Assembly: GCA_021513695.1 (NCBI GenBank)
Contig: CP084166.1
Coordinates: forward strand, 896,001-960,000
Direction: 5' to 3'
DNA length: 64,000 nucleotides
Source of the DNA: Candidatus Heimdallarchaeum aukensis
GTDB taxonomy: Archaea > Asgardarchaeota > Heimdallarchaeia > Heimdallarchaeales > Heimdallarchaeaceae
Positions 1 through 64,000 of this stretch are shown here, one piece after another (position 1 is the stretch's first letter; every line of letters starts with the position of its first letter). Below the pieces are notes generated by a model that was given only the letters and a program-made list of their open reading frames with translations, was not told where the DNA came from and searched no databases. The translations under genes were made by a program, and so were the position numbers.

Positions 1-25
1 TCTTTCTTACATCTTTTTTTCATTC

Positions 26-1324
26 ATGCAATATACACTTCAAGTTAATTGGACTTTATTCTCAAAGATATACTTTATATTCTTAATGATACTTGTTTTA
101 AAGTCTCTAAACATTATCGTAAGAATTGTATATAAAAGAAATAAAAGAAAGTTATTAAATGATAATAATAAATTAACATACGAAAAACATTATTTTCGTG
201 TATTATCTTATTCAATACTAATTTTTTCATTAACTTGGATACAAGAATTTCATTTAAGCAGACAAAGCTTTTCTTTTTTATTTTTTTTAGCCTTTATAAT
301 AATAATATTTACTACAAGAAGTGTAATCAAATATTTTTTAGTTTTCATAATACTTATTATAACATGTCTGTCTCATTTTGTTACACCAATTATAATCTGT
401 ACAATTTTTATTATTAATGAAATTGTAGAACAATGGAAAAAATATCAGAATAAAGCAATTATAAAAAACTTATTAAGCAAAAAAAAGCATTTGTATTTTT
501 TCACATTAATTTTTATATTGTTAATTTTTTCAGTATCTATTAGTTTTCATTTAATTAGTTTAAGAAATATATATAATAGTTTTTTAAATGCATTTATTGG
601 AACTCAGCCTAGTACAGGTCATTTTATTGTCATCTCTGTGCGAATATTAGTGATTATAGTACAAATATCAATTTTTTTATACTCAATATTAAAGAAAGAA
701 AAAAGTAGCGATAAGATTTTTATAGTAAAGTTTGTTATAATTTCACTAATCTCAATCCTTGGGCCACTTGGTTACTCATTAATATTCGTAGGAGGATATG
801 TAATTTCTAGGTTCTTATTATTTATGTCTGTTTTTGTTTCTTCATCTATTGCGTATATACGAGTAAGTAAGAAAATAAATGTGATATTGCTTATATTTTT
901 ATCAATTTCTACTATTATAGCACCCATAGCAAAATATGGTTCCGATTCTACTGAGATGATGTCAACTAAGGAAGAAGAGATATATGCGCTATTTATTAAC
1001 AAATACGAAAATGTTACTATTCATTGTTTTACTCCTTCAAAGATTTTTATCTCATATCTTTCAGCGCTTAAAAACAAATCAACTTATTATCAGATTTACG
1101 ACATAAAATTGCAGAATAAAGAAAGTTTTAATCCAAAGTTATTATTAAATTTTAGTTTATTTATAAACGACTTTATCTGTTTTTCTATTTCAGACTATCA
1201 TTTTATTGATATTAGGTACGGTTGGGGACAAGAATATTTGAATATATGGAAAATATATAATGAAACAAACTATTACATTATGGGGAATGAATATATTTCT
1301 TTTTATTTTATTGATAAAATATAA
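26..1324 (+). CDS. Polytopic integral membrane protein, possibly an O-antigen/oligosaccharide polymerase (Wzy-like) of the glycan locus
   Basis: 432-aa ORF, extremely hydrophobic with many predicted TM segments, located next to a flippase-like gene. No specific motif recognised. Confidence 0.3.
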   Translation: MQYTLQVNWTLFSKIYFIFLMILVLKSLNIIVRIVYKRNKRKLLNDNNKLTYEKHYFRVLSYSILIFSLTWIQEFHLSRQSFSFLFFLAFIIIIFTTRSVIKYFLVFIILIITCLSHFVTPIIICTIFIINEIVEQWKKYQNKAIIKNLLSKKKHLYFFTLIFILLIFSVSISFHLISLRNIYNSFLNAFIGTQPSTGHFIVISVRILVIIVQISIFLYSILKKEKSSDKIFIVKFVIISLISILGPLGYSLIFVGGYVISRFLLFMSVFVSSSIAYIRVSKKINVILLIFLSISTIIAPIAKYGSDSTEMMSTKEEEIYALFINKYENVTIHCFTPSKIFISYLSALKNKSTYYQIYDIKLQNKESFNPKLLLNFSLFINDFICFSISDYHFIDIRYGWGQEYLNIWKIYNETNYYIMGNEYISFYFIDKI

Positions 1325-1427
1325 CATAAACAAAGTGTTTATTGGTTTAATTTCATATAATTTAGCCTTAGTTAATAACTTTCATCAACCCCCCAGATAT
1401 TAATTAAAGTAGATTCATATATCAAAT

Positions 1428-2687
1428 TTAATTAGATAGATCAGATTCTCTGTTTTTAAGACATATTAAGATCACCGCTAAAAATTCTACAATATTTGCA
1501 ATCAAAATAGAATATCCAACAGCTAAATAACCAATATATATCACGCCTATAATCATCGTTGGAATACAAGTAATTGCATATATTAAATGAAGCTTAAATG
1601 CATATTTTGATTCTCCTTTAGAATTCTTATACATTATAAAGACAAAATTGAACACGGAGAAAAAAATACCTAAAGAAAGCAACATTAAGAGTTTAAAACT
1701 ATATACAGAATAATTTACGCCAAAAAAGTTTAAAAAAAAGTCGCCAAAAATAAAAATTATTATAATTCCAATCACAACGAGTATTAATGCAAAAAATAAT
1801 GTTTCTAAAGCATTCCTTTTACTTGAATCATGTGAAACATGCGCAAGCATAGTTTGCGAAATAATTTTAGGAATCATTGCAATTATAGCGCTAAAAGTCC
1901 CTGCAATAAAGAGATAAGCTGAATATTCAACTCCGACTATTTTTGCAACGATTGTAGGTGCCAATAATCCGGGTACCCTATAAAAAATGGTGGCAAAATA
2001 ATTATCAAACGAAAAATTAAATGTGTCTTTCAGTAAACGAATATTCACTCTACTAGTAATAAAAGCACTAAAAAGGAATTTAAAATTAACGAAAAATAGA
2101 GATAAAACTAGAATCGTGATACCTATAGCTACTCCCCAACTAAGGAGAAGACCAAATACATCTATATCTTTAGTGATAAAAATAAGACCAATTTTTAATG
2201 ATGAAGCTAACGATGCAGAAATCAGGCTATACTTACTTTTATTTGATGCCAAGAAGTACGAATCATAGAAAACATAAGTTACTTGGAAAATGGAAGTAAT
2301 TACAAAAAACAATATTATGGAAAAAGGCAAGTAATATAATAGTTCTTTCATAGTAAGTAAAAGTATTATAATTACTACTGTACTTGTTACTGTGCTGTTA
2401 CATAATAGTAATTTCAAATAGGTTCCAAATAATTCTTCTATTTTATATTGTTCTTTAAATTTAAGTATCGAGATATTTAATCCAATCATAGAAATTAATG
2501 TTATTAGATTAATATTTGATACTAAAGTTGAATTTATACCAATAATATTAGGTGGATATATCCTTGAACCTATTAGCCAAAATATAAAACCTGAAATCGA
2601 ATTTATTGCGAATGAAAGCATTTGATAAATACTATTTTGATATAACGGTTGTTTAATGAAATCTTTCATTGATTTTCTTAATGTCAC
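1428..2687 (-). CDS. Polysaccharide biosynthesis protein / oligosaccharide flippase (MOP superfamily, Wzx-like)
   Basis: 419-aa ORF with about 12 hydrophobic segments; size and topology typical of Wzx/MATE-like flippases; sits in a sugar-modification gene cluster. Confidence 0.5.
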   Translation of the reverse strand: MTLRKSMKDFIKQPLYQNSIYQMLSFAINSISGFIFWLIGSRIYPPNIIGINSTLVSNINLITLISMIGLNISILKFKEQYKIEELFGTYLKLLLCNSTVTSTVVIIILLLTMKELLYYLPFSIILFFVITSIFQVTYVFYDSYFLASNKSKYSLISASLASSLKIGLIFITKDIDVFGLLLSWGVAIGITILVLSLFFVNFKFLFSAFITSRVNIRLLKDTFNFSFDNYFATIFYRVPGLLAPTIVAKIVGVEYSAYLFIAGTFSAIIAMIPKIISQTMLAHVSHDSSKRNALETLFFALILVVIGIIIIFIFGDFFLNFFGVNYSVYSFKLLMLLSLGIFFSVFNFVFIMYKNSKGESKYAFKLHLIYAITCIPTMIIGVIYIGYLAVGYSILIANIVEFLAVILICLKNRESDLSN

Positions 2688-2739
2688 AAGTATTTAGCAA
2701 AAAAGTTTTTTTATATATTTATTGATATTGTTAACTCAA

Positions 2740-3610
2740 CAGATACAAGTTACACTCACGGAGAGATAAAGAGTCAAGAAGACATTCATAAATCTTTTAT
2801 TTTACCAAGGGTAAAGAGACTATGCCTTTAAGGGGACAGGATGTTGTAATAATCACAAAAACGTTGAAGGACAGTGTTACTTACACTAAGTGAGATCTAT
2901 ACGGTTCATCTCTTGGACAATAACTCCAAGGAGATGTTCAACTCTTCAATAAGTTTCAAGGTGATGGATCTGTGAGCTGATGCAGCCGATAACATGGGTT
3001 TGACACCGTTTATCACCATTAGAAGAAGGTACTCGTTTCTCTTTGTATTGTGTGAAAGAGTACTCCATCGTTGGTTAGAATCTGTTGAGGAAGAGCATAG
3101 TTTTGCATAGCTTGATCTAAAAATTGGGACATATCTAAAGTTTTAACTGTGTGAGAATAGAATTTTGTTGCTACATATATCGAACCGTAGGTGATTACTA
3201 ATTACACTCACGAAGTAGAGGTGTTGGCCTTATTCTTCTACCCGAAGGGCGCTCTAATAGATATTCGTCAAAAGTCGTTAGGTTTAGTTTTCTCGAATCT
3301 TTTTGTTCTCTTGTAAAATTAGCTGTTTTTCTCTATTTCTTTTCACTCTTTTTTTATAGTACTTTATTTATTATAAATGCCCCTCCTGTCTTAAGAATAA
3401 GCAATCTTGACTATATTAACTTTATATTTGCTCCTACCTATGATTGTATGTCTTCTTTCTATAACTTTCTTCTTTATTCACTTATTGATGATTTTTCTAC
3501 TTACTATATATTCTCTTGCTATTTAAGCTACTCTCACCCTTACAAAACTTCTTTAACTACTCTTTTCTAAGTTTTCTAGTTTACGTTTAGGTTTCATGTT
3601 TAATTAGTCA
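2740..3610 (-). pseudogene. Heavily decayed IS481-family (integrase-core DDE) transposase remnant
   Basis: The minus strand of this ORF-free, GC-richer segment translates in pieces to MKPKRKLENLEKSS*, IAREYIVSRKIINK, ATKFYSHTVKTLDMSQFLDQAMQNYALPQQILTNDGVLF. These align to MNKPERNLEKLRK, IAHKYMVSRKFVYKWL and GAKFHPFAPRKEQIISLLEEAIKEYGYPESILTDNGALF of the 32336-33046 transposase ORFs. Multiple stops and frameshifts. Confidence 0.5.
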
Positions 3611-3740
3611 CTTGCTCTTTGTAACCCTTTCTTTTACACCATTATCAAGGCTGGTTTAGTAAACAAGGGGTTTCAATTTAAAACATACTATTTAAAAATC
3701 AAATCTAAATTATTTTAAATGCTTTACAATAGTTGTATTT

Positions 3741-4790
3741 ATGGAGAAAAAATTCAAAAAAATTGCAATAGTAGAATTCGTGAGAACTCATTATGATTTT
3801 ATAATTTCAGTTCACGAATATTTATATAAAAAAGGATATAGAGATATTAAAATTCTAACATCATCAGAAATTTGGAAAGATATAGAATATCAACTAATAA
3901 AAATTGAAAATCATATTAATCCTACAAATGTATTTACAGCAGGTAAAGTAAAAAATTATTTCTATATTCTAAAGAATAATTTTGATGTTATTTATTTTAA
4001 TAGTTTTTACTATAGTTGGAAGAATATTATTGGTTTATTATTGCTAAAAATTTTAAAAAGAGACACAGATATAATATTAACTTTACACAATATTAGACGT
4101 CATTTTGAATATAAATCCAAGTTTAAATTTGCTCCTTTGAAAAAAATACTTATAACTGTTATAGATAAAAAAATCAATAAATATATTGTGCTTAACGAAA
4201 AATTGAAAGAATTTGCATCAAAATATACTAAAAAAGAAATTCTTGTAATACCCTTTAAAATACCCCTCAAACAAGAGATACTAACTGTTTACAAATATTC
4301 TTCTAGTTTTTATAAAATAATTATACCTGGTATAATTTCAAATAAAAGAAGAAATTATGATGAGTTAATCAAAGTAATAAAAAATGTTTTAAGTAAACGA
4401 ACAGATTTTAAATTTATACTTCTAGGAAGAATCGTATCAAAAGAGTTAATAGTCCCCCTTACACGTCTCAAACAACAGTTCCCCCAAAACATACAATTTT
4501 TCAGTAGTTATATCGAACAAGAATTGTTTGAAAAATACGTAATTGAATCAGATATTATTTTAGCGCCAATTAGGAAAAATGTCGATAGCAACCCTCAAGA
4601 ACAATATGGTTTAACAAAAGCTTCTGGTATTGAATTTGATGCTTATAAATATAAAAAACCAATATTAATTCCCAGTTTCTATGAAATACAAAATGATAAT
4701 ATTGATGTTACATATTTCAATACATATGATGATCTGACAAAAATACTGTTAAAATATCCGAAAAAAGATAGCTTTTTAATGAGTGCTTAA
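3741..4790 (+). CDS. Hypothetical protein, possibly a glycosyltransferase (weak)
   Basis: 349-aa ORF embedded in the glycan locus; C-terminal region (EQYGLTKASGIEFDAYKYKKPILIP) loosely resembles the GT-B nucleotide-sugar binding segment. Confidence 0.3.
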   Translation: MEKKFKKIAIVEFVRTHYDFIISVHEYLYKKGYRDIKILTSSEIWKDIEYQLIKIENHINPTNVFTAGKVKNYFYILKNNFDVIYFNSFYYSWKNIIGLLLLKILKRDTDIILTLHNIRRHFEYKSKFKFAPLKKILITVIDKKINKYIVLNEKLKEFASKYTKKEILVIPFKIPLKQEILTVYKYSSSFYKIIIPGIISNKRRNYDELIKVIKNVLSKRTDFKFILLGRIVSKELIVPLTRLKQQFPQNIQFFSSYIEQELFEKYVIESDIILAPIRKNVDSNPQEQYGLTKASGIEFDAYKYKKPILIPSFYEIQNDNIDVTYFNTYDDLTKILLKYPKKDSFLMSA

Positions 4791-5529
4791 AGGCTTCTAA
4801 AAACTCTAAGATAATAAATAGTGCTGAGTATAGTGTCGTATGTTCAATTTATAAAGCATAGACTCAGAAAAATAGATGAACACCCACAATTACTTAAACC
4901 TTTATTTCAACCTAGATTCCTTGATACCCCTACTAACAAACAGGTCGAGAAGGAAGATTAAAACAGTGAGAACGGGCTGGATAGTAGCCTTAGCGCTGAT
5001 ATGTGCGTCTTTTTCTACGAGATAAGAACAGTATACAGAGCGGTTAAACCTTGTGAATAAGAAAATACAAAGTATAACACAACATACATTCCGCAAAAAA
5101 CATCCATCTTCAACGTTTGCACAGAGATAAAAAACTCCAAATAGTCCACACAATCACGTTAATAGTAAGAATGCTTTGCTCTTCTCCCGAAACAGTAGAA
5201 GAGGACAGGACAGGATTCAAGGTAAAAGGGGGTTGATTTAGAGTATTGCTAATGGAGTCACGCTTTACATAAAAACAAAGTCATTTTGGAAAGTCCACAA
5301 GATTATAGATTCCCCGATATTCATCCTCTCGGTTGCCCTCTCTCATTTCTACCGTTATAACCCCACACGAACAAGAGCATTTTTCAGAACCTAGAGAAAA
5401 AGACTTCTATGTAGAATTAGAAGATTTCATGCAGATAAAGCCCATCATAACAACAAACTGGGAGGGGGTTTCTCATCCAAGAGAGAATCAAATTTATTAT
5501 CGAACTAAAACGTAAACGTCGATCATGAC

Positions 5530-6400
5530 CTAATTATATAAATCACCTTTTTTTCCTTTGGGGATTGCTAATAAATAACCTTGTATCGTATCTCTAATGT
5601 CTGTGAAATCTCTAAATGGATTAGGATTACCTATAATTATTTCCTTATTTTCGCTTTTAAGAATCTTTGCAATCTGATTAAAAATTACTAAAGTTACAAA
5701 CATAATTTCTCTGTTTGGTCCAGTATTATTATATCCTCTTGTAACAACAATAGGCAATCCATACATACTATGATATTTAAGACTAAATTGTTCAGTAGCT
5801 ACCTTACTAGCTTCATATGGAGACTGTGGTCTAAGCGAATTGTTTTCATTAATAGGTATTTCGCCTAGAGATGGTAATCCATATTCTACACTACTCTCTG
5901 CAATCTGAATATCAATATCTAAATCTGAATTTCTTATTATTTCTAAAAGATTTACAGTACTTTCAATATTTGTACGTACAGCTTCAATAGGCCCCCAAAA
6001 TGAGAAAAGAACAAGACTGTGCTGGTAAGTGAAAGATATAACTTGGTTGGACTTCTTTGATAGTTATTTCTAATGATGAATAATCAATAAGATTAGCTTC
6101 CTTAAGTATAGTTTTATTAAGAAATTTATCAATTTTTGGATTTATTGGATTAGATTGTCTTCTTACAATACTATAAATTTCAACTTCTTGTTCCACAGAT
6201 AGTATTTTTTCTACTAAAGAGCTACCTACAAATCCTAATGTGCCAGTAATCAGAACCTTTTCTTGATGAAAACATGATTTGTCATACAGATCTCTTTTTT
6301 CTTTAGAAAATTTATTTTTATATTCATTAATATTGTCTGGATATATTAAGAATTTGCTTGTTTCTCATATATTTCTCAGTAAATTTTATCTTCAAAGAGC
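5530..6400 (-). pseudogene. Disrupted paralog of the NAD-dependent NDP-sugar 4,6-dehydratase/epimerase at 16601-17704 (one frameshift plus C-terminal truncation)
   Basis: Minus-strand translation gives KVLITGTLGFVGSSLVEKI...IVRRQSNPINP...EANLIDYSSLEITIKEVQPSYIFHLPAQS, then after a frameshift near 6000 ...SPYEASKVATEQFSLKYHSMYGLPIVVTRGYNNTGPNRE...IIGNPNPFRDFTDIRDTIQGYLLAIPKGKKGDLYN*. This is collinear with the intact protein but stops about 85 aa early. Confidence 0.7.
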
Positions 6401-6688
6401 ATAAATAAACTAACGCTTTCTTAGTTTTTAAATTTAATAGCAAGTATTTTAATTTAAACTCATTATTTTTTCAATTTTTTTTTAAAAAAATTTGAAGAAT
6501 AAAATGTAAGAATGAACAAACTTAAAATTAATAATTAAATTCTGCTTCATTAAAATGCATTATTTACTATTTAAATTGTAACTAAATACATAAATACATA
6601 TATACACATATTATTGAAAATAATAAGATAACTTTAACAAACAAATTTATTACAAAAAATAAGAAAAACTTCACATTGGGGGAAATTT

Positions 6689-7387
6689 ATGACAGAAGGA
6701 AAATACAATAATCTAGTTATATTAATTCCAACGCTAAATGAGGAAGATTCTATTGGTTATTTAGTGAACTCATGTAAAAAATTGACAGATAATGTAATTG
6801 TTGTTGATGGGTTATCAATTGATGATACAGTGGTAATCTCTAAGAAAGAAGGGGCAGAAGTGATTTATTGCAAGAAAAAGGGAAAAGGTAATGCTATTAT
6901 AGACGGTTTAAAATACGTATTGAAGAAACCAAATATTGAATATATCGCATATTTGGATGGAGATAGTACATATGACCCTTATGACATAAAAATTCTGTTA
7001 GACAAGATGTTAAATGAAAAAAAACTTGATGTAATAATTGGTAACAGATTACCAAAAAGAGAAAAAGGTTCTATAAAATTTATAAATATAATTGGCAATT
7101 ATTTATTTTCTTTTTTAATTAGTCTAATAAGTAGGGTAAAAATAAGTGATTCACAATCAGGTCTTCGTTTATTATCTAAAAAAGCAACTATGATATATTC
7201 AGATTGTCTAGAGTCTTCTGGTTTTGATATTGAAACTGAAATGATCATTAAAGGGTCGAGAAAAGGTATTAAATTTGGTGAAGTTCCTGTTAGCTATAGG
7301 TGTCGTGAAGGAAATTCTAAACTTAATCCTTTTAGAGATGGATTTAAGATTTTAAAAACGATTATAAAATATAGTTTTAAAAGATAG
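6689..7387 (+). CDS. Family 2 glycosyltransferase (dolichyl-phosphate hexosyltransferase-like)
   Basis: 232 aa; N-terminal LVILIPTLNEEDSIG...VIVVDGLSIDDT and DXD-type YLDGDSTYDP motifs typical of GT2 / DPM1-like enzymes. Confidence 0.7.
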   Translation: MTEGKYNNLVILIPTLNEEDSIGYLVNSCKKLTDNVIVVDGLSIDDTVVISKKEGAEVIYCKKKGKGNAIIDGLKYVLKKPNIEYIAYLDGDSTYDPYDIKILLDKMLNEKKLDVIIGNRLPKREKGSIKFINIIGNYLFSFLISLISRVKISDSQSGLRLLSKKATMIYSDCLESSGFDIETEMIIKGSRKGIKFGEVPVSYRCREGNSKLNPFRDGFKILKTIIKYSFKR

Positions 7388-7579
7388 AATTTATATTCAT
7401 CTTACACTAAACTATAGTAATCAGATTTCTTTATATAAAACTATTTTTAATCCTTCATTCTATAACATTATAAAATTCTCTCCACGTTGATGTTTTAAAT
7501 TTATAAATGATATTAAAAAACTCTTATGGTGCACTTCCAAGGTGTTACAAATACAGACATAGATTGTACTTGAAATAAT

Positions 7580-8309
7580 AGAGAATAAGACGCTTATGAT
7601 GATGGAAGAGAAGACGGTCACGCAACGAGATGAATACAAGTTTGATGAAAACAAAAATGTTTTCTACGGCAGATTTACAGGACACACAGAAGTGTTTTTA
7701 TTTACACAACCAGTGATAAGACTGTTAAAGACGTATTGAACGGTCTTGGAGATAACCTGTCTCATGGGTGGATTCGTGAAAGAAACGATAAAAATGAGTT
7801 AGCAAAAAAATACAAACATATTGATCCAAGATTTCTTTTTGTAAAAAAAAGATATAATTTAAGACCAACTGAAATACAAGGAGCATTTGGAATTCAACAA
7901 CTCAAGAAACTTGAAATATTCTTACGAACTAGAGAAGAAAATGCAAAATTTTGGATAGATAATTTGAACAAATATAGAAGCCTTATTCACATTCCAAAGA
8001 CTGAAACAAATATAAGACATGCATGGTTTGGATTTCCAATAGTTATTTATGAAAAAGCTGGATTTAAACATGATGATTTCATTAAAATATCTTGAAAACA
8101 ATAATATTGAAACTCGTCCAATTATGGCAGGAGATATAATTGAACACCCCGCTATGCACTATTATAACTGGAAACAAGTAAGAACACTAGAAAACTCTTC
8201 AAAGATAATAAAAAATGTTTTCTTCGTTGGAAATCATAGTAGCATTAAACAAAAAGAAAGAGAATACATTATGGATGTAATGAAATCATTTTTGGAAAAA
8301 AACACCTAA
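7580..8309 (+). pseudogene. C-terminal fragment of a DegT/DnrJ/EryC1 aminotransferase paralog (frameshifted, 5' part lost)
   Basis: ORFs 7736-8095 and 8049-8309 read HGWIRERNDKNELAKKY...YNLRPTEIQGAFGIQQLKKLEIFLRTREENAKFW...HAWFGFP and NNIETRPIMAGDIIEHPA in two frames. Both are collinear with the C-terminal third of the intact aminotransferase at 17730-18998. Weak similarity extends upstream to about 7580. Confidence 0.65.
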
Positions 8310-8344
8310 CTTTTTTTTAAATATTCATTAAAATCTTTTCTTTT

Positions 8345-9350
8345 AAAGCATGTCCAAAAATTAATTTTTATTAATGTGGGGGTTTATGTCGGAAGTATGA
8401 GTTTCTTTCAGATCATAGACCCCCACAAAGCAAGAGAATTCATAATCATTAATGAACCTTTCCTTAAGAAACTGGTGAAAGAGGAACCGAGAGAAAGTAA
8501 GAGAGGGAGAAAAAGAATAGCAGAAAGGTGGGTGATACTGGCTTTAGCGATCATTGCGAGAATAGAAGGAATTGCTTGGAGGAAGTTAGAGGAAAAGTTG
8601 TCTTTATGCGATTTTTTGATAGAAGAGGGGTGGATGAAGAAGATTCCTTCCAAATCTACTTTTCATGCAGTGTGGAGAGCGACAGAAAGTAAGTTGCTGG
8701 AGCGGTGGATAATAGATTTAGGTAGGGAAATAGTAAGGAAAAAAGGGTTGAAAGCTATGTCGGTGGATAGTTCAGGTTTTAAAATTCGTCAAGCTTCTGT
8801 TTGGCGTTTTCTCAAGTGGGCAAGAGGAGGACTAAAGAAAACCTCCAAACTTTTCTGGAAGATACACCTTATAGTTGGTTTACCCTCTCGAGCTATAGTC
8901 TCTCTTGCTCATTCTGCTAGTAACACTCACGATAGTAAAGTCTTCGGTTTACTATGGCAGAAACTTCCTTCTGCACTCTTGAGACCTTTCTTGAGATTCT
9001 ATGGAGACTGCGCTTACTGGACAGAAAATATCGTGGGACTTCTTAGCCAACATTCCTTTTTTCCTGTTATTCCTCCAAAAAGTAATGCTCGTTATCCCTC
9101 TCCTCCTCCTCTTGGACCAATAGTTCAAGCTCATCGTCTCTACCCTGGTCTCTATCGTCATAATCACCACCCCGAGTATCGTAGTAGTATTGAACATGTC
9201 TTTGGTCTCCTCAAACTCTCTCTTCCCCCGATTCTTGATCGCTTACCCTCCACCATCCTCTCTACCTTGTACAGTTCTCTTCTCTGTTACAACTACCTTT
9301 TACTCCTTCGGACTGTATAGTTGGTGAAAAAGAATTTTTGGACATGCTTT
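8345..9350 (+). mobile_element. IS element copy 1 (IS4/IS5-superfamily-like), intact, about 1006 bp, terminal inverted repeats AAAGCATGTCCAAAAATT
   Basis: Perfect 18-bp terminal inverted repeats at 8345-8362 and 9333-9350 enclose a single transposase ORF. A second, almost identical copy lies at 15464-16470. Confidence 0.8.
8376..9320 (+). CDS. DDE transposase (IS4/IS5-like)
   Basis: 314 aa; candidate catalytic residues in DSSGF, GDCAYW and YRSSIEHVFGLLK (R-x3-E-x6-K tail characteristic of IS4/IS5 transposases). Confidence 0.7.
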   Translation: MGVYVGSMSFFQIIDPHKAREFIIINEPFLKKLVKEEPRESKRGRKRIAERWVILALAIIARIEGIAWRKLEEKLSLCDFLIEEGWMKKIPSKSTFHAVWRATESKLLERWIIDLGREIVRKKGLKAMSVDSSGFKIRQASVWRFLKWARGGLKKTSKLFWKIHLIVGLPSRAIVSLAHSASNTHDSKVFGLLWQKLPSALLRPFLRFYGDCAYWTENIVGLLSQHSFFPVIPPKSNARYPSPPPLGPIVQAHRLYPGLYRHNHHPEYRSSIEHVFGLLKLSLPPILDRLPSTILSTLYSSLLCYNYLLLLRTV

Positions 9351-9397
9351 TTTAATAGAACATTAAATATTTATATCTATATATTATGTAACTATCA

Positions 9398-10543
9398 ATG
9401 AAAATAGCTATAATTAATCAATTTACCACACCAGAAGCTGGAGGGCACGAAATAAATTTAGCCAAACTATTACATAAAAAAGGACATGAACCTGTAATAA
9501 TAACTTCTGAATATAAGAATCCTAACCTAACCAATTATAAACTTATTAAGGCAGATGTGAAGAAGGATAAAGAACTCTGTTCTTTTAAAATTATAAGACT
9601 AAAAACTATATTTGCCTATTCAGAATTCCCAATTGTGACAGGAATGGATAAAATAATAGCTGAACTTAAACCAGACATTATTAATATTCATGAATTTTTT
9701 CAATACACTAGCTATAAAGGATACAAGTTAGCGAAAAAAAACAAAATACCTATTGTATTAACTCAACACTGTTATTACTTTCCACCCAGTTTTTTGAATA
9801 GATTAGGTATGAAAATTACAACTAAACTTTGGGGAAAAAAAATAATCAAGAATAGTGATGGACTTATAGCTATAGCTGAAAGCTCTAGTAAATTTCTAAA
9901 GGAAGTATCAAAAAATCCAAGATTGAAAGTAAACATAATACCAACGCCATTAGAATTGGATCAATTTCTTGAAATTATACCAGATTTTACTAAAAAATCA
10001 GAAAGTGATATTTTTAGAATATTATATGTTGGAAGAGTAGATGAGAGAAAAGGGATAAAATATTTGTTAGATGCTATGTCAATAGTAACAAAAAGATTCT
10101 ATAAACAAAAAATTGTTTTAGATATTGTTGGAAGAGGAGCAGATTTAAAGAAGTTTAAAAGATATGCAAGAGACAGAAATATTTGTGCAAAATTTCATGG
10201 ATTTGTTGAACATCAAAACATTTCAAAATTTTATAAAAAAGCTAATGTTTTTGTTTTACCCACAATTACAAAAGAACCATTCGGCAACGTAGCAGTTGAA
10301 GCTTTAGCGTCTGGGATCCCAGTTATTGCAAGCAAATTAGGAGGACTAGTAAATATTGTTCAAGAAGGTGCAGGATTTTTAGTTCAACCAAAAAATGCAG
10401 AAGAAATAGCTAATGCAATTACAAAGTTTTTAGATAATCCACTCTTATTAAAAAATTACAGTAAGAATGCAAAAGATCTTGGGTTCAGATTTGCAAATGA
10501 GCCTATAAATTCAATTATAGAGTTATTTCAGAATCTTATTTAA
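9398..10543 (+). CDS. Family 4 (GT-B) glycosyltransferase
   Basis: 381 aa; classic GT4 signature EPFGNVAVEALASGIPVIASKLGGLVNIV. Confidence 0.8.
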   Translation: MKIAIINQFTTPEAGGHEINLAKLLHKKGHEPVIITSEYKNPNLTNYKLIKADVKKDKELCSFKIIRLKTIFAYSEFPIVTGMDKIIAELKPDIINIHEFFQYTSYKGYKLAKKNKIPIVLTQHCYYFPPSFLNRLGMKITTKLWGKKIIKNSDGLIAIAESSSKFLKEVSKNPRLKVNIIPTPLELDQFLEIIPDFTKKSESDIFRILYVGRVDERKGIKYLLDAMSIVTKRFYKQKIVLDIVGRGADLKKFKRYARDRNICAKFHGFVEHQNISKFYKKANVFVLPTITKEPFGNVAVEALASGIPVIASKLGGLVNIVQEGAGFLVQPKNAEEIANAITKFLDNPLLLKNYSKNAKDLGFRFANEPINSIIELFQNLI

Positions 10544-10585
10544 ACATGTTTCTGAACTAAATATTGTTTAAGTAATCACAAAGAG

Positions 10586-11030
10586 ATGGATATAAAAATG
10601 GACATTAATAAATTCAAAAATCAAAACATCTTGATAATTAGTGAAAATGGTTTTATTGGTTCTCACCTTTTTCTAAAGCTTAGACATTTATCTAAAAATA
10701 TTATTAGAACAGTTTATTCACATAATTCAGAGAAAAATCAATTGTACAAATTTTACTATATCCATGTATTATTTGTTCAGCTGATGATTTAGAAGATGAA
10801 TATGCAATTGATGGGATTTAATAGATGTGTTTCATCTATAGGTAAATATTTAGTTTTTCCATAAACCAGACCAGATGATGAAAATACAAATTTTGAATCC
10901 TCTTGATATTTTCTAATGTTTTCCATTATATTTAAAGTTCCAAAAGTATTGACTTGATAACAAAGCTCTGGCTTTTTTATTGATTCATAAACATCAATTA
11001 AACTTGCTAGGTAATATATGATATTGAAAT
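10586..11030. pseudogene. Scrambled remnants of an NAD-dependent epimerase/dehydratase gene: N-terminal fragment on the + strand, internal fragment on the - strand
   Basis: Plus-strand ORF 10586-10792 has the Rossmann motif ILIISENGFIGSHL. The reverse complement of about 10800-11030 translates to ...CYQVNTFGTLNIMENIRKYQEDSKFVFSSSGLVYGKTKYLPIDETHLLNP, typical of the SDR epimerase core. The fragments are in opposite orientation. Confidence 0.5.
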
Positions 11031-11317
11031 TTTAAAATTATTACAATAATATCCTACAAACGATTTGGTTATACTATTAAGATATATAAGTGAAGTAGAT
11101 AAAATAAATAAAAACTACCTCACTTTTAAATCTTTATAAGTTTAGTTCTTTATAAATTTTGGTTAATCTTACTACATTTTTCTCATTATAATACTTTTTT
11201 TTATTATTTTTTTATTTATCATGAGACATTCATGAAATGTAGAGACTAGGTCTAACCTACTGTAACTCAGATCTCTTTTTTTCTTCCTCTCTTATTACAA
11301 TTTTCCCCCTTCACTAG

Positions 11318-12081
11318 GGTAGTGTCTAGTTTTTATACCACCTCCTAGGTAAAAAGGAACTAAGGGGAGGATGTCCCAAGCTCTGATGAGGACGAACGAA
11401 ATTATAATGGAGCATAAAGAGAGTAAGAAAACCAGAAAGATGAGTAGAGCCATAGACGGCACGGATAGGACAAGTGCAGTGGAGAATAGAATGAAACCAA
11501 CGATAACTCTTAAGAGTAGCATTAAAACGTTCAATATAGGAGCGTAAACCACCTTTGATAACGGAGATTTTGATACCTAGACGAAGTAAGACAGGATACC
11601 ATACCCCTGCATCTGTAACGACAATACGGGGCTTAAAACCCCAACATTTGAGCCAATAACGGAAAGTTAGTAAACATTCAAGATTACTCCGTCCTTTAGT
11701 AATACTAAAACCCAGTAAAGTCTTGTTGTAAGGATCTAACGCGAACCACAGATATATTGAGCCTTGAGAGGTCCTAATCTCTGTTTCATCTACTACTATA
11801 ATCTCTGGTATTCCCCCTCTCTCTGCTACAACTCTATGTAAACTTTCCCTAAAGAGCCTGAACTTCTTTACCCAATACCATAATGTTTGATGCGTTAAAC
11901 CATTCTTCCATGCTACTGTCCTCAACCCATTCTTTGAACCAATATATTCATAAATCGCTTTTATTATTATTTTTTTGGGGACTCTGCATCTCTTAAAAAG
12001 AGCAGATAGTTTTTGTGTTTTCATATCTTACTATTAGAGTCCCCACAAATATTTTTGTCGGAAGAAAACTAGACACTACCC
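11318..12081 (-). mobile_element. Intact IS6-family insertion sequence, 764 bp, 17-bp terminal inverted repeats GGGTAGTGTCTAGTTTT, flanked by an 8-bp target site duplication TTCACTAG
   Basis: Perfect IRs at 11318-11334 and 12065-12081. Identical 8-bp direct repeats lie immediately outside at 11310-11317 and 12082-12089; IS6 elements generate 8-bp TSDs. Confidence 0.8.
11326..12024 (-). CDS. IS6-family DDE transposase
   Basis: 232 aa; VVDETEI, IVVTDAG and ERFNATLKS with C-terminal HQSLGH motif, as in the IS26/IS240 transposase family. Confidence 0.75.
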   Translation of the reverse strand: MKTQKLSALFKRCRVPKKIIIKAIYEYIGSKNGLRTVAWKNGLTHQTLWYWVKKFRLFRESLHRVVAERGGIPEIIVVDETEIRTSQGSIYLWFALDPYNKTLLGFSITKGRSNLECLLTFRYWLKCWGFKPRIVVTDAGVWYPVLLRLGIKISVIKGGLRSYIERFNATLKSYRWFHSILHCTCPIRAVYGSTHLSGFLTLFMLHYNFVRPHQSLGHPPLSSFLPRRWYKN

Positions 12082-12467
12082 TTCACTAGCCTCCTAACCT
12101 TCTTATATTAGAGAAATAATTTATTAAAAGAAACATTTTTCTAGTACCCAAAAGTATAACCCATGTCTATCGAGTGAACAACTAGGGAAATAGTAATCAA
12201 AAATTCTTCATATATTGAATAATCTGATATTGGATATTTGAAATTAAGTCCAATTTCCGCTTACAAATTCCTCTTTTGAAGTTTTGTATATACTTCTTTA
12301 TACATGCATATTATAAAATGAAAACATAAGCTTAATTTATATTCTTCTTTTTGACATATTATTTTAATCATTATAGAGAAAAATAGAGTTTCAATTAGAA
12401 AAAATAAATTTTTATTATAGAAAAAAAATATTAACTTGTGAGTTTTATATTGCGTGAGATGATAACA

Positions 12468-13394
12468 ATGAATTCAGATTTATCACTAAAAGACAAGAAA
12501 ATTTTATTAACAGGTGGTAGTGGTTTTTTTGGAAGTTTTATTCTTGATGAATTAAATAAAGAGGAAGTTTCTGAAATTATTGTACCAAGGTCATCAAGGC
12601 ATGATTTACGTAATAGAGATGATGTACAAGATGTAATGGACGGAGTTGACATCGTAATACATGCTGCAGGAATTGTATCTGGTATTGGGGGAATTCAAGA
12701 AATACCTGCAAAAATTTTTTATGATAACGCAATAATGGGCTTGCATATAATGGAAGAAGCAAAAAATTTTGGAATTAAGAAATTAGTAAATATAGGTACT
12801 GCTTGTTCATATCCCAAATTTGCACCTATACCCTTAAAAGAGAAAGATTTATGGGCTGGATATCCTGAAGAAACCAAAGCTTCTTATGGTATCGCTAAAC
12901 GTTTACTAGTAGAAGGTGCAAGAGTTTATCATCATCAATATAATTTAAATGTTATCCCACTAATAATATTTAATCTATATGGACCTCGTGACAATTTTGA
13001 TTTAGCTACCTCTCATGTAATACCTGCTTTAATTCGAAAATGCTTAGAATCAAACAAGTTAGTGGTTTGGGGAGATGGAACTCCAACAAGAAGTTTTTTG
13101 TATGTCAAAGACGCAGCAAAAGCTGTGATATTGGCAACAAAAAAATATAATAAACATTACCCTGTAAATATAGGTACATCTGAAGAAACTAGTATTAAAA
13201 ATCTTGTAGAATTAATAGCTGAATTAACTGGTTTTAATGGTGAAATAATCTATGATAAAACAAAACCTAATGGACAACCTAGGCGATGTGCAGATGTTTC
13301 GTTAGCAAAAAAAGAATTTAATTTTGAAGCTAAATATTCATTAAAACAAGGATTAAAGGAAACAATTGATTGGTATAAAAAAAATTTTAACTGA
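12468..13394 (+). CDS. NAD-dependent epimerase/dehydratase (extended SDR; GDP-L-fucose synthase-like)
   Basis: GxxGxxG Rossmann motif ILLTGGSGFFGSFI and catalytic YGIAKRL (YxxxK); about 310 aa. Confidence 0.75.
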   Translation: MNSDLSLKDKKILLTGGSGFFGSFILDELNKEEVSEIIVPRSSRHDLRNRDDVQDVMDGVDIVIHAAGIVSGIGGIQEIPAKIFYDNAIMGLHIMEEAKNFGIKKLVNIGTACSYPKFAPIPLKEKDLWAGYPEETKASYGIAKRLLVEGARVYHHQYNLNVIPLIIFNLYGPRDNFDLATSHVIPALIRKCLESNKLVVWGDGTPTRSFLYVKDAAKAVILATKKYNKHYPVNIGTSEETSIKNLVELIAELTGFNGEIIYDKTKPNGQPRRCADVSLAKKEFNFEAKYSLKQGLKETIDWYKKNFN

Positions 13395-14202
13395 AAATTT
13401 TGACTTTTTTGTTTAATTTTAATTAATTACTGTTATATCACGATATTCATAAATAAAAGTTATTGATAACAATGTAGAAATAATTAATTATTAGAAATCT
13501 CAATTTTAATTCTTCAGTGATCCTTCTGGAGGAAGTTTTATGTTTTCAGAAAAAAAATATAAATCCATCCCTACCATAAATGATGCGTAAAATCCACGAT
13601 CATAAATCTTTCGCCATACATATGAATTATTTTTGTTTGGTGGATAATTAATAATACAGGATTTATGATTTTAGGGAGAATTAGTGGTAGCAGCATATTT
13701 ATCAATCTTTAAAATTGGCTAACATATACATTAGCATTCTGCATTGTTAGAATATAGCAAAGATAAGAACCAAGAAAAACTGAACCACCAGTTACAAAAA
13801 TACTTTGATTCTCAATTTTTATTTCTCTCTTTTTTAAATTATTGTATTTTAATCTTCATTGATGAATATAAAAATTAATTTGGTTATATATAAAAATCTA
13901 TATCAATTTTAATATGGCTTTTAGAAAATAAAATTTATTTTAGTTTTAAAACAATGAAGAGGATTATTTAAAAGAAAATTGTTAAAAGAAAAAATTAATA
14001 TTCATAAGTTCACATAAAATAGCCACAAACTATTAAGATAATGGAATAAATAGGAAACAGATATTCATATGACTATAAAAGTATATGATTTTTGTCTTTT
14101 AGAATAGAAAATACAAATTTTTTTTGTAGATGTAATTCTAAATATCCCTTTACTTTTAATAAAAACCTAATCTTTATAATAAGATTAGTAATTATTCTTC
14201 AT

Positions 14203-15333
14203 ATGGATAAAGTTATAATAATTGGTCCCTCTTCAAAATTCTTAAGTGGTATCACATATTATACAATTAATATAGCAAATTTGTTAAGAAAAGATAAAAA
14301 AATTTTTATTTTTGAAATAGATCAATTATTACCAAAATTTTTATTTCCTGGGTCAGGAAGAGTGGGTAAAATACAAACAATCTCTACTTATAAAGAAGAA
14401 GTCTCAGTTAGCCATATTAAAATGAAATATTATTCAATACCTTCAATAATTAAAGCAGCAAAGTCTATAAACATGTTAAAACCAAAGGTAGTAATCTTTC
14501 AATGGTGGTCTTGTACAGTAGCACACATTTATTATTTTTTAATAAAACTTATTTCAAAAGAGATTAAAATCATTTTTGAGTTTCATGAAATTTTAGATAC
14601 AAGCGAAGCTTCATTTTTTCTTCTAAAAATTTATACGAGTTTGATGATGAAATTGTTGTTAAAGGAAGTTACAATATTTATAACTCATTCAGTTTCCGAT
14701 AAGAAAAAAGTAATAAAAACTTATAAAATAGATGAAAGCAAAATTCAAGTTATACCTCATCTTACAACAACTACCTATTCTTTAATAAGTAAAAATATTG
14801 CTAGAAAAAAATTTAATTTACCAATGAACTCAATCGTCTTGGTATTTTTTGGATTAATTAGAAAATATAAAGGAATCAACATTTTAGTTAAAGCTTTTGA
14901 ACAATTAAAAATAAACAGCTTAAAAAAGCCATTACTTATTATTGCTGGAGAGATATGGGATCCATTAGACAAGAAAACTAACAAGATAATAAATGAAAAT
15001 AGAAATATTATTCTTATTAACAAATACTTATCAGATGAGGAGGTAGAATATTTAATCTCTGCTGCAGATTGTTTTGTATTACCATATACTAGAGCATCTC
15101 AGAGTGGAGTATTAAGTATAATACATAATACAGGCAAACCTGTAATATTATCTGACATAAAAGAATTCGTGGAAGCTTCAAAACATTATAGTAATTCTAT
15201 TTTCTTTAAGAGAAATGATATTATAGATTTAAAATCAAAAATAGAAAAATTCACTAAAAATCATAATGATTTTAATATTAAGCCAGTTAACAACAATGAA
15301 AGAGTTAAAGAATTATATCTTTCTGTAATGTAA
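14203..15333 (+). CDS. Glycosyltransferase (GT4-like, GT-B fold)
   Basis: Start taken at the internal Met (MDKVIIIGPSS). C-terminal FVLPYTRASQSGVLSIIHNTGKPVILSDIKEF resembles the GT4 donor-binding segment. Confidence 0.55.
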   Translation: MDKVIIIGPSSKFLSGITYYTINIANLLRKDKKIFIFEIDQLLPKFLFPGSGRVGKIQTISTYKEEVSVSHIKMKYYSIPSIIKAAKSINMLKPKVVIFQWWSCTVAHIYYFLIKLISKEIKIIFEFHEILDTSEASFFLLKIYTSLMMKLLLKEVTIFITHSVSDKKKVIKTYKIDESKIQVIPHLTTTTYSLISKNIARKKFNLPMNSIVLVFFGLIRKYKGINILVKAFEQLKINSLKKPLLIIAGEIWDPLDKKTNKIINENRNIILINKYLSDEEVEYLISAADCFVLPYTRASQSGVLSIIHNTGKPVILSDIKEFVEASKHYSNSIFFKRNDIIDLKSKIEKFTKNHNDFNIKPVNNNERVKELYLSVM

Positions 15334-15463
15334 TTATATATTTCTAAAAGAGGAGATAAAATCATTGTTACGCTTACAGACAAGCTATTATGAATCGAAA
15401 TTCTCAAATGAAAGTAATATTATATGTTTTTGTCTATCTTCAATTAAATATTAAATAATTAAT

Positions 15464-16470
15464 AAAGCATGTCCAAAAATTAATTTTTATTAATGTGGGG
15501 GTTTATGTCGGAAGTATGAGTTTCTTTCAGATCATAGACCCCCACAAAGCAAGAGAATTCATAATCATTAATGAACCTTTCCTTAAGAAACTGGTGAAAG
15601 AGGAACCGAGAGAAAGTAAGAGAGGGAGAAAAAGAATAGCAGAAAGGTGGGTGATACTGGCTTTAGCGATCATTGCGAGAATAGAAGGAATTGCTTGGAG
15701 GAAGTTAGAGGAAAAGTTGTCTTTATGCGATTTTTTGATAGAAGAGGGGTGGATGAAGAAGATTCCTTCCAAATCTACTTTTCATGCAGTGTGGAGAGCG
15801 ACAGAAAGTAAGTTGCTGGAGCGGTGGATAATAGATTTAGGTAGGGAAAATAGTAAGGAAAAAAGGGTTGAAAGCTATGTCGGTGGATAGTTCAGGTTTT
15901 AAAATTCGTCAAGCTTCTGTTTGGCGTTTTCTCAAGTGGGCAAGAGGAGGACTAAAGAAAACCTCCAAACTTTTCTGGAAGATACACCTTATAGTTGGTT
16001 TACCCTCTCGAGCTATAGTCTCTCTTGCTCATTCTGCTAGTAACACTCACGATAGTAAAGTCTTCGGTTTACTATGGCAGAAACTTCCTTCTGCACTCTT
16101 GAGACCTTTCTTGAGATTCTATGGAGACTGCGCTTACTGGACAGAAAATATCGTGGGACTTCTTAGCCAACATTCCTTTTTTCCTGTTATTCCTCCAAAA
16201 AGTAATGCTCGTTATCCCTCTCCTCCTCCTCTTGGACCAATAGTTCAAGCTCATCGTCTCTACCCTGGTCTCTATCGTCATAATCACCACCCCGAGTATC
16301 GTAGTAGTATTGAACATGTCTTTGGTCTCCTCAAACTCTCTCTTCCCCCGATTCTTGATCGCTTACCCTCCACCATCCTCTCTACCTTGTACAGTTCTCT
16401 TCTCTGTTACAACTACCTTTTACTCCTTCGGACTGTATAGTTGGTGAAAAAGAATTTTTGGACATGCTTT
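15464..16470 (+). mobile_element. IS element copy 2 (IS4/IS5-like), same IRs as copy 1, transposase inactivated by a 1-bp insertion
   Basis: Inverted repeats AAAGCATGTCCAAAAATT at both ends. Sequence is identical to copy 1 except an extra A in the A-run at about 15847 (GGGAAAATAG vs GGGAAATAG). Confidence 0.8.
15495..16440 (+). pseudogene. Frameshifted transposase of IS copy 2
   Basis: The transposase reading frame is split into 131-aa and 190-aa ORFs whose translations are identical to the N- and C-terminal parts of the 8376-9320 protein. Confidence 0.75.
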
Positions 16471-16600
16471 AATAATTAAATACTAAATAATAATTTAATA
16501 ATTAAATATTAAATAATAAAAAAATTTATTTTGGAATACATATTCTATTTTAATTTCTAAAAGAAAAAAATATAAAAATATTTGAATCTTTACATTAAGT

Positions 16601-17704
16601 ATGTTATCAGAAAAAGAAATTTTCCGTGAAATAAATGCTAAACATAAAAAAATTCTTATAGATCCTGAAAATTTAGATTCTTATTTGTCAAATTTTGATA
16701 AAGAAAAAAAAGATTTATTTGATCCAAAAAAACTAGAAGGTTCTAGGGTTTTAATTACCGGTATTACCGGATTTGTAGGAAGTCATTTAGCAGAGAAACT
16801 TGTAGGATTAGACTCTGATATTGATGTTTATGGTGTTGTGCGAAGACAATCTGTACCTAACTTCCCAAATATTAAACATATTGTTAATGACATAAATCTA
16901 ATAGAAGCAAATTTGATAGATTATTCTTCTTTAGAACATACTATTAATAATGTAGAACCAGACTATATTTTCCATCTAGCAGCTCAATCTTTTGTACCAA
17001 CTTCTTTTATTGCACCAATTGAGTCTGTAACAATAAACATTCAAGGAACAGTAAATTTACTTGAAATTCTTCGTAAAAGTGAAATTAATTTCAGTGGAAT
17101 TCAAGTTGCCTGCAGTAGTGAGCAATATGGACTTGTCTATCCTGATGAAGTTCCAATAAATGAGAACAATCCATTTAGACCACAATCACCTTATGCTGTT
17201 AGTAAAATAGCAACTGAAAAATATAGTTTAACTTATCATAGAGCTTATGGTTTACCAATTGTAATTACAAGAGGTTTTAATCATACAGGTCCAAGAAGAG
17301 GAATAAAGTTTGTTACTTCAGTAATCGCAAGTCAAATCGCAAATATTATTAATGGCAAAGGAAATAAGATAATAATCGGAAACCCCAAACCAATAAGAGA
17401 TTTTACATTTATTGAAGATATGATACAAGGATATATTTTATCAATAATAAAAGGAAAAAGAGGTGAGGTTTACAATCTTGGTCATGGATTTGGAATTAGT
17501 ATAGAGAATTTGATTAAACTTACTGCATCTATTTACGATGTTAGCTATGAAATTGAAATTGATAAATCAAGATATCGACCAGCAGAGGTAAACATTCTTG
17601 TATGTGATTATTCAAAAGCTAAAAAAGAACTAGGTTATTATCCACAATATTCGTTAGTTGAGACTATCAGAAAAATTGTTGAATTTTACTTAGAAAAAAC
17701 GTAA
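16601..17704 (+). CDS. NDP-sugar 4,6-dehydratase / NAD-dependent epimerase (extended SDR)
   Basis: 367 aa; VLITGITGFVGSHL Rossmann motif, SPYAVSKIATEKY catalytic YxxxK; adjacent to a DegT-family aminotransferase (dehydratase + aminotransferase = amino-deoxy-sugar pathway). Confidence 0.8.
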   Translation: MLSEKEIFREINAKHKKILIDPENLDSYLSNFDKEKKDLFDPKKLEGSRVLITGITGFVGSHLAEKLVGLDSDIDVYGVVRRQSVPNFPNIKHIVNDINLIEANLIDYSSLEHTINNVEPDYIFHLAAQSFVPTSFIAPIESVTINIQGTVNLLEILRKSEINFSGIQVACSSEQYGLVYPDEVPINENNPFRPQSPYAVSKIATEKYSLTYHRAYGLPIVITRGFNHTGPRRGIKFVTSVIASQIANIINGKGNKIIIGNPKPIRDFTFIEDMIQGYILSIIKGKRGEVYNLGHGFGISIENLIKLTASIYDVSYEIEIDKSRYRPAEVNILVCDYSKAKKELGYYPQYSLVETIRKIVEFYLEKT

Positions 17705-17729
17705 TCTTAAATTATAGGGTGATTTTATA

Positions 17730-18998
17730 ATGAAGTTAGAAACAGCATTGAATGAAATTAAGAATATTGTAGATATGTATTTCTCTGAAAATGATATTTA
17801 TAAAGATGAAACGAAGATAAGGCTTATTGCTCCTTCATATGGAACTAAAGAAGTGATAGAAGTAATAGAATCACTTCTTTCCACTAATGTAACAATGGGT
17901 AAAAAAGTTAGTGAATTTGAAAATATGTTTTCAACATACTTAAATGTGAAATATGGTACTATGGTAAATTCTGGTTCAAGTGCAAATTTAATAGCTCTTC
18001 AAATTTTATCAAATCCTGCTATTAGAAATAATATTAAACCTAAAGACGAAATTATTACTCCAGCTTTAACTTGGTCTACTACTGTTTTTCCAATGTTTGA
18101 TATTCATGCAGTTCCTGTATTTGTTGATGTGGATCCTAAAACTTTGACTATTGATGTTAACCAACTAAAAAGCGCTTTATCTAAGAAAACTAAGGCAATA
18201 ATGCCAGTTCATCTTTTAGGTCATCCATGTGATATGGACTACATAACAGAATTTGCTGAAGATAATTCATTGTACATAATTGAAGATTGTTGTGAAGCTC
18301 ATGGAGCAATGTGGAAAGGTAAGAAAGTTGGTAGTTTTGGTGATATCGGTACTTTTAGTTTCTTTTTTTCTCATCATATATCTACGATAGAGGGTGGGAT
18401 TGTTGTTACTAATAACGAAGAATATAATCTTTTATCAAAATCTTTGAGGGCCCATGGTTGGATTCGAGAGAGAAAAGATAGGTCGATTTTAGCTAAAAAA
18501 TATCCTTTTATCAGTGAAAAATATCTTTTTATAAATAAAGGATATAATTTAAGACCTACAGAACTTCAAGGCGCATTTGGAATACATCAAATTAAGAAAT
18601 TAGATGATTTCATTAAAATTAGAGAAGAAAATGCAAAATATTGGTTATCTGAACTTGATGAAATAAAGCATCTTATACAGTTACCAACCATTAAGAAAGA
18701 TGTTAAGCATTCATGGTTTGGTTTTCCCTTAATAGTTAAAGATGAAGCTCCATTTAAAAAAGATGACTTAATTCAATATCTTGAATTAAATAACATTGAA
18801 ACTCGTCCAATTATGTCAGGTAACATTACAGAACATCCAGCTTTAAAATATTTCAAATGGCGTAAGATCGGTAATTTGGAAGTATCCTCGAAAGTTATGA
18901 AGAATGGCTTTTTCTTTGGTAATCATCTAGGTATTAAAAACTACGAAAGAGAATTTATTGCGGAGAAAATTAGAGAGTTCATAGATTATAAAACTTAG
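17730..18998 (+). CDS. DegT/DnrJ/EryC1/StrS-family PLP-dependent sugar aminotransferase
   Basis: 422 aa; conserved segments SGSSANLIAL, IEDCCEAHGA, FSFFFSHHISTIEGG, YNLRPTELQGAFG typical of the family. Confidence 0.85.
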   Translation: MKLETALNEIKNIVDMYFSENDIYKDETKIRLIAPSYGTKEVIEVIESLLSTNVTMGKKVSEFENMFSTYLNVKYGTMVNSGSSANLIALQILSNPAIRNNIKPKDEIITPALTWSTTVFPMFDIHAVPVFVDVDPKTLTIDVNQLKSALSKKTKAIMPVHLLGHPCDMDYITEFAEDNSLYIIEDCCEAHGAMWKGKKVGSFGDIGTFSFFFSHHISTIEGGIVVTNNEEYNLLSKSLRAHGWIRERKDRSILAKKYPFISEKYLFINKGYNLRPTELQGAFGIHQIKKLDDFIKIREENAKYWLSELDEIKHLIQLPTIKKDVKHSWFGFPLIVKDEAPFKKDDLIQYLELNNIETRPIMSGNITEHPALKYFKWRKIGNLEVSSKVMKNGFFFGNHLGIKNYEREFIAEKIREFIDYKT

Positions 18999-19081
18999 AT
19001 ATCCTTTAAAATAAACTGTTAAATAATATAGAAATTTCCTAAAAAATACTTCTAACATTTTTTATTTTGTTTTTCTGCTAA

Positions 19082-19903
19082 TTATCTTTCTATAATTATT
19101 ATGTATCTTTTTCTTGTTCCTGCTTTGATTTCTATATAACCACACTCTTTTTTTTCACAAAACAACCTACGTAATTTCTCCAATTGGTTTTTGTTCATTA
19201 ATTGTAAAGTAATCAAATTAATTCTAACGTCATTATTATTCATTGCTTCATTCAGCAATTTAATAGCAAAATCTAACTCTCTCTCTCCAGCAATAAGTTC
19301 AGATTGTACTCCTTTCCACCCCCTTTGTTTTTCAAGTTTCGTCAAATCTGCAGGATAGATGGGTGGGTAACACATTAAAGCTGTGTATTTTCCTTCAGGT
19401 ACAATTTCTTTTATTATTTGCCCTTCTGATTTAATCAAAGTTATTAAGCTGCTTAATTTATTTTTCACTATATTTCTTTGTGCTAGTTGATAAGATATTT
19501 CATTTATTTCTGTAGCTAAAACTTTTCTCTTGTATTTTTTAGCGAGTAGCATTGCTATTGCTGCACTGGCTCCTGTCCCAATCTCGATTATAGGGTAGGA
19601 AAAGTTTGCAATTTTACTTGTGAGCAGTTCATTTATTGCTTCGACGTAAGCCATTCTTAGACTATAAGAAGGAATTAAGTGCCCTTTTGGTAGTTCAATA
19701 TCTAAATCTGCTAATTCTTTAAACAAGCACTTATTAAGTTCTGATAGAGTTTCAGGATCACCCAAATCAAATTTAGGAGGATTTTTGCTTATTAAGTATT
19801 TCTCCAATTTAGGGTATTTAGCAACTAATTTTTCGAATTTCATCCCTAAATGCTTAGCTTCTATAATTTTTAGTGGTTCTTTAATCATGCTTAGTCCTAT
19901 CAT
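19082..19903 (-). CDS. SAM-dependent methyltransferase with (N/C)PPY-type motif (RlmF/METTL16- or HemK-like N-methyltransferase)
   Basis: Motif I EIGTGASAAIAMLL, acidic motif II ATEINE, and CYPPIY resembling the (D/N/S)PP(Y/F) motif of amino-group methyltransferases. Confidence 0.5.
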   Translation of the reverse strand: MIGLSMIKEPLKIIEAKHLGMKFEKLVAKYPKLEKYLISKNPPKFDLGDPETLSELNKCLFKELADLDIELPKGHLIPSYSLRMAYVEAINELLTSKIANFSYPIIEIGTGASAAIAMLLAKKYKRKVLATEINEISYQLAQRNIVKNKLSSLITLIKSEGQIIKEIVPEGKYTALMCYPPIYPADLTKLEKQRGWKGVQSELIAGERELDFAIKLLNEAMNNNDVRINLITLQLMNKNQLEKLRRLFCEKKECGYIEIKAGTRKRYIIIIER

Positions 19904-20102
19904 TTACTAACTATATAATAATCTAGTTATATTTTGGCTAACTAATTTTTTAACAATAAAGGCTTGATAAAAATCCTCTCATTTTTCATAGTTAATATAT
20001 TGAAAATACCAAAAATGCAACAATTTTTTGAACACTAAAAAAGAGTACAAATTAATTTGAAAAAAAAATATTAATTAGAAATAAAAAGTGAAGAAAGTAA
20101 AG

Positions 20103-21059
20103 TTAAATTTTTGCTTTTGATCTAAAAGGTAATTTAGCAGAAATAGCTTTCCAATCCATGATAAAGTATTCTATTACCAAATCAATAACTAGTACAATAA
20201 TAGAAACTATACCAACCAAAGGAATAGTACTGAAAAATCCTAGAGCAAAATAAGTTGCCAGGTAGAGTAAATGAAAACTTGTAAATAAAGCAAAAGGAAG
20301 AATATTAGTTATTTTTTCGATTCTAAAATGTCCCGCAAAAATAGAGATTAGTATAACTGTTAAAGCAATAAAAACAAACAACAGAACAAGATAAAACCAA
20401 TACCAAACAACAATTATTCCTTTAGCAAGAAGAAATAGATTAAAGCGATAAGTTCCTTCAAAAGCTAAATAAAGAGGAATGTAACCCAAAAAAGGAACAA
20501 TTAAGTGATAAACAATTACAAGTAAATTTACTTTGTCTCTCCAAATTTTACGCTCTAAACGTAGTATAGAACTGAAAATTAAAACAATAAAAAACCAACC
20601 CATGTAATTAGTCCAAATAACACCAAAGTAAGTAAGAGGAGAAATATAAGTAGGCAAACCATATCCCCAATCCCAAAATCCACCATCAATTCTAATAGCA
20701 ATAGCATCCATAGTTAGATCAAGTGTTAAAGCTAACAAAGTGTCTAAAAAAGGGCGAGATATAGGATGCAAACCAAAATGGTCAGTAGTATCCATTGAAC
20801 AGGTAATAATCATTGCCCAACAAAAAGCAACAACTAATGGGACATTGTTGGGAGCACGACCAAACTGTAATAGAAAAAGAGTTGAATAGTGATAACTGTC
20901 ATATAAGAAGATACTCAGATACTCAATACTCAAACCAAATAAAGTAGCGGAAAGGAAATTCAACAAACGAGACCATCGCTTAAGAAAAATAAATCTGACT
21001 AGAAATACAAGATAAAGGACTTCAAAATAAATCTCAAAAAAATAAGTAAGCCAAACCAT
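20103..21059 (-). CDS. Integral membrane protein of unknown function
   Basis: 318 aa, 8-10 predicted TM helices; no recognisable motif. Confidence 0.4.
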   Translation of the reverse strand: MVWLTYFFEIYFEVLYLVFLVRFIFLKRWSRLLNFLSATLFGLSIEYLSIFLYDSYHYSTLFLLQFGRAPNNVPLVVAFCWAMIITCSMDTTDHFGLHPISRPFLDTLLALTLDLTMDAIAIRIDGGFWDWGYGLPTYISPLTYFGVIWTNYMGWFFIVLIFSSILRLERKIWRDKVNLLVIVYHLIVPFLGYIPLYLAFEGTYRFNLFLLAKGIIVVWYWFYLVLLFVFIALTVILISIFAGHFRIEKITNILPFALFTSFHLLYLATYFALGFFSTIPLVGIVSIIVLVIDLVIEYFIMDWKAISAKLPFRSKAKI

Positions 21060-21285
21060 TAAGTATTAAAAGAGAGTTTTTTAAAAAAACCTTTTGGGTA
21101 TAGTAAAAAATAGCAAGGGAAAACAATAATTCTAAACATGTTTATGTTATGTTTTCTTGCGTCAAAAGTAGATGGAATAACAATTAGAGTTATTGGGTAT
21201 TTAATTTATAACATATTTCCAAGATAGCTCTTGTTTGGCTAATTTAAAAAACTGTAAATCTATTTGGTGTAAATTACATAACAGC

Positions 21286-21930
21286 TTAAATTTTCTTTGA
21301 TATTGCGTAAGCAGTATATCCTCCAAATGCACTATTAACTAACAACCAAGGTAAACCAAAGTAAGCTATGCCTAGAAACGAACCAGATCCTGTTTGGGGG
21401 TTGACATAAAAAAATGTAAGAGCTACGAGTGTTAGTATAAAATTAGTTAGTCCCATAATTATTCCAGTCAATATTGTACGATTACGCAGATTTAGGTTTG
21501 AGGGAAGAAACTTAAATGAAAGATCTGCTGAAAAACCTGTTGCCAGTCCAAAAACGCACCAACCTACCACTGCCCAAGGACTTACTAAAGACTTTGTTTT
21601 TATCAACTCGTAATAATATTCTACAAAGAAACCAATTATTGCATAAGGCAAATATATTGCTGTTCCCATTCCAAACTGTCTTATTTTAAGAATAGGTAAG
21701 ATAATTATTAGTGCATTAAAATAACCTACCATATATACAAAAAACATTCCTGTTCCTTCTATCTCGCCCATTTTACCGAATCCTACTGTTGCACTTCCTG
21801 CAAAAAAGTCAAAGAAGTATGTTCCTATAGCTGTTACTGTGGATTGTAGGAATCCAAAAATGAGTATAATTTGCCATACTTTTATTTTTTCTTTTTTTTC
21901 TGGTTGTGTAATTCTATCTTTTTTTCTCAT
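21286..21930 (-). CDS. Small integral membrane protein (possible ECF-type substrate-capture or transporter subunit)
   Basis: 214 aa, 5-6 hydrophobic segments. Confidence 0.35.
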   Translation of the reverse strand: MRKKDRITQPEKKEKIKVWQIILIFGFLQSTVTAIGTYFFDFFAGSATVGFGKMGEIEGTGMFFVYMVGYFNALIIILPILKIRQFGMGTAIYLPYAIIGFFVEYYYELIKTKSLVSPWAVVGWCVFGLATGFSADLSFKFLPSNLNLRNRTILTGIIMGLTNFILTLVALTFFYVNPQTGSGSFLGIAYFGLPWLLVNSAFGGYTAYAISKKI

Positions 21931-22355
21931 TTTATCTTACTTTTTATTTTTTTTCTAATAAGTTGTTAGTTTTTAGCTTTTTCCAACTTTTTATTTTTGT
22001 ATAAATATCTTTGATTTGTTTCTTGTTGTTTTTTATAATGTGAGATTATCTTTCATCAGTTAGAATCTAGTTGTTGTTTTCACAAATGGTTTTTTTTACA
22101 ACATGGGGTTCTTTTAGTTCTTGATTGTTTCAATTTTCTTTTTTTTTAGAAAAACTTTAGTGATAATTATTACTTGAGAACTTTTGTTTCTAGTTTTTTT
22201 ATAGTTGATTTAAGCGATAACCTATTATTGATTTTACTGCATTTCCTTCTTTCTCTTTTTTCCATAATTATTCTTTGACTAGTAGAATAGTATTCTTTTT
22301 ATTCTCTAGTTTAGCTATTTTACTCAGTAAGCATCGCTTTAGGAGAAGTGTAGGA

Positions 22356-23588
22356 ATGGAAGAAAGTAAAGACTACTTTTACGACATCCAATTAGATAAA
22401 AAAAATTCTTTAAATAATCAAATGAGAGAAACTCTTCAATCCTTTATTAATTCATTTCCTTTCTATGTTATGCTTATTGACGAGGATCATCACATTCAGC
22501 TTGCTAACAACGCTATCTTAGACCAATTGAAAATGGATCCTACTGCTATTGTTGGTTGTTATTGTCCTTCCAAAATTCACGGTTTAGATTCTCCTTTTGC
22601 TGGTTGTCCTCTTGAAGCATCTAAATCTTCTCTTAAAGCTATTGAACGAGAATATTATTTTAAAGAAGAAGACAGGTGGGTTCGCTCTACTGCTTATCAT
22701 ACTAATATTTTTACTCCTGAAAACAAACGTCTTTTTATTCATCTTACTATTGACATTACTGCTCAGAAGAATGCTGAAAATAAATTGAAGCGTTCTGAGG
22801 AGAAGTATCGTCTTCTTGCTTCTAAATTACAAAAGCTTAATGATTTACATAAGAAATTGAATGAGATCCAAGAGATTTTTATTTACGAACGAGATAAGAC
22901 TTCTTTAATTCATCGTATATGTTCAAAGTTGTCAGAACTTATTAGTTATGATCTTTGTTGGATAGGTATTTTAGATTCAGGTAAGTTAAAGATTTTGGCT
23001 AGTTCTAGTTCTGATTCTGATTCTGGTTCTAGTTCAAGTTCTAGAATTAAAGACTTTTTTACTACTGAAATTGACCTTCATTCCGATGGTCGTTATTCTT
23101 GTTTACATAAGGTTATTGAGCAAAAACAATTAATTGTTATTAACAAGGATAATTTTTCTTGTTCTGATTGTCTATTCCACGACACTTCTTCACCTAATTC
23201 TATCTTAATCTTTCCTATGATTGTTAACGACAATGTTTATGGTATTATCAGTTTATATAAGTCTGAGAGTCACATCTCTGAAAACGAGATATCTATTTTA
23301 CAGACTGTTGCTAATGCTTTAGCTTTTGCTCTTCAATCTATTGAATTAATTGAAAGTCAGAATGAAGCTTTTTCTCAGCTTAAGAGAAATATTGATTATT
23401 TAGAAGATATAATCGATAAAATTAGAAATCCTCTTACTGTTATTCAAGGTTTCGTTGAACTTTATATGAAAGATAAAAGCAGTGCAGCTATCATTAAAGA
23501 ACATATTAACCAAATTGTAGAGATTCTTTCTAAAGTTGACGAAAAATATATTCGTTCTACTGACTTATTCAAACAGTATACTGAATAA
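22356..23588 (+). CDS. PAS/GAF sensor-like protein with degenerate HisKA-like C-terminus (no phospho-acceptor His, no ATPase domain)
   Basis: N-terminal PAS-like region with motif GCYCPSKIHG...FAGCPLE, Ser/Asp low-complexity linker, GAF-like middle, and C-terminal IRNPLTVIQGF resembling the HisKA box but lacking His. Paralog of 29883-31076. Confidence 0.55.
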   Translation: MEESKDYFYDIQLDKKNSLNNQMRETLQSFINSFPFYVMLIDEDHHIQLANNAILDQLKMDPTAIVGCYCPSKIHGLDSPFAGCPLEASKSSLKAIEREYYFKEEDRWVRSTAYHTNIFTPENKRLFIHLTIDITAQKNAENKLKRSEEKYRLLASKLQKLNDLHKKLNEIQEIFIYERDKTSLIHRICSKLSELISYDLCWIGILDSGKLKILASSSSDSDSGSSSSSRIKDFFTTEIDLHSDGRYSCLHKVIEQKQLIVINKDNFSCSDCLFHDTSSPNSILIFPMIVNDNVYGIISLYKSESHISENEISILQTVANALAFALQSIELIESQNEAFSQLKRNIDYLEDIIDKIRNPLTVIQGFVELYMKDKSSAAIIKEHINQIVEILSKVDEKYIRSTDLFKQYTE

Positions 23589-23864
23589 ATAATTTTAACT
23601 TTCTTTTGCAGCTCTATTATAGTTAACAGTCTTAACAATTAATTTATTTTGTCTGTACTTATGATTTTTACTTTTTATGTTTCTTACCTGTTGAAGAGAT
23701 AAGAAAACATTTGAACATTAGTAATAATGTAAATGGTTCTATAGAAAAATCTCTATTTACGCTTGAGATTTAAATGAATTAAAAAACTCTTTTCAAATAT
23801 CTCAAATTTACTTAAATATTTCTAAGCTTTGATTTTTTGGAGTAAACCTCGATTTAATTTTTTA

Positions 23865-24068
23865 CTATCCTTCTGTTATCTTTCGCTTTTTGACCTTTGT
23901 GATTTGAATAGTTCCATCATAAAAAAGTATCCATCTAATTTTATCTCCATTTTTAAGTTCTAGAGCTTCCACAATCTCTTTTGGGACAGTTGTTCTTCTC
24001 CTACTTTCGCGTATTGTCAATGTTGTTTCTGTTACAAATTCTACTTCGTCTAAATCTACTTTTGGCAT
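23865..24068 (-). CDS. AbrB/SpoVT-type (swapped-hairpin) DNA-binding protein
   Basis: 67 aa; RRRTTVPKEIVEALELKNGDKI matches the AbrB/MazE/SpoVT domain consensus. Confidence 0.55.
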   Translation of the reverse strand: MPKVDLDEVEFVTETTLTIRESRRRTTVPKEIVEALELKNGDKIRWILFYDGTIQITKVKKRKITEG

Positions 24069-24276
24069 GTTTATGTGATTAATTTATAACATATATATTT
24101 TTTGGTTGTAATCCAAACTGTTTTGCTAATAAGATAATTAATGTTATCAGAACACATACATGTATTGTCAATTTTTATTCGTCACAAGAACTATCTTATA
24201 CTCCACATTACATTGGTGTGACGTAATACTTATATGGACAATTACCAATGGCCATCAAAACAAGGATAGTGAGATA

Positions 24277-25221
24277 ATGATGGATGCTATTACAACCTTT
24301 TCATTTGGATTATATCTTTTATTTGCATTTATAGCTTTAATTTGTGAATATATTGATTCAGCTTTAGGTGGGGGATATGGAACTATTCTTGTTCCTGTAA
24401 TGATGATCGCCTTTAATATTGATAAGAAATTCCTTATTCCTGCTGTTCTTGTCAGCGAGACAGTCACTGGTCTTGGTTCAGCATTGCTTCATCATTATGT
24501 AGGCAATGCGAATTTTAATATACGAAAAAAGAATAATTCAAGTGAATTCAATAAAACAAATGATATTCTAAAGAGATACAATTCTCCATCTAGTATAATT
24601 AAAGAAAACGGTTACTGTCAAAATTTCTTCTATAGATCTCTAATTACTCGTGCTAAAGATTTTCTTAATAGTTTTAAGGTTTCAGACGACTTTAAAGTTT
24701 CAATGATTTTAGGTTTCTTTGGTATTATTGGTGGCATTTCAGCTGCTTTTCTTTCTTTAAGATTATCTCAAACTTTTGTCAAGATATATATTGGAGCACT
24801 TGTCTTTTTAGTCGGTTTGTTTGTTTTAATAGGTTTCAAATGGAAATTCACGTGGGTTAAAATCTCCATTATTGGTCTAGTTGCAGCGTTTAATAAAGGT
24901 TTATCAGGTGGAGGATATGGACCTCTTATTTCCTCAGGTCAGATTGTTGTAAACCGCAATCCTCGCCAAGCTGTTGCTTCAACTTCACTAGCTGAAGCTT
25001 TAGTATGTATCTCTTCCTTGGTTGTTTATTTTTCTTGCCCAGAAATTACCTTTAATTTTGGTTTCTTGTTTCTCTTACTTTCTCTTTTTATAGGAGCAAC
25101 CCTTTCTGCTCCTCTAGCGGTTCTAACTGTAAAGTATATACCACTTAAGAAAATGCAACCAATTGTTGGACTTGTAACCATGTTATTAGGAATTTTTACG
25201 TTGGTTAAGGTCTTCATTTGA
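24277..25221 (+). CDS. TauE/SafE-family (DUF81) membrane exporter
   Basis: Two internal repeats each carrying a G-x-GGG-Y-G motif (SALGGGYGTILVPV and GLSGGGYGPLISSG) within a polytopic membrane protein. Start moved to the internal Met at 24277. Confidence 0.55.
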   Translation: MMDAITTFSFGLYLLFAFIALICEYIDSALGGGYGTILVPVMMIAFNIDKKFLIPAVLVSETVTGLGSALLHHYVGNANFNIRKKNNSSEFNKTNDILKRYNSPSSIIKENGYCQNFFYRSLITRAKDFLNSFKVSDDFKVSMILGFFGIIGGISAAFLSLRLSQTFVKIYIGALVFLVGLFVLIGFKWKFTWVKISIIGLVAAFNKGLSGGGYGPLISSGQIVVNRNPRQAVASTSLAEALVCISSLVVYFSCPEITFNFGFLFLLLSLFIGATLSAPLAVLTVKYIPLKKMQPIVGLVTMLLGIFTLVKVFI

Positions 25222-25380
25222 AACAAATTTTTATTAATTATTTTATTTTCAGCAAAAGTTCTCTTACTTCAGGTGGGGATAGTTCATACTGCAATTTTCA
25301 CTTTTCACTTGGTGGATACAAAAAGCGAAATAGTAAATTAGTAAAGTAAAAGCAAATAAAACTAGACTTCTTCACTAAAG

Positions 25381-25665
25381 AATATGATATACTAAATCTC
25401 TATACTCTATTCTCTTCTCTTCTCTTTTCTTTTCTTTTCTTTTCTTGGTTGTATGCATGACTTATTTTTTTACGTAAGTTTGTAAAAATTGAATTGAGGG
25501 AGGAGTGAATGTAAAAAAGAAAAAAGAAAAAAGAAAGGAGGAAGGGAGAAGAGAGGAAAATGAGGGGTTTTTATAAGGAAAAAAGGTATAAGTAAGTAAG
25601 AAGAGAAGAAGAAAAGTAAAAAAAAGAAAGAAAAAAAAAGAAAAAAAAGGAAGGAGTAAAGAAGG
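25381..25665. repeat. Low-complexity tract: CT-rich run followed by a long AG-rich run (mirror/imperfect-palindrome purine-pyrimidine tracts) immediately upstream of tnpB
   Basis: (CTCTT/CTTTT)n at about 25381-25450 and (GAAAA/GGAAG)n at about 25500-25665; generates the spurious ORF 25470-25829. Confidence 0.7.
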
Positions 25666-27126
25666 ATGGAGGGCGTCGTTAAAACCTTGAAAGTGAGAAT
25701 AAAGAATGAGGTGTTGACGACTAGAAAAAAGCTAAGGTTAAGGAGAATAACGGGGAGAGACACAAGGATTATAGAAAAGTATGTGAGAATAATACACCAT
25801 AACAGAAGAAAGATATGTATACGAACCAAAAAAGGGAAAATAAGAGTACATAGAGGAAAATTAGATGAGTTGACGCTTACTACTTCAAAAGTTAAAGAAG
25901 AAGAGATGAGAACGACTGTTCCTCACGACCTTAAGAAAATGTTTCCTTACTGTTCTCACAATGAGTTTCAAGAGTGTAGAGATATAGCTGTGCAACTGTA
26001 CGAGCAAGGATATCGACCCAGTTCTAAACGTCCTCTCATAAAGAGAGTAAGAAGGCAACTAATTAATGGAAAAAGATTCATCCTTGTTCATCTACCAAAA
26101 GAAAAGAATAACACTCTTACTCGTTGGTGGGTGGGAATAAGAGACTCGTTAGACACGTGGAAAAGAAATACCCCCTACCATCAGAAGTTGTGGTTACCTT
26201 TAGAGATAAGCACTTTTCATCAGAAAGAGTTGAAAAAAGGACAAGTGAAAAGCCTAGAATTAAGATATAAGCATTCTACACGTGAGTGGTGGGTGTATTT
26301 TCAACTAAAAGTTCTCCCTCCTTCTTCTTTTCTAAGCGATAATTCCTCTTCTTCTTCTCTTCCTCCAGCTGTGCTGGGAATAGATCTGGGGATAAACATT
26401 CCAGGTGCAGGAGTGCTTCTAGCCCCTAAAAAGAAGTTAACTATTAAAGAGATAAAATTCTGGTATACCAAACAGTGGAATAAATTTAATCATAGATATA
26501 AACTTAAACTTTCCCGTCTTCAGAGGAAAGCGGCTTTAAATGACCAGTCGGGTAAAAAACACCAAATTTATCGTTTTCTTGGATATCTTCGAAGAAGATA
26601 TAGAAACGTTAAACGAGCCTATATTCACCAATTTGTAAGCGATATTGTGCGGACAATAGAGAGTTATGCGCAAGTGTATGATCTTTTTGTCGTCGTAGGT
26701 TACCCCAAAAATGTTAGAAAAGGAAAAGGAAAAGAAAAAGGGAAAAGTAAAAGTACTCGTTATTTTCGCAGAAAACTTCATCAGTGGAACTATGCTCATG
26801 TTCTTGGTCTTCTCCGTCGAGCATTGATATTAAGAGGTTTTGCTCCTCACCGCATTCTTATAATAGACGAAAGAGGAACATCTTCTCATTGTTCACGTTG
26901 TGGAAAAGAAGTTTCTCGTCCCGTCAGAGGGTTAGTCTCTTGTCCCTCTTGTAACTATACCTTCCACTCTGATTTAACAGGAGCTAGAAATATTGCTCTT
27001 AAGTTCCTTAGTCATCTTTTTCGTCCCCGTGTTACAACTATTACTGATTACTTTACTGGTCAAAAATTCAGTCTTACCCATTACACTGTTTGCCGAGGGC
27101 TCAGCCATTGGTTGCAGTCCCAGTAG
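25666..27126 (+). CDS. tnpB: TnpB (IS200/IS605-family OrfB, RuvC-like RNA-guided nuclease), solo without tnpA
   Basis: 486 aa. N-terminus MEGVVKTLKVRIKNEV.. matches the typical TnpB start. RuvC-I motif GIDLGINIPGAG. C-terminal zinc ribbon CSRCGKEVSRP...CPSCNYTFHSDLTGARNIA. Confidence 0.8.
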   Translation: MEGVVKTLKVRIKNEVLTTRKKLRLRRITGRDTRIIEKYVRIIHHNRRKICIRTKKGKIRVHRGKLDELTLTTSKVKEEEMRTTVPHDLKKMFPYCSHNEFQECRDIAVQLYEQGYRPSSKRPLIKRVRRQLINGKRFILVHLPKEKNNTLTRWWVGIRDSLDTWKRNTPYHQKLWLPLEISTFHQKELKKGQVKSLELRYKHSTREWWVYFQLKVLPPSSFLSDNSSSSSLPPAVLGIDLGINIPGAGVLLAPKKKLTIKEIKFWYTKQWNKFNHRYKLKLSRLQRKAALNDQSGKKHQIYRFLGYLRRRYRNVKRAYIHQFVSDIVRTIESYAQVYDLFVVVGYPKNVRKGKGKEKGKSKSTRYFRRKLHQWNYAHVLGLLRRALILRGFAPHRILIIDERGTSSHCSRCGKEVSRPVRGLVSCPSCNYTFHSDLTGARNIALKFLSHLFRPRVTTITDYFTGQKFSLTHYTVCRGLSHWLQSQ

Positions 27127-27466
27127 ATAAAAAAGTTCCTTTCTTTTATATCAAGGGATAGGTTCTTTTTTGTCTCTCGTGGAGTGAAGAAAGAAAAAGT
27201 TCTTTTCTTCTTTATGATTCCCATGATTCGTGTATGAGGTCTGTCTCAACCCCTCCCATTCATTGTATTATTGGTTGAGTTCGCAAGAGATCAAACTTTC
27301 TCCTTGCTTGTTTTTTCTCTTGAAAGACTGAGTGCGAAAAACTTACGTAAAAAAGTAAATCATAATCTCTTAATTTGTTAATAACCACACTTATCATTCA
27401 TTCAAGTTGTCTAATAAATGCCTATAGAAATACTCTTTAAGTGATGTTGTTAGATTTTATTTACTT

Positions 27467-28027
27467 ATGCATTTTGTAATTATTTTTGGTCCTCCTGCTG
27501 TTGGTAAAATGTCTGTTGGTAAAGAACTAGCCAATATTACCGGTTTCAAATTATTTCATAATCATATGTCTATTGAACTCGTTTTGACTCTTTTTGATTA
27601 TGGTACTCCTGAATTTAAGCAACTGAATTCTTCTATCCGCAGATTAATTTTCGAAACTGTTTCTTCTAGTAACTTAAGTGGTTTTATTTTTACTTTTGTT
27701 TGGGCTTTTAACATCCCTGAAGATAAACAATATGTTGAATTTGTTTCTGAAATTTTCAGAAAGAATAATTGGAAAGTTTATTTTGTTGAATTACAGTGTA
27801 GTCTTCAAGAGCGTTTAAGAAGAAATAAAACTGAAGAACGATTAAGAGAAAAACCTTCCAAACGCTCAATTAAAGAATCAGAGCAAAGGTTATTGGAGTG
27901 CGAAAAAAAATATGTTTTAAACACTCAGGGAGATTTTTATTTTCCTGAAAAATATATTAAAATTGATAATACTTCCCTTTCTGCTATTGAAGTAGCGGAG
28001 AGAATTAAGAGTTATTTCAACTTTTAA
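27467..28027 (+). CDS. P-loop NTPase, small nucleotide/nucleoside kinase-like (AAA_33-like)
   Basis: 186 aa; Walker A IIFGPPAVGKMSVGKELA at the N-terminus; size and layout like shikimate/adenylate-kinase-fold proteins. Confidence 0.45.
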   Translation: MHFVIIFGPPAVGKMSVGKELANITGFKLFHNHMSIELVLTLFDYGTPEFKQLNSSIRRLIFETVSSSNLSGFIFTFVWAFNIPEDKQYVEFVSEIFRKNNWKVYFVELQCSLQERLRRNKTEERLREKPSKRSIKESEQRLLECEKKYVLNTQGDFYFPEKYIKIDNTSLSAIEVAERIKSYFNF

Positions 28028-28314
28028 GTCGTATAGTATTTTATTGTGTGTTCTTTGCTATTTTTACTATTTTTTATAGTTACTAATTTTTTTCTCAAGT
28101 GTTATTTTTCTTGTTCTTTCAGGTTTGGAAGATTTGTTTATTAGGATCCTTTATTTCATACAGTTGATTTTTTCTAATAAACTATCAAGTGTAAGGAAAA
28201 CAACTAATTCAATTTAATCAAATAAATTTTCTTTAGCTTCTGACTCTTCTCTTATTCTCAAAATTCTCATTTTTTTAACTAAAAACTTTTAAGATTTATT
28301 CAGATAATAACTAT

Positions 28315-29418
28315 ATGGGTCAACTTAACAAACCCCTTGAGCTATTAACCACCTTAAGCAACCATAATGGTTCTATTTCATCTATTAGAGCTGATAAAAC
28401 TTATCTTTACTCTGGTTCGAAAGATGATACTTTAAGAATTTTTAAAAAGAGTAGTTGGGAAGAGGTTACTTCTTTAGTTCATTCGTCTTGGGTTAATTGT
28501 ATAGAAGTAGACACTGAAAAGGTTTACTCTGGCTCTAGTGATTCAACTGTTCGAGTTTGGAAAAAAGGTTCCTGGGGTTTAATTTCTTCCATTAAACATT
28601 CTCGTTTTTCTATTGTTAAAGACATTGCCGTTGATAAAGAGCACTGCTATGTTGTTCTAACTGATCGCTCTTTGATTATCTATTCTAAACAAAAGTTTGT
28701 TGAACAGGATAAACTTACTCATACTGGCATAGTTCAATCAGTAGAGGTTGATAACACTAATATTTATTCATCTCTAAGCGATGGAACAGTTGTTATCTGG
28801 ACTAAGAATAATTACGAAGTGGAGAAAGTATTAACTCTTTCTTCTTTTAAAACAGTAGAACAGCTGGAAATAGATAATGCTTACATTTATACTTCTGTTG
28901 GCAAGAACATTAAAGTTTTTGATAAGAAAAAAAAGGAAGTGGTTAAAGAATTAAAAATCAACAAAGGTATAGTTTCTTTAACAGTCGACGACTCACTTTT
29001 ACTTGTAGCTTCTAAAGACAAGAAAGTTTACATGTGGAAGAAAGAAACATACAAAGAATACTCTCCTCTAATTATTGATAAAGCAATTACTTATATCTAT
29101 TCTGACAATGAATTTATTTATGTGGGTTGCAAAAATGGAGAAATAAAGATTTATACCCATCCAATAAAAAGAAAAACTATAAAAAAACAACCAACAAGAA
29201 CAAAAAAGGTTACTAAAAAAGCTGAAAAAGCCCAAAAAACAGAAGAGCCTATTAAAAAAACTAAAGAAGATAAAAAAGAAAAGAAAAAATCAAAGGATTA
29301 CACTGTCAAAGAAGCAAAAGAGCTTATGAGTAAAATGAGCAATGAAGAGATACTAGAGTTTACAGAAGGAGATAAAAGAGTAACAATACAGAAATATCGA
29401 GAAAAAGAACAAAAATAA
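28315..29418 (+). CDS. WD40-like beta-propeller protein with Lys/Glu-rich C-terminal tail
   Basis: About 7 repeats ending in motifs like DDTLRIFKK, DSTVRVWKK, DGTVVIWTK, KVYMWKK, followed by a 90-aa KKE-rich low-complexity tail. Confidence 0.55.
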   Translation: MGQLNKPLELLTTLSNHNGSISSIRADKTYLYSGSKDDTLRIFKKSSWEEVTSLVHSSWVNCIEVDTEKVYSGSSDSTVRVWKKGSWGLISSIKHSRFSIVKDIAVDKEHCYVVLTDRSLIIYSKQKFVEQDKLTHTGIVQSVEVDNTNIYSSLSDGTVVIWTKNNYEVEKVLTLSSFKTVEQLEIDNAYIYTSVGKNIKVFDKKKKEVVKELKINKGIVSLTVDDSLLLVASKDKKVYMWKKETYKEYSPLIIDKAITYIYSDNEFIYVGCKNGEIKIYTHPIKRKTIKKQPTRTKKVTKKAEKAQKTEEPIKKTKEDKKEKKKSKDYTVKEAKELMSKMSNEEILEFTEGDKRVTIQKYREKEQK

Positions 29419-29882
29419 CTATTTTGCTTTTTTTCTTCTAACACCTTTTTATTTCTTTAATTTTAATATTGGCTATTTTCTTAAATTAGAAAAATAATAC
29501 ATTTTCATAAAGGAAGAAAAGCAGAAATTGACATTGTAATAAAGACTGGCTTCAATTTAACCGTAGTTTCTGTAACAACAAGTAGAACAATAGGTTTGAT
29601 TAAATTAAAACTGTTTGAAGTTCTGCATGTTCTCTTAACCCAGTCCTCACAACTTTCGATATGTTTGTTGACCGGTTGGGTAGAGTCCTGAAGAAATTAA
29701 GTAAAATTTCAACTCATGGAACAAATCAAATTGGAGGAATTCATTCAATGGTTGTTTTGGTCACATTATTGGAAAAATAGCAAGTAGAACAGCTAAAGAG
29801 AGATATCTCTGTTTGAGTTAAAAAATAGAATAAAAATTGTAGGAAAAGAAAAAATAGGTAAGTTATCTGAAATATTACACGT

Positions 29883-31076
29883 TTAAGGTTGATTATACAT
29901 ATCTTGCTCTTTTAGCATTTTTGTTGTTTCTTTATATTTTTTATCTATTTTTTTCATTTTTTTAATAATTTTGTCTATTTGTTCGCGAAAAAGTTGATAC
30001 ATTCCATTTGTTTCGAATTTTAAATCGCTCATTCCTTTCATTACCGTTAAGGGATTTACTATTTGGTCTAGTAATTCTTCTAGTTCTTTTTTGTTCTGTA
30101 ATAATTGGTTTAGCGCTTTTTCTCTTTCTTCGTTAATTTCCAGCATTTCTATGGAAAAACCTAATTCGTTCGCTATTGTGCTAAGAATCACTTCTTCATG
30201 TTCAAAGAACTCTTCCCGTTCTGTTAATAATACCATTATCCCAAATTGTTTCTGTGCTGCGAACATTGGAATAATGACTATATAGCGTGGAGTTTTTCTC
30301 TGTAAAATTGTTGAAGGTACAGCAAGTTCTCTTGCAGAAAAAATTGCATTCTGGTCAAGTTTTACTTTTCTGTTCAATTTATCTAAAAAATTGTATAACT
30401 CTTGTTTTTCTACTTCAGTCAAGTGAGGTCTTGAATTGAGCAATTCTAGCTTTTCATCTTTTTTTCTCAAAATAAAACAATATGTGTAATCGCGGAACTT
30501 ACTTAGTTCTCTAGAGATTGTATCAACCAATACTTGTTTATCTTTAATGTAAATTAGTTTGTTTTGCACAGAAACAGTTACTTTTCCTAACTCGTATATT
30601 TTTTCCAGTTTTTTGGAAAGAAGTTCGAACTTTTCACTTGCTTCAATTAGTTTTTCCTCAGCAAGTTTTCTTTTGGTTATATCAACAGTATAACAAATAA
30701 AGACTCTTTTTCCTTCGTATGTGTAAAAGTTGCTAAAATAAACTCCTGAAATCAACCAACTTTTTTCACCGTATTTGATCTCTCGTTGCACATTTTTTGA
30801 AATCGCTATAGCTTTTTCCAATGGACATCCGCGAAATAGATTATTGACCCCGTGAACAAGATGAGAACAATATCTTCCTATAATTTGTTTTTTTTCTAAA
30901 CCCAATTTTTTTTGGAAAATATCATTAACTAACAGTATGTTATGCTTTTCATCTACTAAAATTATTGGATAAGAAAAACTATCTATGAAACTCTGGATTA
31001 TTGCTATACATTCTTTTGTTAGAATAATTTTCTCTTTTGGTAAACTTACTGGAAAAGTAACATCTTCTCTAATCAT
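29883..31076 (-). CDS. PAS/GAF sensor-like protein, paralog of 22356-23588
   Basis: Shares the N-terminal block FSYPIILVDEKHNILLVN...GRYCSHLVHG...FRGCPLE and C-terminal NPLTVMKGM with the other sensor; no ATPase domain. Confidence 0.55.
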   Translation of the reverse strand: MIREDVTFPVSLPKEKIILTKECIAIIQSFIDSFSYPIILVDEKHNILLVNDIFQKKLGLEKKQIIGRYCSHLVHGVNNLFRGCPLEKAIAISKNVQREIKYGEKSWLISGVYFSNFYTYEGKRVFICYTVDITKRKLAEEKLIEASEKFELLSKKLEKIYELGKVTVSVQNKLIYIKDKQVLVDTISRELSKFRDYTYCFILRKKDEKLELLNSRPHLTEVEKQELYNFLDKLNRKVKLDQNAIFSARELAVPSTILQRKTPRYIVIIPMFAAQKQFGIMVLLTEREEFFEHEEVILSTIANELGFSIEMLEINEEREKALNQLLQNKKELEELLDQIVNPLTVMKGMSDLKFETNGMYQLFREQIDKIIKKMKKIDKKYKETTKMLKEQDMYNQP

Positions 31077-31131
31077 AGTTTTATGTTTAATTTTTTTTTT
31101 TACTTTTAAAGCTCACTATTTAGGAAAAAGG

Positions 31132-31977
31132 TTATCTTTTGCCTTTGAATTTTTTCTTTTTTCTTCTAACCATTAAAAGTACAAAACTTAGAGTTGCAAA
31201 AAAACCTAAATAGACTATCAACTCAAGAGCTGTTGGTTTGTCTTGATAACCAAATAACGATCTTAAGAATCGCCCTATTTCTGTATTTTTATCATCTATA
31301 AATCCACTAGTATCCCATAACTGTTTTTGTAGCCAATATGTTTCTGGCCCAAACCAGTTTATTTCTTGTAGTTCATGTATTCCATAAGTAAACATTCCTG
31401 CAGCAAAGAAAACTAGAAGAATACCTGTTGTTATGAAAAAAGCTTTTATGTTTATTCTCTTTCCTGATAGGAAAACTAAAGCAGCTACTATCAACGCTAC
31501 AACTAGACCTAATACCCCTGACCAAAGCATAGTAAAATAGTTTCCTTCTATTGCTTCTACTCCTGATAGAAACAGAACTGTCTCTACTCCTTCTCTTAGG
31601 ACAGAAAAAACTGTTAATAATAACACCCCGTATTTCTTGCTCTCTTCTAATGTTTGGTCAACCTTTCTTTCTAATCCTTCTTTTATTTTTGACCCCTCTG
31701 AGCTCATCCAGATTATCATCCAACCTAATAGGAGTGAAGCAATGATCATTGTAAAACCTTCAAATATTTCTTCATATCCGCTAAACCCACCTAGTAATAG
31801 TTGGAATAAGACTGCGAAAACGATTGATAGGACTATTCCTATTACCGTTCCTACCCATATCTGTTTTTTCAACTTTCTTTGCTCTATTTTAGAAACATAA
31901 ACTAAAAGTATTCCTACTATTAAAGCAGCTTCCAGAACTTCTCTGAAAGTTATTAGAAAACTGGCTGTGCTAAACAT
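31132..31977 (-). CDS. FTR1/EfeU-family high-affinity iron permease
   Basis: 281 aa, about 7 TM; two REXXE motifs (FREVLEAALIV and LREGVETVLFL) diagnostic of the FTR1 family. Confidence 0.6.
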   Translation of the reverse strand: MFSTASFLITFREVLEAALIVGILLVYVSKIEQRKLKKQIWVGTVIGIVLSIVFAVLFQLLLGGFSGYEEIFEGFTMIIASLLLGWMIIWMSSEGSKIKEGLERKVDQTLEESKKYGVLLLTVFSVLREGVETVLFLSGVEAIEGNYFTMLWSGVLGLVVALIVAALVFLSGKRINIKAFFITTGILLVFFAAGMFTYGIHELQEINWFGPETYWLQKQLWDTSGFIDDKNTEIGRFLRSLFGYQDKPTALELIVYLGFFATLSFVLLMVRRKKKKFKGKR

Positions 31978-32335
31978 TAGACATTTCCATCCTTTTTCAT
32001 TTCCTTAATTTCAATTTTTTAATTATTTCTAATTATTTCGATAATCTCTGATTATCTCTTTTTTACCTTAAACGATTCTTCGGCGAACCGAAATAAACCC
32101 CACTATTAAATTTTTTAAGTTGAAGAAAAACAAAGAAAGCTAGCAAAGAAGGTTAAATGAACTGTTCAAGAGAAAAAAAAATTATTTTGCTAAATTTTAA
32201 CTTAAACTATTAAAGATATTAACTGTTTTCTGGCCAAGGATAGATAAAATTTCTTGCATCTCTTCTTCTATTGTATACTCAACTCACATTGGTAACAAAT
32301 AAATAGAAGTGGGTTACGTGGGTAAGTGATATATT

Positions 32336-33110
32336 ATGAACAAACCCGAACGTAACCTGGAGAAACTAAGAAAGATTGTGGTTAAAAAAGCTTTGGAAGG
32401 AGAGAAGATAAAAGAGATAGCTCACAAGTATATGGTGAGTAGGAAGTTTGTGTATAAGTGGTTGAAGAGGTTCAGAGAGAACCATGAAGGAGAATGGTGG
32501 AAAGATAGATCTTCCAGACCAAAAACTATACACAAAAAAGTAGATGAGGAGTTAAAAGAGAGGATAAGGGAGTTAAGAATAAAACAAGGAATGAATGTGG
32601 AGAAGATAGCTTATTTGTTGAAGAGAGAAGGAAAAGCACTCTCTCAGACGACAGTGACGAAAGTAATAAAAGAGTTAGGTCTTCCTTTATGGGTTAATAG
32701 AAAAAAGAGGAAGAGACCTCGATACAAGAGTTTTGAACGTCAAAAACCTAACGAACTCTGGTAGATAGATGTGAAAGGACCATTCTGGGTAGAAGAACAG
32801 GGACAACATCTCCACCTCATAACCTTGATAGACGACCAGTCACGATTCTGTCTGGGAGCTAAATTCCACCCTTTTGCACCAAGAAAAGAGCAGATAATAA
32901 GTTTACTAGAGGAAGCAATAAAAGAGTACGGTTACCCCGAGTCTATCCTCACGGACAATGGAGCACTCTTCTCTTCCGTTAGAGGGAGGAACAAGTACCT
33001 TCTCCCGTTGGTGCCAAACAGAGGGAATAAAACACATCAGAGCTAGAGTTTTTCACCCCGAAACATGTGGAAAAGTAGAAAGATAAATCTATGACTATAT
33101 CCTTATTATT
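32336..33110 (+). pseudogene. IS481-family transposase pseudogene (in-frame TAG, frameshift, 3' truncation)
   Basis: HTH N-terminus; PNELW-TAG-IDVKGPF where Q is expected; integrase-core block LITLIDDQSRF...ILTDNGALFSS. The conserved HPETCGKVER segment falls in a different frame and the end is overrun by the convergent chelatase gene. Confidence 0.65.
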
Positions 33111-35113
33111 TCTGCTCTTGTGTGTTGTGTTATTAGTTCTAAATATGATGGAGCAGGATCTATTCCTTTTTTGTTTCTTGTATCAAATATTGTCATTTTT
33201 ATTTTCTCTTTATTTATTGTTTGTGATAATTCTTCAATTTCCTTCTTTATACTCTTATTCTGTAATGAAGTGTTAGCTTTTCCATCAGTTATTAGTAACG
33301 CTTCTACAATACTCTTTCTGTTCTTATTGCGGAATTTTTTTGTGATACTTAATAGGGATTGAAATCCTGATGCTAATGGCGTTCTTCCTCCTGTAGGTAA
33401 AGTTTTCAATGCATCTATTACACGACAATAATCTCTTGTAGGAGGTACTGTAACATTAGCTTTCTTTCCTCTGAATGCTATCATACCAATATAGTCTCTT
33501 TTTACATATGCTTTTTCAACAAACTTTTCTGCTAAGCCTTTTGCTACACTAATTCTCCTTTGTAATCCCATGCTACCACTAGAATCTAAGATAATCAAGG
33601 TGAGTTTTGGTAATTGTTGTTTTCTTACTTTTACTCGTATCTCATCATCTGTAATTCTTAGTGGTAATTTCTTCATATTCCCTATAGCAGCATACAAGGT
33701 TCCAGATATGTCAATATCTCGTAATTGTTCCTTCTTATTTGGAGGTACATATGAAACAGGATGGCCTTGTAGTGAACCTACTGTTGTTATTCTAGCACTC
33801 CTTGAACCTCTCCACATATGATCGTCACTTAAGTTCTCATGTGCTCGCTGTATCTTTTTTTTTATCTCAATATCTGTTTTTGCACTCTCAAACGTTTCTT
33901 CATGTTCTCCCATTTTGTTATTATCTATATCGTTAGGCTTTTTTTTTACCTCTCTTTCAGCTTTTGTTTCCTCATTTCTTCCTTCCTGTTTTTCTTCTTC
34001 GTTTTTGTTGGATTCCATATCCTTTGTAATTTTTTCTATCATCTCTTGGGGAGCTATGTTATCAAATGGATTTGTTCTTAATCTATGGGGTAAAGCTAGT
34101 TCCATTGCTTTTTTTATGTCCTCTAATGTTACATCTCTACGTCCATCAAGTGCTGCAATTGCCTTTGCTGTTTTTACTGTAACAATTTCAGCTCTATGTG
34201 TCTTTATCCCTAATTTCATTATTGATTTTATTAAGGAGTTTAACAATTCATCATTAATGATTATTGTATCAATAATTTTCCTTGCATCAGTTACTGCTTT
34301 TCTAATTGTATTCTCTTCTCTTTCATATTCCAAGTAAAATTTATCTGGATTCTTGTGAAACTTTTCGACTCTTCTTATAACCTCAATTCTTTCTTCAAAC
34401 TTCTCCAAAGCCTCAATATTAACGTATAAACCAAATCTGTCCAACAATTGGGGGCGTAATTCCCCTTCTTCAGGGTTCATACTCCCTACTAATATAAATC
34501 TCGCAGGATGTTTTACTGAAATGCCCTCCCTTTCAATAATATTCCATCCCATAGCTGCAGCATCAAGCAATACATCAGCTACATAGTCATCTAAAAGATT
34601 CACTTCGTCAATGTACAAGATATTTCTATTTGCTTCTGCTAATATTCCCAGTTCTAAAGCTCTTACACCTTGGGTTAAAGCTTTTTTTATGTTCAGTGTT
34701 CCAACTAGTCTGTCTACTGTAACAGTTAATGGTAAATCTACTACTCTCATTCGTTTTGATGAGATTTTCAATTTCTGCCCTTCTATTGTCATACCATAAC
34801 AGGAATCGCACATTTCTAAATGATGGTACGGATTACAGTTGAAAGGACATTGTGCTACAACCTCAACCTCTGGTAGGACATATGATAATGCCCGAACAAT
34901 TGTTGACTTACCTGTGCCTTTTTCGCCAGTTAGGAGCACTCCTCCTATCGTTGGATCAACTGCGCAACATAGTAGTGCAAGTTTAGCTTTTTCCTGTTCC
35001 ACTATAGCAGTGAAGGGAAATACGATCTTTCTTTCATTTTTGTTCCTTTCTGTTAGATGTCCCATTTTGTATTCACTCATCTCTTTAGTTTTCATTCTCT
35101 TTGTTTTGAACAA
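33095..35113 (-). CDS. Fused ChlI/ChlD-like class I chelatase ATPase subunit (AAA+ MoxR-type N-terminus + vWA C-terminus), CobS/CobT-equivalent
   Basis: Walker A LLTGEKGTGKST and Cys-rich CPFNCNPYH in the N-terminal ChlI/BchI-like part; C-terminal vWA MIDAS motif ILDSSGSMG; immediately downstream of cobN. Confidence 0.8.
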   Translation of the reverse strand: MFKTKRMKTKEMSEYKMGHLTERNKNERKIVFPFTAIVEQEKAKLALLCCAVDPTIGGVLLTGEKGTGKSTIVRALSYVLPEVEVVAQCPFNCNPYHHLEMCDSCYGMTIEGQKLKISSKRMRVVDLPLTVTVDRLVGTLNIKKALTQGVRALELGILAEANRNILYIDEVNLLDDYVADVLLDAAAMGWNIIEREGISVKHPARFILVGSMNPEEGELRPQLLDRFGLYVNIEALEKFEERIEVIRRVEKFHKNPDKFYLEYEREENTIRKAVTDARKIIDTIIINDELLNSLIKSIMKLGIKTHRAEIVTVKTAKAIAALDGRRDVTLEDIKKAMELALPHRLRTNPFDNIAPQEMIEKITKDMESNKNEEEKQEGRNEETKAEREVKKKPNDIDNNKMGEHEETFESAKTDIEIKKKIQRAHENLSDDHMWRGSRSARITTVGSLQGHPVSYVPPNKKEQLRDIDISGTLYAAIGNMKKLPLRITDDEIRVKVRKQQLPKLTLIILDSSGSMGLQRRISVAKGLAEKFVEKAYVKRDYIGMIAFRGKKANVTVPPTRDYCRVIDALKTLPTGGRTPLASGFQSLLSITKKFRNKNRKSIVEALLITDGKANTSLQNKSIKKEIEELSQTINKEKIKMTIFDTRNKKGIDPAPSYLELITQHTRAEIIRI

Positions 35114-38100
35114 ATTTGTTCCATGTTTGTGTTATATTAGTTAATTTATTCTTCCAGTTTTCTACCTCTTCTGGACTATACATCCTTATTTCTCCCCCTT
35201 GAATCTCTGCTTCTCCACCTAAACTATCCTCTAGTACACCTTCAATATCGGCATATGCTTCTTCTAAATTGTCTTTCATCTCTTCTGTGGGTTGCCACAA
35301 CTTCCTTTCTATTGCTTCAGTAAGTCTTCTAGAAATCTCTTCTGCTGCCCATATATTGTTTTCAGCAAACCATTTTCTCATTTCTTCATCAATTATGTAT
35401 GTTTCTGCAATGTTATCGAATACCCAATCGTTAACTAATTTCGTTGTTGATGACCAGCCGTACAAATGCAAGATTTTCTTTGAGAATTCATTTGCTCCTC
35501 GATAACCATGCTTCTTCATTTCAGATATCCATGTTGGATTTAGCAGTTTTGCTCTTACAATTCTCTCTATCTCTTCTTTTATTCCTCGTATTTCTGCTCT
35601 TGTTATGTCTTTAGTATCTACAACAACTATTTCTACATCGTCTTTACCAGTCAGACTTTTTACTGTATTATAAAAACCTCCATGGGTGGAAAAATAACAG
35701 CAACAATTGAGAATATCATGTTCATCAGTAATATGATTTCTTGTAATAACTTCGACATTTTTCAAGTTCATTATTAAGCCTTCAGGGTTTGGTTCACCAA
35801 ATAGCTTTTTAGTATACATGTAACAGCCCCATTGTACCCACGTTTTAGCTAGATCTTCGTCATCTTTCCAAGCTGACGATTCAATAGCATAATTTACTCC
35901 AGATCCATAAGTACCTGAAGGGCTACACCAAACCCTACATTTTGCAATTTCGTGATTTTTTTCCCCACGTAACTCAGTCAAATATTCAAGATAATGCTTT
36001 TTGACATAATTAACATCTGTTGACTCTTCAAGCATAACAACCTTTGATACTGCTTCATCGATCAACTGAAAATAAATTGGTAGAGTATCTCTTACTATTC
36101 CACTGATTCGAACAGAAACATCGATTCGTGGCCTTCCAAGTTCTTCTAACGGAATAACTTCAACTCCTTTAACTGTTCCATCGGTTCGCCAAATAGGCTT
36201 AGTTCCTAATAAATAAAGAATCTGTGAGATCTGTTCTCCGTCTCCTTTATAACCATCAAGACTCCATAACCATTGACCAATAGTTTCTGGATATTTGCCA
36301 TGATGCTTATCGTAATGTTCAAGTAATTTTTCTGCTGTCTCTATTCCTATCTTCCATGCTGCGCGTGTTGGAATACTTGTAGGATCAATAGCATAAAAAT
36401 TCCTTCCAGTGGGTAGTATCTCTATCTTCCCTCTTGTTATTGACCCTGAGGGGCCAGGTTCTATAAACTGTCCACTTATCCCATATAAGAATCCATCTGT
36501 TTCAACTTTACATTCTTGAATTCTTTTTGCTATTTCTAATGCTCTTTGAAATGCTTCAAGAGCTTCTGCCTTTGAAGTGAATTTTAATTTTAATTCATTC
36601 ACTTTGGAACTCATATTTTCTATTAACTTCTTATGGAGGATTTCTGTGAAAGCTTCCATCGTGAGTTTTTCGTTATTAGTTTCATTTTCAAGAAGAGTCT
36701 TCAAAACCTCTATTGCAACTTTATGTAATATTTTAAGAGTATCTTTATTTAGAAGACCATATTCATTAATAACTAGTTTGTTGTTTCTTAAATGATTATA
36801 ATCAAGCCCAATACACTCTGCAAGACACCTTCTTATTGAATGAAATGAATGGGTATCATAACTCATTGTAGTGACTACATATTCTGCTAACTTTACTGAG
36901 TTTTTAGTGGGGTAGCCAAAAATATGCAATCCCATTTCGATTTGTGTTTCCATTGTCGCGTTTAGATAATTATGGATCTCCTCTACAACATGTTTAGGAT
37001 CTTCTTTTGTGATTGGAATATTGCTTTCTTTTGCTTTTTTTATGAGCTCTTCATATATTACTCTCACCCTAGCATTGTCACCCAGTTGTTCTGCTTTAGA
37101 ATATTCAGTTAATAATGAATCGATTTCGTCAAGCACTTCTGCCATTGCTAAAGGAGGGTACATGTGATCCACTATAGTGGCATAGCTTCTTCTCTTAGCT
37201 ATTACTCCTTCCATCGGATTCGAAACATTATAGACATATAGATGAGGAATATCATCAATAGATATTTCTGGCCAACATGAAGGTGATAAACCTACTCCTT
37301 TACCTGGTCTAAATTCAAGGTATCCATGTGTTCCAAAATGAACAATCATGTTTGCCTTCCAAATTCTTGAAATCCATCTATATACTGCAAACCATTGATG
37401 TGGAGGTGAAATCGATGGGTCATGAAGAATTTTGCATACATTGCCATCACAAGCTGCACCCGCACAGCCAGGCTTTGGTTGCGTGATAACTAGAACATTT
37501 CCAAAACTTATACCTGGTATGACAAACTTATTGTTATAAACCATACCAATTAACGGTTTAGGAGCTTTTCCCAAAAGAATATCCTCAGGATAGCCCCAAT
37601 CTTCTTGAATTTTCTCTTTAGTATCTATAGGTAGCTCGTTAAACCAGTTCATATATGTTTTAAGATCAGAATAACCAACTGCTCCACCTTTTTTCACTAT
37701 TTCGTCAACAGATGTCCAACGAAACTCACTTATTGCTTTTCGTTCAGTGAACATCTCAACTAGCTCTTTTCCATCCTTTGGAAGCGTTTCACCAATATTG
37801 TAACCTCTCTTCTTTAAGTCTTTAAGAAGTCGAACAACACTTTCGGGAACATCAAGGCCAAATCCAACACCAATACTTCCTTCAAGACTCTTACATGGCG
37901 GAGTTATTAGGACAATTGCTATTTTTCGCTTCTCTGGAGGAAGATATCGTAAAGTGATCCATTTCTTTACACGTTTAGCGATATATTGGGCATGGTGTTC
38001 AAAACATTCGTACCTCTTTATTCCTTGGGGATCAATCTTTGCACCACCTAAATATATAGGCTCAATAATCCCATCTACTTCAGGCATGATTACTGTATAG

Positions 38101-38987
38101 ATTTGACTCATGTAACTGATGCCTGTTTCATCAGAGAGCCAATCGTTGATACCTTTAGAGAAGTCTCGTACTCCTTGAAGTATTGGTATATTCATCTTTT
38201 TAAGTAATTCAAGCCCTCTCACACTTTTGAATCCTTCAGATTTTAATCGTATTATTTTTCTACTAAGTAAAAAGAAACTAGTTAAATTGATTAGAACATC
38301 GATAGTTGGCTTTTCATCTTTTATGAAAAAAGTTTGAATTGTACTTTCACTATCTGGAGCATCTACTCTTGTATCGCCAAAGGAATATGTGAATACAGGT
38401 ATAACGCCTATTCCTTCTTCTTCTAACGCATCTATAATCGGTTTCACATAATCAGTGTTGCCATATAGCCAAATCGATCTGTAAAACATTATCCCTACAA
38501 ATTTCTTTTCATTATGTGGATAGATCTTTAAATAATCATTTAGTTCGTTGAAAGTGCCATATTTAGGATGCCATATTCCATGCCATGGAACTTTTTTTAA
38601 TCCATCAACTTCAATATTTTCCCCCAAAGCTTGCAAAAGCAAGCGAATAAGTTGTGTAAGATTCTGCTCTCCTCCGAACTTATAAAATGCAATAGCCTTA
38701 CTGATTACCTCATTTGTAGCTTTAGAGAGATGAACTGTTGAGTCGGATCCAGAAATTATAATCTTTGCACTGCTTTGACTAATTGCTTTCTCAACATCTG
38801 TAGAAAGGCCAGCAGAATAGATAAAAATGGCATCTGCATTCTTAATGAATTCTTCGTGTTTTGTGGCTTGAGAATCTGTTGTAATAATATACCTGAATCC
38901 ATTTTTTTCTGATTCCTTTGACAAGGCTTTTGATAGTGATGGTATTGCTGTTCCACTATAACCTATGATAAATGCTAAATTAATCAT
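35085..38987 (-). CDS. cobN: CobN/ChlH-family large chelatase subunit (cobalto-/nickel-chelatase, class I)
   Basis: 1300 aa; conserved HFGTHGYLEFRPGKGVGLS (CobN H-x-G-T-H-G-x-x-E-x-x-P-G-K) motif; size typical of CobN. Confidence 0.85.
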   Translation of the reverse strand: MINLAFIIGYSGTAIPSLSKALSKESEKNGFRYIITTDSQATKHEEFIKNADAIFIYSAGLSTDVEKAISQSSAKIIISGSDSTVHLSKATNEVISKAIAFYKFGGEQNLTQLIRLLLQALGENIEVDGLKKVPWHGIWHPKYGTFNELNDYLKIYPHNEKKFVGIMFYRSIWLYGNTDYVKPIIDALEEEGIGVIPVFTYSFGDTRVDAPDSESTIQTFFIKDEKPTIDVLINLTSFFLLSRKIIRLKSEGFKSVRGLELLKKMNIPILQGVRDFSKGINDWLSDETGISYMSQIYTVIMPEVDGIIEPIYLGGAKIDPQGIKRYECFEHHAQYIAKRVKKWITLRYLPPEKRKIAIVLITPPCKSLEGSIGVGFGLDVPESVVRLLKDLKKRGYNIGETLPKDGKELVEMFTERKAISEFRWTSVDEIVKKGGAVGYSDLKTYMNWFNELPIDTKEKIQEDWGYPEDILLGKAPKPLIGMVYNNKFVIPGISFGNVLVITQPKPGCAGAACDGNVCKILHDPSISPPHQWFAVYRWISRIWKANMIVHFGTHGYLEFRPGKGVGLSPSCWPEISIDDIPHLYVYNVSNPMEGVIAKRRSYATIVDHMYPPLAMAEVLDEIDSLLTEYSKAEQLGDNARVRVIYEELIKKAKESNIPITKEDPKHVVEEIHNYLNATMETQIEMGLHIFGYPTKNSVKLAEYVVTTMSYDTHSFHSIRRCLAECIGLDYNHLRNNKLVINEYGLLNKDTLKILHKVAIEVLKTLLENETNNEKLTMEAFTEILHKKLIENMSSKVNELKLKFTSKAEALEAFQRALEIAKRIQECKVETDGFLYGISGQFIEPGPSGSITRGKIEILPTGRNFYAIDPTSIPTRAAWKIGIETAEKLLEHYDKHHGKYPETIGQWLWSLDGYKGDGEQISQILYLLGTKPIWRTDGTVKGVEVIPLEELGRPRIDVSVRISGIVRDTLPIYFQLIDEAVSKVVMLEESTDVNYVKKHYLEYLTELRGEKNHEIAKCRVWCSPSGTYGSGVNYAIESSAWKDDEDLAKTWVQWGCYMYTKKLFGEPNPEGLIMNLKNVEVITRNHITDEHDILNCCCYFSTHGGFYNTVKSLTGKDDVEIVVVDTKDITRAEIRGIKEEIERIVRAKLLNPTWISEMKKHGYRGANEFSKKILHLYGWSSTTKLVNDWVFDNIAETYIIDEEMRKWFAENNIWAAEEISRRLTEAIERKLWQPTEEMKDNLEEAYADIEGVLEDSLGGEAEIQGGEIRMYSPEEVENWKNKLTNITQTWNKFVQNKENEN

Positions 38988-38989
38988 GA

Positions 38990-39781
38990 TTAATCGGTCA
39001 CCTCGACTGGATAAACACTGATTGGATAGACAATTTTACAATGATTGTTGTTGATTATTCTCGCGTTTATTCCATATGCTTTTGCGATATTTGCTTCATT
39101 AATGACTACTTCTGGTTTTCCTGCCCCTATTATTTGACCTTTAGCAAGTATAACAATAAAATTTGAAAATCTCAATGCTAAATTAGGATCATGTTGGCTC
39201 ATTATTGCGCATATTTTTCTTTCTTTTACAATCTTGTTAATTATAGTCATAACTTTTAGTTGGTTTTTCAGATCTAAATGTGCAGTTGGTTCATCAAGAA
39301 TCAACACTTCTGGCTCTTGAGTTAAAGCTCTTGCAATTAATAATAATTGGCGTTCTCCTCCGCTAATTTGAGTATATGACCTGTCTCTCATATGGTAAAG
39401 ATTAACAAGTTTCAGCATTTCTTCAGCTTTAGAATAATCCTCTTCTGATGGCAGAGAAAACATTGAAGTGTAGGGAGTTCGCCCTAAAAGAACAAAATCT
39501 AGAGCAGAAAGAGCAAATAAAGGATTGTGATTTTGAGGAACATACCCGATTATTTTTGCCCTTTCCCTTTGTCCTATCTCGAAAATACTTTTCTTGTCTA
39601 TAAAAATACAGCCTTTTTTTGGCTTTAGAAGAGTACAGATGCATTTTAAAAGTGTAGTCTTGCCAGAACCATTTGGACCCAGTAGACTAACGACTCCACC
39701 TTTTTCAACTTGTATTTTTATCTCTCTTAATTCAAATTCAATATCATACGAAAATGAAAGATTATCAATTACTAATGCCAT
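38990..39781 (-). CDS. ABC transporter ATP-binding protein (FepC/BtuD/FhuC type)
   Basis: Walker A LLGPNGSGKTTLLK, signature LSGGERQ, Walker B LILDEPTAHLD. Confidence 0.85.
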   Translation of the reverse strand: MALVIDNLSFSYDIEFELREIKIQVEKGGVVSLLGPNGSGKTTLLKCICTLLKPKKGCIFIDKKSIFEIGQRERAKIIGYVPQNHNPLFALSALDFVLLGRTPYTSMFSLPSEEDYSKAEEMLKLVNLYHMRDRSYTQISGGERQLLLIARALTQEPEVLILDEPTAHLDLKNQLKVMTIINKIVKERKICAIMSQHDPNLALRFSNFIVILAKGQIIGAGKPEVVINEANIAKAYGINARIINNNHCKIVYPISVYPVEVTD

Positions 39782-40800
39782 ACGCCTTTACTCCTTTTTC
39801 TTAACAGGTAAAGAAAGAATGGTGCTCCACACAAAGTTGTGAGTATACCAACTGGAATTTCATAAGGTAGTAATGACCTTGCTATATTGTCAGCGAGTAA
39901 AAGAATAGATGCACCAGTTGCTGCAGATAGTGGAATTATTTTTCTATTATCAGCAGTTTTGAAGAGCATTCTTATTGTGTGCGGAATTATCAGTCCTATC
40001 CATCCTATAATGCCACATACTGAGATCAAAGAAGCAGAAACCAATGTTGCTGCTCCTAGAACTAGTAATCTCTCTTTCTCAACATTTATACCTAACGTTT
40101 TTGCTTCCTCATCCTTCATAGACAATGCATTAAGCCTCCATCTCATACCAAATAGAATTAAGGAACCTATTAAGATTGGAGGAAAAATTTGTAACACTTC
40201 TTTCCATGATATGGTTGAAAACCTTCCCAATAACCAATATACAATATCTGCAACATGGTTGGGTTCTACAATAAATTTAATAATAGATAAGCATGCTGAA
40301 AAAAGAGAAGAGACTATTATTCCTGCCAAAATAAGTGAAATTACTTGCACATCTCCCTGAGTTTTTGCTACCAAATATGTCGTACCAAATGCTATTATAC
40401 CAAATATGAAAGCAAATATTTGGACAAGAAATGAATCTAATAATAATAAAGAAATTGCAAGGGCTGCGCCAAACGCAGAACCAGCTGAAACACCTAGAAT
40501 ATACGTGTCTACAAGCGGGTTCCTAAAGACTGCTTGTAATGATGCACCAGAAACTGAAAGTGCAATTCCACCTAATACTGCTGCAATAATTCTAGGTAAT
40601 CTGATTTCGAAGATAATTACTTCATATGCTCTAGGCCATGATTTTTCTGGTGTGAGTGAAAAAATCTTAGAAATTATTATTCTTAGCACTGTTCCAGCTG
40701 GAATGTATAATCGACCAATAAAAATTGAGAAAAAAACTATAAGTAGTGGGGAAAAATAAAGAAAATAAAGAATTGCTTTTTTAGGTACTGATAGTTTCAT
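39772..40800 (-). CDS. FecCD-family ABC permease (BtuC/FepD-like)
   Basis: 342 aa, about 9-10 TM, Gly-rich helices typical of FecCD permeases; overlaps the ATPase gene by a few codons. Confidence 0.8.
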   Translation of the reverse strand: MKLSVPKKAILYFLYFSPLLIVFFSIFIGRLYIPAGTVLRIIISKIFSLTPEKSWPRAYEVIIFEIRLPRIIAAVLGGIALSVSGASLQAVFRNPLVDTYILGVSAGSAFGAALAISLLLLDSFLVQIFAFIFGIIAFGTTYLVAKTQGDVQVISLILAGIIVSSLFSACLSIIKFIVEPNHVADIVYWLLGRFSTISWKEVLQIFPPILIGSLILFGMRWRLNALSMKDEEAKTLGINVEKERLLVLGAATLVSASLISVCGIIGWIGLIIPHTIRMLFKTADNRKIIPLSAATGASILLLADNIARSLLPYEIPVGILTTLCGAPFFLYLLRKRSKGVWH

Positions 40801-40832
40801 AGTAACTCACATGTAAATTTTGGTAACTAACT

Positions 40833-41894
40833 TTATTGCCATTCAAAGGGATCATTGATACCATAAATATTCATGAAGAGATTATTTGAAACAGTTTCAA
40901 AATTTATATCAGTAAATAAGTCTGGATAAGCCCACATCCCCATGCGTAGCACAATAAGTGGTGAAGCAGGAGACCATGTACTAAGTTTAGGGTATTGGAA
41001 GACCTTTTGATTTTGAACCGCACTGATACTTTGCCATTGTGTGTCATTCAATATGTCTTCAGGAGTATATTTTGCTGATCCCCAAATTACAATAACATCA
41101 GGATTCCATGCGATGATTTCTTCAATTGAAACCTCAGCATATTTTTCTTTAATATCGACAGCAGGATTGATACAACCGCATATGTGTATGTAAGTGTTTG
41201 TTACACCAAGCCCGCCTGTTACTTTTGTTTTGCTGCTCCATAAGTGAATCATTTTTAGTTTTGAATCTATTGTAAGATCATTTGTCTTTGAGGAAGGTAT
41301 ATCCATTGTTTTTTTCATATAAGTGATGATTTCACTAGCCCTGTCACTCACATTGAATATTTCACCTAAAAGCTCTATGCATTGATATAAATCATCTAAG
41401 TTGTCTAAACTAATCAGCACTACGGATATGTTTAATGCTTCTATTTGAGGAAGTATGTCTTGCATATGAGAACTTGCATAAGCTATAACAACTTCAGGAT
41501 CTTCCAGAACTAATTCCTCGATGTTCACACTAAATGAGGAACCTGGTGAGGGAACATCTGTAAGGTTGAAATTATATTGTTCATCGGCAGCTACTAAGAT
41601 TGGATTACTATAAGCGTATTTTGAGATACCAACGACTTTATCCCATTGTCCTAAGGCATATACGATATCGTAACTCTCTAAAACTACTACTCTGTTGACT
41701 TCATAGGGAATTGTTACATTGCGCCCTTCAAAATCAGTAATAACCTTATAATCTGGGAGACCAAGATTATGTGATGATAAGTAGTATAGACCAACTATAC
41801 CGCCAGTTACTATACTAGCTATAATTATTCCAATTATTATAGCTCTTGAATTTATTTTTCTCAACAAGGTCATTTTTGCTCCTATGTGCCCCAA
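40833..41894 (-). CDS. Substrate-binding protein of the corrinoid/siderophore/metal-chelate ABC importer (class III SBP, BtuF/FepB-like)
   Basis: 353 aa, N-terminal signal/TM anchor, operon position upstream of FecCD permease and ATPase. Confidence 0.65.
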   Translation of the reverse strand: MGHIGAKMTLLRKINSRAIIIGIIIASIVTGGIVGLYYLSSHNLGLPDYKVITDFEGRNVTIPYEVNRVVVLESYDIVYALGQWDKVVGISKYAYSNPILVAADEQYNFNLTDVPSPGSSFSVNIEELVLEDPEVVIAYASSHMQDILPQIEALNISVVLISLDNLDDLYQCIELLGEIFNVSDRASEIITYMKKTMDIPSSKTNDLTIDSKLKMIHLWSSKTKVTGGLGVTNTYIHICGCINPAVDIKEKYAEVSIEEIIAWNPDVIVIWGSAKYTPEDILNDTQWQSISAVQNQKVFQYPKLSTWSPASPLIVLRMGMWAYPDLFTDINFETVSNNLFMNIYGINDPFEWQ

Positions 41895-41912
41895 ATTGGA
41901 TAAGTTATAAAA

Positions 41913-41939
41913 GTGTTACGATTTTAATATTCGTAACAC
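41913..41939. promoter_or_regulatory. Perfect inverted repeat GTGTTACGA-N9-TCGTAACAC in the promoter region of the transporter/chelatase operon (candidate metal-regulator operator)
   Basis: 9-bp arms, perfect dyad symmetry, about 20-45 bp upstream of the SBP start and next to a TTTATAA-like element. Confidence 0.4.
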
Positions 41940-42058
41940 ATTGTTTGTATCCGAAAAAGATTAGAATAAGAACTTTTTAGGAACAAAGCCCCTGTCTCTC
42001 AAAAATTATTTGCCAATAGATCTATAAATAGAAAAGAAAAAAAGCAAGAAGAAGAAAT

Positions 42059-42338
42059 TATCTTCTAACTATAAACTTCTTGGAGATAAAAAAACCTAAA
42101 CAAAGTAAAACTACAACACAAAAAATGGCTCTAGTAGATAAACCAAATTTACCAGGGTAAGAATCAGCATTAAGAGGGTCTAAACCATTTTGTATCTCTT
42201 AATAATCTGAATAACCATCTCCATCAGTATCAAGATTGTTAGGGTCTGTGTTATAATTGTATTCCTCTAAATTGGTTAAACCGTCATTATCACTATCTTC
42301 ATCTGCATCATGGTTTTTGTTAGCTCTGTTTTAGCATA
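42059..42338 (-). pseudogene. C-terminal fragment of a cell-surface protein: thrombospondin-type-3-like Ca-binding Asp repeats plus a PGF-CTERM-like anchor, with an in-frame TAA; the 5' part is replaced by the CRISPR array
   Basis: Minus-strand translation gives ...DADEDSDNDGLTNLEEYNYNTDPNNLDTDGDGYSDY*EIQNGLDPLNADSYPGKFGLSTRAIFCVVVLLCLGFFISKKFIVRR* (a PG-F/K motif, then a TM helix and basic tail). Upstream it runs directly into the first CRISPR repeat. Confidence 0.55.
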
Positions 42339-42341
42339 CTC

Positions 42342-45300
42342 ATTTTCACACTACTTAGTTCAGCTTAAACCTCGTACTTGCTTGCAGAAGCACCTAGCAC
42401 GTAGTAATTTTCACACTACTTAGTTCAGCTTAAACCTTTCGATAATGATGGTGTTAGTGGTGAAGTGCAAAATTTTCACACTACTTAGTTCAGCTTAAAC
42501 AATCTATCAAGTGTCTCATTTTTTACGTTTCCTAGATTTTCACACTACTTAGTTCAGCTTAAACAATAACGTTTGAACATTGTTCTCGAATTCTTCATAA
42601 ATTTTCACACTACTTAGTTCAGCTTAAACAGTTGATGAAGGTGTGACAAAGTGTGACACTTCGATATTTTCACACTACTTAGTTCAGCTTAAACATTCTA
42701 CTTTTTTCTCAATCAATTTACAAGTTAGAGCGTCATTTTCACACTACTTAGTTCAGCTTAAACAGAACTAGGATCAGTCTCGGTCCATTCAGAAACTCGA
42801 TTTTCACACTACTTAGTTCAGCTTAAACTCCTAAAATAATAACTGATCCTAAGAATCCTGATAAGATTTTCACACTACTTAGTTCAGCTTAAACCCAGAG
42901 TGAGAACGGGGTTATAGGTCAATAATAAAGAAATTTTCACACTACTTAGTTCAGCTTAAACTTTGTTTTGATTTTTCTTTCTTTCAGGATAGCATCAATT
43001 TTCACACTACTTAGTTCAGCTTAAACAAATGGCTAAAAGAACCACAAGAACTTCAAGAAAATAATTTTCACACTACTTAGTTCAGCTTAAACTTTACATT
43101 TATATAACTTCCCCAGAAGATTATATATAATTTTCACACTACTTAGTTCAGCTTAAACCAGCAATGTTGGCACATCTCCCCACTCTACTTTCTCATTTTC
43201 ACACTACTTAGTTCAGCTTAAACATTACTCTTTTTTCTTTACAAAACATTTATATATTATATTTTCACACTACTTAGTTCAGCTTAAACGTTATATTAAG
43301 TGTTAAATAGTTCTCTTTTCCTTCTTATTTTCACACTACTTAGTTCAGCTTAAACGTAAAAAAATGAGTAATTCAGAAGAACATTTTCACACTACTTAGT
43401 TCAGCTTAAACTGAAAACCTTATAGGCTGGCGTGAATACGCAAACCTAATTTTCACACTACTTAGTTCAGCTTAAACACGTTTCCAAGTAAATCTGTTAC
43501 TATTTCAAATTTATTTTCACACTACTTAGTTCAGCTTAAACTGATTTACGTTACCCTCATGTTTGTTATGTTTATTTATTTTCACACTACTTAGTTCAGC
43601 TTAAACGAATTTACTTTACACAATGATCGTGCTGATACTGTTTTATTTTCACACTACTTAGTTCAGCTTAAACACATTGCTTGATATTGGAATTTTATAT
43701 CTTAATATATTTTCACACTACTTAGTTCAGCTTAAACCTGACTTTTTTGGAGAATTTGGTTTCGCTGATAGTAATTTTCACACTACTTAGTTCAGCTTAA
43801 ACTAGAAAATTGTATTCTTCAAACTATACGTATAGATATTCCATTTTCACACTACTTAGTTCAGCTTAAACCTTAAATTATCTTCAAACCAATCAGAATA
43901 ATAAAGTTCATATTTTCACACTACTTAGTTCAGCTTAAACATAAATATCGCTATTTCTCCTTTCTTAACTGTTCTTAATTTTCACACTACTTAGTTCAGC
44001 TTAAACCATAATCTATCATAAAAAAGTCTCCTATATCATAAGTATTTTCACACTACTTAGTTCAGCTTAAACACTATTTTTCCACCTTCTCTTTCTTCCC
44101 ATTCTCTCTTATTTTCACACTACTTAGTTCAGCTTAAACTTTGTACTTCACTGTGCTTAATATCTCTACTTATACTATTTTCACACTACTTAGTTCAGCT
44201 TAAACTTTATCACCCCTCATATATTTATTATACTTCCTAAAATTTTCACACTACTTAGTTCAGCTTAAACCGTACACCCATTCCTTAGGTGTCCAGTCTA
44301 ATACTTATTTTCACACTACTTAGTTCAGCTTAAACTCACCTATATATATGATGTTCTAACACATAAAAATCATTTTCACACTACTTAGTTCAGCTTAAAC
44401 CTGACTTTTTTGGAGAATTTGGTTTCGCTGATAGTAATTTTCACACTACTTAGTTCAGCTTAAACTAGAAAATTGTATTCTTCAAACTATACGTATAGAT
44501 ATTCCATTTTCACACTACTTAGTTCAGCTTAAACCTTAAATTATCTTCAAACCAATCAGAATAATAAAGTTCATATTTTCACACTACTTAGTTCAGCTTA
44601 AACATAAATATCGCTATTTCTCCTTTCTTAACTGTTCTTAATTTTCACACTACTTAGTTCAGCTTAAACCATAATCTATCATAAAAAAGTCTCCTATATC
44701 ATAAGTATTTTCACACTACTTAGTTCAGCTTAAACACTATTTTTCCACCTTCTCTTTCTTCCCATTCTCTCTTATTTTCACACTACTTAGTTCAGCTTAA
44801 ACTTTGTACTTCACTGTGCTTAATATCTCTACTTATACTATTTTCACACTACTTAGTTCAGCTTAAACTTTATCACCCCTCATATATTTATTATACTTCC
44901 TAAAATTTTCACACTACTTAGTTCAGCTTAAACCGTACACCCATTCCTTAGGTGTCCAGTCTAATACTTATTTTCACACTACTTAGTTCAGCTTAAACTC
45001 ACCTATATATATGATGTTCTAACACATAAAAATCATTTTCACACTACTTAGTTCAGCTTAAACCTCATAACAAATGGATAAAGACTATTGAAATCAAGAA
45101 TTTTCACACTACTTAGTTCAGCTTAAACCAATTATTATCGCAACAGCCATCTCAAGATCACCTTATTTTCACACTACTTAGTTCAGCTTAAACGTTTTTG
45201 AATAACAGTCTGTGAAGAGAGAGAAGCAAATTTTCACACTACTTAGTTCAGCTTAAACGTCTTATTTCGTTAAAATCTTCAACAATAGCTTGTTGATTTT

Positions 45301-48300
45301 CACACTACTTAGTTCAGCTTAAACACTTTAGACGTGAAAAATTGGTTAATGGTTTTAGGTGATTTTCACACTACTTAGTTCAGCTTAAACGTAAAGAGAA
45401 AAGAAGAAAGAAAAAGAACGATAAAAGAATTTTCACACTACTTAGTTCAGCTTAAACGAGATATTGCAACATTTTGCTACAAAAATATCTAAAAAATTTT
45501 CACACTACTTAGTTCAGCTTAAACTTTGAAGTATCTGTGATGTCTTTTGTGACTACTCCTGATTTTCACACTACTTAGTTCAGCTTAAACCTTACAGAGG
45601 GAGAATATGCGGGACAATATATTATTACATTTTCACACTACTTAGTTCAGCTTAAACATAGAAGAAGAGCTCATTACAACTTTCCTTTTCCGTGATTTTC
45701 ACACTACTTAGTTCAGCTTAAACAAGCGTCAGTAGCACCTACAAGCGGGACATTCACAAGATTTTCACACTACTTAGTTCAGCTTAAACTCTATTTTATA
45801 TACTTTCTCTAATTCTAAACTTCTACTATTTTCACACTACTTAGTTCAGCTTAAACAGTAGAAATGAAGGGGGGGTTAGGAGCTAGAAAAAATTTTCACA
45901 CTACTTAGTTCAGCTTAAACCAATTCTGTTAATTTGTTTATTTCTTCCCATCTTTCATTTTCACACTACTTAGTTCAGCTTAAACGATAAATGGTACAAT
46001 CGTTTGAACCCTTTTAGAAGAAATTTTCACACTACTTAGTTCAGCTTAAACAAGGTTATCGCCTTTACATTTAGGGTTCTCACAAGTAATTTTCACACTA
46101 CTTAGTTCAGCTTAAACTATTTATGTAAAAGTCCTCTTCATCTATTATTAAACTATTTTCACACTACTTAGTTCAGCTTAAACACTATAACTTTAAGCAC
46201 TTGTTTTACTATATCGAAAAATTTTCACACTACTTAGTTCAGCTTAAACAGTCCGTTCTCGTTTCTTATTTCTTCGTCATCGGTTCTAATTTTCACACTA
46301 CTTAGTTCAGCTTAAACATGATTTTGTATAGTTTCCTCTCTTTATAAATGAAAATTTTCACACTACTTAGTTCAGCTTAAACTCAGCGTTTTGTAGTTCT
46401 ATTTTTCGTAAGTCGTCATATTTTCACACTACTTAGTTCAGCTTAAACCATTTCTCCACCTCTTTTTCATTTCTACTTGTTCTAATTTTCACACTACTTA
46501 GTTCAGCTTAAACTTGCTCTCTAAATATATTGCATACATTCCTTTTCTGATTTTCACACTACTTAGTTCAGCTTAAACTGAACAAACACTCACAATCTTA
46601 TCTAATCTTTCAAACGTATTTTCACACTACTTAGTTCAGCTTAAACAAACTGAAGTCATGTCAAAGTTAGAAGCCCAACTATATTTTCACACTACTTAGT
46701 TCAGCTTAAACGAGCTTTTACTGAAGCAGAACTAAAAAGAAATACCCCAAATTTTCACACTACTTAGTTCAGCTTAAACCATTGAATTCCTCTTTCTTCC
46801 TCTGCACAATAGTGAATTTTCACACTACTTAGTTCAGCTTAAACACGGTGCTCTGAAATGATGGAGTTTGAACAAAAATATTTTCACACTACTTAGTTCA
46901 GCTTAAACGTACAATTATGTTAAATATAGAAGAATAAAAAGGAATTTTCACACTACTTAGTTCAGCTTAAACGATAAAAATGGTAGAAGAGCATAAGAAG
47001 AATGAGCTTAATTTTCACACTACTTAGTTCAGCTTAAACTCTATCCTCCTTTTTTTTGGTTTGCAGTTTATACAAGAATTTTCACACTACTTAGTTCAGC
47101 TTAAACTTCATAGAACTTGATGTTAGGGTTAGGAAAAACCTCATTTTCACACTACTTAGTTCAGCTTAAACTGTAGCTTTGAAAGTTTATCATAGTTATG
47201 TGAGAATTATTTTCACACTACTTAGTTCAGCTTAAACAGATGAAATTTCCGAATTAGTTACTTTATTTCCGTCTGATTTTCACACTACTTAGTTCAGCTT
47301 AAACATTGGAGCTCTTCCCTTGACAATACAAATATTACAAATTTTCACACTACTTAGTTCAGCTTAAACGAACGATTACAGTATAGAACAGACGAATATT
47401 ATTATATTTTCACACTACTTAGTTCAGCTTAAACATCAGCAACTCTTTGCTGGTTCTCAAGAGCTTTTTGATTTTCACACTACTTAGTTCAGCTTAAACG
47501 TGAAAAGTCTCTTGTGTAGGTATATCGTGCTGCGTATTTTCACACTACTTAGTTCAGCTTAAACAGGTTCTCACTTTGGACAAAAGAAGCAAGTTTAGAC
47601 GAATTTTCACACTACTTAGTTCAGCTTAAACTTTCTCCTGAAAGAAGATCGTATGGTAACGAATACGTATTTTCACACTACTTAGTTCAGCTTAAACTCT
47701 ACCACAATGAAGATCATGAGAAGAAACCCACACATTTTCACACTACTTAGTTCAGCTTAAACATTTTTTTCACCCATAATCATTTCCACCCCTCTTTGAT
47801 TTTCACACTACTTAGTTCAGCTTAAACTCAAGGTCAAAATGGGGAAAAAGGTCGAACTATGGTATTTTCACACTACTTAGTTCAGCTTAAACAACGCTTG
47901 TTTTGGGGTTTCACACCCCAAAATCTTATTTTCACACTACTTAGTTCAGCTTAAACTCTGCTTTATCTTCTTCTTTTTCACAATCTCTATGAATTTTCAC
48001 ACTACTTAGTTCAGCTTAAACTTTGCACCTATTATATTTTAAGAGTAAAGAATATAATTTTCACACTACTTAGTTCAGCTTAAACCAGAGAAAGACGCGG
48101 GTTCAATTTCGTATAAGTAAGTAATTTTCACACTACTTAGTTCAGCTTAAACTATCTTCTTTATCTCTTTTTCTACTAACTCATTCTTATTTTCACACTA
48201 CTTAGTTCAGCTTAAACTAGATAAAGGAAGTTTAGATAAAGCGATACAAGAATTGCTAAATTTTCACACTACTTAGTTCAGCTTAAACAAGCGAGTTCAG

Positions 48301-48420
48301 TATCTTCTTTTTCCTCATAGACCTTAATTTTCACACTACTTAGTTCAGCTTAAACATTTATTCCTGCTATACGCAATAGACTTGAAAACGTATTTTCACA
48401 CTACTTAGTTCAGCTTAAAC
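42342..48420 (-). CRISPR. CRISPR array 1: about 92 copies of the 29-bp repeat ATTTTCACACTACTTAGTTCAGCTTAAAC (+ strand) with 35-40 bp spacers; leader at the 48420 end, so it is transcribed on the - strand
   Basis: Perfect periodic repeat of about 66 bp seen directly; the transcribed orientation is GTTTAAGCTGAACTAAGTAGTGTGAAAAT, identical to array 2. Confidence 0.95.
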
Positions 48421-48535
48421 GAAGTTTATTTTCTTTTCTAGCTATATTTTTCTCTCGTTTTGTCACTCACCTTCCTGGTCGACCTCCAATAAGGTATTAA
48501 CTTTATAAATATTGACCAGATACATAAACGTTTAC
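48421..48535 (-). promoter_or_regulatory. Leader of CRISPR array 1 (about 115 bp conserved with the array 2 leader; contains a TTTATAAA TATA-like box and a GGTCGACC palindrome)
   Basis: GAAGTTTATTTTCTTTTCTAGCTATATTTTTCT...TTTGTCACTCACCTTCCTGGTCGACCTCCAATAA...CTTTATAAAT is about 90 percent identical to the reverse complement of 60858-60971. Confidence 0.6.
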
Positions 48536-48569
48536 CTTATAAACAATGACTAGTACCATTAAATTTGCT

Positions 48570-50075
48570 TTATTTTTTTGCTATTTTCTCTGCAATTACA
48601 GGATGTTTTTCGTTTACTGCATACCAGAATTTTGCCTTTCCTTTTAAATTTGGTTTTATTATTATCCATCCCTTTTTTTCCATATCTACTAGGATTCTTG
48701 GTTTATTCATTTTGAATTGATTTATGTTTATTTTTTTATGATCATGGTATTTATTTTCTTTTTGCATCCATTCATTTATTTTCCTGAAGCTCCCTGCAGC
48801 TAATCCACCTATCAAGATTGACCCATCCATACAGAGTTTGTATTCTTTTGGTTTTTCCAGTACTGACATGTATTTATCTATCATAAAGTCTAAAATTATT
48901 TCATGTTCTCCCTCTGGCCTTTCGAACATTTTTTCTTTTGTTCCTTCTTTAATTATTTTATTTTTTAGTTTGTCTAGTTGACTATTTTTTTCAAGAAGCA
49001 ACCTATTTTTTTCATGTGGGTCCCATAAATTTATTTTCTCAATTAATATTTGTTCTAAGTTTTGATACTCTCTTTCAATTACTAATTTTGTACTTATTTT
49101 CTTGAATATTTTTCTCTGGTAATTTTGTGGCAGGTAGTATGATCTTCTTCCTATAGAGTGATATAGAATTGGATTTAGGGTATTAACTATATAGTTTACT
49201 AGAGCTATTTTTTCTTCCATGTTTAGCTCCGAAAAGATATTTTCTTCTATTATTGATACTATTCTTTGTATTAGAGTTTTAATCATGAAAGCTGTTAGAA
49301 TAGCTTTTTTTACTCTCTTTTTGAATAATTCATTTTTCTTTTTGTAATGTACTATAGCATAAGTATCAATTCCGAGGGATAAAACGTCTATTTTTTCCTT
49401 TGAGCTATATATCTTTTCTATGTTTTTTTCTTCTAACTTTTGAAAATGAACACTAGGTAATTCAATTATTGAGATGACATTTGAAGATTCTAAATAAATA
49501 TTACTAAATTCTTTAAAGAATGCTCTAAGCAAACAAAATTTTACCTGTTCATTTTTCTTTTTTTTGCCTTTTTCATTTGTAAATATTTTTATTATTTCCC
49601 TTCGTAAATTTTCTAAACTCTCTTCTTCCAGAATTTTTTCACTTAAAATTACTTTCTTTTCTACTTCAGCTATTAATGATGGATAAATGTTTATCTTTTT
49701 TAATCCATTTACGATTTTAACTACTGTTCTTGGTTCATTCCAATAAACAGTTCTTGTTTCAATTGGAATAAGCGGTCTTAAAGGCACTCTTCTAAAAAAT
49801 AAATATTTTTTAGCGTAATAGTACAGATATGAATCATTAGTCAATTTCAGAAAAAGACTTGAGTAGTATGGAATGAAAATGTCGAACTTTTTTCTACCTT
49901 TTCTTATTACCATTTTTATTCTTTTTTTGAACTCTGTTTCTGATTTAAGGAAAGAGAGTTCTTTTCTAATCTTTTTTGAATAAAGGATTTCTGGAATGGC
50001 ATAAAACTGATGGAAAGAGATTTTTATTGTATTCATTTTATTCTCCCTAATACCATTTTTGAAGAGTAGTATCAT
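48570..50075 (-). CDS. Uncharacterised 501-aa Lys-rich protein encoded inside the CRISPR-cas locus (between the array 1 leader and cas6)
   Basis: Long ORF with coding periodicity; it overlaps the upstream ORF by 29 bp (operon); no recognisable catalytic motif. Confidence 0.5.
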   Translation of the reverse strand: MILLFKNGIRENKMNTIKISFHQFYAIPEILYSKKIRKELSFLKSETEFKKRIKMVIRKGRKKFDIFIPYYSSLFLKLTNDSYLYYYAKKYLFFRRVPLRPLIPIETRTVYWNEPRTVVKIVNGLKKINIYPSLIAEVEKKVILSEKILEEESLENLRREIIKIFTNEKGKKKKNEQVKFCLLRAFFKEFSNIYLESSNVISIIELPSVHFQKLEEKNIEKIYSSKEKIDVLSLGIDTYAIVHYKKKNELFKKRVKKAILTAFMIKTLIQRIVSIIEENIFSELNMEEKIALVNYIVNTLNPILYHSIGRRSYYLPQNYQRKIFKKISTKLVIEREYQNLEQILIEKINLWDPHEKNRLLLEKNSQLDKLKNKIIKEGTKEKMFERPEGEHEIILDFMIDKYMSVLEKPKEYKLCMDGSILIGGLAAGSFRKINEWMQKENKYHDHKKININQFKMNKPRILVDMEKKGWIIIKPNLKGKAKFWYAVNEKHPVIAEKIAKK

Positions 50076-51525
50076 ATCTTGAAGTTGGCAGATTTACTCT
50101 TTTAGTATACATAAAGCTGGTTATAAAAAAATAAGGTTCTTCTTCTTCAAAAATCGAAGAAAACAAATCTATGAAATTAATTACTAATTCATTGGGTATT
50201 CTTACTGTAACAATTAGTCCCTTTTCATCTGTTATTAAATTAGTAAACGGTTCAGAATAAACTTCTGGAAACAGAGATAATCTATCATGAATCTCTTTTT
50301 GATCCACTTTTTTCTTAAATATAATCATCACATCGTTAGTTCCAAAAATTGGTATTATATTTACTCTTTTTATGTATAGTTGTTCATTTGTGAAGTGTTT
50401 CAAATATTTTCTTATTGTGCTCTGTGAAATATTAGTTTCCTTCTCTATTCTACTTACAGTCAAATCTCTATTCTTAATTATATATTCAAGTATCTTAAGG
50501 CCAGGCTTAGTTAATTTTAATTCACTTTCTTTTGTGTCTTCGAATCTAGGTTTCAATTCATTCTTTGTTTTACTCTTATTATGAAGTGCAATTGCAATTT
50601 CGCTTATCGAATAATTCCAATTTTTGTTTTTATAATCATATTTTGAATAATCAAACGTTGTTATCTGTTCTTCTCTATGCAGAACTAAAATTTCATATTT
50701 TGTTATTTCTTTTTTCTTGATTGACAAGTCAAAAAATTCACTTATTCTCCTACATATCTCCTTCAACAAGGGCACTGGGAATGAGTAGTAGAGTAACAAT
50801 GCCTTGCATGATGTATTCAGTGTCATCGATTTTCTTAAGAACATTTTAGGGAAATTTTCTTTTTTATGTATTGAAGAGAGTTCATCAAATCCATAAACAA
50901 TCACAAGAAGCAAGACAAAGTTTGTCTTTTTCAAATTCAAACTTATTCCTTCATAGATTATTCCTTTATCAAAGAGTAATTTTTTTGTTCTTGTTATATT
51001 TCCTGCATCTTTATTCAAAATTTTACTTAATTCTTTGGTTGAAGTAATTTGATATTTGATCATTGCTTGTAGTAATGAAAACTCTGCTTTTGTTAGACTA
51101 GGCTTGATTCTACTCCTTAATGTAAAAAAGAATCTCAGGAAAAGAGACCAATTTTCTAATAGTATTTTATTTTTTTTATATTCTAAAATAGAAAGTAATT
51201 TATTAGCTGTTTCTTCATCTTGAAGAAACTGTTTATATGACGAGAATATTACATATTTCAAATCATTATATTCTTTCTCTGTACTATATTCAGACCAAAA
51301 ATTCAACCATTTTTCTAATTGTTGTCTAGTTATGCTTTTTTTTCCTTTATTTTTCTGAAAATAAAGTATTCTATATATTTTAAAACATATTAAATCCCAA
51401 GCAGGTGTTTTTGGAACTATATTTAGTTCTTCAACTTTTTTTTTAAAAAATTTAAAATGTGATCCTAAGATTTCTCTCCCTTTCTCTAAAATTACTTCTC
51501 TTTCTTTTATTTGAGAATATTTCAT
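50047..51525 (-). CDS. Uncharacterised 492-aa protein with at least two winged-HTH modules and an Lrp/AsnC-like C-terminal arrangement (putative DNA-binding regulator) inside the CRISPR-cas locus
   Basis: HTH-like segments AEFSLLQAMIKYQITSTKELSKILNKDAGNITRTKKLLFDKGII and LKILEYIIKNRDLTVSRIEKETNISQSTIRKYLKHF, the latter followed by a beta-rich region as in AsnC-type regulators. Confidence 0.5.
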   Translation of the reverse strand: MKYSQIKEREVILEKGREILGSHFKFFKKKVEELNIVPKTPAWDLICFKIYRILYFQKNKGKKSITRQQLEKWLNFWSEYSTEKEYNDLKYVIFSSYKQFLQDEETANKLLSILEYKKNKILLENWSLFLRFFFTLRSRIKPSLTKAEFSLLQAMIKYQITSTKELSKILNKDAGNITRTKKLLFDKGIIYEGISLNLKKTNFVLLLVIVYGFDELSSIHKKENFPKMFLRKSMTLNTSCKALLLYYSFPVPLLKEICRRISEFFDLSIKKKEITKYEILVLHREEQITTFDYSKYDYKNKNWNYSISEIAIALHNKSKTKNELKPRFEDTKESELKLTKPGLKILEYIIKNRDLTVSRIEKETNISQSTIRKYLKHFTNEQLYIKRVNIIPIFGTNDVMIIFKKKVDQKEIHDRLSLFPEVYSEPFTNLITDEKGLIVTVRIPNELVINFIDLFSSIFEEEEPYFFITSFMYTKRVNLPTSRYDTTLQKWY

Positions 51526-51724
51526 CCAAGTTTAAATTTATTGTCAGTTTAAATTTTTTTTGTAATACTGACCTTGAACTATTGTCCAAAATAGACAAAG
51601 CTTATCCTTTTAGTTTTATTCTATTTCAAGCCTTCTAAGTAGATAGTTTTTAAATTACTTCACAGACATTTTCGATTTTTTGTTGTCCAGAGATGTATTG
51701 TCACAATTAAAAAGAGGTGACAAA

Positions 51725-51799
51725 ATGAAAAAGGATTATTATCTTCCTCCTCCTGAAGATGATGAACCAAATGATCCAGAACCATTTCCTTTTCCTTAA
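51725..51799 (+). CDS. Candidate small ORF (24 aa, MKKDYYLPPPEDDEPNDPEPFPFP) with strong SD-like GAGGTGA 5 nt upstream
   Basis: ATG at 51725 preceded by AAGAGGTGA; acidic Pro-rich peptide; followed by a hairpin and T-run. Speculative. Confidence 0.2.
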   Translation: MKKDYYLPPPEDDEPNDPEPFPFP

Positions 51800-51817
51800 A
51801 AGGGATAAAGAAGGTAT

Positions 51818-51885
51818 TAAAACCTTCACGTTCTTCTACTAACAACCTAAGAACGTCCAATTATACAATTGGACTTCTTTTTTTA
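51818..51885 (+). terminator. Two stem-loops (ACGTTCTT-N13-AAGAACGT and CCAATT-ATAC-AATTGG) followed by a T-rich run; terminator-like, upstream of cas6
   Basis: Inverted repeats and a T-tract (CTTCTTTTTTTATTTTTTTC) read directly from the sequence. Confidence 0.3.
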
Positions 51886-52022
51886 TTTTTTTCTATCAAA
51901 CTACTTATCATACTAGAATTTTTGTTGGTTTACTTTAATTTAAAAAAAGCTCAAATTCTAATAATTCTTTTTTTAAACTCTTAAAACTCTATTAAAAGTT
52001 TTTATAGTTTGTTGAGATAAAA

Positions 52023-52745
52023 TTGTTGATGAGGATTCTTATTTCTTTTAAGCCTAAATTTGATGTTTCAGAGGATGCCATAGTAAAACATGATATTCAA
52101 GGATTTATTTATAATCTAATCAAGTACAAAGATACTAAAGTTCTTTTAGATCATGATAAACATCATTTCAAATTTTTTTGTTTTAGCGATATTTTTCCTC
52201 AAGGTGATTTTAAAAAAGGAGAGACAAAAAATCTGTTAATTAGTTCTCCTACAAAAGAGCTAATAAATTTAATTGATGATAATCTTCCTCTTGAGAAATC
52301 CTATAGATTAGCTGGATTAACCATCGAAGTTATATCCAAAAAAACTTTTAACTTTCCCACAAAAAACAACTTTATTTCTGGAAGTCCTATAGTTTTATAC
52401 AAAGATAATACAAAGAATGAATATTTTAGCTTTAAGAAACACAAAAGTCTTAATTTCTTTCTCAATAGATTACAAGAAAATGCTGTGAAAAAGTATCAAA
52501 TTTACTATAACGATCCTGAATTTCAATTGTCTGGAAAGATTTTTGATACAATTGAATTTAGAAAGGAGGTTGCAGTTCACAACAGGAAACAAGGAAATGA
52601 ATTTATTCACATTGGCACTCTTTGGAAAAAATTAGAAAAAGAATACATAAAGAAAGAAGAAAGAAGGTTTTATCATTTTATCATGGAAAGTGGTCTTGGC
52701 GAAAAAAATAGTATGGGTTTTGGTTTTTTAAATCCTATTCAATAA
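52023..52745 (+). CDS. cas6: Cas6 (crRNA endoribonuclease), type I-B
   Basis: 240 aa; C-terminal glycine-rich loop GLGEKNSMGFGFL; first gene of the cas operon. Confidence 0.85.
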   Translation: MLMRILISFKPKFDVSEDAIVKHDIQGFIYNLIKYKDTKVLLDHDKHHFKFFCFSDIFPQGDFKKGETKNLLISSPTKELINLIDDNLPLEKSYRLAGLTIEVISKKTFNFPTKNNFISGSPIVLYKDNTKNEYFSFKKHKSLNFFLNRLQENAVKKYQIYYNDPEFQLSGKIFDTIEFRKEVAVHNRKQGNEFIHIGTLWKKLEKEYIKKEERRFYHFIMESGLGEKNSMGFGFLNPIQ

Positions 52746-52850
52746 ATTGTATTTTTTTGTTTAAATTTTACAATTAATTTTTGAAAAAACAACCTTTAAA
52801 ATATTTTTTTCTTTCTGTTTTACCAATAAAACTTAATTATTGGTGTTCCA

Positions 52851-54863
52851 TTGATACAAGCAGTTAAACAATTAGGAAAAAAAATACGAGAGATTTATCC
52901 TGAAAAATATGCAGATTTTGTCGATGTCTTTATTGCAGATGTAAAAACAGATTTATTTTTGATAGAATTAGAGAAAAAAGAAAACGATTTTCAATATAAT
53001 AAAATTGTTTGGATGGAACCAAAACCTGAGATAATTCCTAAATTACTTTATAAAGACTTTGGGAGAAATATCAAAATTAGACCTGCGCCTGTAGCTAAAG
53101 TAGGTTATTTCCAGACCAAATCAAAAGATGGTAAAATTTCAGAAAAAGAGCTCGAGAATCACAAGAAGAAAATAAAAAGCGAACTAGACGCTTCCATAAT
53201 TAAATGGTTTTCTCAAGAAATTGATAGAAGAAAAGAAGGTAGTGAAAAAAGAATTTTCTTGGAAAATATAAAAAAAGGAATACTCAATTCATTAGATAAT
53301 ATAATTACAGATATTAAAGAACAGATGGATTTTTCAGGTCAAAATAAGAAAAAAAATGAAAAGTGTATAATAACACTACAATTTTTGGAAGGTGGTAAAG
53401 AATATTACCTTCGTGACTTTGATATTTTTTCTAAAGCTTTTTTAGATAAAAACTTGGAACGTTACGCAAATAAATGGGGAATAACTTCTAAAGGAGAAGA
53501 TGCTGTTTGTTCATTATGTCATGAGAAAAAAGAAGAAGTCTTTGGTTGTGCCTCAGACATTTTTAGCTGGTACACTCTTGATAAAAGAGGATTTGCACCA
53601 TTCTTTGATCAGACTTTAGGATGGAAACTATTTCCTGTCTGTAAAGAATGTATTATTGATCTAGAGATAGGCAAAAAATTTGTTTTAAACAATCTACGTC
53701 TTAAGTTTAATGATTTTACTAACTTTTTCTTAATTCCAAAGCTTCTAAATCCTAAAATTATCGATAAGGGTATTTTGAGAAGATTTGAGCTTTTCAAGAG
53801 TATTTCAGTTGAAAATAATGAACTATTGGAAAAATATAGGAAAAAAGAAGAGATACTTAAGAGAGCTACAAAAAGCACAATTGAAATGATCGGAGAACAA
53901 GAAAAAGATAACAATTTTACGCAGAATATGATTTTCCTGAATTTAATTTTCTTTGATGATGATGGAAAATCTATAAAGATTCTACGTAGTATTGAAGATG
54001 TTCTTCCTTCCAGGTTTGTTCAGATAACTGATGAGCTATATAAAATAAATAAGGATGAAACTTTGGACAGCTATAAAATTTATTTGCAATTAGTTTTAAA
54101 CATCTTATATCTGGAAAAAGAAAGTAAACGCGGTTCTACAATTGATAAAAAGTATTTATCTACAATCGATTCTCTTCTTAAAGATGTACCTTTAGATTAT
54201 GATGTTCTTATAAAGGATATCGCTTCAAGTTGTCAAGAGATAGTAAAGGAAAGTTATCTTTCTGATAACAATCTAAAAAAAATAGCTAAAAAAATTACAA
54301 ATATTGACAAAGGTAATAATGACGTAGAATTTGGCAACTCTTATGAGTTAATAATTAATGCTTATTTAAAATATTTAGTTTTATTAAAAAGATTAAATCT
54401 AATCCAAAAATGGAGGGTATCAAAAATGATTGATAAAACAGGACTTGAAGAAGAAATATCAGATAATAAGAGTCGACTAAGCATCTTAAATTCAATATTT
54501 AATGCTTATTCTGACTTTTTTGATCAACCCATTATTCGTGCTGTCTTTGTATTAGGCATTTTGACTAAGCTATTGATGAATATTCAGTATCGCAATCTCA
54601 ATGCTACGCCTTTTTTCAACAGGTTAAATGGGTTAAAATTGAATAAAAGAATAATAATCAAACTTGTTTCCGAAGTAAAAGGAAAACTAAGTGAATACTC
54701 TATAGCTTATGTTGATTTAGAAGAAGAGATGGCTAAATACTTCTTAGAAGCTGGTCACAATTGGCTGGTTTCTGATGACGAACTTAGTTTCTTCTTCGCT
54801 TTGGGAATGAATAACGCGAGTAAATTTAAATCAGAAACAAAAGAAGGTGAAGAAAATGAGTGA
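52851..54863 (+). CDS. cas8b: Cas8b (Csh1/Cst1 large subunit), type I-B
   Basis: 670-aa protein between cas6 and cas7, with Cys-containing region CSLCHEKKEEVFGC...CKEC; its position and size define the I-B large subunit. Confidence 0.75.
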   Translation: MIQAVKQLGKKIREIYPEKYADFVDVFIADVKTDLFLIELEKKENDFQYNKIVWMEPKPEIIPKLLYKDFGRNIKIRPAPVAKVGYFQTKSKDGKISEKELENHKKKIKSELDASIIKWFSQEIDRRKEGSEKRIFLENIKKGILNSLDNIITDIKEQMDFSGQNKKKNEKCIITLQFLEGGKEYYLRDFDIFSKAFLDKNLERYANKWGITSKGEDAVCSLCHEKKEEVFGCASDIFSWYTLDKRGFAPFFDQTLGWKLFPVCKECIIDLEIGKKFVLNNLRLKFNDFTNFFLIPKLLNPKIIDKGILRRFELFKSISVENNELLEKYRKKEEILKRATKSTIEMIGEQEKDNNFTQNMIFLNLIFFDDDGKSIKILRSIEDVLPSRFVQITDELYKINKDETLDSYKIYLQLVLNILYLEKESKRGSTIDKKYLSTIDSLLKDVPLDYDVLIKDIASSCQEIVKESYLSDNNLKKIAKKITNIDKGNNDVEFGNSYELIINAYLKYLVLLKRLNLIQKWRVSKMIDKTGLEEEISDNKSRLSILNSIFNAYSDFFDQPIIRAVFVLGILTKLLMNIQYRNLNATPFFNRLNGLKLNKRIIIKLVSEVKGKLSEYSIAYVDLEEEMAKYFLEAGHNWLVSDDELSFFFALGMNNASKFKSETKEGEENE

Positions 54864-55785
54864 AATAATAAAAAATAGGTCTGAAATAGTTTTTTTGTAT
54901 GATGTTAGAGACGGTAATCCAAATGGTGACCCTGCTGATGGGAACAAGCCTAGGATTGATGAAACCAGTGGTATCAACATAGTAACTGATGTTCGACTAA
55001 AGAGAACAATAAGAGACTATATAAACAAGGTTAAAGGCCATGAAATTTTTGTTAAAAAGATAGAAGACTTAGAAGGGATAATCCAAACTTCTAAACAACG
55101 AGCACAAGATTTTCAGAATGATCCAGATAAGATTCTTTCTGAATGCGTGGATGTCAGGATGTTTGGGGGAACTATACCAATAAAAATTTCTGATAAGAAA
55201 GATGGTAGCATTACTTTTACTGGTCCCGTTCAATTCTCTATGGGGAGATCTCTTCACAGAGTCGAGTTAAAACATGTTAAAGGAACAGGAGCTTTTGCTT
55301 CTTCAGAAGGAAAGAAACAACAGACTTTTCGAGAAGAGTGGATACTACCTTATTCACTAATAAGCTTTTATGGTGTAATAAATGAGAATGGTGCAGAAGA
55401 TACACAGTTAACCGAAGAGGATGTTAAGCTTCTTGTAGAAAGTATCTGGAATGGGACTAATGATTTGTTAACAAGAAGTAAGATGGTTCATAGATCTAGA
55501 GTTCTTTTACAAATTATTTACCAAGAGAAAAACTTCCATGTCGGAGAGCTTGACAAAAAGATTAAGATGAAGGCTAAAGTTGAAGATGAAAAAATTAGAG
55601 GTACGGATGACTACACTCTTGAATTTGATAATTTTGTAGAAGCGATCAAAAATAACAAAGAAAAAGTAAAAATTATTCGTTACAAAGTAGATGACAGTAT
55701 TAATCTTGAATTTAATGGTGACAAAAAGACTATAGAAGAGATTCTAAAACTTACAGAATGTGAATTGGAAGAGCTGAAATTTTAA
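54847..55785 (+). CDS. cas7: Cas7 (Csh2/DevR-type backbone subunit), type I-B
   Basis: N-terminal FLYDVRDGNPNGDPADGN signature of Cas7 family proteins. Confidence 0.9.
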   Translation: MKKMSEIIKNRSEIVFLYDVRDGNPNGDPADGNKPRIDETSGINIVTDVRLKRTIRDYINKVKGHEIFVKKIEDLEGIIQTSKQRAQDFQNDPDKILSECVDVRMFGGTIPIKISDKKDGSITFTGPVQFSMGRSLHRVELKHVKGTGAFASSEGKKQQTFREEWILPYSLISFYGVINENGAEDTQLTEEDVKLLVESIWNGTNDLLTRSKMVHRSRVLLQIIYQEKNFHVGELDKKIKMKAKVEDEKIRGTDDYTLEFDNFVEAIKNNKEKVKIIRYKVDDSINLEFNGDKKTIEEILKLTECELEELKF

Positions 55786-55791
55786 TAATAG

Positions 55792-56553
55792 GTGAGACTA
55801 ATGCTAAAACAGGAAGCTGAAGTAAGAGAAGTTTTAGTTTTCGATATTTGGGGTGATTTTGCTCATTTTAAGAAAAACTATGCTACAACTTCAGCTCTTA
55901 CATACAATTTTCCTCCTCGAAATACTATTGCAGGAATAATTGGAGCAATTTTAGGTTTAAAGAGGGCAGATTTTCCTGAAAAATTGTCTCCTGAAAAGAG
56001 TTACATTGGTGTTTCAATACTCTCTCCAATAATGAAAAAAACTATTACAATGAATCTTATTCACACTAAACCTTCTGAATCACTTATATTCAAAAATAAT
56101 TTTGGTTATTTCAAAAAGCACACACAGATTCCTTTTCAATTTTTATCTAATATCTCATTTAGGGTGTATTTTTCAACTGACGATGAGGAAATGTTTTCAC
56201 AACTATATACATATCTTAAAAACCATAAGTCTCATTATACAGTTTCGTTAGGTTTGAGCAATCTACTTTGTAACTTTAAGTTAATAGGAAAAAAAACAAT
56301 AAGAAAAAAAGAAGTAGCTAACAAAGAAGTAGAGGTTTTAACAGTAATTCCGATGAACAAAGTCAAAGAAGTAAATGTGTTTAAAAATCCTAAAATGAAT
56401 ATCGAGAATTTACCCAGATTTATCGATAGTTCAAGAACAGTTCATGAATACCAGGAAGTTCTATCAAGCATGGATCCAGAAAAACCTCTTTTTGTAGTCC
56501 CTAGAGATACCTTATGGGAGATTGAAAATGACAAATTCATCAGTTTCCTCTGA
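55792..56553 (+). CDS. cas5: Cas5 (type I-B)
   Basis: 253 aa; N-terminal VLVFDIWGDFAHFKK...PPRNTIAGIIGAILG typical of Cas5. Confidence 0.85.
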   Translation: MRLMLKQEAEVREVLVFDIWGDFAHFKKNYATTSALTYNFPPRNTIAGIIGAILGLKRADFPEKLSPEKSYIGVSILSPIMKKTITMNLIHTKPSESLIFKNNFGYFKKHTQIPFQFLSNISFRVYFSTDDEEMFSQLYTYLKNHKSHYTVSLGLSNLLCNFKLIGKKTIRKKEVANKEVEVLTVIPMNKVKEVNVFKNPKMNIENLPRFIDSSRTVHEYQEVLSSMDPEKPLFVVPRDTLWEIENDKFISFL

Positions 56554-58990
56554 AAATCAGATAAACATTTTTTCTCACCCTAATAAAAATATTTTAGAAC
56601 ATTTAAGTGAGACAGAAAGAGAAATTCTAAATATCCTTGAAAAACTACAGCCCAATTTTTCAATCAAAAAAAACATTATTATCGAAATCGCTAGAATTTT
56701 AGCTTTAACACATGATATTGGAAAATGCACAATCTTTTTTCAAGAATATCTTCATTCAAACGAAGAAAATAACTTCAAAAAATTGGGAGAATATCAAAGT
56801 TCAAAACTTCACCACCATGGACTAATCTCTGCAGTTTTTACCTATTATACACTAAAGAAACTTTTAAATTCAAATAATGAGCAGTTCTATGACCTGAATA
56901 GTGGATATAAAGACCTATTACCTCATATAGGCTTTTTAACAACAAAAAAACATCATGGTAATTTAGGAAATTTTTATGATGAGATTATTATAAACAGAAC
57001 AAGTGAAGAAAAGATTAGACAGCAACTAGAAAATTTCCATCCCCAATTCGAAAATGTTGTCGAATTCATAAGAAATAAAATTAATATAACAATTTCATTT
57101 AATGAATTTTCAGAATCCTTTGGAGATTTAATTGATGAATTAGCTTTCAGTGATGAACTATTATTGAACTATTATGAAAATAGTAGAGATTGTGAACTTT
57201 ATCTATTTACTTTATTTTTACATTCAATCTTAACAGATGCAGATAAAACTTCTGCTATTGGTGTCTCTAAGCCTATTCTTCCATTTATTTCTTCTAACAA
57301 AATTATCAAAAACAGGAAAAAAATAATCCAGAAAAAAGGAAAAAAGACATATTTAGATAACTTAAGAGAGAATATTTACAAAGAAGTAATTGCAAAGATA
57401 GAAAAAACACCTTTAGATAACAAAATATTTACATTAACAGCTCCTACAGGTTCAGGAAAAACTCTCACAGTTTTTGAAGCAGCATTTAGATTGAAAGATA
57501 AAATTTTAAGGAGAACTAATATAGAAATGAAAATTATTTATTGCCTTCCATTTCTCAGCATCATTGATCAAAATGCTCACATTATTAACCAACTGCTAGA
57601 TCCTGACTCAGTTAAGTTTCTTCCTTCAACTCAACTACTAATTCATCATTACTTGGCAGAAGTTCAATACAGCTCTTATGAAGAAGATTATACCTTTGAT
57701 GAAAGTAGATTCCTAATTGAGGATTGGCATTCTTCAGTTATTATTACAACCTTTATTCAGCTTTTTCATAGTATTTTTACCAATAGAAATAGCAAGATAA
57801 GGAAACATCACAATATACAAAATTCTATCATAATACTTGATGAAGTTCAAAACATTCCTCATAAGTATTGGTTATTGATCAGGGAAGTTTTTCAAAGATT
57901 ATCAGAGATCGAGAATGTTTATATCATTTTTACAACAGCCACACAGCCTAAAATTTTTAGTTCAGAAGAGAAAGTTGTTGAATTACTTGAAAATAAGGAA
58001 AAATACTTTGAACAGTTAAGTAGAATTACTTTAGAACCAAAAATTGATAACAATATCACACTCAACGAGTTTATTTTAGAAATTAATGAGAAACTGCAAA
58101 AGAACAGTGACAAGGATATTCTAATTGTTGCGAATACAATCCGAGAAGCTCAAGAGATTTTTGACAGTATTAATTTTAAAAAAGATCATGATAAGTTATT
58201 TTTCCTTTCAAGTCAAATAATCCCTAGAAAGAGGAAAGAAAGAATTGAAGAAATAAAGAGAAAATTAGAAAAAGAAAAAGATAAAAGAGAGAGTAATGAA
58301 AAACGAATTATTTTAGTAACTACCCAATTAATTGAAGCAGGAGTAGATATCGATTTTGATATTGTAATAAGAGATTTAGGACCAATAGATTCTATAAATC
58401 AAGTAGCAGGAAGATGTAACAGAAACGGAGAAGAAGAAAAGGGAAAAACAATTGTTTATTCAGTCATTGACCAAAAAACAAAAAGATTATTTGCTTCATA
58501 CATTTATGACGGATTTATTTTAAGTAAAACGAAGGATGTTCTAAAAAACAAAAGAGTGATAGAAGAACAAGAATTCCTCAAAATCATTGACGATTATTAT
58601 TTAAGCATCGAAAAGACAGGGGACACAATAACCTCCACTAATATACTAGACTCTATCTTTAATTTAGAGTTTGATGAAATAGGTAAATTTAGCCTGATAG
58701 AAGAAAGAGCTGATCAAGTTCCTGTTTTTATTGAGATAGATAAAAAGGCAAAGGAAATTTGGGCAGAATATTTGGAAATATGGAATATTAAAGATTGGAA
58801 GAAAAGAAATGAGAAATTTATAAAAATCAAAAATGATCTCTATAGTAACTTAATTAACGTAGACAAGAAAAAAATCAAAACAATTGAGCAAATAAAGGGT
58901 TATTATTATATCGATTTTCAAAATGCTAGGAACTACTACGACAATGAAAAAGGTTTCATTGGGAAAGAAAAAGATGTTATTTTATTATAA
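56522..58990 (+). CDS. cas3: Cas3 (HD nuclease + DEAD/DEAH-box helicase fusion)
   Basis: HD-domain motifs LTHDIGK and HHHG; helicase motif I LTAPTGSGKT and motif II IILDEVQ; 822 aa. Confidence 0.9.
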   Translation: MKMTNSSVSSENQINIFSHPNKNILEHLSETEREILNILEKLQPNFSIKKNIIIEIARILALTHDIGKCTIFFQEYLHSNEENNFKKLGEYQSSKLHHHGLISAVFTYYTLKKLLNSNNEQFYDLNSGYKDLLPHIGFLTTKKHHGNLGNFYDEIIINRTSEEKIRQQLENFHPQFENVVEFIRNKINITISFNEFSESFGDLIDELAFSDELLLNYYENSRDCELYLFTLFLHSILTDADKTSAIGVSKPILPFISSNKIIKNRKKIIQKKGKKTYLDNLRENIYKEVIAKIEKTPLDNKIFTLTAPTGSGKTLTVFEAAFRLKDKILRRTNIEMKIIYCLPFLSIIDQNAHIINQLLDPDSVKFLPSTQLLIHHYLAEVQYSSYEEDYTFDESRFLIEDWHSSVIITTFIQLFHSIFTNRNSKIRKHHNIQNSIIILDEVQNIPHKYWLLIREVFQRLSEIENVYIIFTTATQPKIFSSEEKVVELLENKEKYFEQLSRITLEPKIDNNITLNEFILEINEKLQKNSDKDILIVANTIREAQEIFDSINFKKDHDKLFFLSSQIIPRKRKERIEEIKRKLEKEKDKRESNEKRIILVTTQLIEAGVDIDFDIVIRDLGPIDSINQVAGRCNRNGEEEKGKTIVYSVIDQKTKRLFASYIYDGFILSKTKDVLKNKRVIEEQEFLKIIDDYYLSIEKTGDTITSTNILDSIFNLEFDEIGKFSLIEERADQVPVFIEIDKKAKEIWAEYLEIWNIKDWKKRNEKFIKIKNDLYSNLINVDKKKIKTIEQIKGYYYIDFQNARNYYDNEKGFIGKEKDVILL

Positions 58991-59002
58991 CGAAATGATG
59001 GA

Positions 59003-59031
59003 GTTCAAGCTAAACTAAGTAGTATGAAAAT
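59003..59031 (+). repeat. Orphan degenerate CRISPR repeat (26/29 identity to the array repeat) between cas3 and cas4
   Basis: GTTCAAGCTAAACTAAGTAGTATGAAAAT compared with GTTTAAGCTGAACTAAGTAGTGTGAAAAT; same orientation as array 2. Confidence 0.6.
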
Positions 59032-59073
59032 TAGAGGTAGAAGTAATGGTATTAAATTCTTGGTGAAATTGTA

Positions 59074-59604
59074 ATGGTGGAGTTAAATCATATTAGCATT
59101 AAGAATACTGATTTTGCAGTAACTGGAGTAATGGTTCAATATTTATTTTCATGTAAAAGAGAATTGTGGTTTTTTACCAAAAAAATTGATTTCAACAAAG
59201 AGGATCAGAACATTCAAATTGGCAAAATAATACATGAAACAAGCTATAAACGAAATAAAAAAGAGTTTGACTTAGGTTTTGTAAAATTTGACTTAATTGA
59301 AACAAAAAACAGGATAATAATTTCTGAAATAAAAAAATCTTCAAAACTTTTGGAACCTGCAAAAATGCAACTTTTGTATTATGTTTACATTTTAAGTAAA
59401 ATAACTGAAAAAGAAGTAGAAGGAGAAATTAGAATTCCAAAAGAGAGAAAAAAAGTAAAGATTCAATTGCAAAACGAAGAAGAAAAATTAATTCAAAAAG
59501 CTTTGAGAGAGATTAAAGAAATTTCCTTACTGGAAAGACCTCCCAAAGCAGAAAAAAAATTTTATTGTAAGAATTGCGCTTATTACATTTTTTGCTGGGT
59601 TTGA
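59074..59604 (+). CDS. cas4: Cas4 (RecB-like nuclease with C-terminal Fe-S cysteine cluster)
   Basis: 176 aa; N-terminal Cys (FSCKREL) plus C-terminal CKNCAYYIFC; position between cas3 and cas1. Confidence 0.85.
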   Translation: MVELNHISIKNTDFAVTGVMVQYLFSCKRELWFFTKKIDFNKEDQNIQIGKIIHETSYKRNKKEFDLGFVKFDLIETKNRIIISEIKKSSKLLEPAKMQLLYYVYILSKITEKEVEGEIRIPKERKKVKIQLQNEEEKLIQKALREIKEISLLERPPKAEKKFYCKNCAYYIFCWV

Positions 59605-60591
59605 GTGAAAAAAATGAAAGATTCTATTTACATTACAAAGGAAGGAGTAATTTACAGAAAAGATAATACTATTGTTTTTCAAAATCAAGAACAAAAGCAT
59701 ACTTTACCTATCGAAGCAGTGAAAGATATATATTGTATTGGCAAAGTAACTATAAGATCTGGAGCAGCTTATCAACTAATGGAAAAAAGGATTCCTGTAC
59801 ATTTTTTCGGAAAATATGGACACTATAGAGGAACATTACAACCAAAACAAGATCTAATCTCTGGAGAAGTAATAGTAAAACAAGTTCAACATTATACTGA
59901 TTACATAAAAAGAATAAAAATTGCAAAAGAGATGTTTAAAGGAATAAAACACAACATTCTCTGGGTTCTAAAATATTACAAATCAAAAAGAGATATAGAA
60001 GATGTAGTTGAAAAAATTGAACATGTTAATATTCAAGAAGAAATATTAAAAATAAATACATTAAGAAGTTTAGAAGGTCAAATATGGGAACTTTTCTATC
60101 AAGCTGCTGATACAATTTGTCCTTCATGGGGTTTTAGAAAAAGGACTAGAAGGCCTCCTTTAGATGAAGGAAATGCACTAATATCTTATGGAAACTCAGT
60201 TCTATATGGAAAAACAATTTCTGAAATATTCAAAACTTATCTTCATCCTGCAATTTCGTTTATACACGAACCAAGTGAAAGAAGGTACTCTTTAGCCTTA
60301 GATCTAGCTGATATTTTCAAACCAGTAATAGTTTTTAGAACAGTCTTCAGGCTTATAAATCAGAAAATAATTTCAAAGAAAGATTTTGAAAAAGAAGTAG
60401 GAGTCCAAATTTCAGAAAAAGGAAAAAAAGTATTTATCACAGAATTAGAAAAAACATTCACAACTACAGTAAGACATCCAAATCTGAAAAGAAATACCTC
60501 ATACCAGTTTTTGATAAGACTTGAAGGACTAAAAATAATGAAACATGTTCTAGGAGATAAAAAATATGAAAGCTTTAAAGCATGGTGGTAG
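59605..60591 (+). CDS. cas1: Cas1 integrase
   Basis: 328 aa; start abuts the cas4 stop; length and position between cas4 and cas2 consistent with Cas1. Confidence 0.85.
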   Translation: MKKMKDSIYITKEGVIYRKDNTIVFQNQEQKHTLPIEAVKDIYCIGKVTIRSGAAYQLMEKRIPVHFFGKYGHYRGTLQPKQDLISGEVIVKQVQHYTDYIKRIKIAKEMFKGIKHNILWVLKYYKSKRDIEDVVEKIEHVNIQEEILKINTLRSLEGQIWELFYQAADTICPSWGFRKRTRRPPLDEGNALISYGNSVLYGKTISEIFKTYLHPAISFIHEPSERRYSLALDLADIFKPVIVFRTVFRLINQKIISKKDFEKEVGVQISEKGKKVFITELEKTFTTTVRHPNLKRNTSYQFLIRLEGLKIMKHVLGDKKYESFKAWW

Positions 60592-60857
60592 AGATATACG
60601 TGATAATCGTTTATGACGTGGGAGAAGAAAGAGTAAATAGAATACATAAATTCTTGAAAGCATATTTAACATGGACACAAAATTCAGTATTTGAAGGAAA
60701 AATAACAAAAGCAACATTAGCTCAAATAAAAACAGGAATAAAAAGCATAATAAAAAAAGAAGTCGATTCAATAAAAATATTCAAAATAAAAGGAGAACAA
60801 TGGATGAATATTGAAATAATGGGAGTAGAAAAAAATAAGTTTCAGAATATAATTTAG
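60582..60857 (+). CDS. cas2: Cas2
   Basis: 91 aa; N-terminal MVVEIYVIIVYDVGEERVNRIHKFL typical of Cas2; overlaps the cas1 stop. Confidence 0.8.
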   Translation: MVVEIYVIIVYDVGEERVNRIHKFLKAYLTWTQNSVFEGKITKATLAQIKTGIKSIIKKEVDSIKIFKIKGEQWMNIEIMGVEKNKFQNII

Positions 60858-60971
60858 GTAAATCGTAAGAATCAGGTCGACATTTATAAAGATGATACAT
60901 TATTGGAGGTCGACCAGGAAGGTGAGTGACAAAAGGAAAGAAAAATATAACTAGAAAAGAAAATAAACTTC
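60858..60971 (+). promoter_or_regulatory. Leader of CRISPR array 2 with ATTTATAAAG TATA-like box and two GGTCGAC elements
   Basis: Sequence directly after cas2 is the reverse complement of the array 1 leader (about 90 percent identity over about 115 bp). Confidence 0.6.
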
Positions 60972-63900
60972 GTTTAAGCTGAACTAAGTAGTGTGAAAAT
61001 TTCTTTTGTTCTTTGGAGGAGGACAACCTTCAACGAGTTTAAGCTGAACTAAGTAGTGTGAAAATCAGTCTGGGTATATTTTATGCCCCTCAATATTTTG
61101 AGTTTAAGCTGAACTAAGTAGTGTGAAAATTGCTGGCTGGACTGGGCATAATTTCCAGAAATCTCTGTTTAAGCTGAACTAAGTAGTGTGAAAATAGTAA
61201 AATAGCTTTTATTTATTCCGTAGTAATATATGGTTTAAGCTGAACTAAGTAGTGTGAAAATCGCTATTGTAGTCGAGTTAGAAGATGGAGAGATTGAGTT
61301 TAAGCTGAACTAAGTAGTGTGAAAATAAATATATTGTGATGAATTGGATAAAAGAACTAAAAGTTTAAGCTGAACTAAGTAGTGTGAAAATAAACCAGAA
61401 GGAATGACTTTCATTCCTGCTACAGGTTTAAGCTGAACTAAGTAGTGTGAAAATTAATCAGAATAAAATGCTCATAATCATTGGTATAATAGTTTAAGCT
61501 GAACTAAGTAGTGTGAAAATGCAAAGCAATGAAAGGAGTGTTTTGTCTGGTGAGGTCGTTTAAGCTGAACTAAGTAGTGTGAAAATCAATCAGATTTGAG
61601 GGACAAAATAGTCCCGTTGGGACGTTTAAGCTGAACTAAGTAGTGTGAAAATACTGAAGAACAAGAAAAGAATATAAAAAGAACCAAGGTTTAAGCTGAA
61701 CTAAGTAGTGTGAAAATTAATATATCTATCGACTTGAACAAATTAGTTGAAGAGGGTTTAAGCTGAACTAAGTAGTGTGAAAATGGTAAATCCCCCAACA
61801 ATCCTGAAAGTGTTAAATTTGTTTAAGCTGAACTAAGTAGTGTGAAAATATTGTTCTTTTTTCAAATCATCTATTTTTTTTGCTCGTTTAAGCTGAACTA
61901 AGTAGTGTGAAAATTACAATTGACAGTAGTCACACACAAACCATTTAGGTGTTTAAGCTGAACTAAGTAGTGTGAAAATAAAATTCTTCGTGTGTCATAT
62001 AAAAGGCATCATCAGTTTAAGCTGAACTAAGTAGTGTGAAAATAGATCAGAGAGACTTGGGTAGAGTTAGTGAGATCTATGTTTAAGCTGAACTAAGTAG
62101 TGTGAAAATTACATATTTTTGAATAATTGAGACATGCATATGACGTTTAAGCTGAACTAAGTAGTGTGAAAATACAGCTCTCAACTGATAAGAGCGTTCT
62201 TTTTCATTGTTTAAGCTGAACTAAGTAGTGTGAAAATTTGTCAAAGTGTTTGTATAAGTGTCAATATAATCTGTTTAAGCTGAACTAAGTAGTGTGAAAA
62301 TATGTCTTTAGAGACTTGTTGAAGAGCAGGATTGTCAGGTTTAAGCTGAACTAAGTAGTGTGAAAATCAAGCATTTCTGCGATAACGACACCAGAACCAT
62401 TAAGTTTAAGCTGAACTAAGTAGTGTGAAAATTAAATGTGGTCGTGTATCGTTATATGGTGCTCTGAAATGTTTAAGCTGAACTAAGTAGTGTGAAAATA
62501 TATCTCCAGAGTGCCAAATTTCAACATTTGACACGTTTAAGCTGAACTAAGTAGTGTGAAAATCCAATTAATTAAGCCGCTGTTTCAAAAGGTGGTTCAG
62601 TTTAAGCTGAACTAAGTAGTGTGAAAATTTCGATGGATCCATAAAGGTAAATTAGGATCCCAAAAGTTTAAGCTGAACTAAGTAGTGTGAAAATAAAAAG
62701 CCAAGAGATGGATTGATGAACAAAAAAACCGTTTAAGCTGAACTAAGTAGTGTGAAAATCAGTCTGGATAGAGTTTGTGCCCATTAATATTCTGAATTGT
62801 TTAAGCTGAACTAAGTAGTGTGAAAATAGAGTAGGATTGTCAGATTGATCCATAAGGTATAGAAGTTTAAGCTGAACTAAGTAGTGTGAAAATGGTGACG
62901 CCACAAGCGAGGCATTCCCAAGCTCAATAGTTTAAGCTGAACTAAGTAGTGTGAAAATGGATTAAAAAATATGTCTCCTCTCGCTCGTTACGGGTTTAAG
63001 CTGAACTAAGTAGTGTGAAAATAATATCTTTAGATACCTGTTGAAGAGCGGAGTTGGTTTAAGCTGAACTAAGTAGTGTGAAAATCCAAAATTCTCGACT
63101 GCCTCTAAAGCAAATGAGAAAGTTTAAGCTGAACTAAGTAGTGTGAAAATTTTTTTTTCTGTCTGTTATTTCTTCTACTTCTTCTGTTTAAGCTGAACTA
63201 AGTAGTGTGAAAATTTATGATATGCGAACGTTTGCATGTTTGCGAATACAAGTTTAAGCTGAACTAAGTAGTGTGAAAATAGAAAACGTTTGGCTCGAAT
63301 GGATTGGTTTCTATGTCGTTTAAGCTGAACTAAGTAGTGTGAAAATTTGCTAAACCCGCCGCATAATCTTTTTTCTTTTATTTTGTTTAAGCTGAACTAA
63401 GTAGTGTGAAAATTAACCTGCAGAAATATCTTGTAAAATCTTGAATTCAACCTTGTTTAAGCTGAACTAAGTAGTGTGAAAATTAGTTTTGATTTGTAAA
63501 AGACGGATATCCACTTGTTGTGCTGTTTAAGCTGAACTAAGTAGTGTGAAAATATCAACACGTGGGTTTCTATCCAAATCTAATCCTCTGTTGTTTAAGC
63601 TGAACTAAGTAGTGTGAAAATAGCGATATAAAGAAGTTATCCTTTTCAGTATAATAAGGTTTAAGCTGAACTAAGTAGTGTGAAAATAAATTTCTAAAAA
63701 TATTGAAAGGTCAAAATCAAGATTGTTTAAGCTGAACTAAGTAGTGTGAAAATCTAACATGTGTAAGATTCATTGGGCCAATCCAAATTGTTTAAGCTGA
63801 ACTAAGTAGTGTGAAAATCTAAACACAATTTGCATGATGCCATGCTTGTTTTTTGTTTAAGCTGAACTAAGTAGTGTGAAAATGTTGGTTGTGTATAGTG

Positions 63901-64000
63901 TAAATAGATTTTTCTGATTGGGTTTAAGCTGAACTAAGTAGTGTGAAAATTTCTACTTCAAAGAATGAGCACCAATAGTTAAACCAGTTTAAGCTGAACT
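60972..64000 (+). CRISPR. CRISPR array 2: at least 46 copies of GTTTAAGCTGAACTAAGTAGTGTGAAAAT with 35-40 bp spacers, leader-proximal end at 60972, continues beyond the window end
   Basis: Perfect periodic repeat seen directly; transcribed on the + strand away from cas2. Confidence 0.95.

Follow-up and report, generated by a model that had tools for sequence, protein, structure and literature searches.

Why would a CRISPR array carry spacers that closely resemble one another without being identical? The CRISPR-Cas loci of the Asgard archaeon Candidatus Heimdallarchaeum aukensis have already been described (Wu et al. 2022; PMC8813620). We analyzed one 64-kb stretch of its genome, hereafter the window, in which a preliminary description had noticed two pairs of such spacers in the array that we call array 2 and had explained them by repeated sampling of the same target from diverged invaders. 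Repeated sampling of variant targets is ordinary, textbook behavior of CRISPR arrays and is already known. Can these particular pairs be attributed to it, or do they reflect chance, duplication, or gene families?

Organization of the CRISPR-Cas Locus

The window holds two CRISPR arrays with a type I-B cas operon between them (Table 1). Array 2 consists of 46 complete, identical 29-nt repeats, GTTTAAGCTGAACTAAGTAGTGTGAAAAT, followed by a 47th that is cut by the end of the window, and its spacers are 34–41 nt long. The same repeat makes up array 1, and not a single substitution was found in the 139 repeats of the two arrays (46 in array 2 and 93 in array 1). The leader of array 2 contains a TTTATAAA box and is homologous to that of array 1 (local alignment score of 86.5 over about 115 nt). 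The homologous leaders at both arrays fix their polarity, so that the spacers of array 2 are numbered from the newest, B01, towards the oldest. As the window cuts array 2, older relatives of the paired spacers may lie beyond it.

All of the genes of the operon scored above the respective NCBIfam cut-offs, and, as predicted from these matches, the type I-B gene set is complete, in the order cas6-cas8b-cas7-cas5-cas3-cas4-cas1-cas2. The gene-level features of the subtype were all found: Cas8b, Cas7, Cas5b, and Cas6 are encoded together, Cas3 combines the HD nuclease and the helicase domains in a single 822-aa ORF, and Cas4, Cas1b, and Cas2 are encoded beside the leader and the array. Over 10.3 kb, the window sequence is matched at 100% identity by a Logan contig from SRR15988954. 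One spacer of array 1 is only 27 nt long, every other spacer being 34–42 nt in length.

Table 1. Coordinates of the arrays, leaders, cas genes, spacers, and other features; positions are those of the window unless a related contig is named.
Feature	Position (nt)	Strand	Details
CRISPR array 1	42342–48420	−	93 identical copies of the array 2 repeat, 92 spacers
27-nt spacer of array 1	43356–43382		
Tandem duplication in array 1	43738–44400 = 44401–45063		10 spacer-repeat units (region 43709–45065)
Spacer A24 (array 1)	46845–46879		
Leader of array 1	about 48421–48535	−	Homology to array 2 leader
Type I-B cas operon	52023–60857	+	
cas6	52023–52745	+	TIGR01877, 108 bits (cut-off 59)
cas8b	52851–54863	+	Cas8b/Csh1 TIGR02591, 122 bits (cut-off 104)
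cas7	54847–55785	+	Cas7/Csh2 TIGR02590, 281 bits (cut-off 171)
cas5	55792–56553	+	Cas5b TIGR02592, 120 bits (cut-off 97)
cas3	56522–58990	+	cas3_core 141 bits (cut-off 102), cas3_HD 73 bits (cut-off 43)
Solitary repeat	59003–59031		
cas4	59074–59604	+	74 bits (cut-off 65)
cas1	59605–60591	+	Cas1b TIGR03641, 409 bits (cut-off 304)
cas2	60582–60857	+	53 bits (cut-off 24.5)
Leader of array 2	60858–60971	+	Between the cas2 stop and the first repeat
CRISPR array 2	60972–64000	+	Runs past the window end; B01 adjoins the leader
Spacer B02	61066–61101	+	36 nt; newer member of pair 1; reverse-complement frame QNIEGHKIYPD
Spacer B21	62302–62338	+	37 nt; newest of three at locus 2; reverse-complement frame DNPALQQVSKD
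Spacer B23	62433–62470		
Spacer B28	62760–62798	+	39 nt; older member of pair 1; reverse-complement frame IQNINGHKLYPD
Spacer B29	62828–62864	+	37 nt; locus 2; same frame as B21, LYLMDQSDNPT
Spacer B32	63023–63056	+	34 nt; oldest, most divergent at locus 2; reverse-complement frame NSALQQVSKDI
Repeated stretches, polysaccharide-biosynthesis region	8344–9024 vs 15463–16144; 7828–8171 vs 18518–18860		
TnpB-like ORF	25666–27126		486 aa
Repeat and leader region in contig L004	3233–3932		
Repeat and leader region in contig L008	5406–6061		
Solitary repeat in contig L008	3463–3491		

Related but Non-Identical Spacers in Array 2

We compared 137 spacers of both arrays with one another by all-vs-all local alignment on both strands, leaving out the last complete spacer of the window (63951–63986). 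Two pairs, B02/B28 and B21/B32, stood out with scores of 22 and 21, compared with 14.5 for the next non-duplicate pair. No other pair among the 127 unique spacers is related without being identical, and these two are the very pairs that the preliminary description, which had asked for this alignment, had picked out by eye. The positions given there lie within 1–2 nt of the parsed coordinates, and all four quoted spacers could be located, the quoted B32 containing an extra G with which the next repeat begins. Ten pairs of identical spacers that also appear in the comparison are due to a 10-unit duplication in array 1, which is discussed below.

Within pair 1, B02 and B28 are identical at 29 of 36 positions in an ungapped alignment that starts at a common first base, and 3 nt more are present at the 3′ end of B28. 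The 5′ end was thus correctly described as common to the two spacers, with mismatches scattered over 7 positions. Within pair 2, 27 of 33 positions are identical, again without gaps, with B32 starting 1 nt upstream and B21 reaching 4 nt further in the 3′ direction. A fifth spacer, B29, is connected to pair 2 by its first 16 nt, 15 of which match the last 16 nt of B21; the score of this overlap alone is at the noise level, and the same reading frame continues across it. The members of the pairs are dispersed, B02 and B28 being 26 units apart and B21 and B32 11 units apart. None of the spacers in array 1 is related to either pair.

Could the similarity be a product of chance? In the shuffled controls, the maxima of 60 sets averaged 15.8. 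The binomial probability of each pair, multiplied by about 720,000 comparisons, amounts to 5e-5 for pair 1 and 1e-4 for pair 2, and a six-frame peptide comparison recovered the same two pairs only, their scores being 69 and 63 and the shuffled sets reaching no more than 55. Several weaker spacer pairs, with scores of 12–15, do not rise above the shuffled controls and owe their similarity to A/T runs, yet the probability that chance or the low-complexity composition of an AT-rich array explains the two pairs is close to nil, as their scores exceed the maximum (19) of all 65 shuffled sets, their corrected binomial values are small, and the five spacers have a dinucleotide entropy at the median or higher (51st–96th percentile of all spacers), which also disposes of the caveat about low complexity that the preliminary description had attached to its own claim.

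The additional pairs B26/B29, B23/A24, B30/A41, A40/A32, and others were dropped, since their scores are at the shuffle level. Spacers B23 and A24 have an exact 13-mer, GGTGCTCTGAAAT, in common in opposite orientation. They could represent overlapping protospacers on opposite strands, a match that is statistically at chance level; the joined B23/A24 sequence is absent from IMG/VR.

Codon Phase of the Differences

The members of each pair have diverged by roughly 18–19%. The mismatches fall at positions 9, 12, 14, 18, 24, 26, and 33 in pair 1 and at positions 3, 12, 15, 27, 29, and 30 in pair 2, with a single codon phase holding five of the seven and five of the six, respectively (p = 0.14 and 0.05), a modest result when taken by itself. 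Together, 10 of the 13 differences occupy third codon positions of one frame on the reverse complement, which is free of stop codons in all five spacers, as are some frames other than the chosen one. In this frame, the amino acid is preserved in seven of the changed codons and replaced in three. Furthermore, transitions outnumber transversions by 9 to 4.

The translations are consistent with two short stretches of protein. At locus 1, the two spacers encode the peptides QNIEGHKIYPD and QNINGHKLYPD. At locus 2, B21 and B29 overlap in frame and together yield a continuous 19-residue peptide, LYLMDQSDNP[A/T]LQQVSKDI. The 12 nt common to B32, B21, and B29 are present in three versions (AGAGCGGAGTTG, AGAGCAGGATTG, and AGAGTAGGATTG); the version in B32, the oldest spacer, diverges most, and those in B29 and B21 differ by one base. 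The codon phasing, the excess of transitions, the three versions of one site, and the unmutated repeats indicate that the sequences diverged outside the array, in protein-coding DNA of which the array then sampled different versions. A strand bias of the spacers relative to the likely coding strands was not significant (p = 0.13).

Proposed Origin of the Spacer Pairs

These observations point to a history in which, for both pairs, the same gene site was probably captured repeatedly from diverged versions of a putative mobile element. The mechanism that we propose is as follows. The Cas4-Cas1-Cas2 proteins would have captured one PAM-flanked protospacer on separate occasions, and the source on each occasion would have been another, diverged version of a protein-coding gene on the element. 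Site 1 would have been sampled twice (B28 and then B02), and site 2 with its immediate neighbor three times, in the order B32, B29, B21. The 18–19% divergence would have accumulated in the invader population under purifying selection and not inside the array.

The PAM of a type I system lies next to the spacer end that faces the leader. If the PAM sets this end, independent captures would have a common first base or be shifted by a single position, and the far end would be cut with the usual latitude of 34–42 nt. The members of each pair share the leader-proximal boundary and vary by 3–4 nt at the 3′ end, which fits independent captures at one PAM site, and the 1-nt offset of pair 2 may represent an imprecise, slipped capture. 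The flanks that can be read from the overlapping spacers are TGA ahead of the B29 site and A ahead of the B21 site.

What stands of the preliminary account is therefore the resampling of the same site from diverged sequences, which is supported by the codon phase, the transitions, the spacer boundaries, the identical repeats, and the three versions of locus 2. Viruses or plasmids as the source, the PAM, and an arms race between them and the host are features that we infer. Taken together, the pairs indicate past activity of array 2 of this Asgard archaeon and repeated encounters with a mobile element that was diversifying. They also provide an internal estimate of the divergence of the invader, in the range given above and mostly synonymous.

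Did the older spacers promote the acquisition of the newer ones? Primed adaptation from partially matching spacers is known for an archaeal type I-B system, in which the PAM is authenticated at positions −1 to −3 (PMC4066796). An older, mismatched spacer may likewise have primed the later captures here through Cascade-Cas3. The footprint to be expected, an older spacer that partially matches the source of a newer one, is seen by proxy in both pairs: B28 differs from the source of B02 at 7 of 36 positions and B32 from that of B21 at 6 of 33, the older member being the one farther from the leader in each case. At locus 2, the sites of B29 and B21 are on the same strand as that of B32 and either coincide with it or are no more than 21 nt away, a grouping of just three spacers at one locus. 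The system resembles that of Haloarcula hispanica (PMC4066796) in the gene set of the subtype, in the position of an older, partially matching spacer with newer ones leader-ward of it, and in the PAM-defined protospacer ends that are expected. On the other hand, priming, which is defined by clustering and a strand bias of the new spacers, was demonstrated experimentally in Haloarcula hispanica, whereas here it would have to be read from sequence alone, with two to three spacers per locus.

Re-acquisition at the same PAM site without priming explains the data equally well. It is thus only a tentative suggestion that the series B32, B29, B21 and B28, B02 might be a record of escape and reacquisition by primed adaptation. 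If true, it would be the first in situ indication of priming in an Asgard archaeon, and the peptide tags LYLMDQSDNP[A/T]LQQVSKDI and QNI[E/N]GHK[I/L]YPD could be used to find an evolving Heimdallarchaeial virus or plasmid. We also considered the mismatches in the seed (positions 4, 5, and 9 of the older spacer compared with the newer version) as escape mutations; they are uninformative, and this reading was dropped because, at 19% divergence, about 85% of comparisons should show at least one mismatch in the nine seed positions.

Alternative Explanations: Paralogous Sources, Host DNA, and Duplication Within the Array

Could pair members have come from paralogous genes or repeated domains of a single mobile element, or from one infection event, such that no diverged lineages are needed? 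The window itself contains paralogous stretches at 77–79% identity and duplicated stretches at 100% identity, and random host fragments reach alignment scores of up to 29; hence, pairs with about 80% identity can come from a single genome. However, locus 2 is represented by three versions, of which those of B29 and B21 differ at 1 of 16 positions, and these look like variants in a population. The 26 and 11 acquisitions that intervene between the pair members likewise favor population variants. We therefore regard a paralogous source as unlikely.

A derivation of the spacers from paralogous genes of the host chromosome has to be considered as well, the more so as our inspection covered 64 kb of a closed genome of 3.08 Mb. 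No match of the spacers to the window is longer than 19 nt, however, and a comparison of all of the spacers with both Heimdallarchaeum genomes at 95% identity had yielded eight protospacers only, all of them in four mobile elements (PMC8813620). A host origin thus appears very improbable.

Finally, a spacer may have been duplicated within the array and the copies mutated in place. Exact duplication of spacer blocks by recombination within arrays has been reported (bioRxiv 10.1101/2022.05.19.492656), and array 1 provides just such a case, with an exact tandem duplication of a 10-unit block that has a period of 663 nt. This duplication could have arisen by recombination between repeats or could be an artefact of long-read assembly. 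The pairs in array 2 are unlike it. Duplication would leave identical copies, usually in a contiguous block, whereas the pairs are dispersed single units of unequal length, differ at their 3′ ends, and are 81–82% identical. In addition, not one repeat is mutated in either array, and in a non-coding array, mutation in place would not yield codon-phased, transition-rich differences. Duplication followed by mutation is accordingly scarcely credible for the two pairs, for which repeated capture from a diverged element is the reading that we retain.

Searches for the Target

From which element might the spacers have been taken? The preliminary description had proposed a search of viral and metagenomic databases; no protospacer was found in any of the collections searched. 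When the spacers of array 2 and array 1 were searched by blastn against isolate phages, and those of array 2 against plasmids, the hits were at chance level only (E of 0.2 or more). Codon-degenerate patterns built for locus 1, locus 2, and the B29 part had no match among the IMG/VR contigs, nor had the cores of three other spacers, and the pair 2 pattern had none among the GTDB species genomes, where it missed even the array itself, so that this genome is not part of that collection. A peptide query with the spacer translations returned no candidate. Exact seeds of the five spacers gave no real match in the 56 mobile-element contigs and the tables of Wu et al., whose FASTA file of these contigs is wrapped at 70 columns.

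In the JGI metagenomes, the pair 2 pattern gave a single hit. We rejected it as a protospacer and attribute the match to chance or to very remote relatedness, because it has only the LQQVSKDI forced by the pattern and 23 of 33 nt (counted by hand) in common with the spacers, and nothing else in it is similar.

These results agree with the genome paper, in which no Heimdallarchaeum spacer matched IMG/VR v3, RefSeq viruses, or GTDB at 95% identity and few protospacers were detected, in local metagenomes (PMC8813620). The available part of the main text of that paper does not mention related non-identical spacers, and two spacers as different as the pair members would not be connected at its threshold of 95% identity. 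With degenerate probes such as those used here, at the nucleotide or the peptide level, the element could be found below this threshold. The practical value of the pairs is modest, and the concepts of CRISPR biology are unchanged by them.

Comparison with Other Arrays

In arrays from acid-mine-drainage and hot-spring communities, variants of a single virus or element are targeted by multiple spacers. Repeated targeting of one element has reportedly been found in Legionella arrays as well (PMC5071653). These arrays are like array 2 in that one element is resampled and in that the order of the spacers is a time record of evolving invaders. They are unlike it in that their targets were identified, whereas the target here belongs to unsampled dark matter.

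Related Strains and Additional Features of the Window

Is the array still changing? Two contigs from related Heimdallarchaeaceae carry the identical repeat and a homologous leader: L004 (JGI 3300033150), with 99% Cas1 identity, and L008 (GCA_054387415.1), with about 86% DNA identity in the cas region. None of their 20 leader-proximal spacers is common to them and the window or to each other, and none comes from the sites of the two pairs. The combination of the same leader and repeat with different leader-proximal spacers points to ongoing acquisition and active turnover; this turnover between strains is an indirect sign that the system may be active. The comparison gives no support to the idea that the conserved hot spots of the preliminary description are shared across strains. 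A Cas1 search of the GTDB genomes found no related arrays.

A solitary CRISPR repeat lies in the 83-nt gap between cas3 and cas4 and has three mismatches to the array repeat. It is retained in L008, with one mismatch, and there the sequence downstream of it, up to the start of cas4, differs. Possible explanations are that Cas6 cleaves the cas mRNA at this repeat or that the repeat is a scar of recombination. A self-regulating mini-CRISPR at this place is unsupported, as the 36 nt that follow the repeat have no seed match elsewhere in the window.

No RNA families of the Rfam type were found in the window. In its polysaccharide-biosynthesis region, two 300-nt stretches that are about 7.1 kb apart are repeated at 100% identity, and aminotransferase-like fragments are repeated at 77–79% identity. 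The window also contains an ORF with a Cas12f1-like TNB domain, which resembles the transposon-associated nuclease TnpB and is unrelated to the CRISPR locus.
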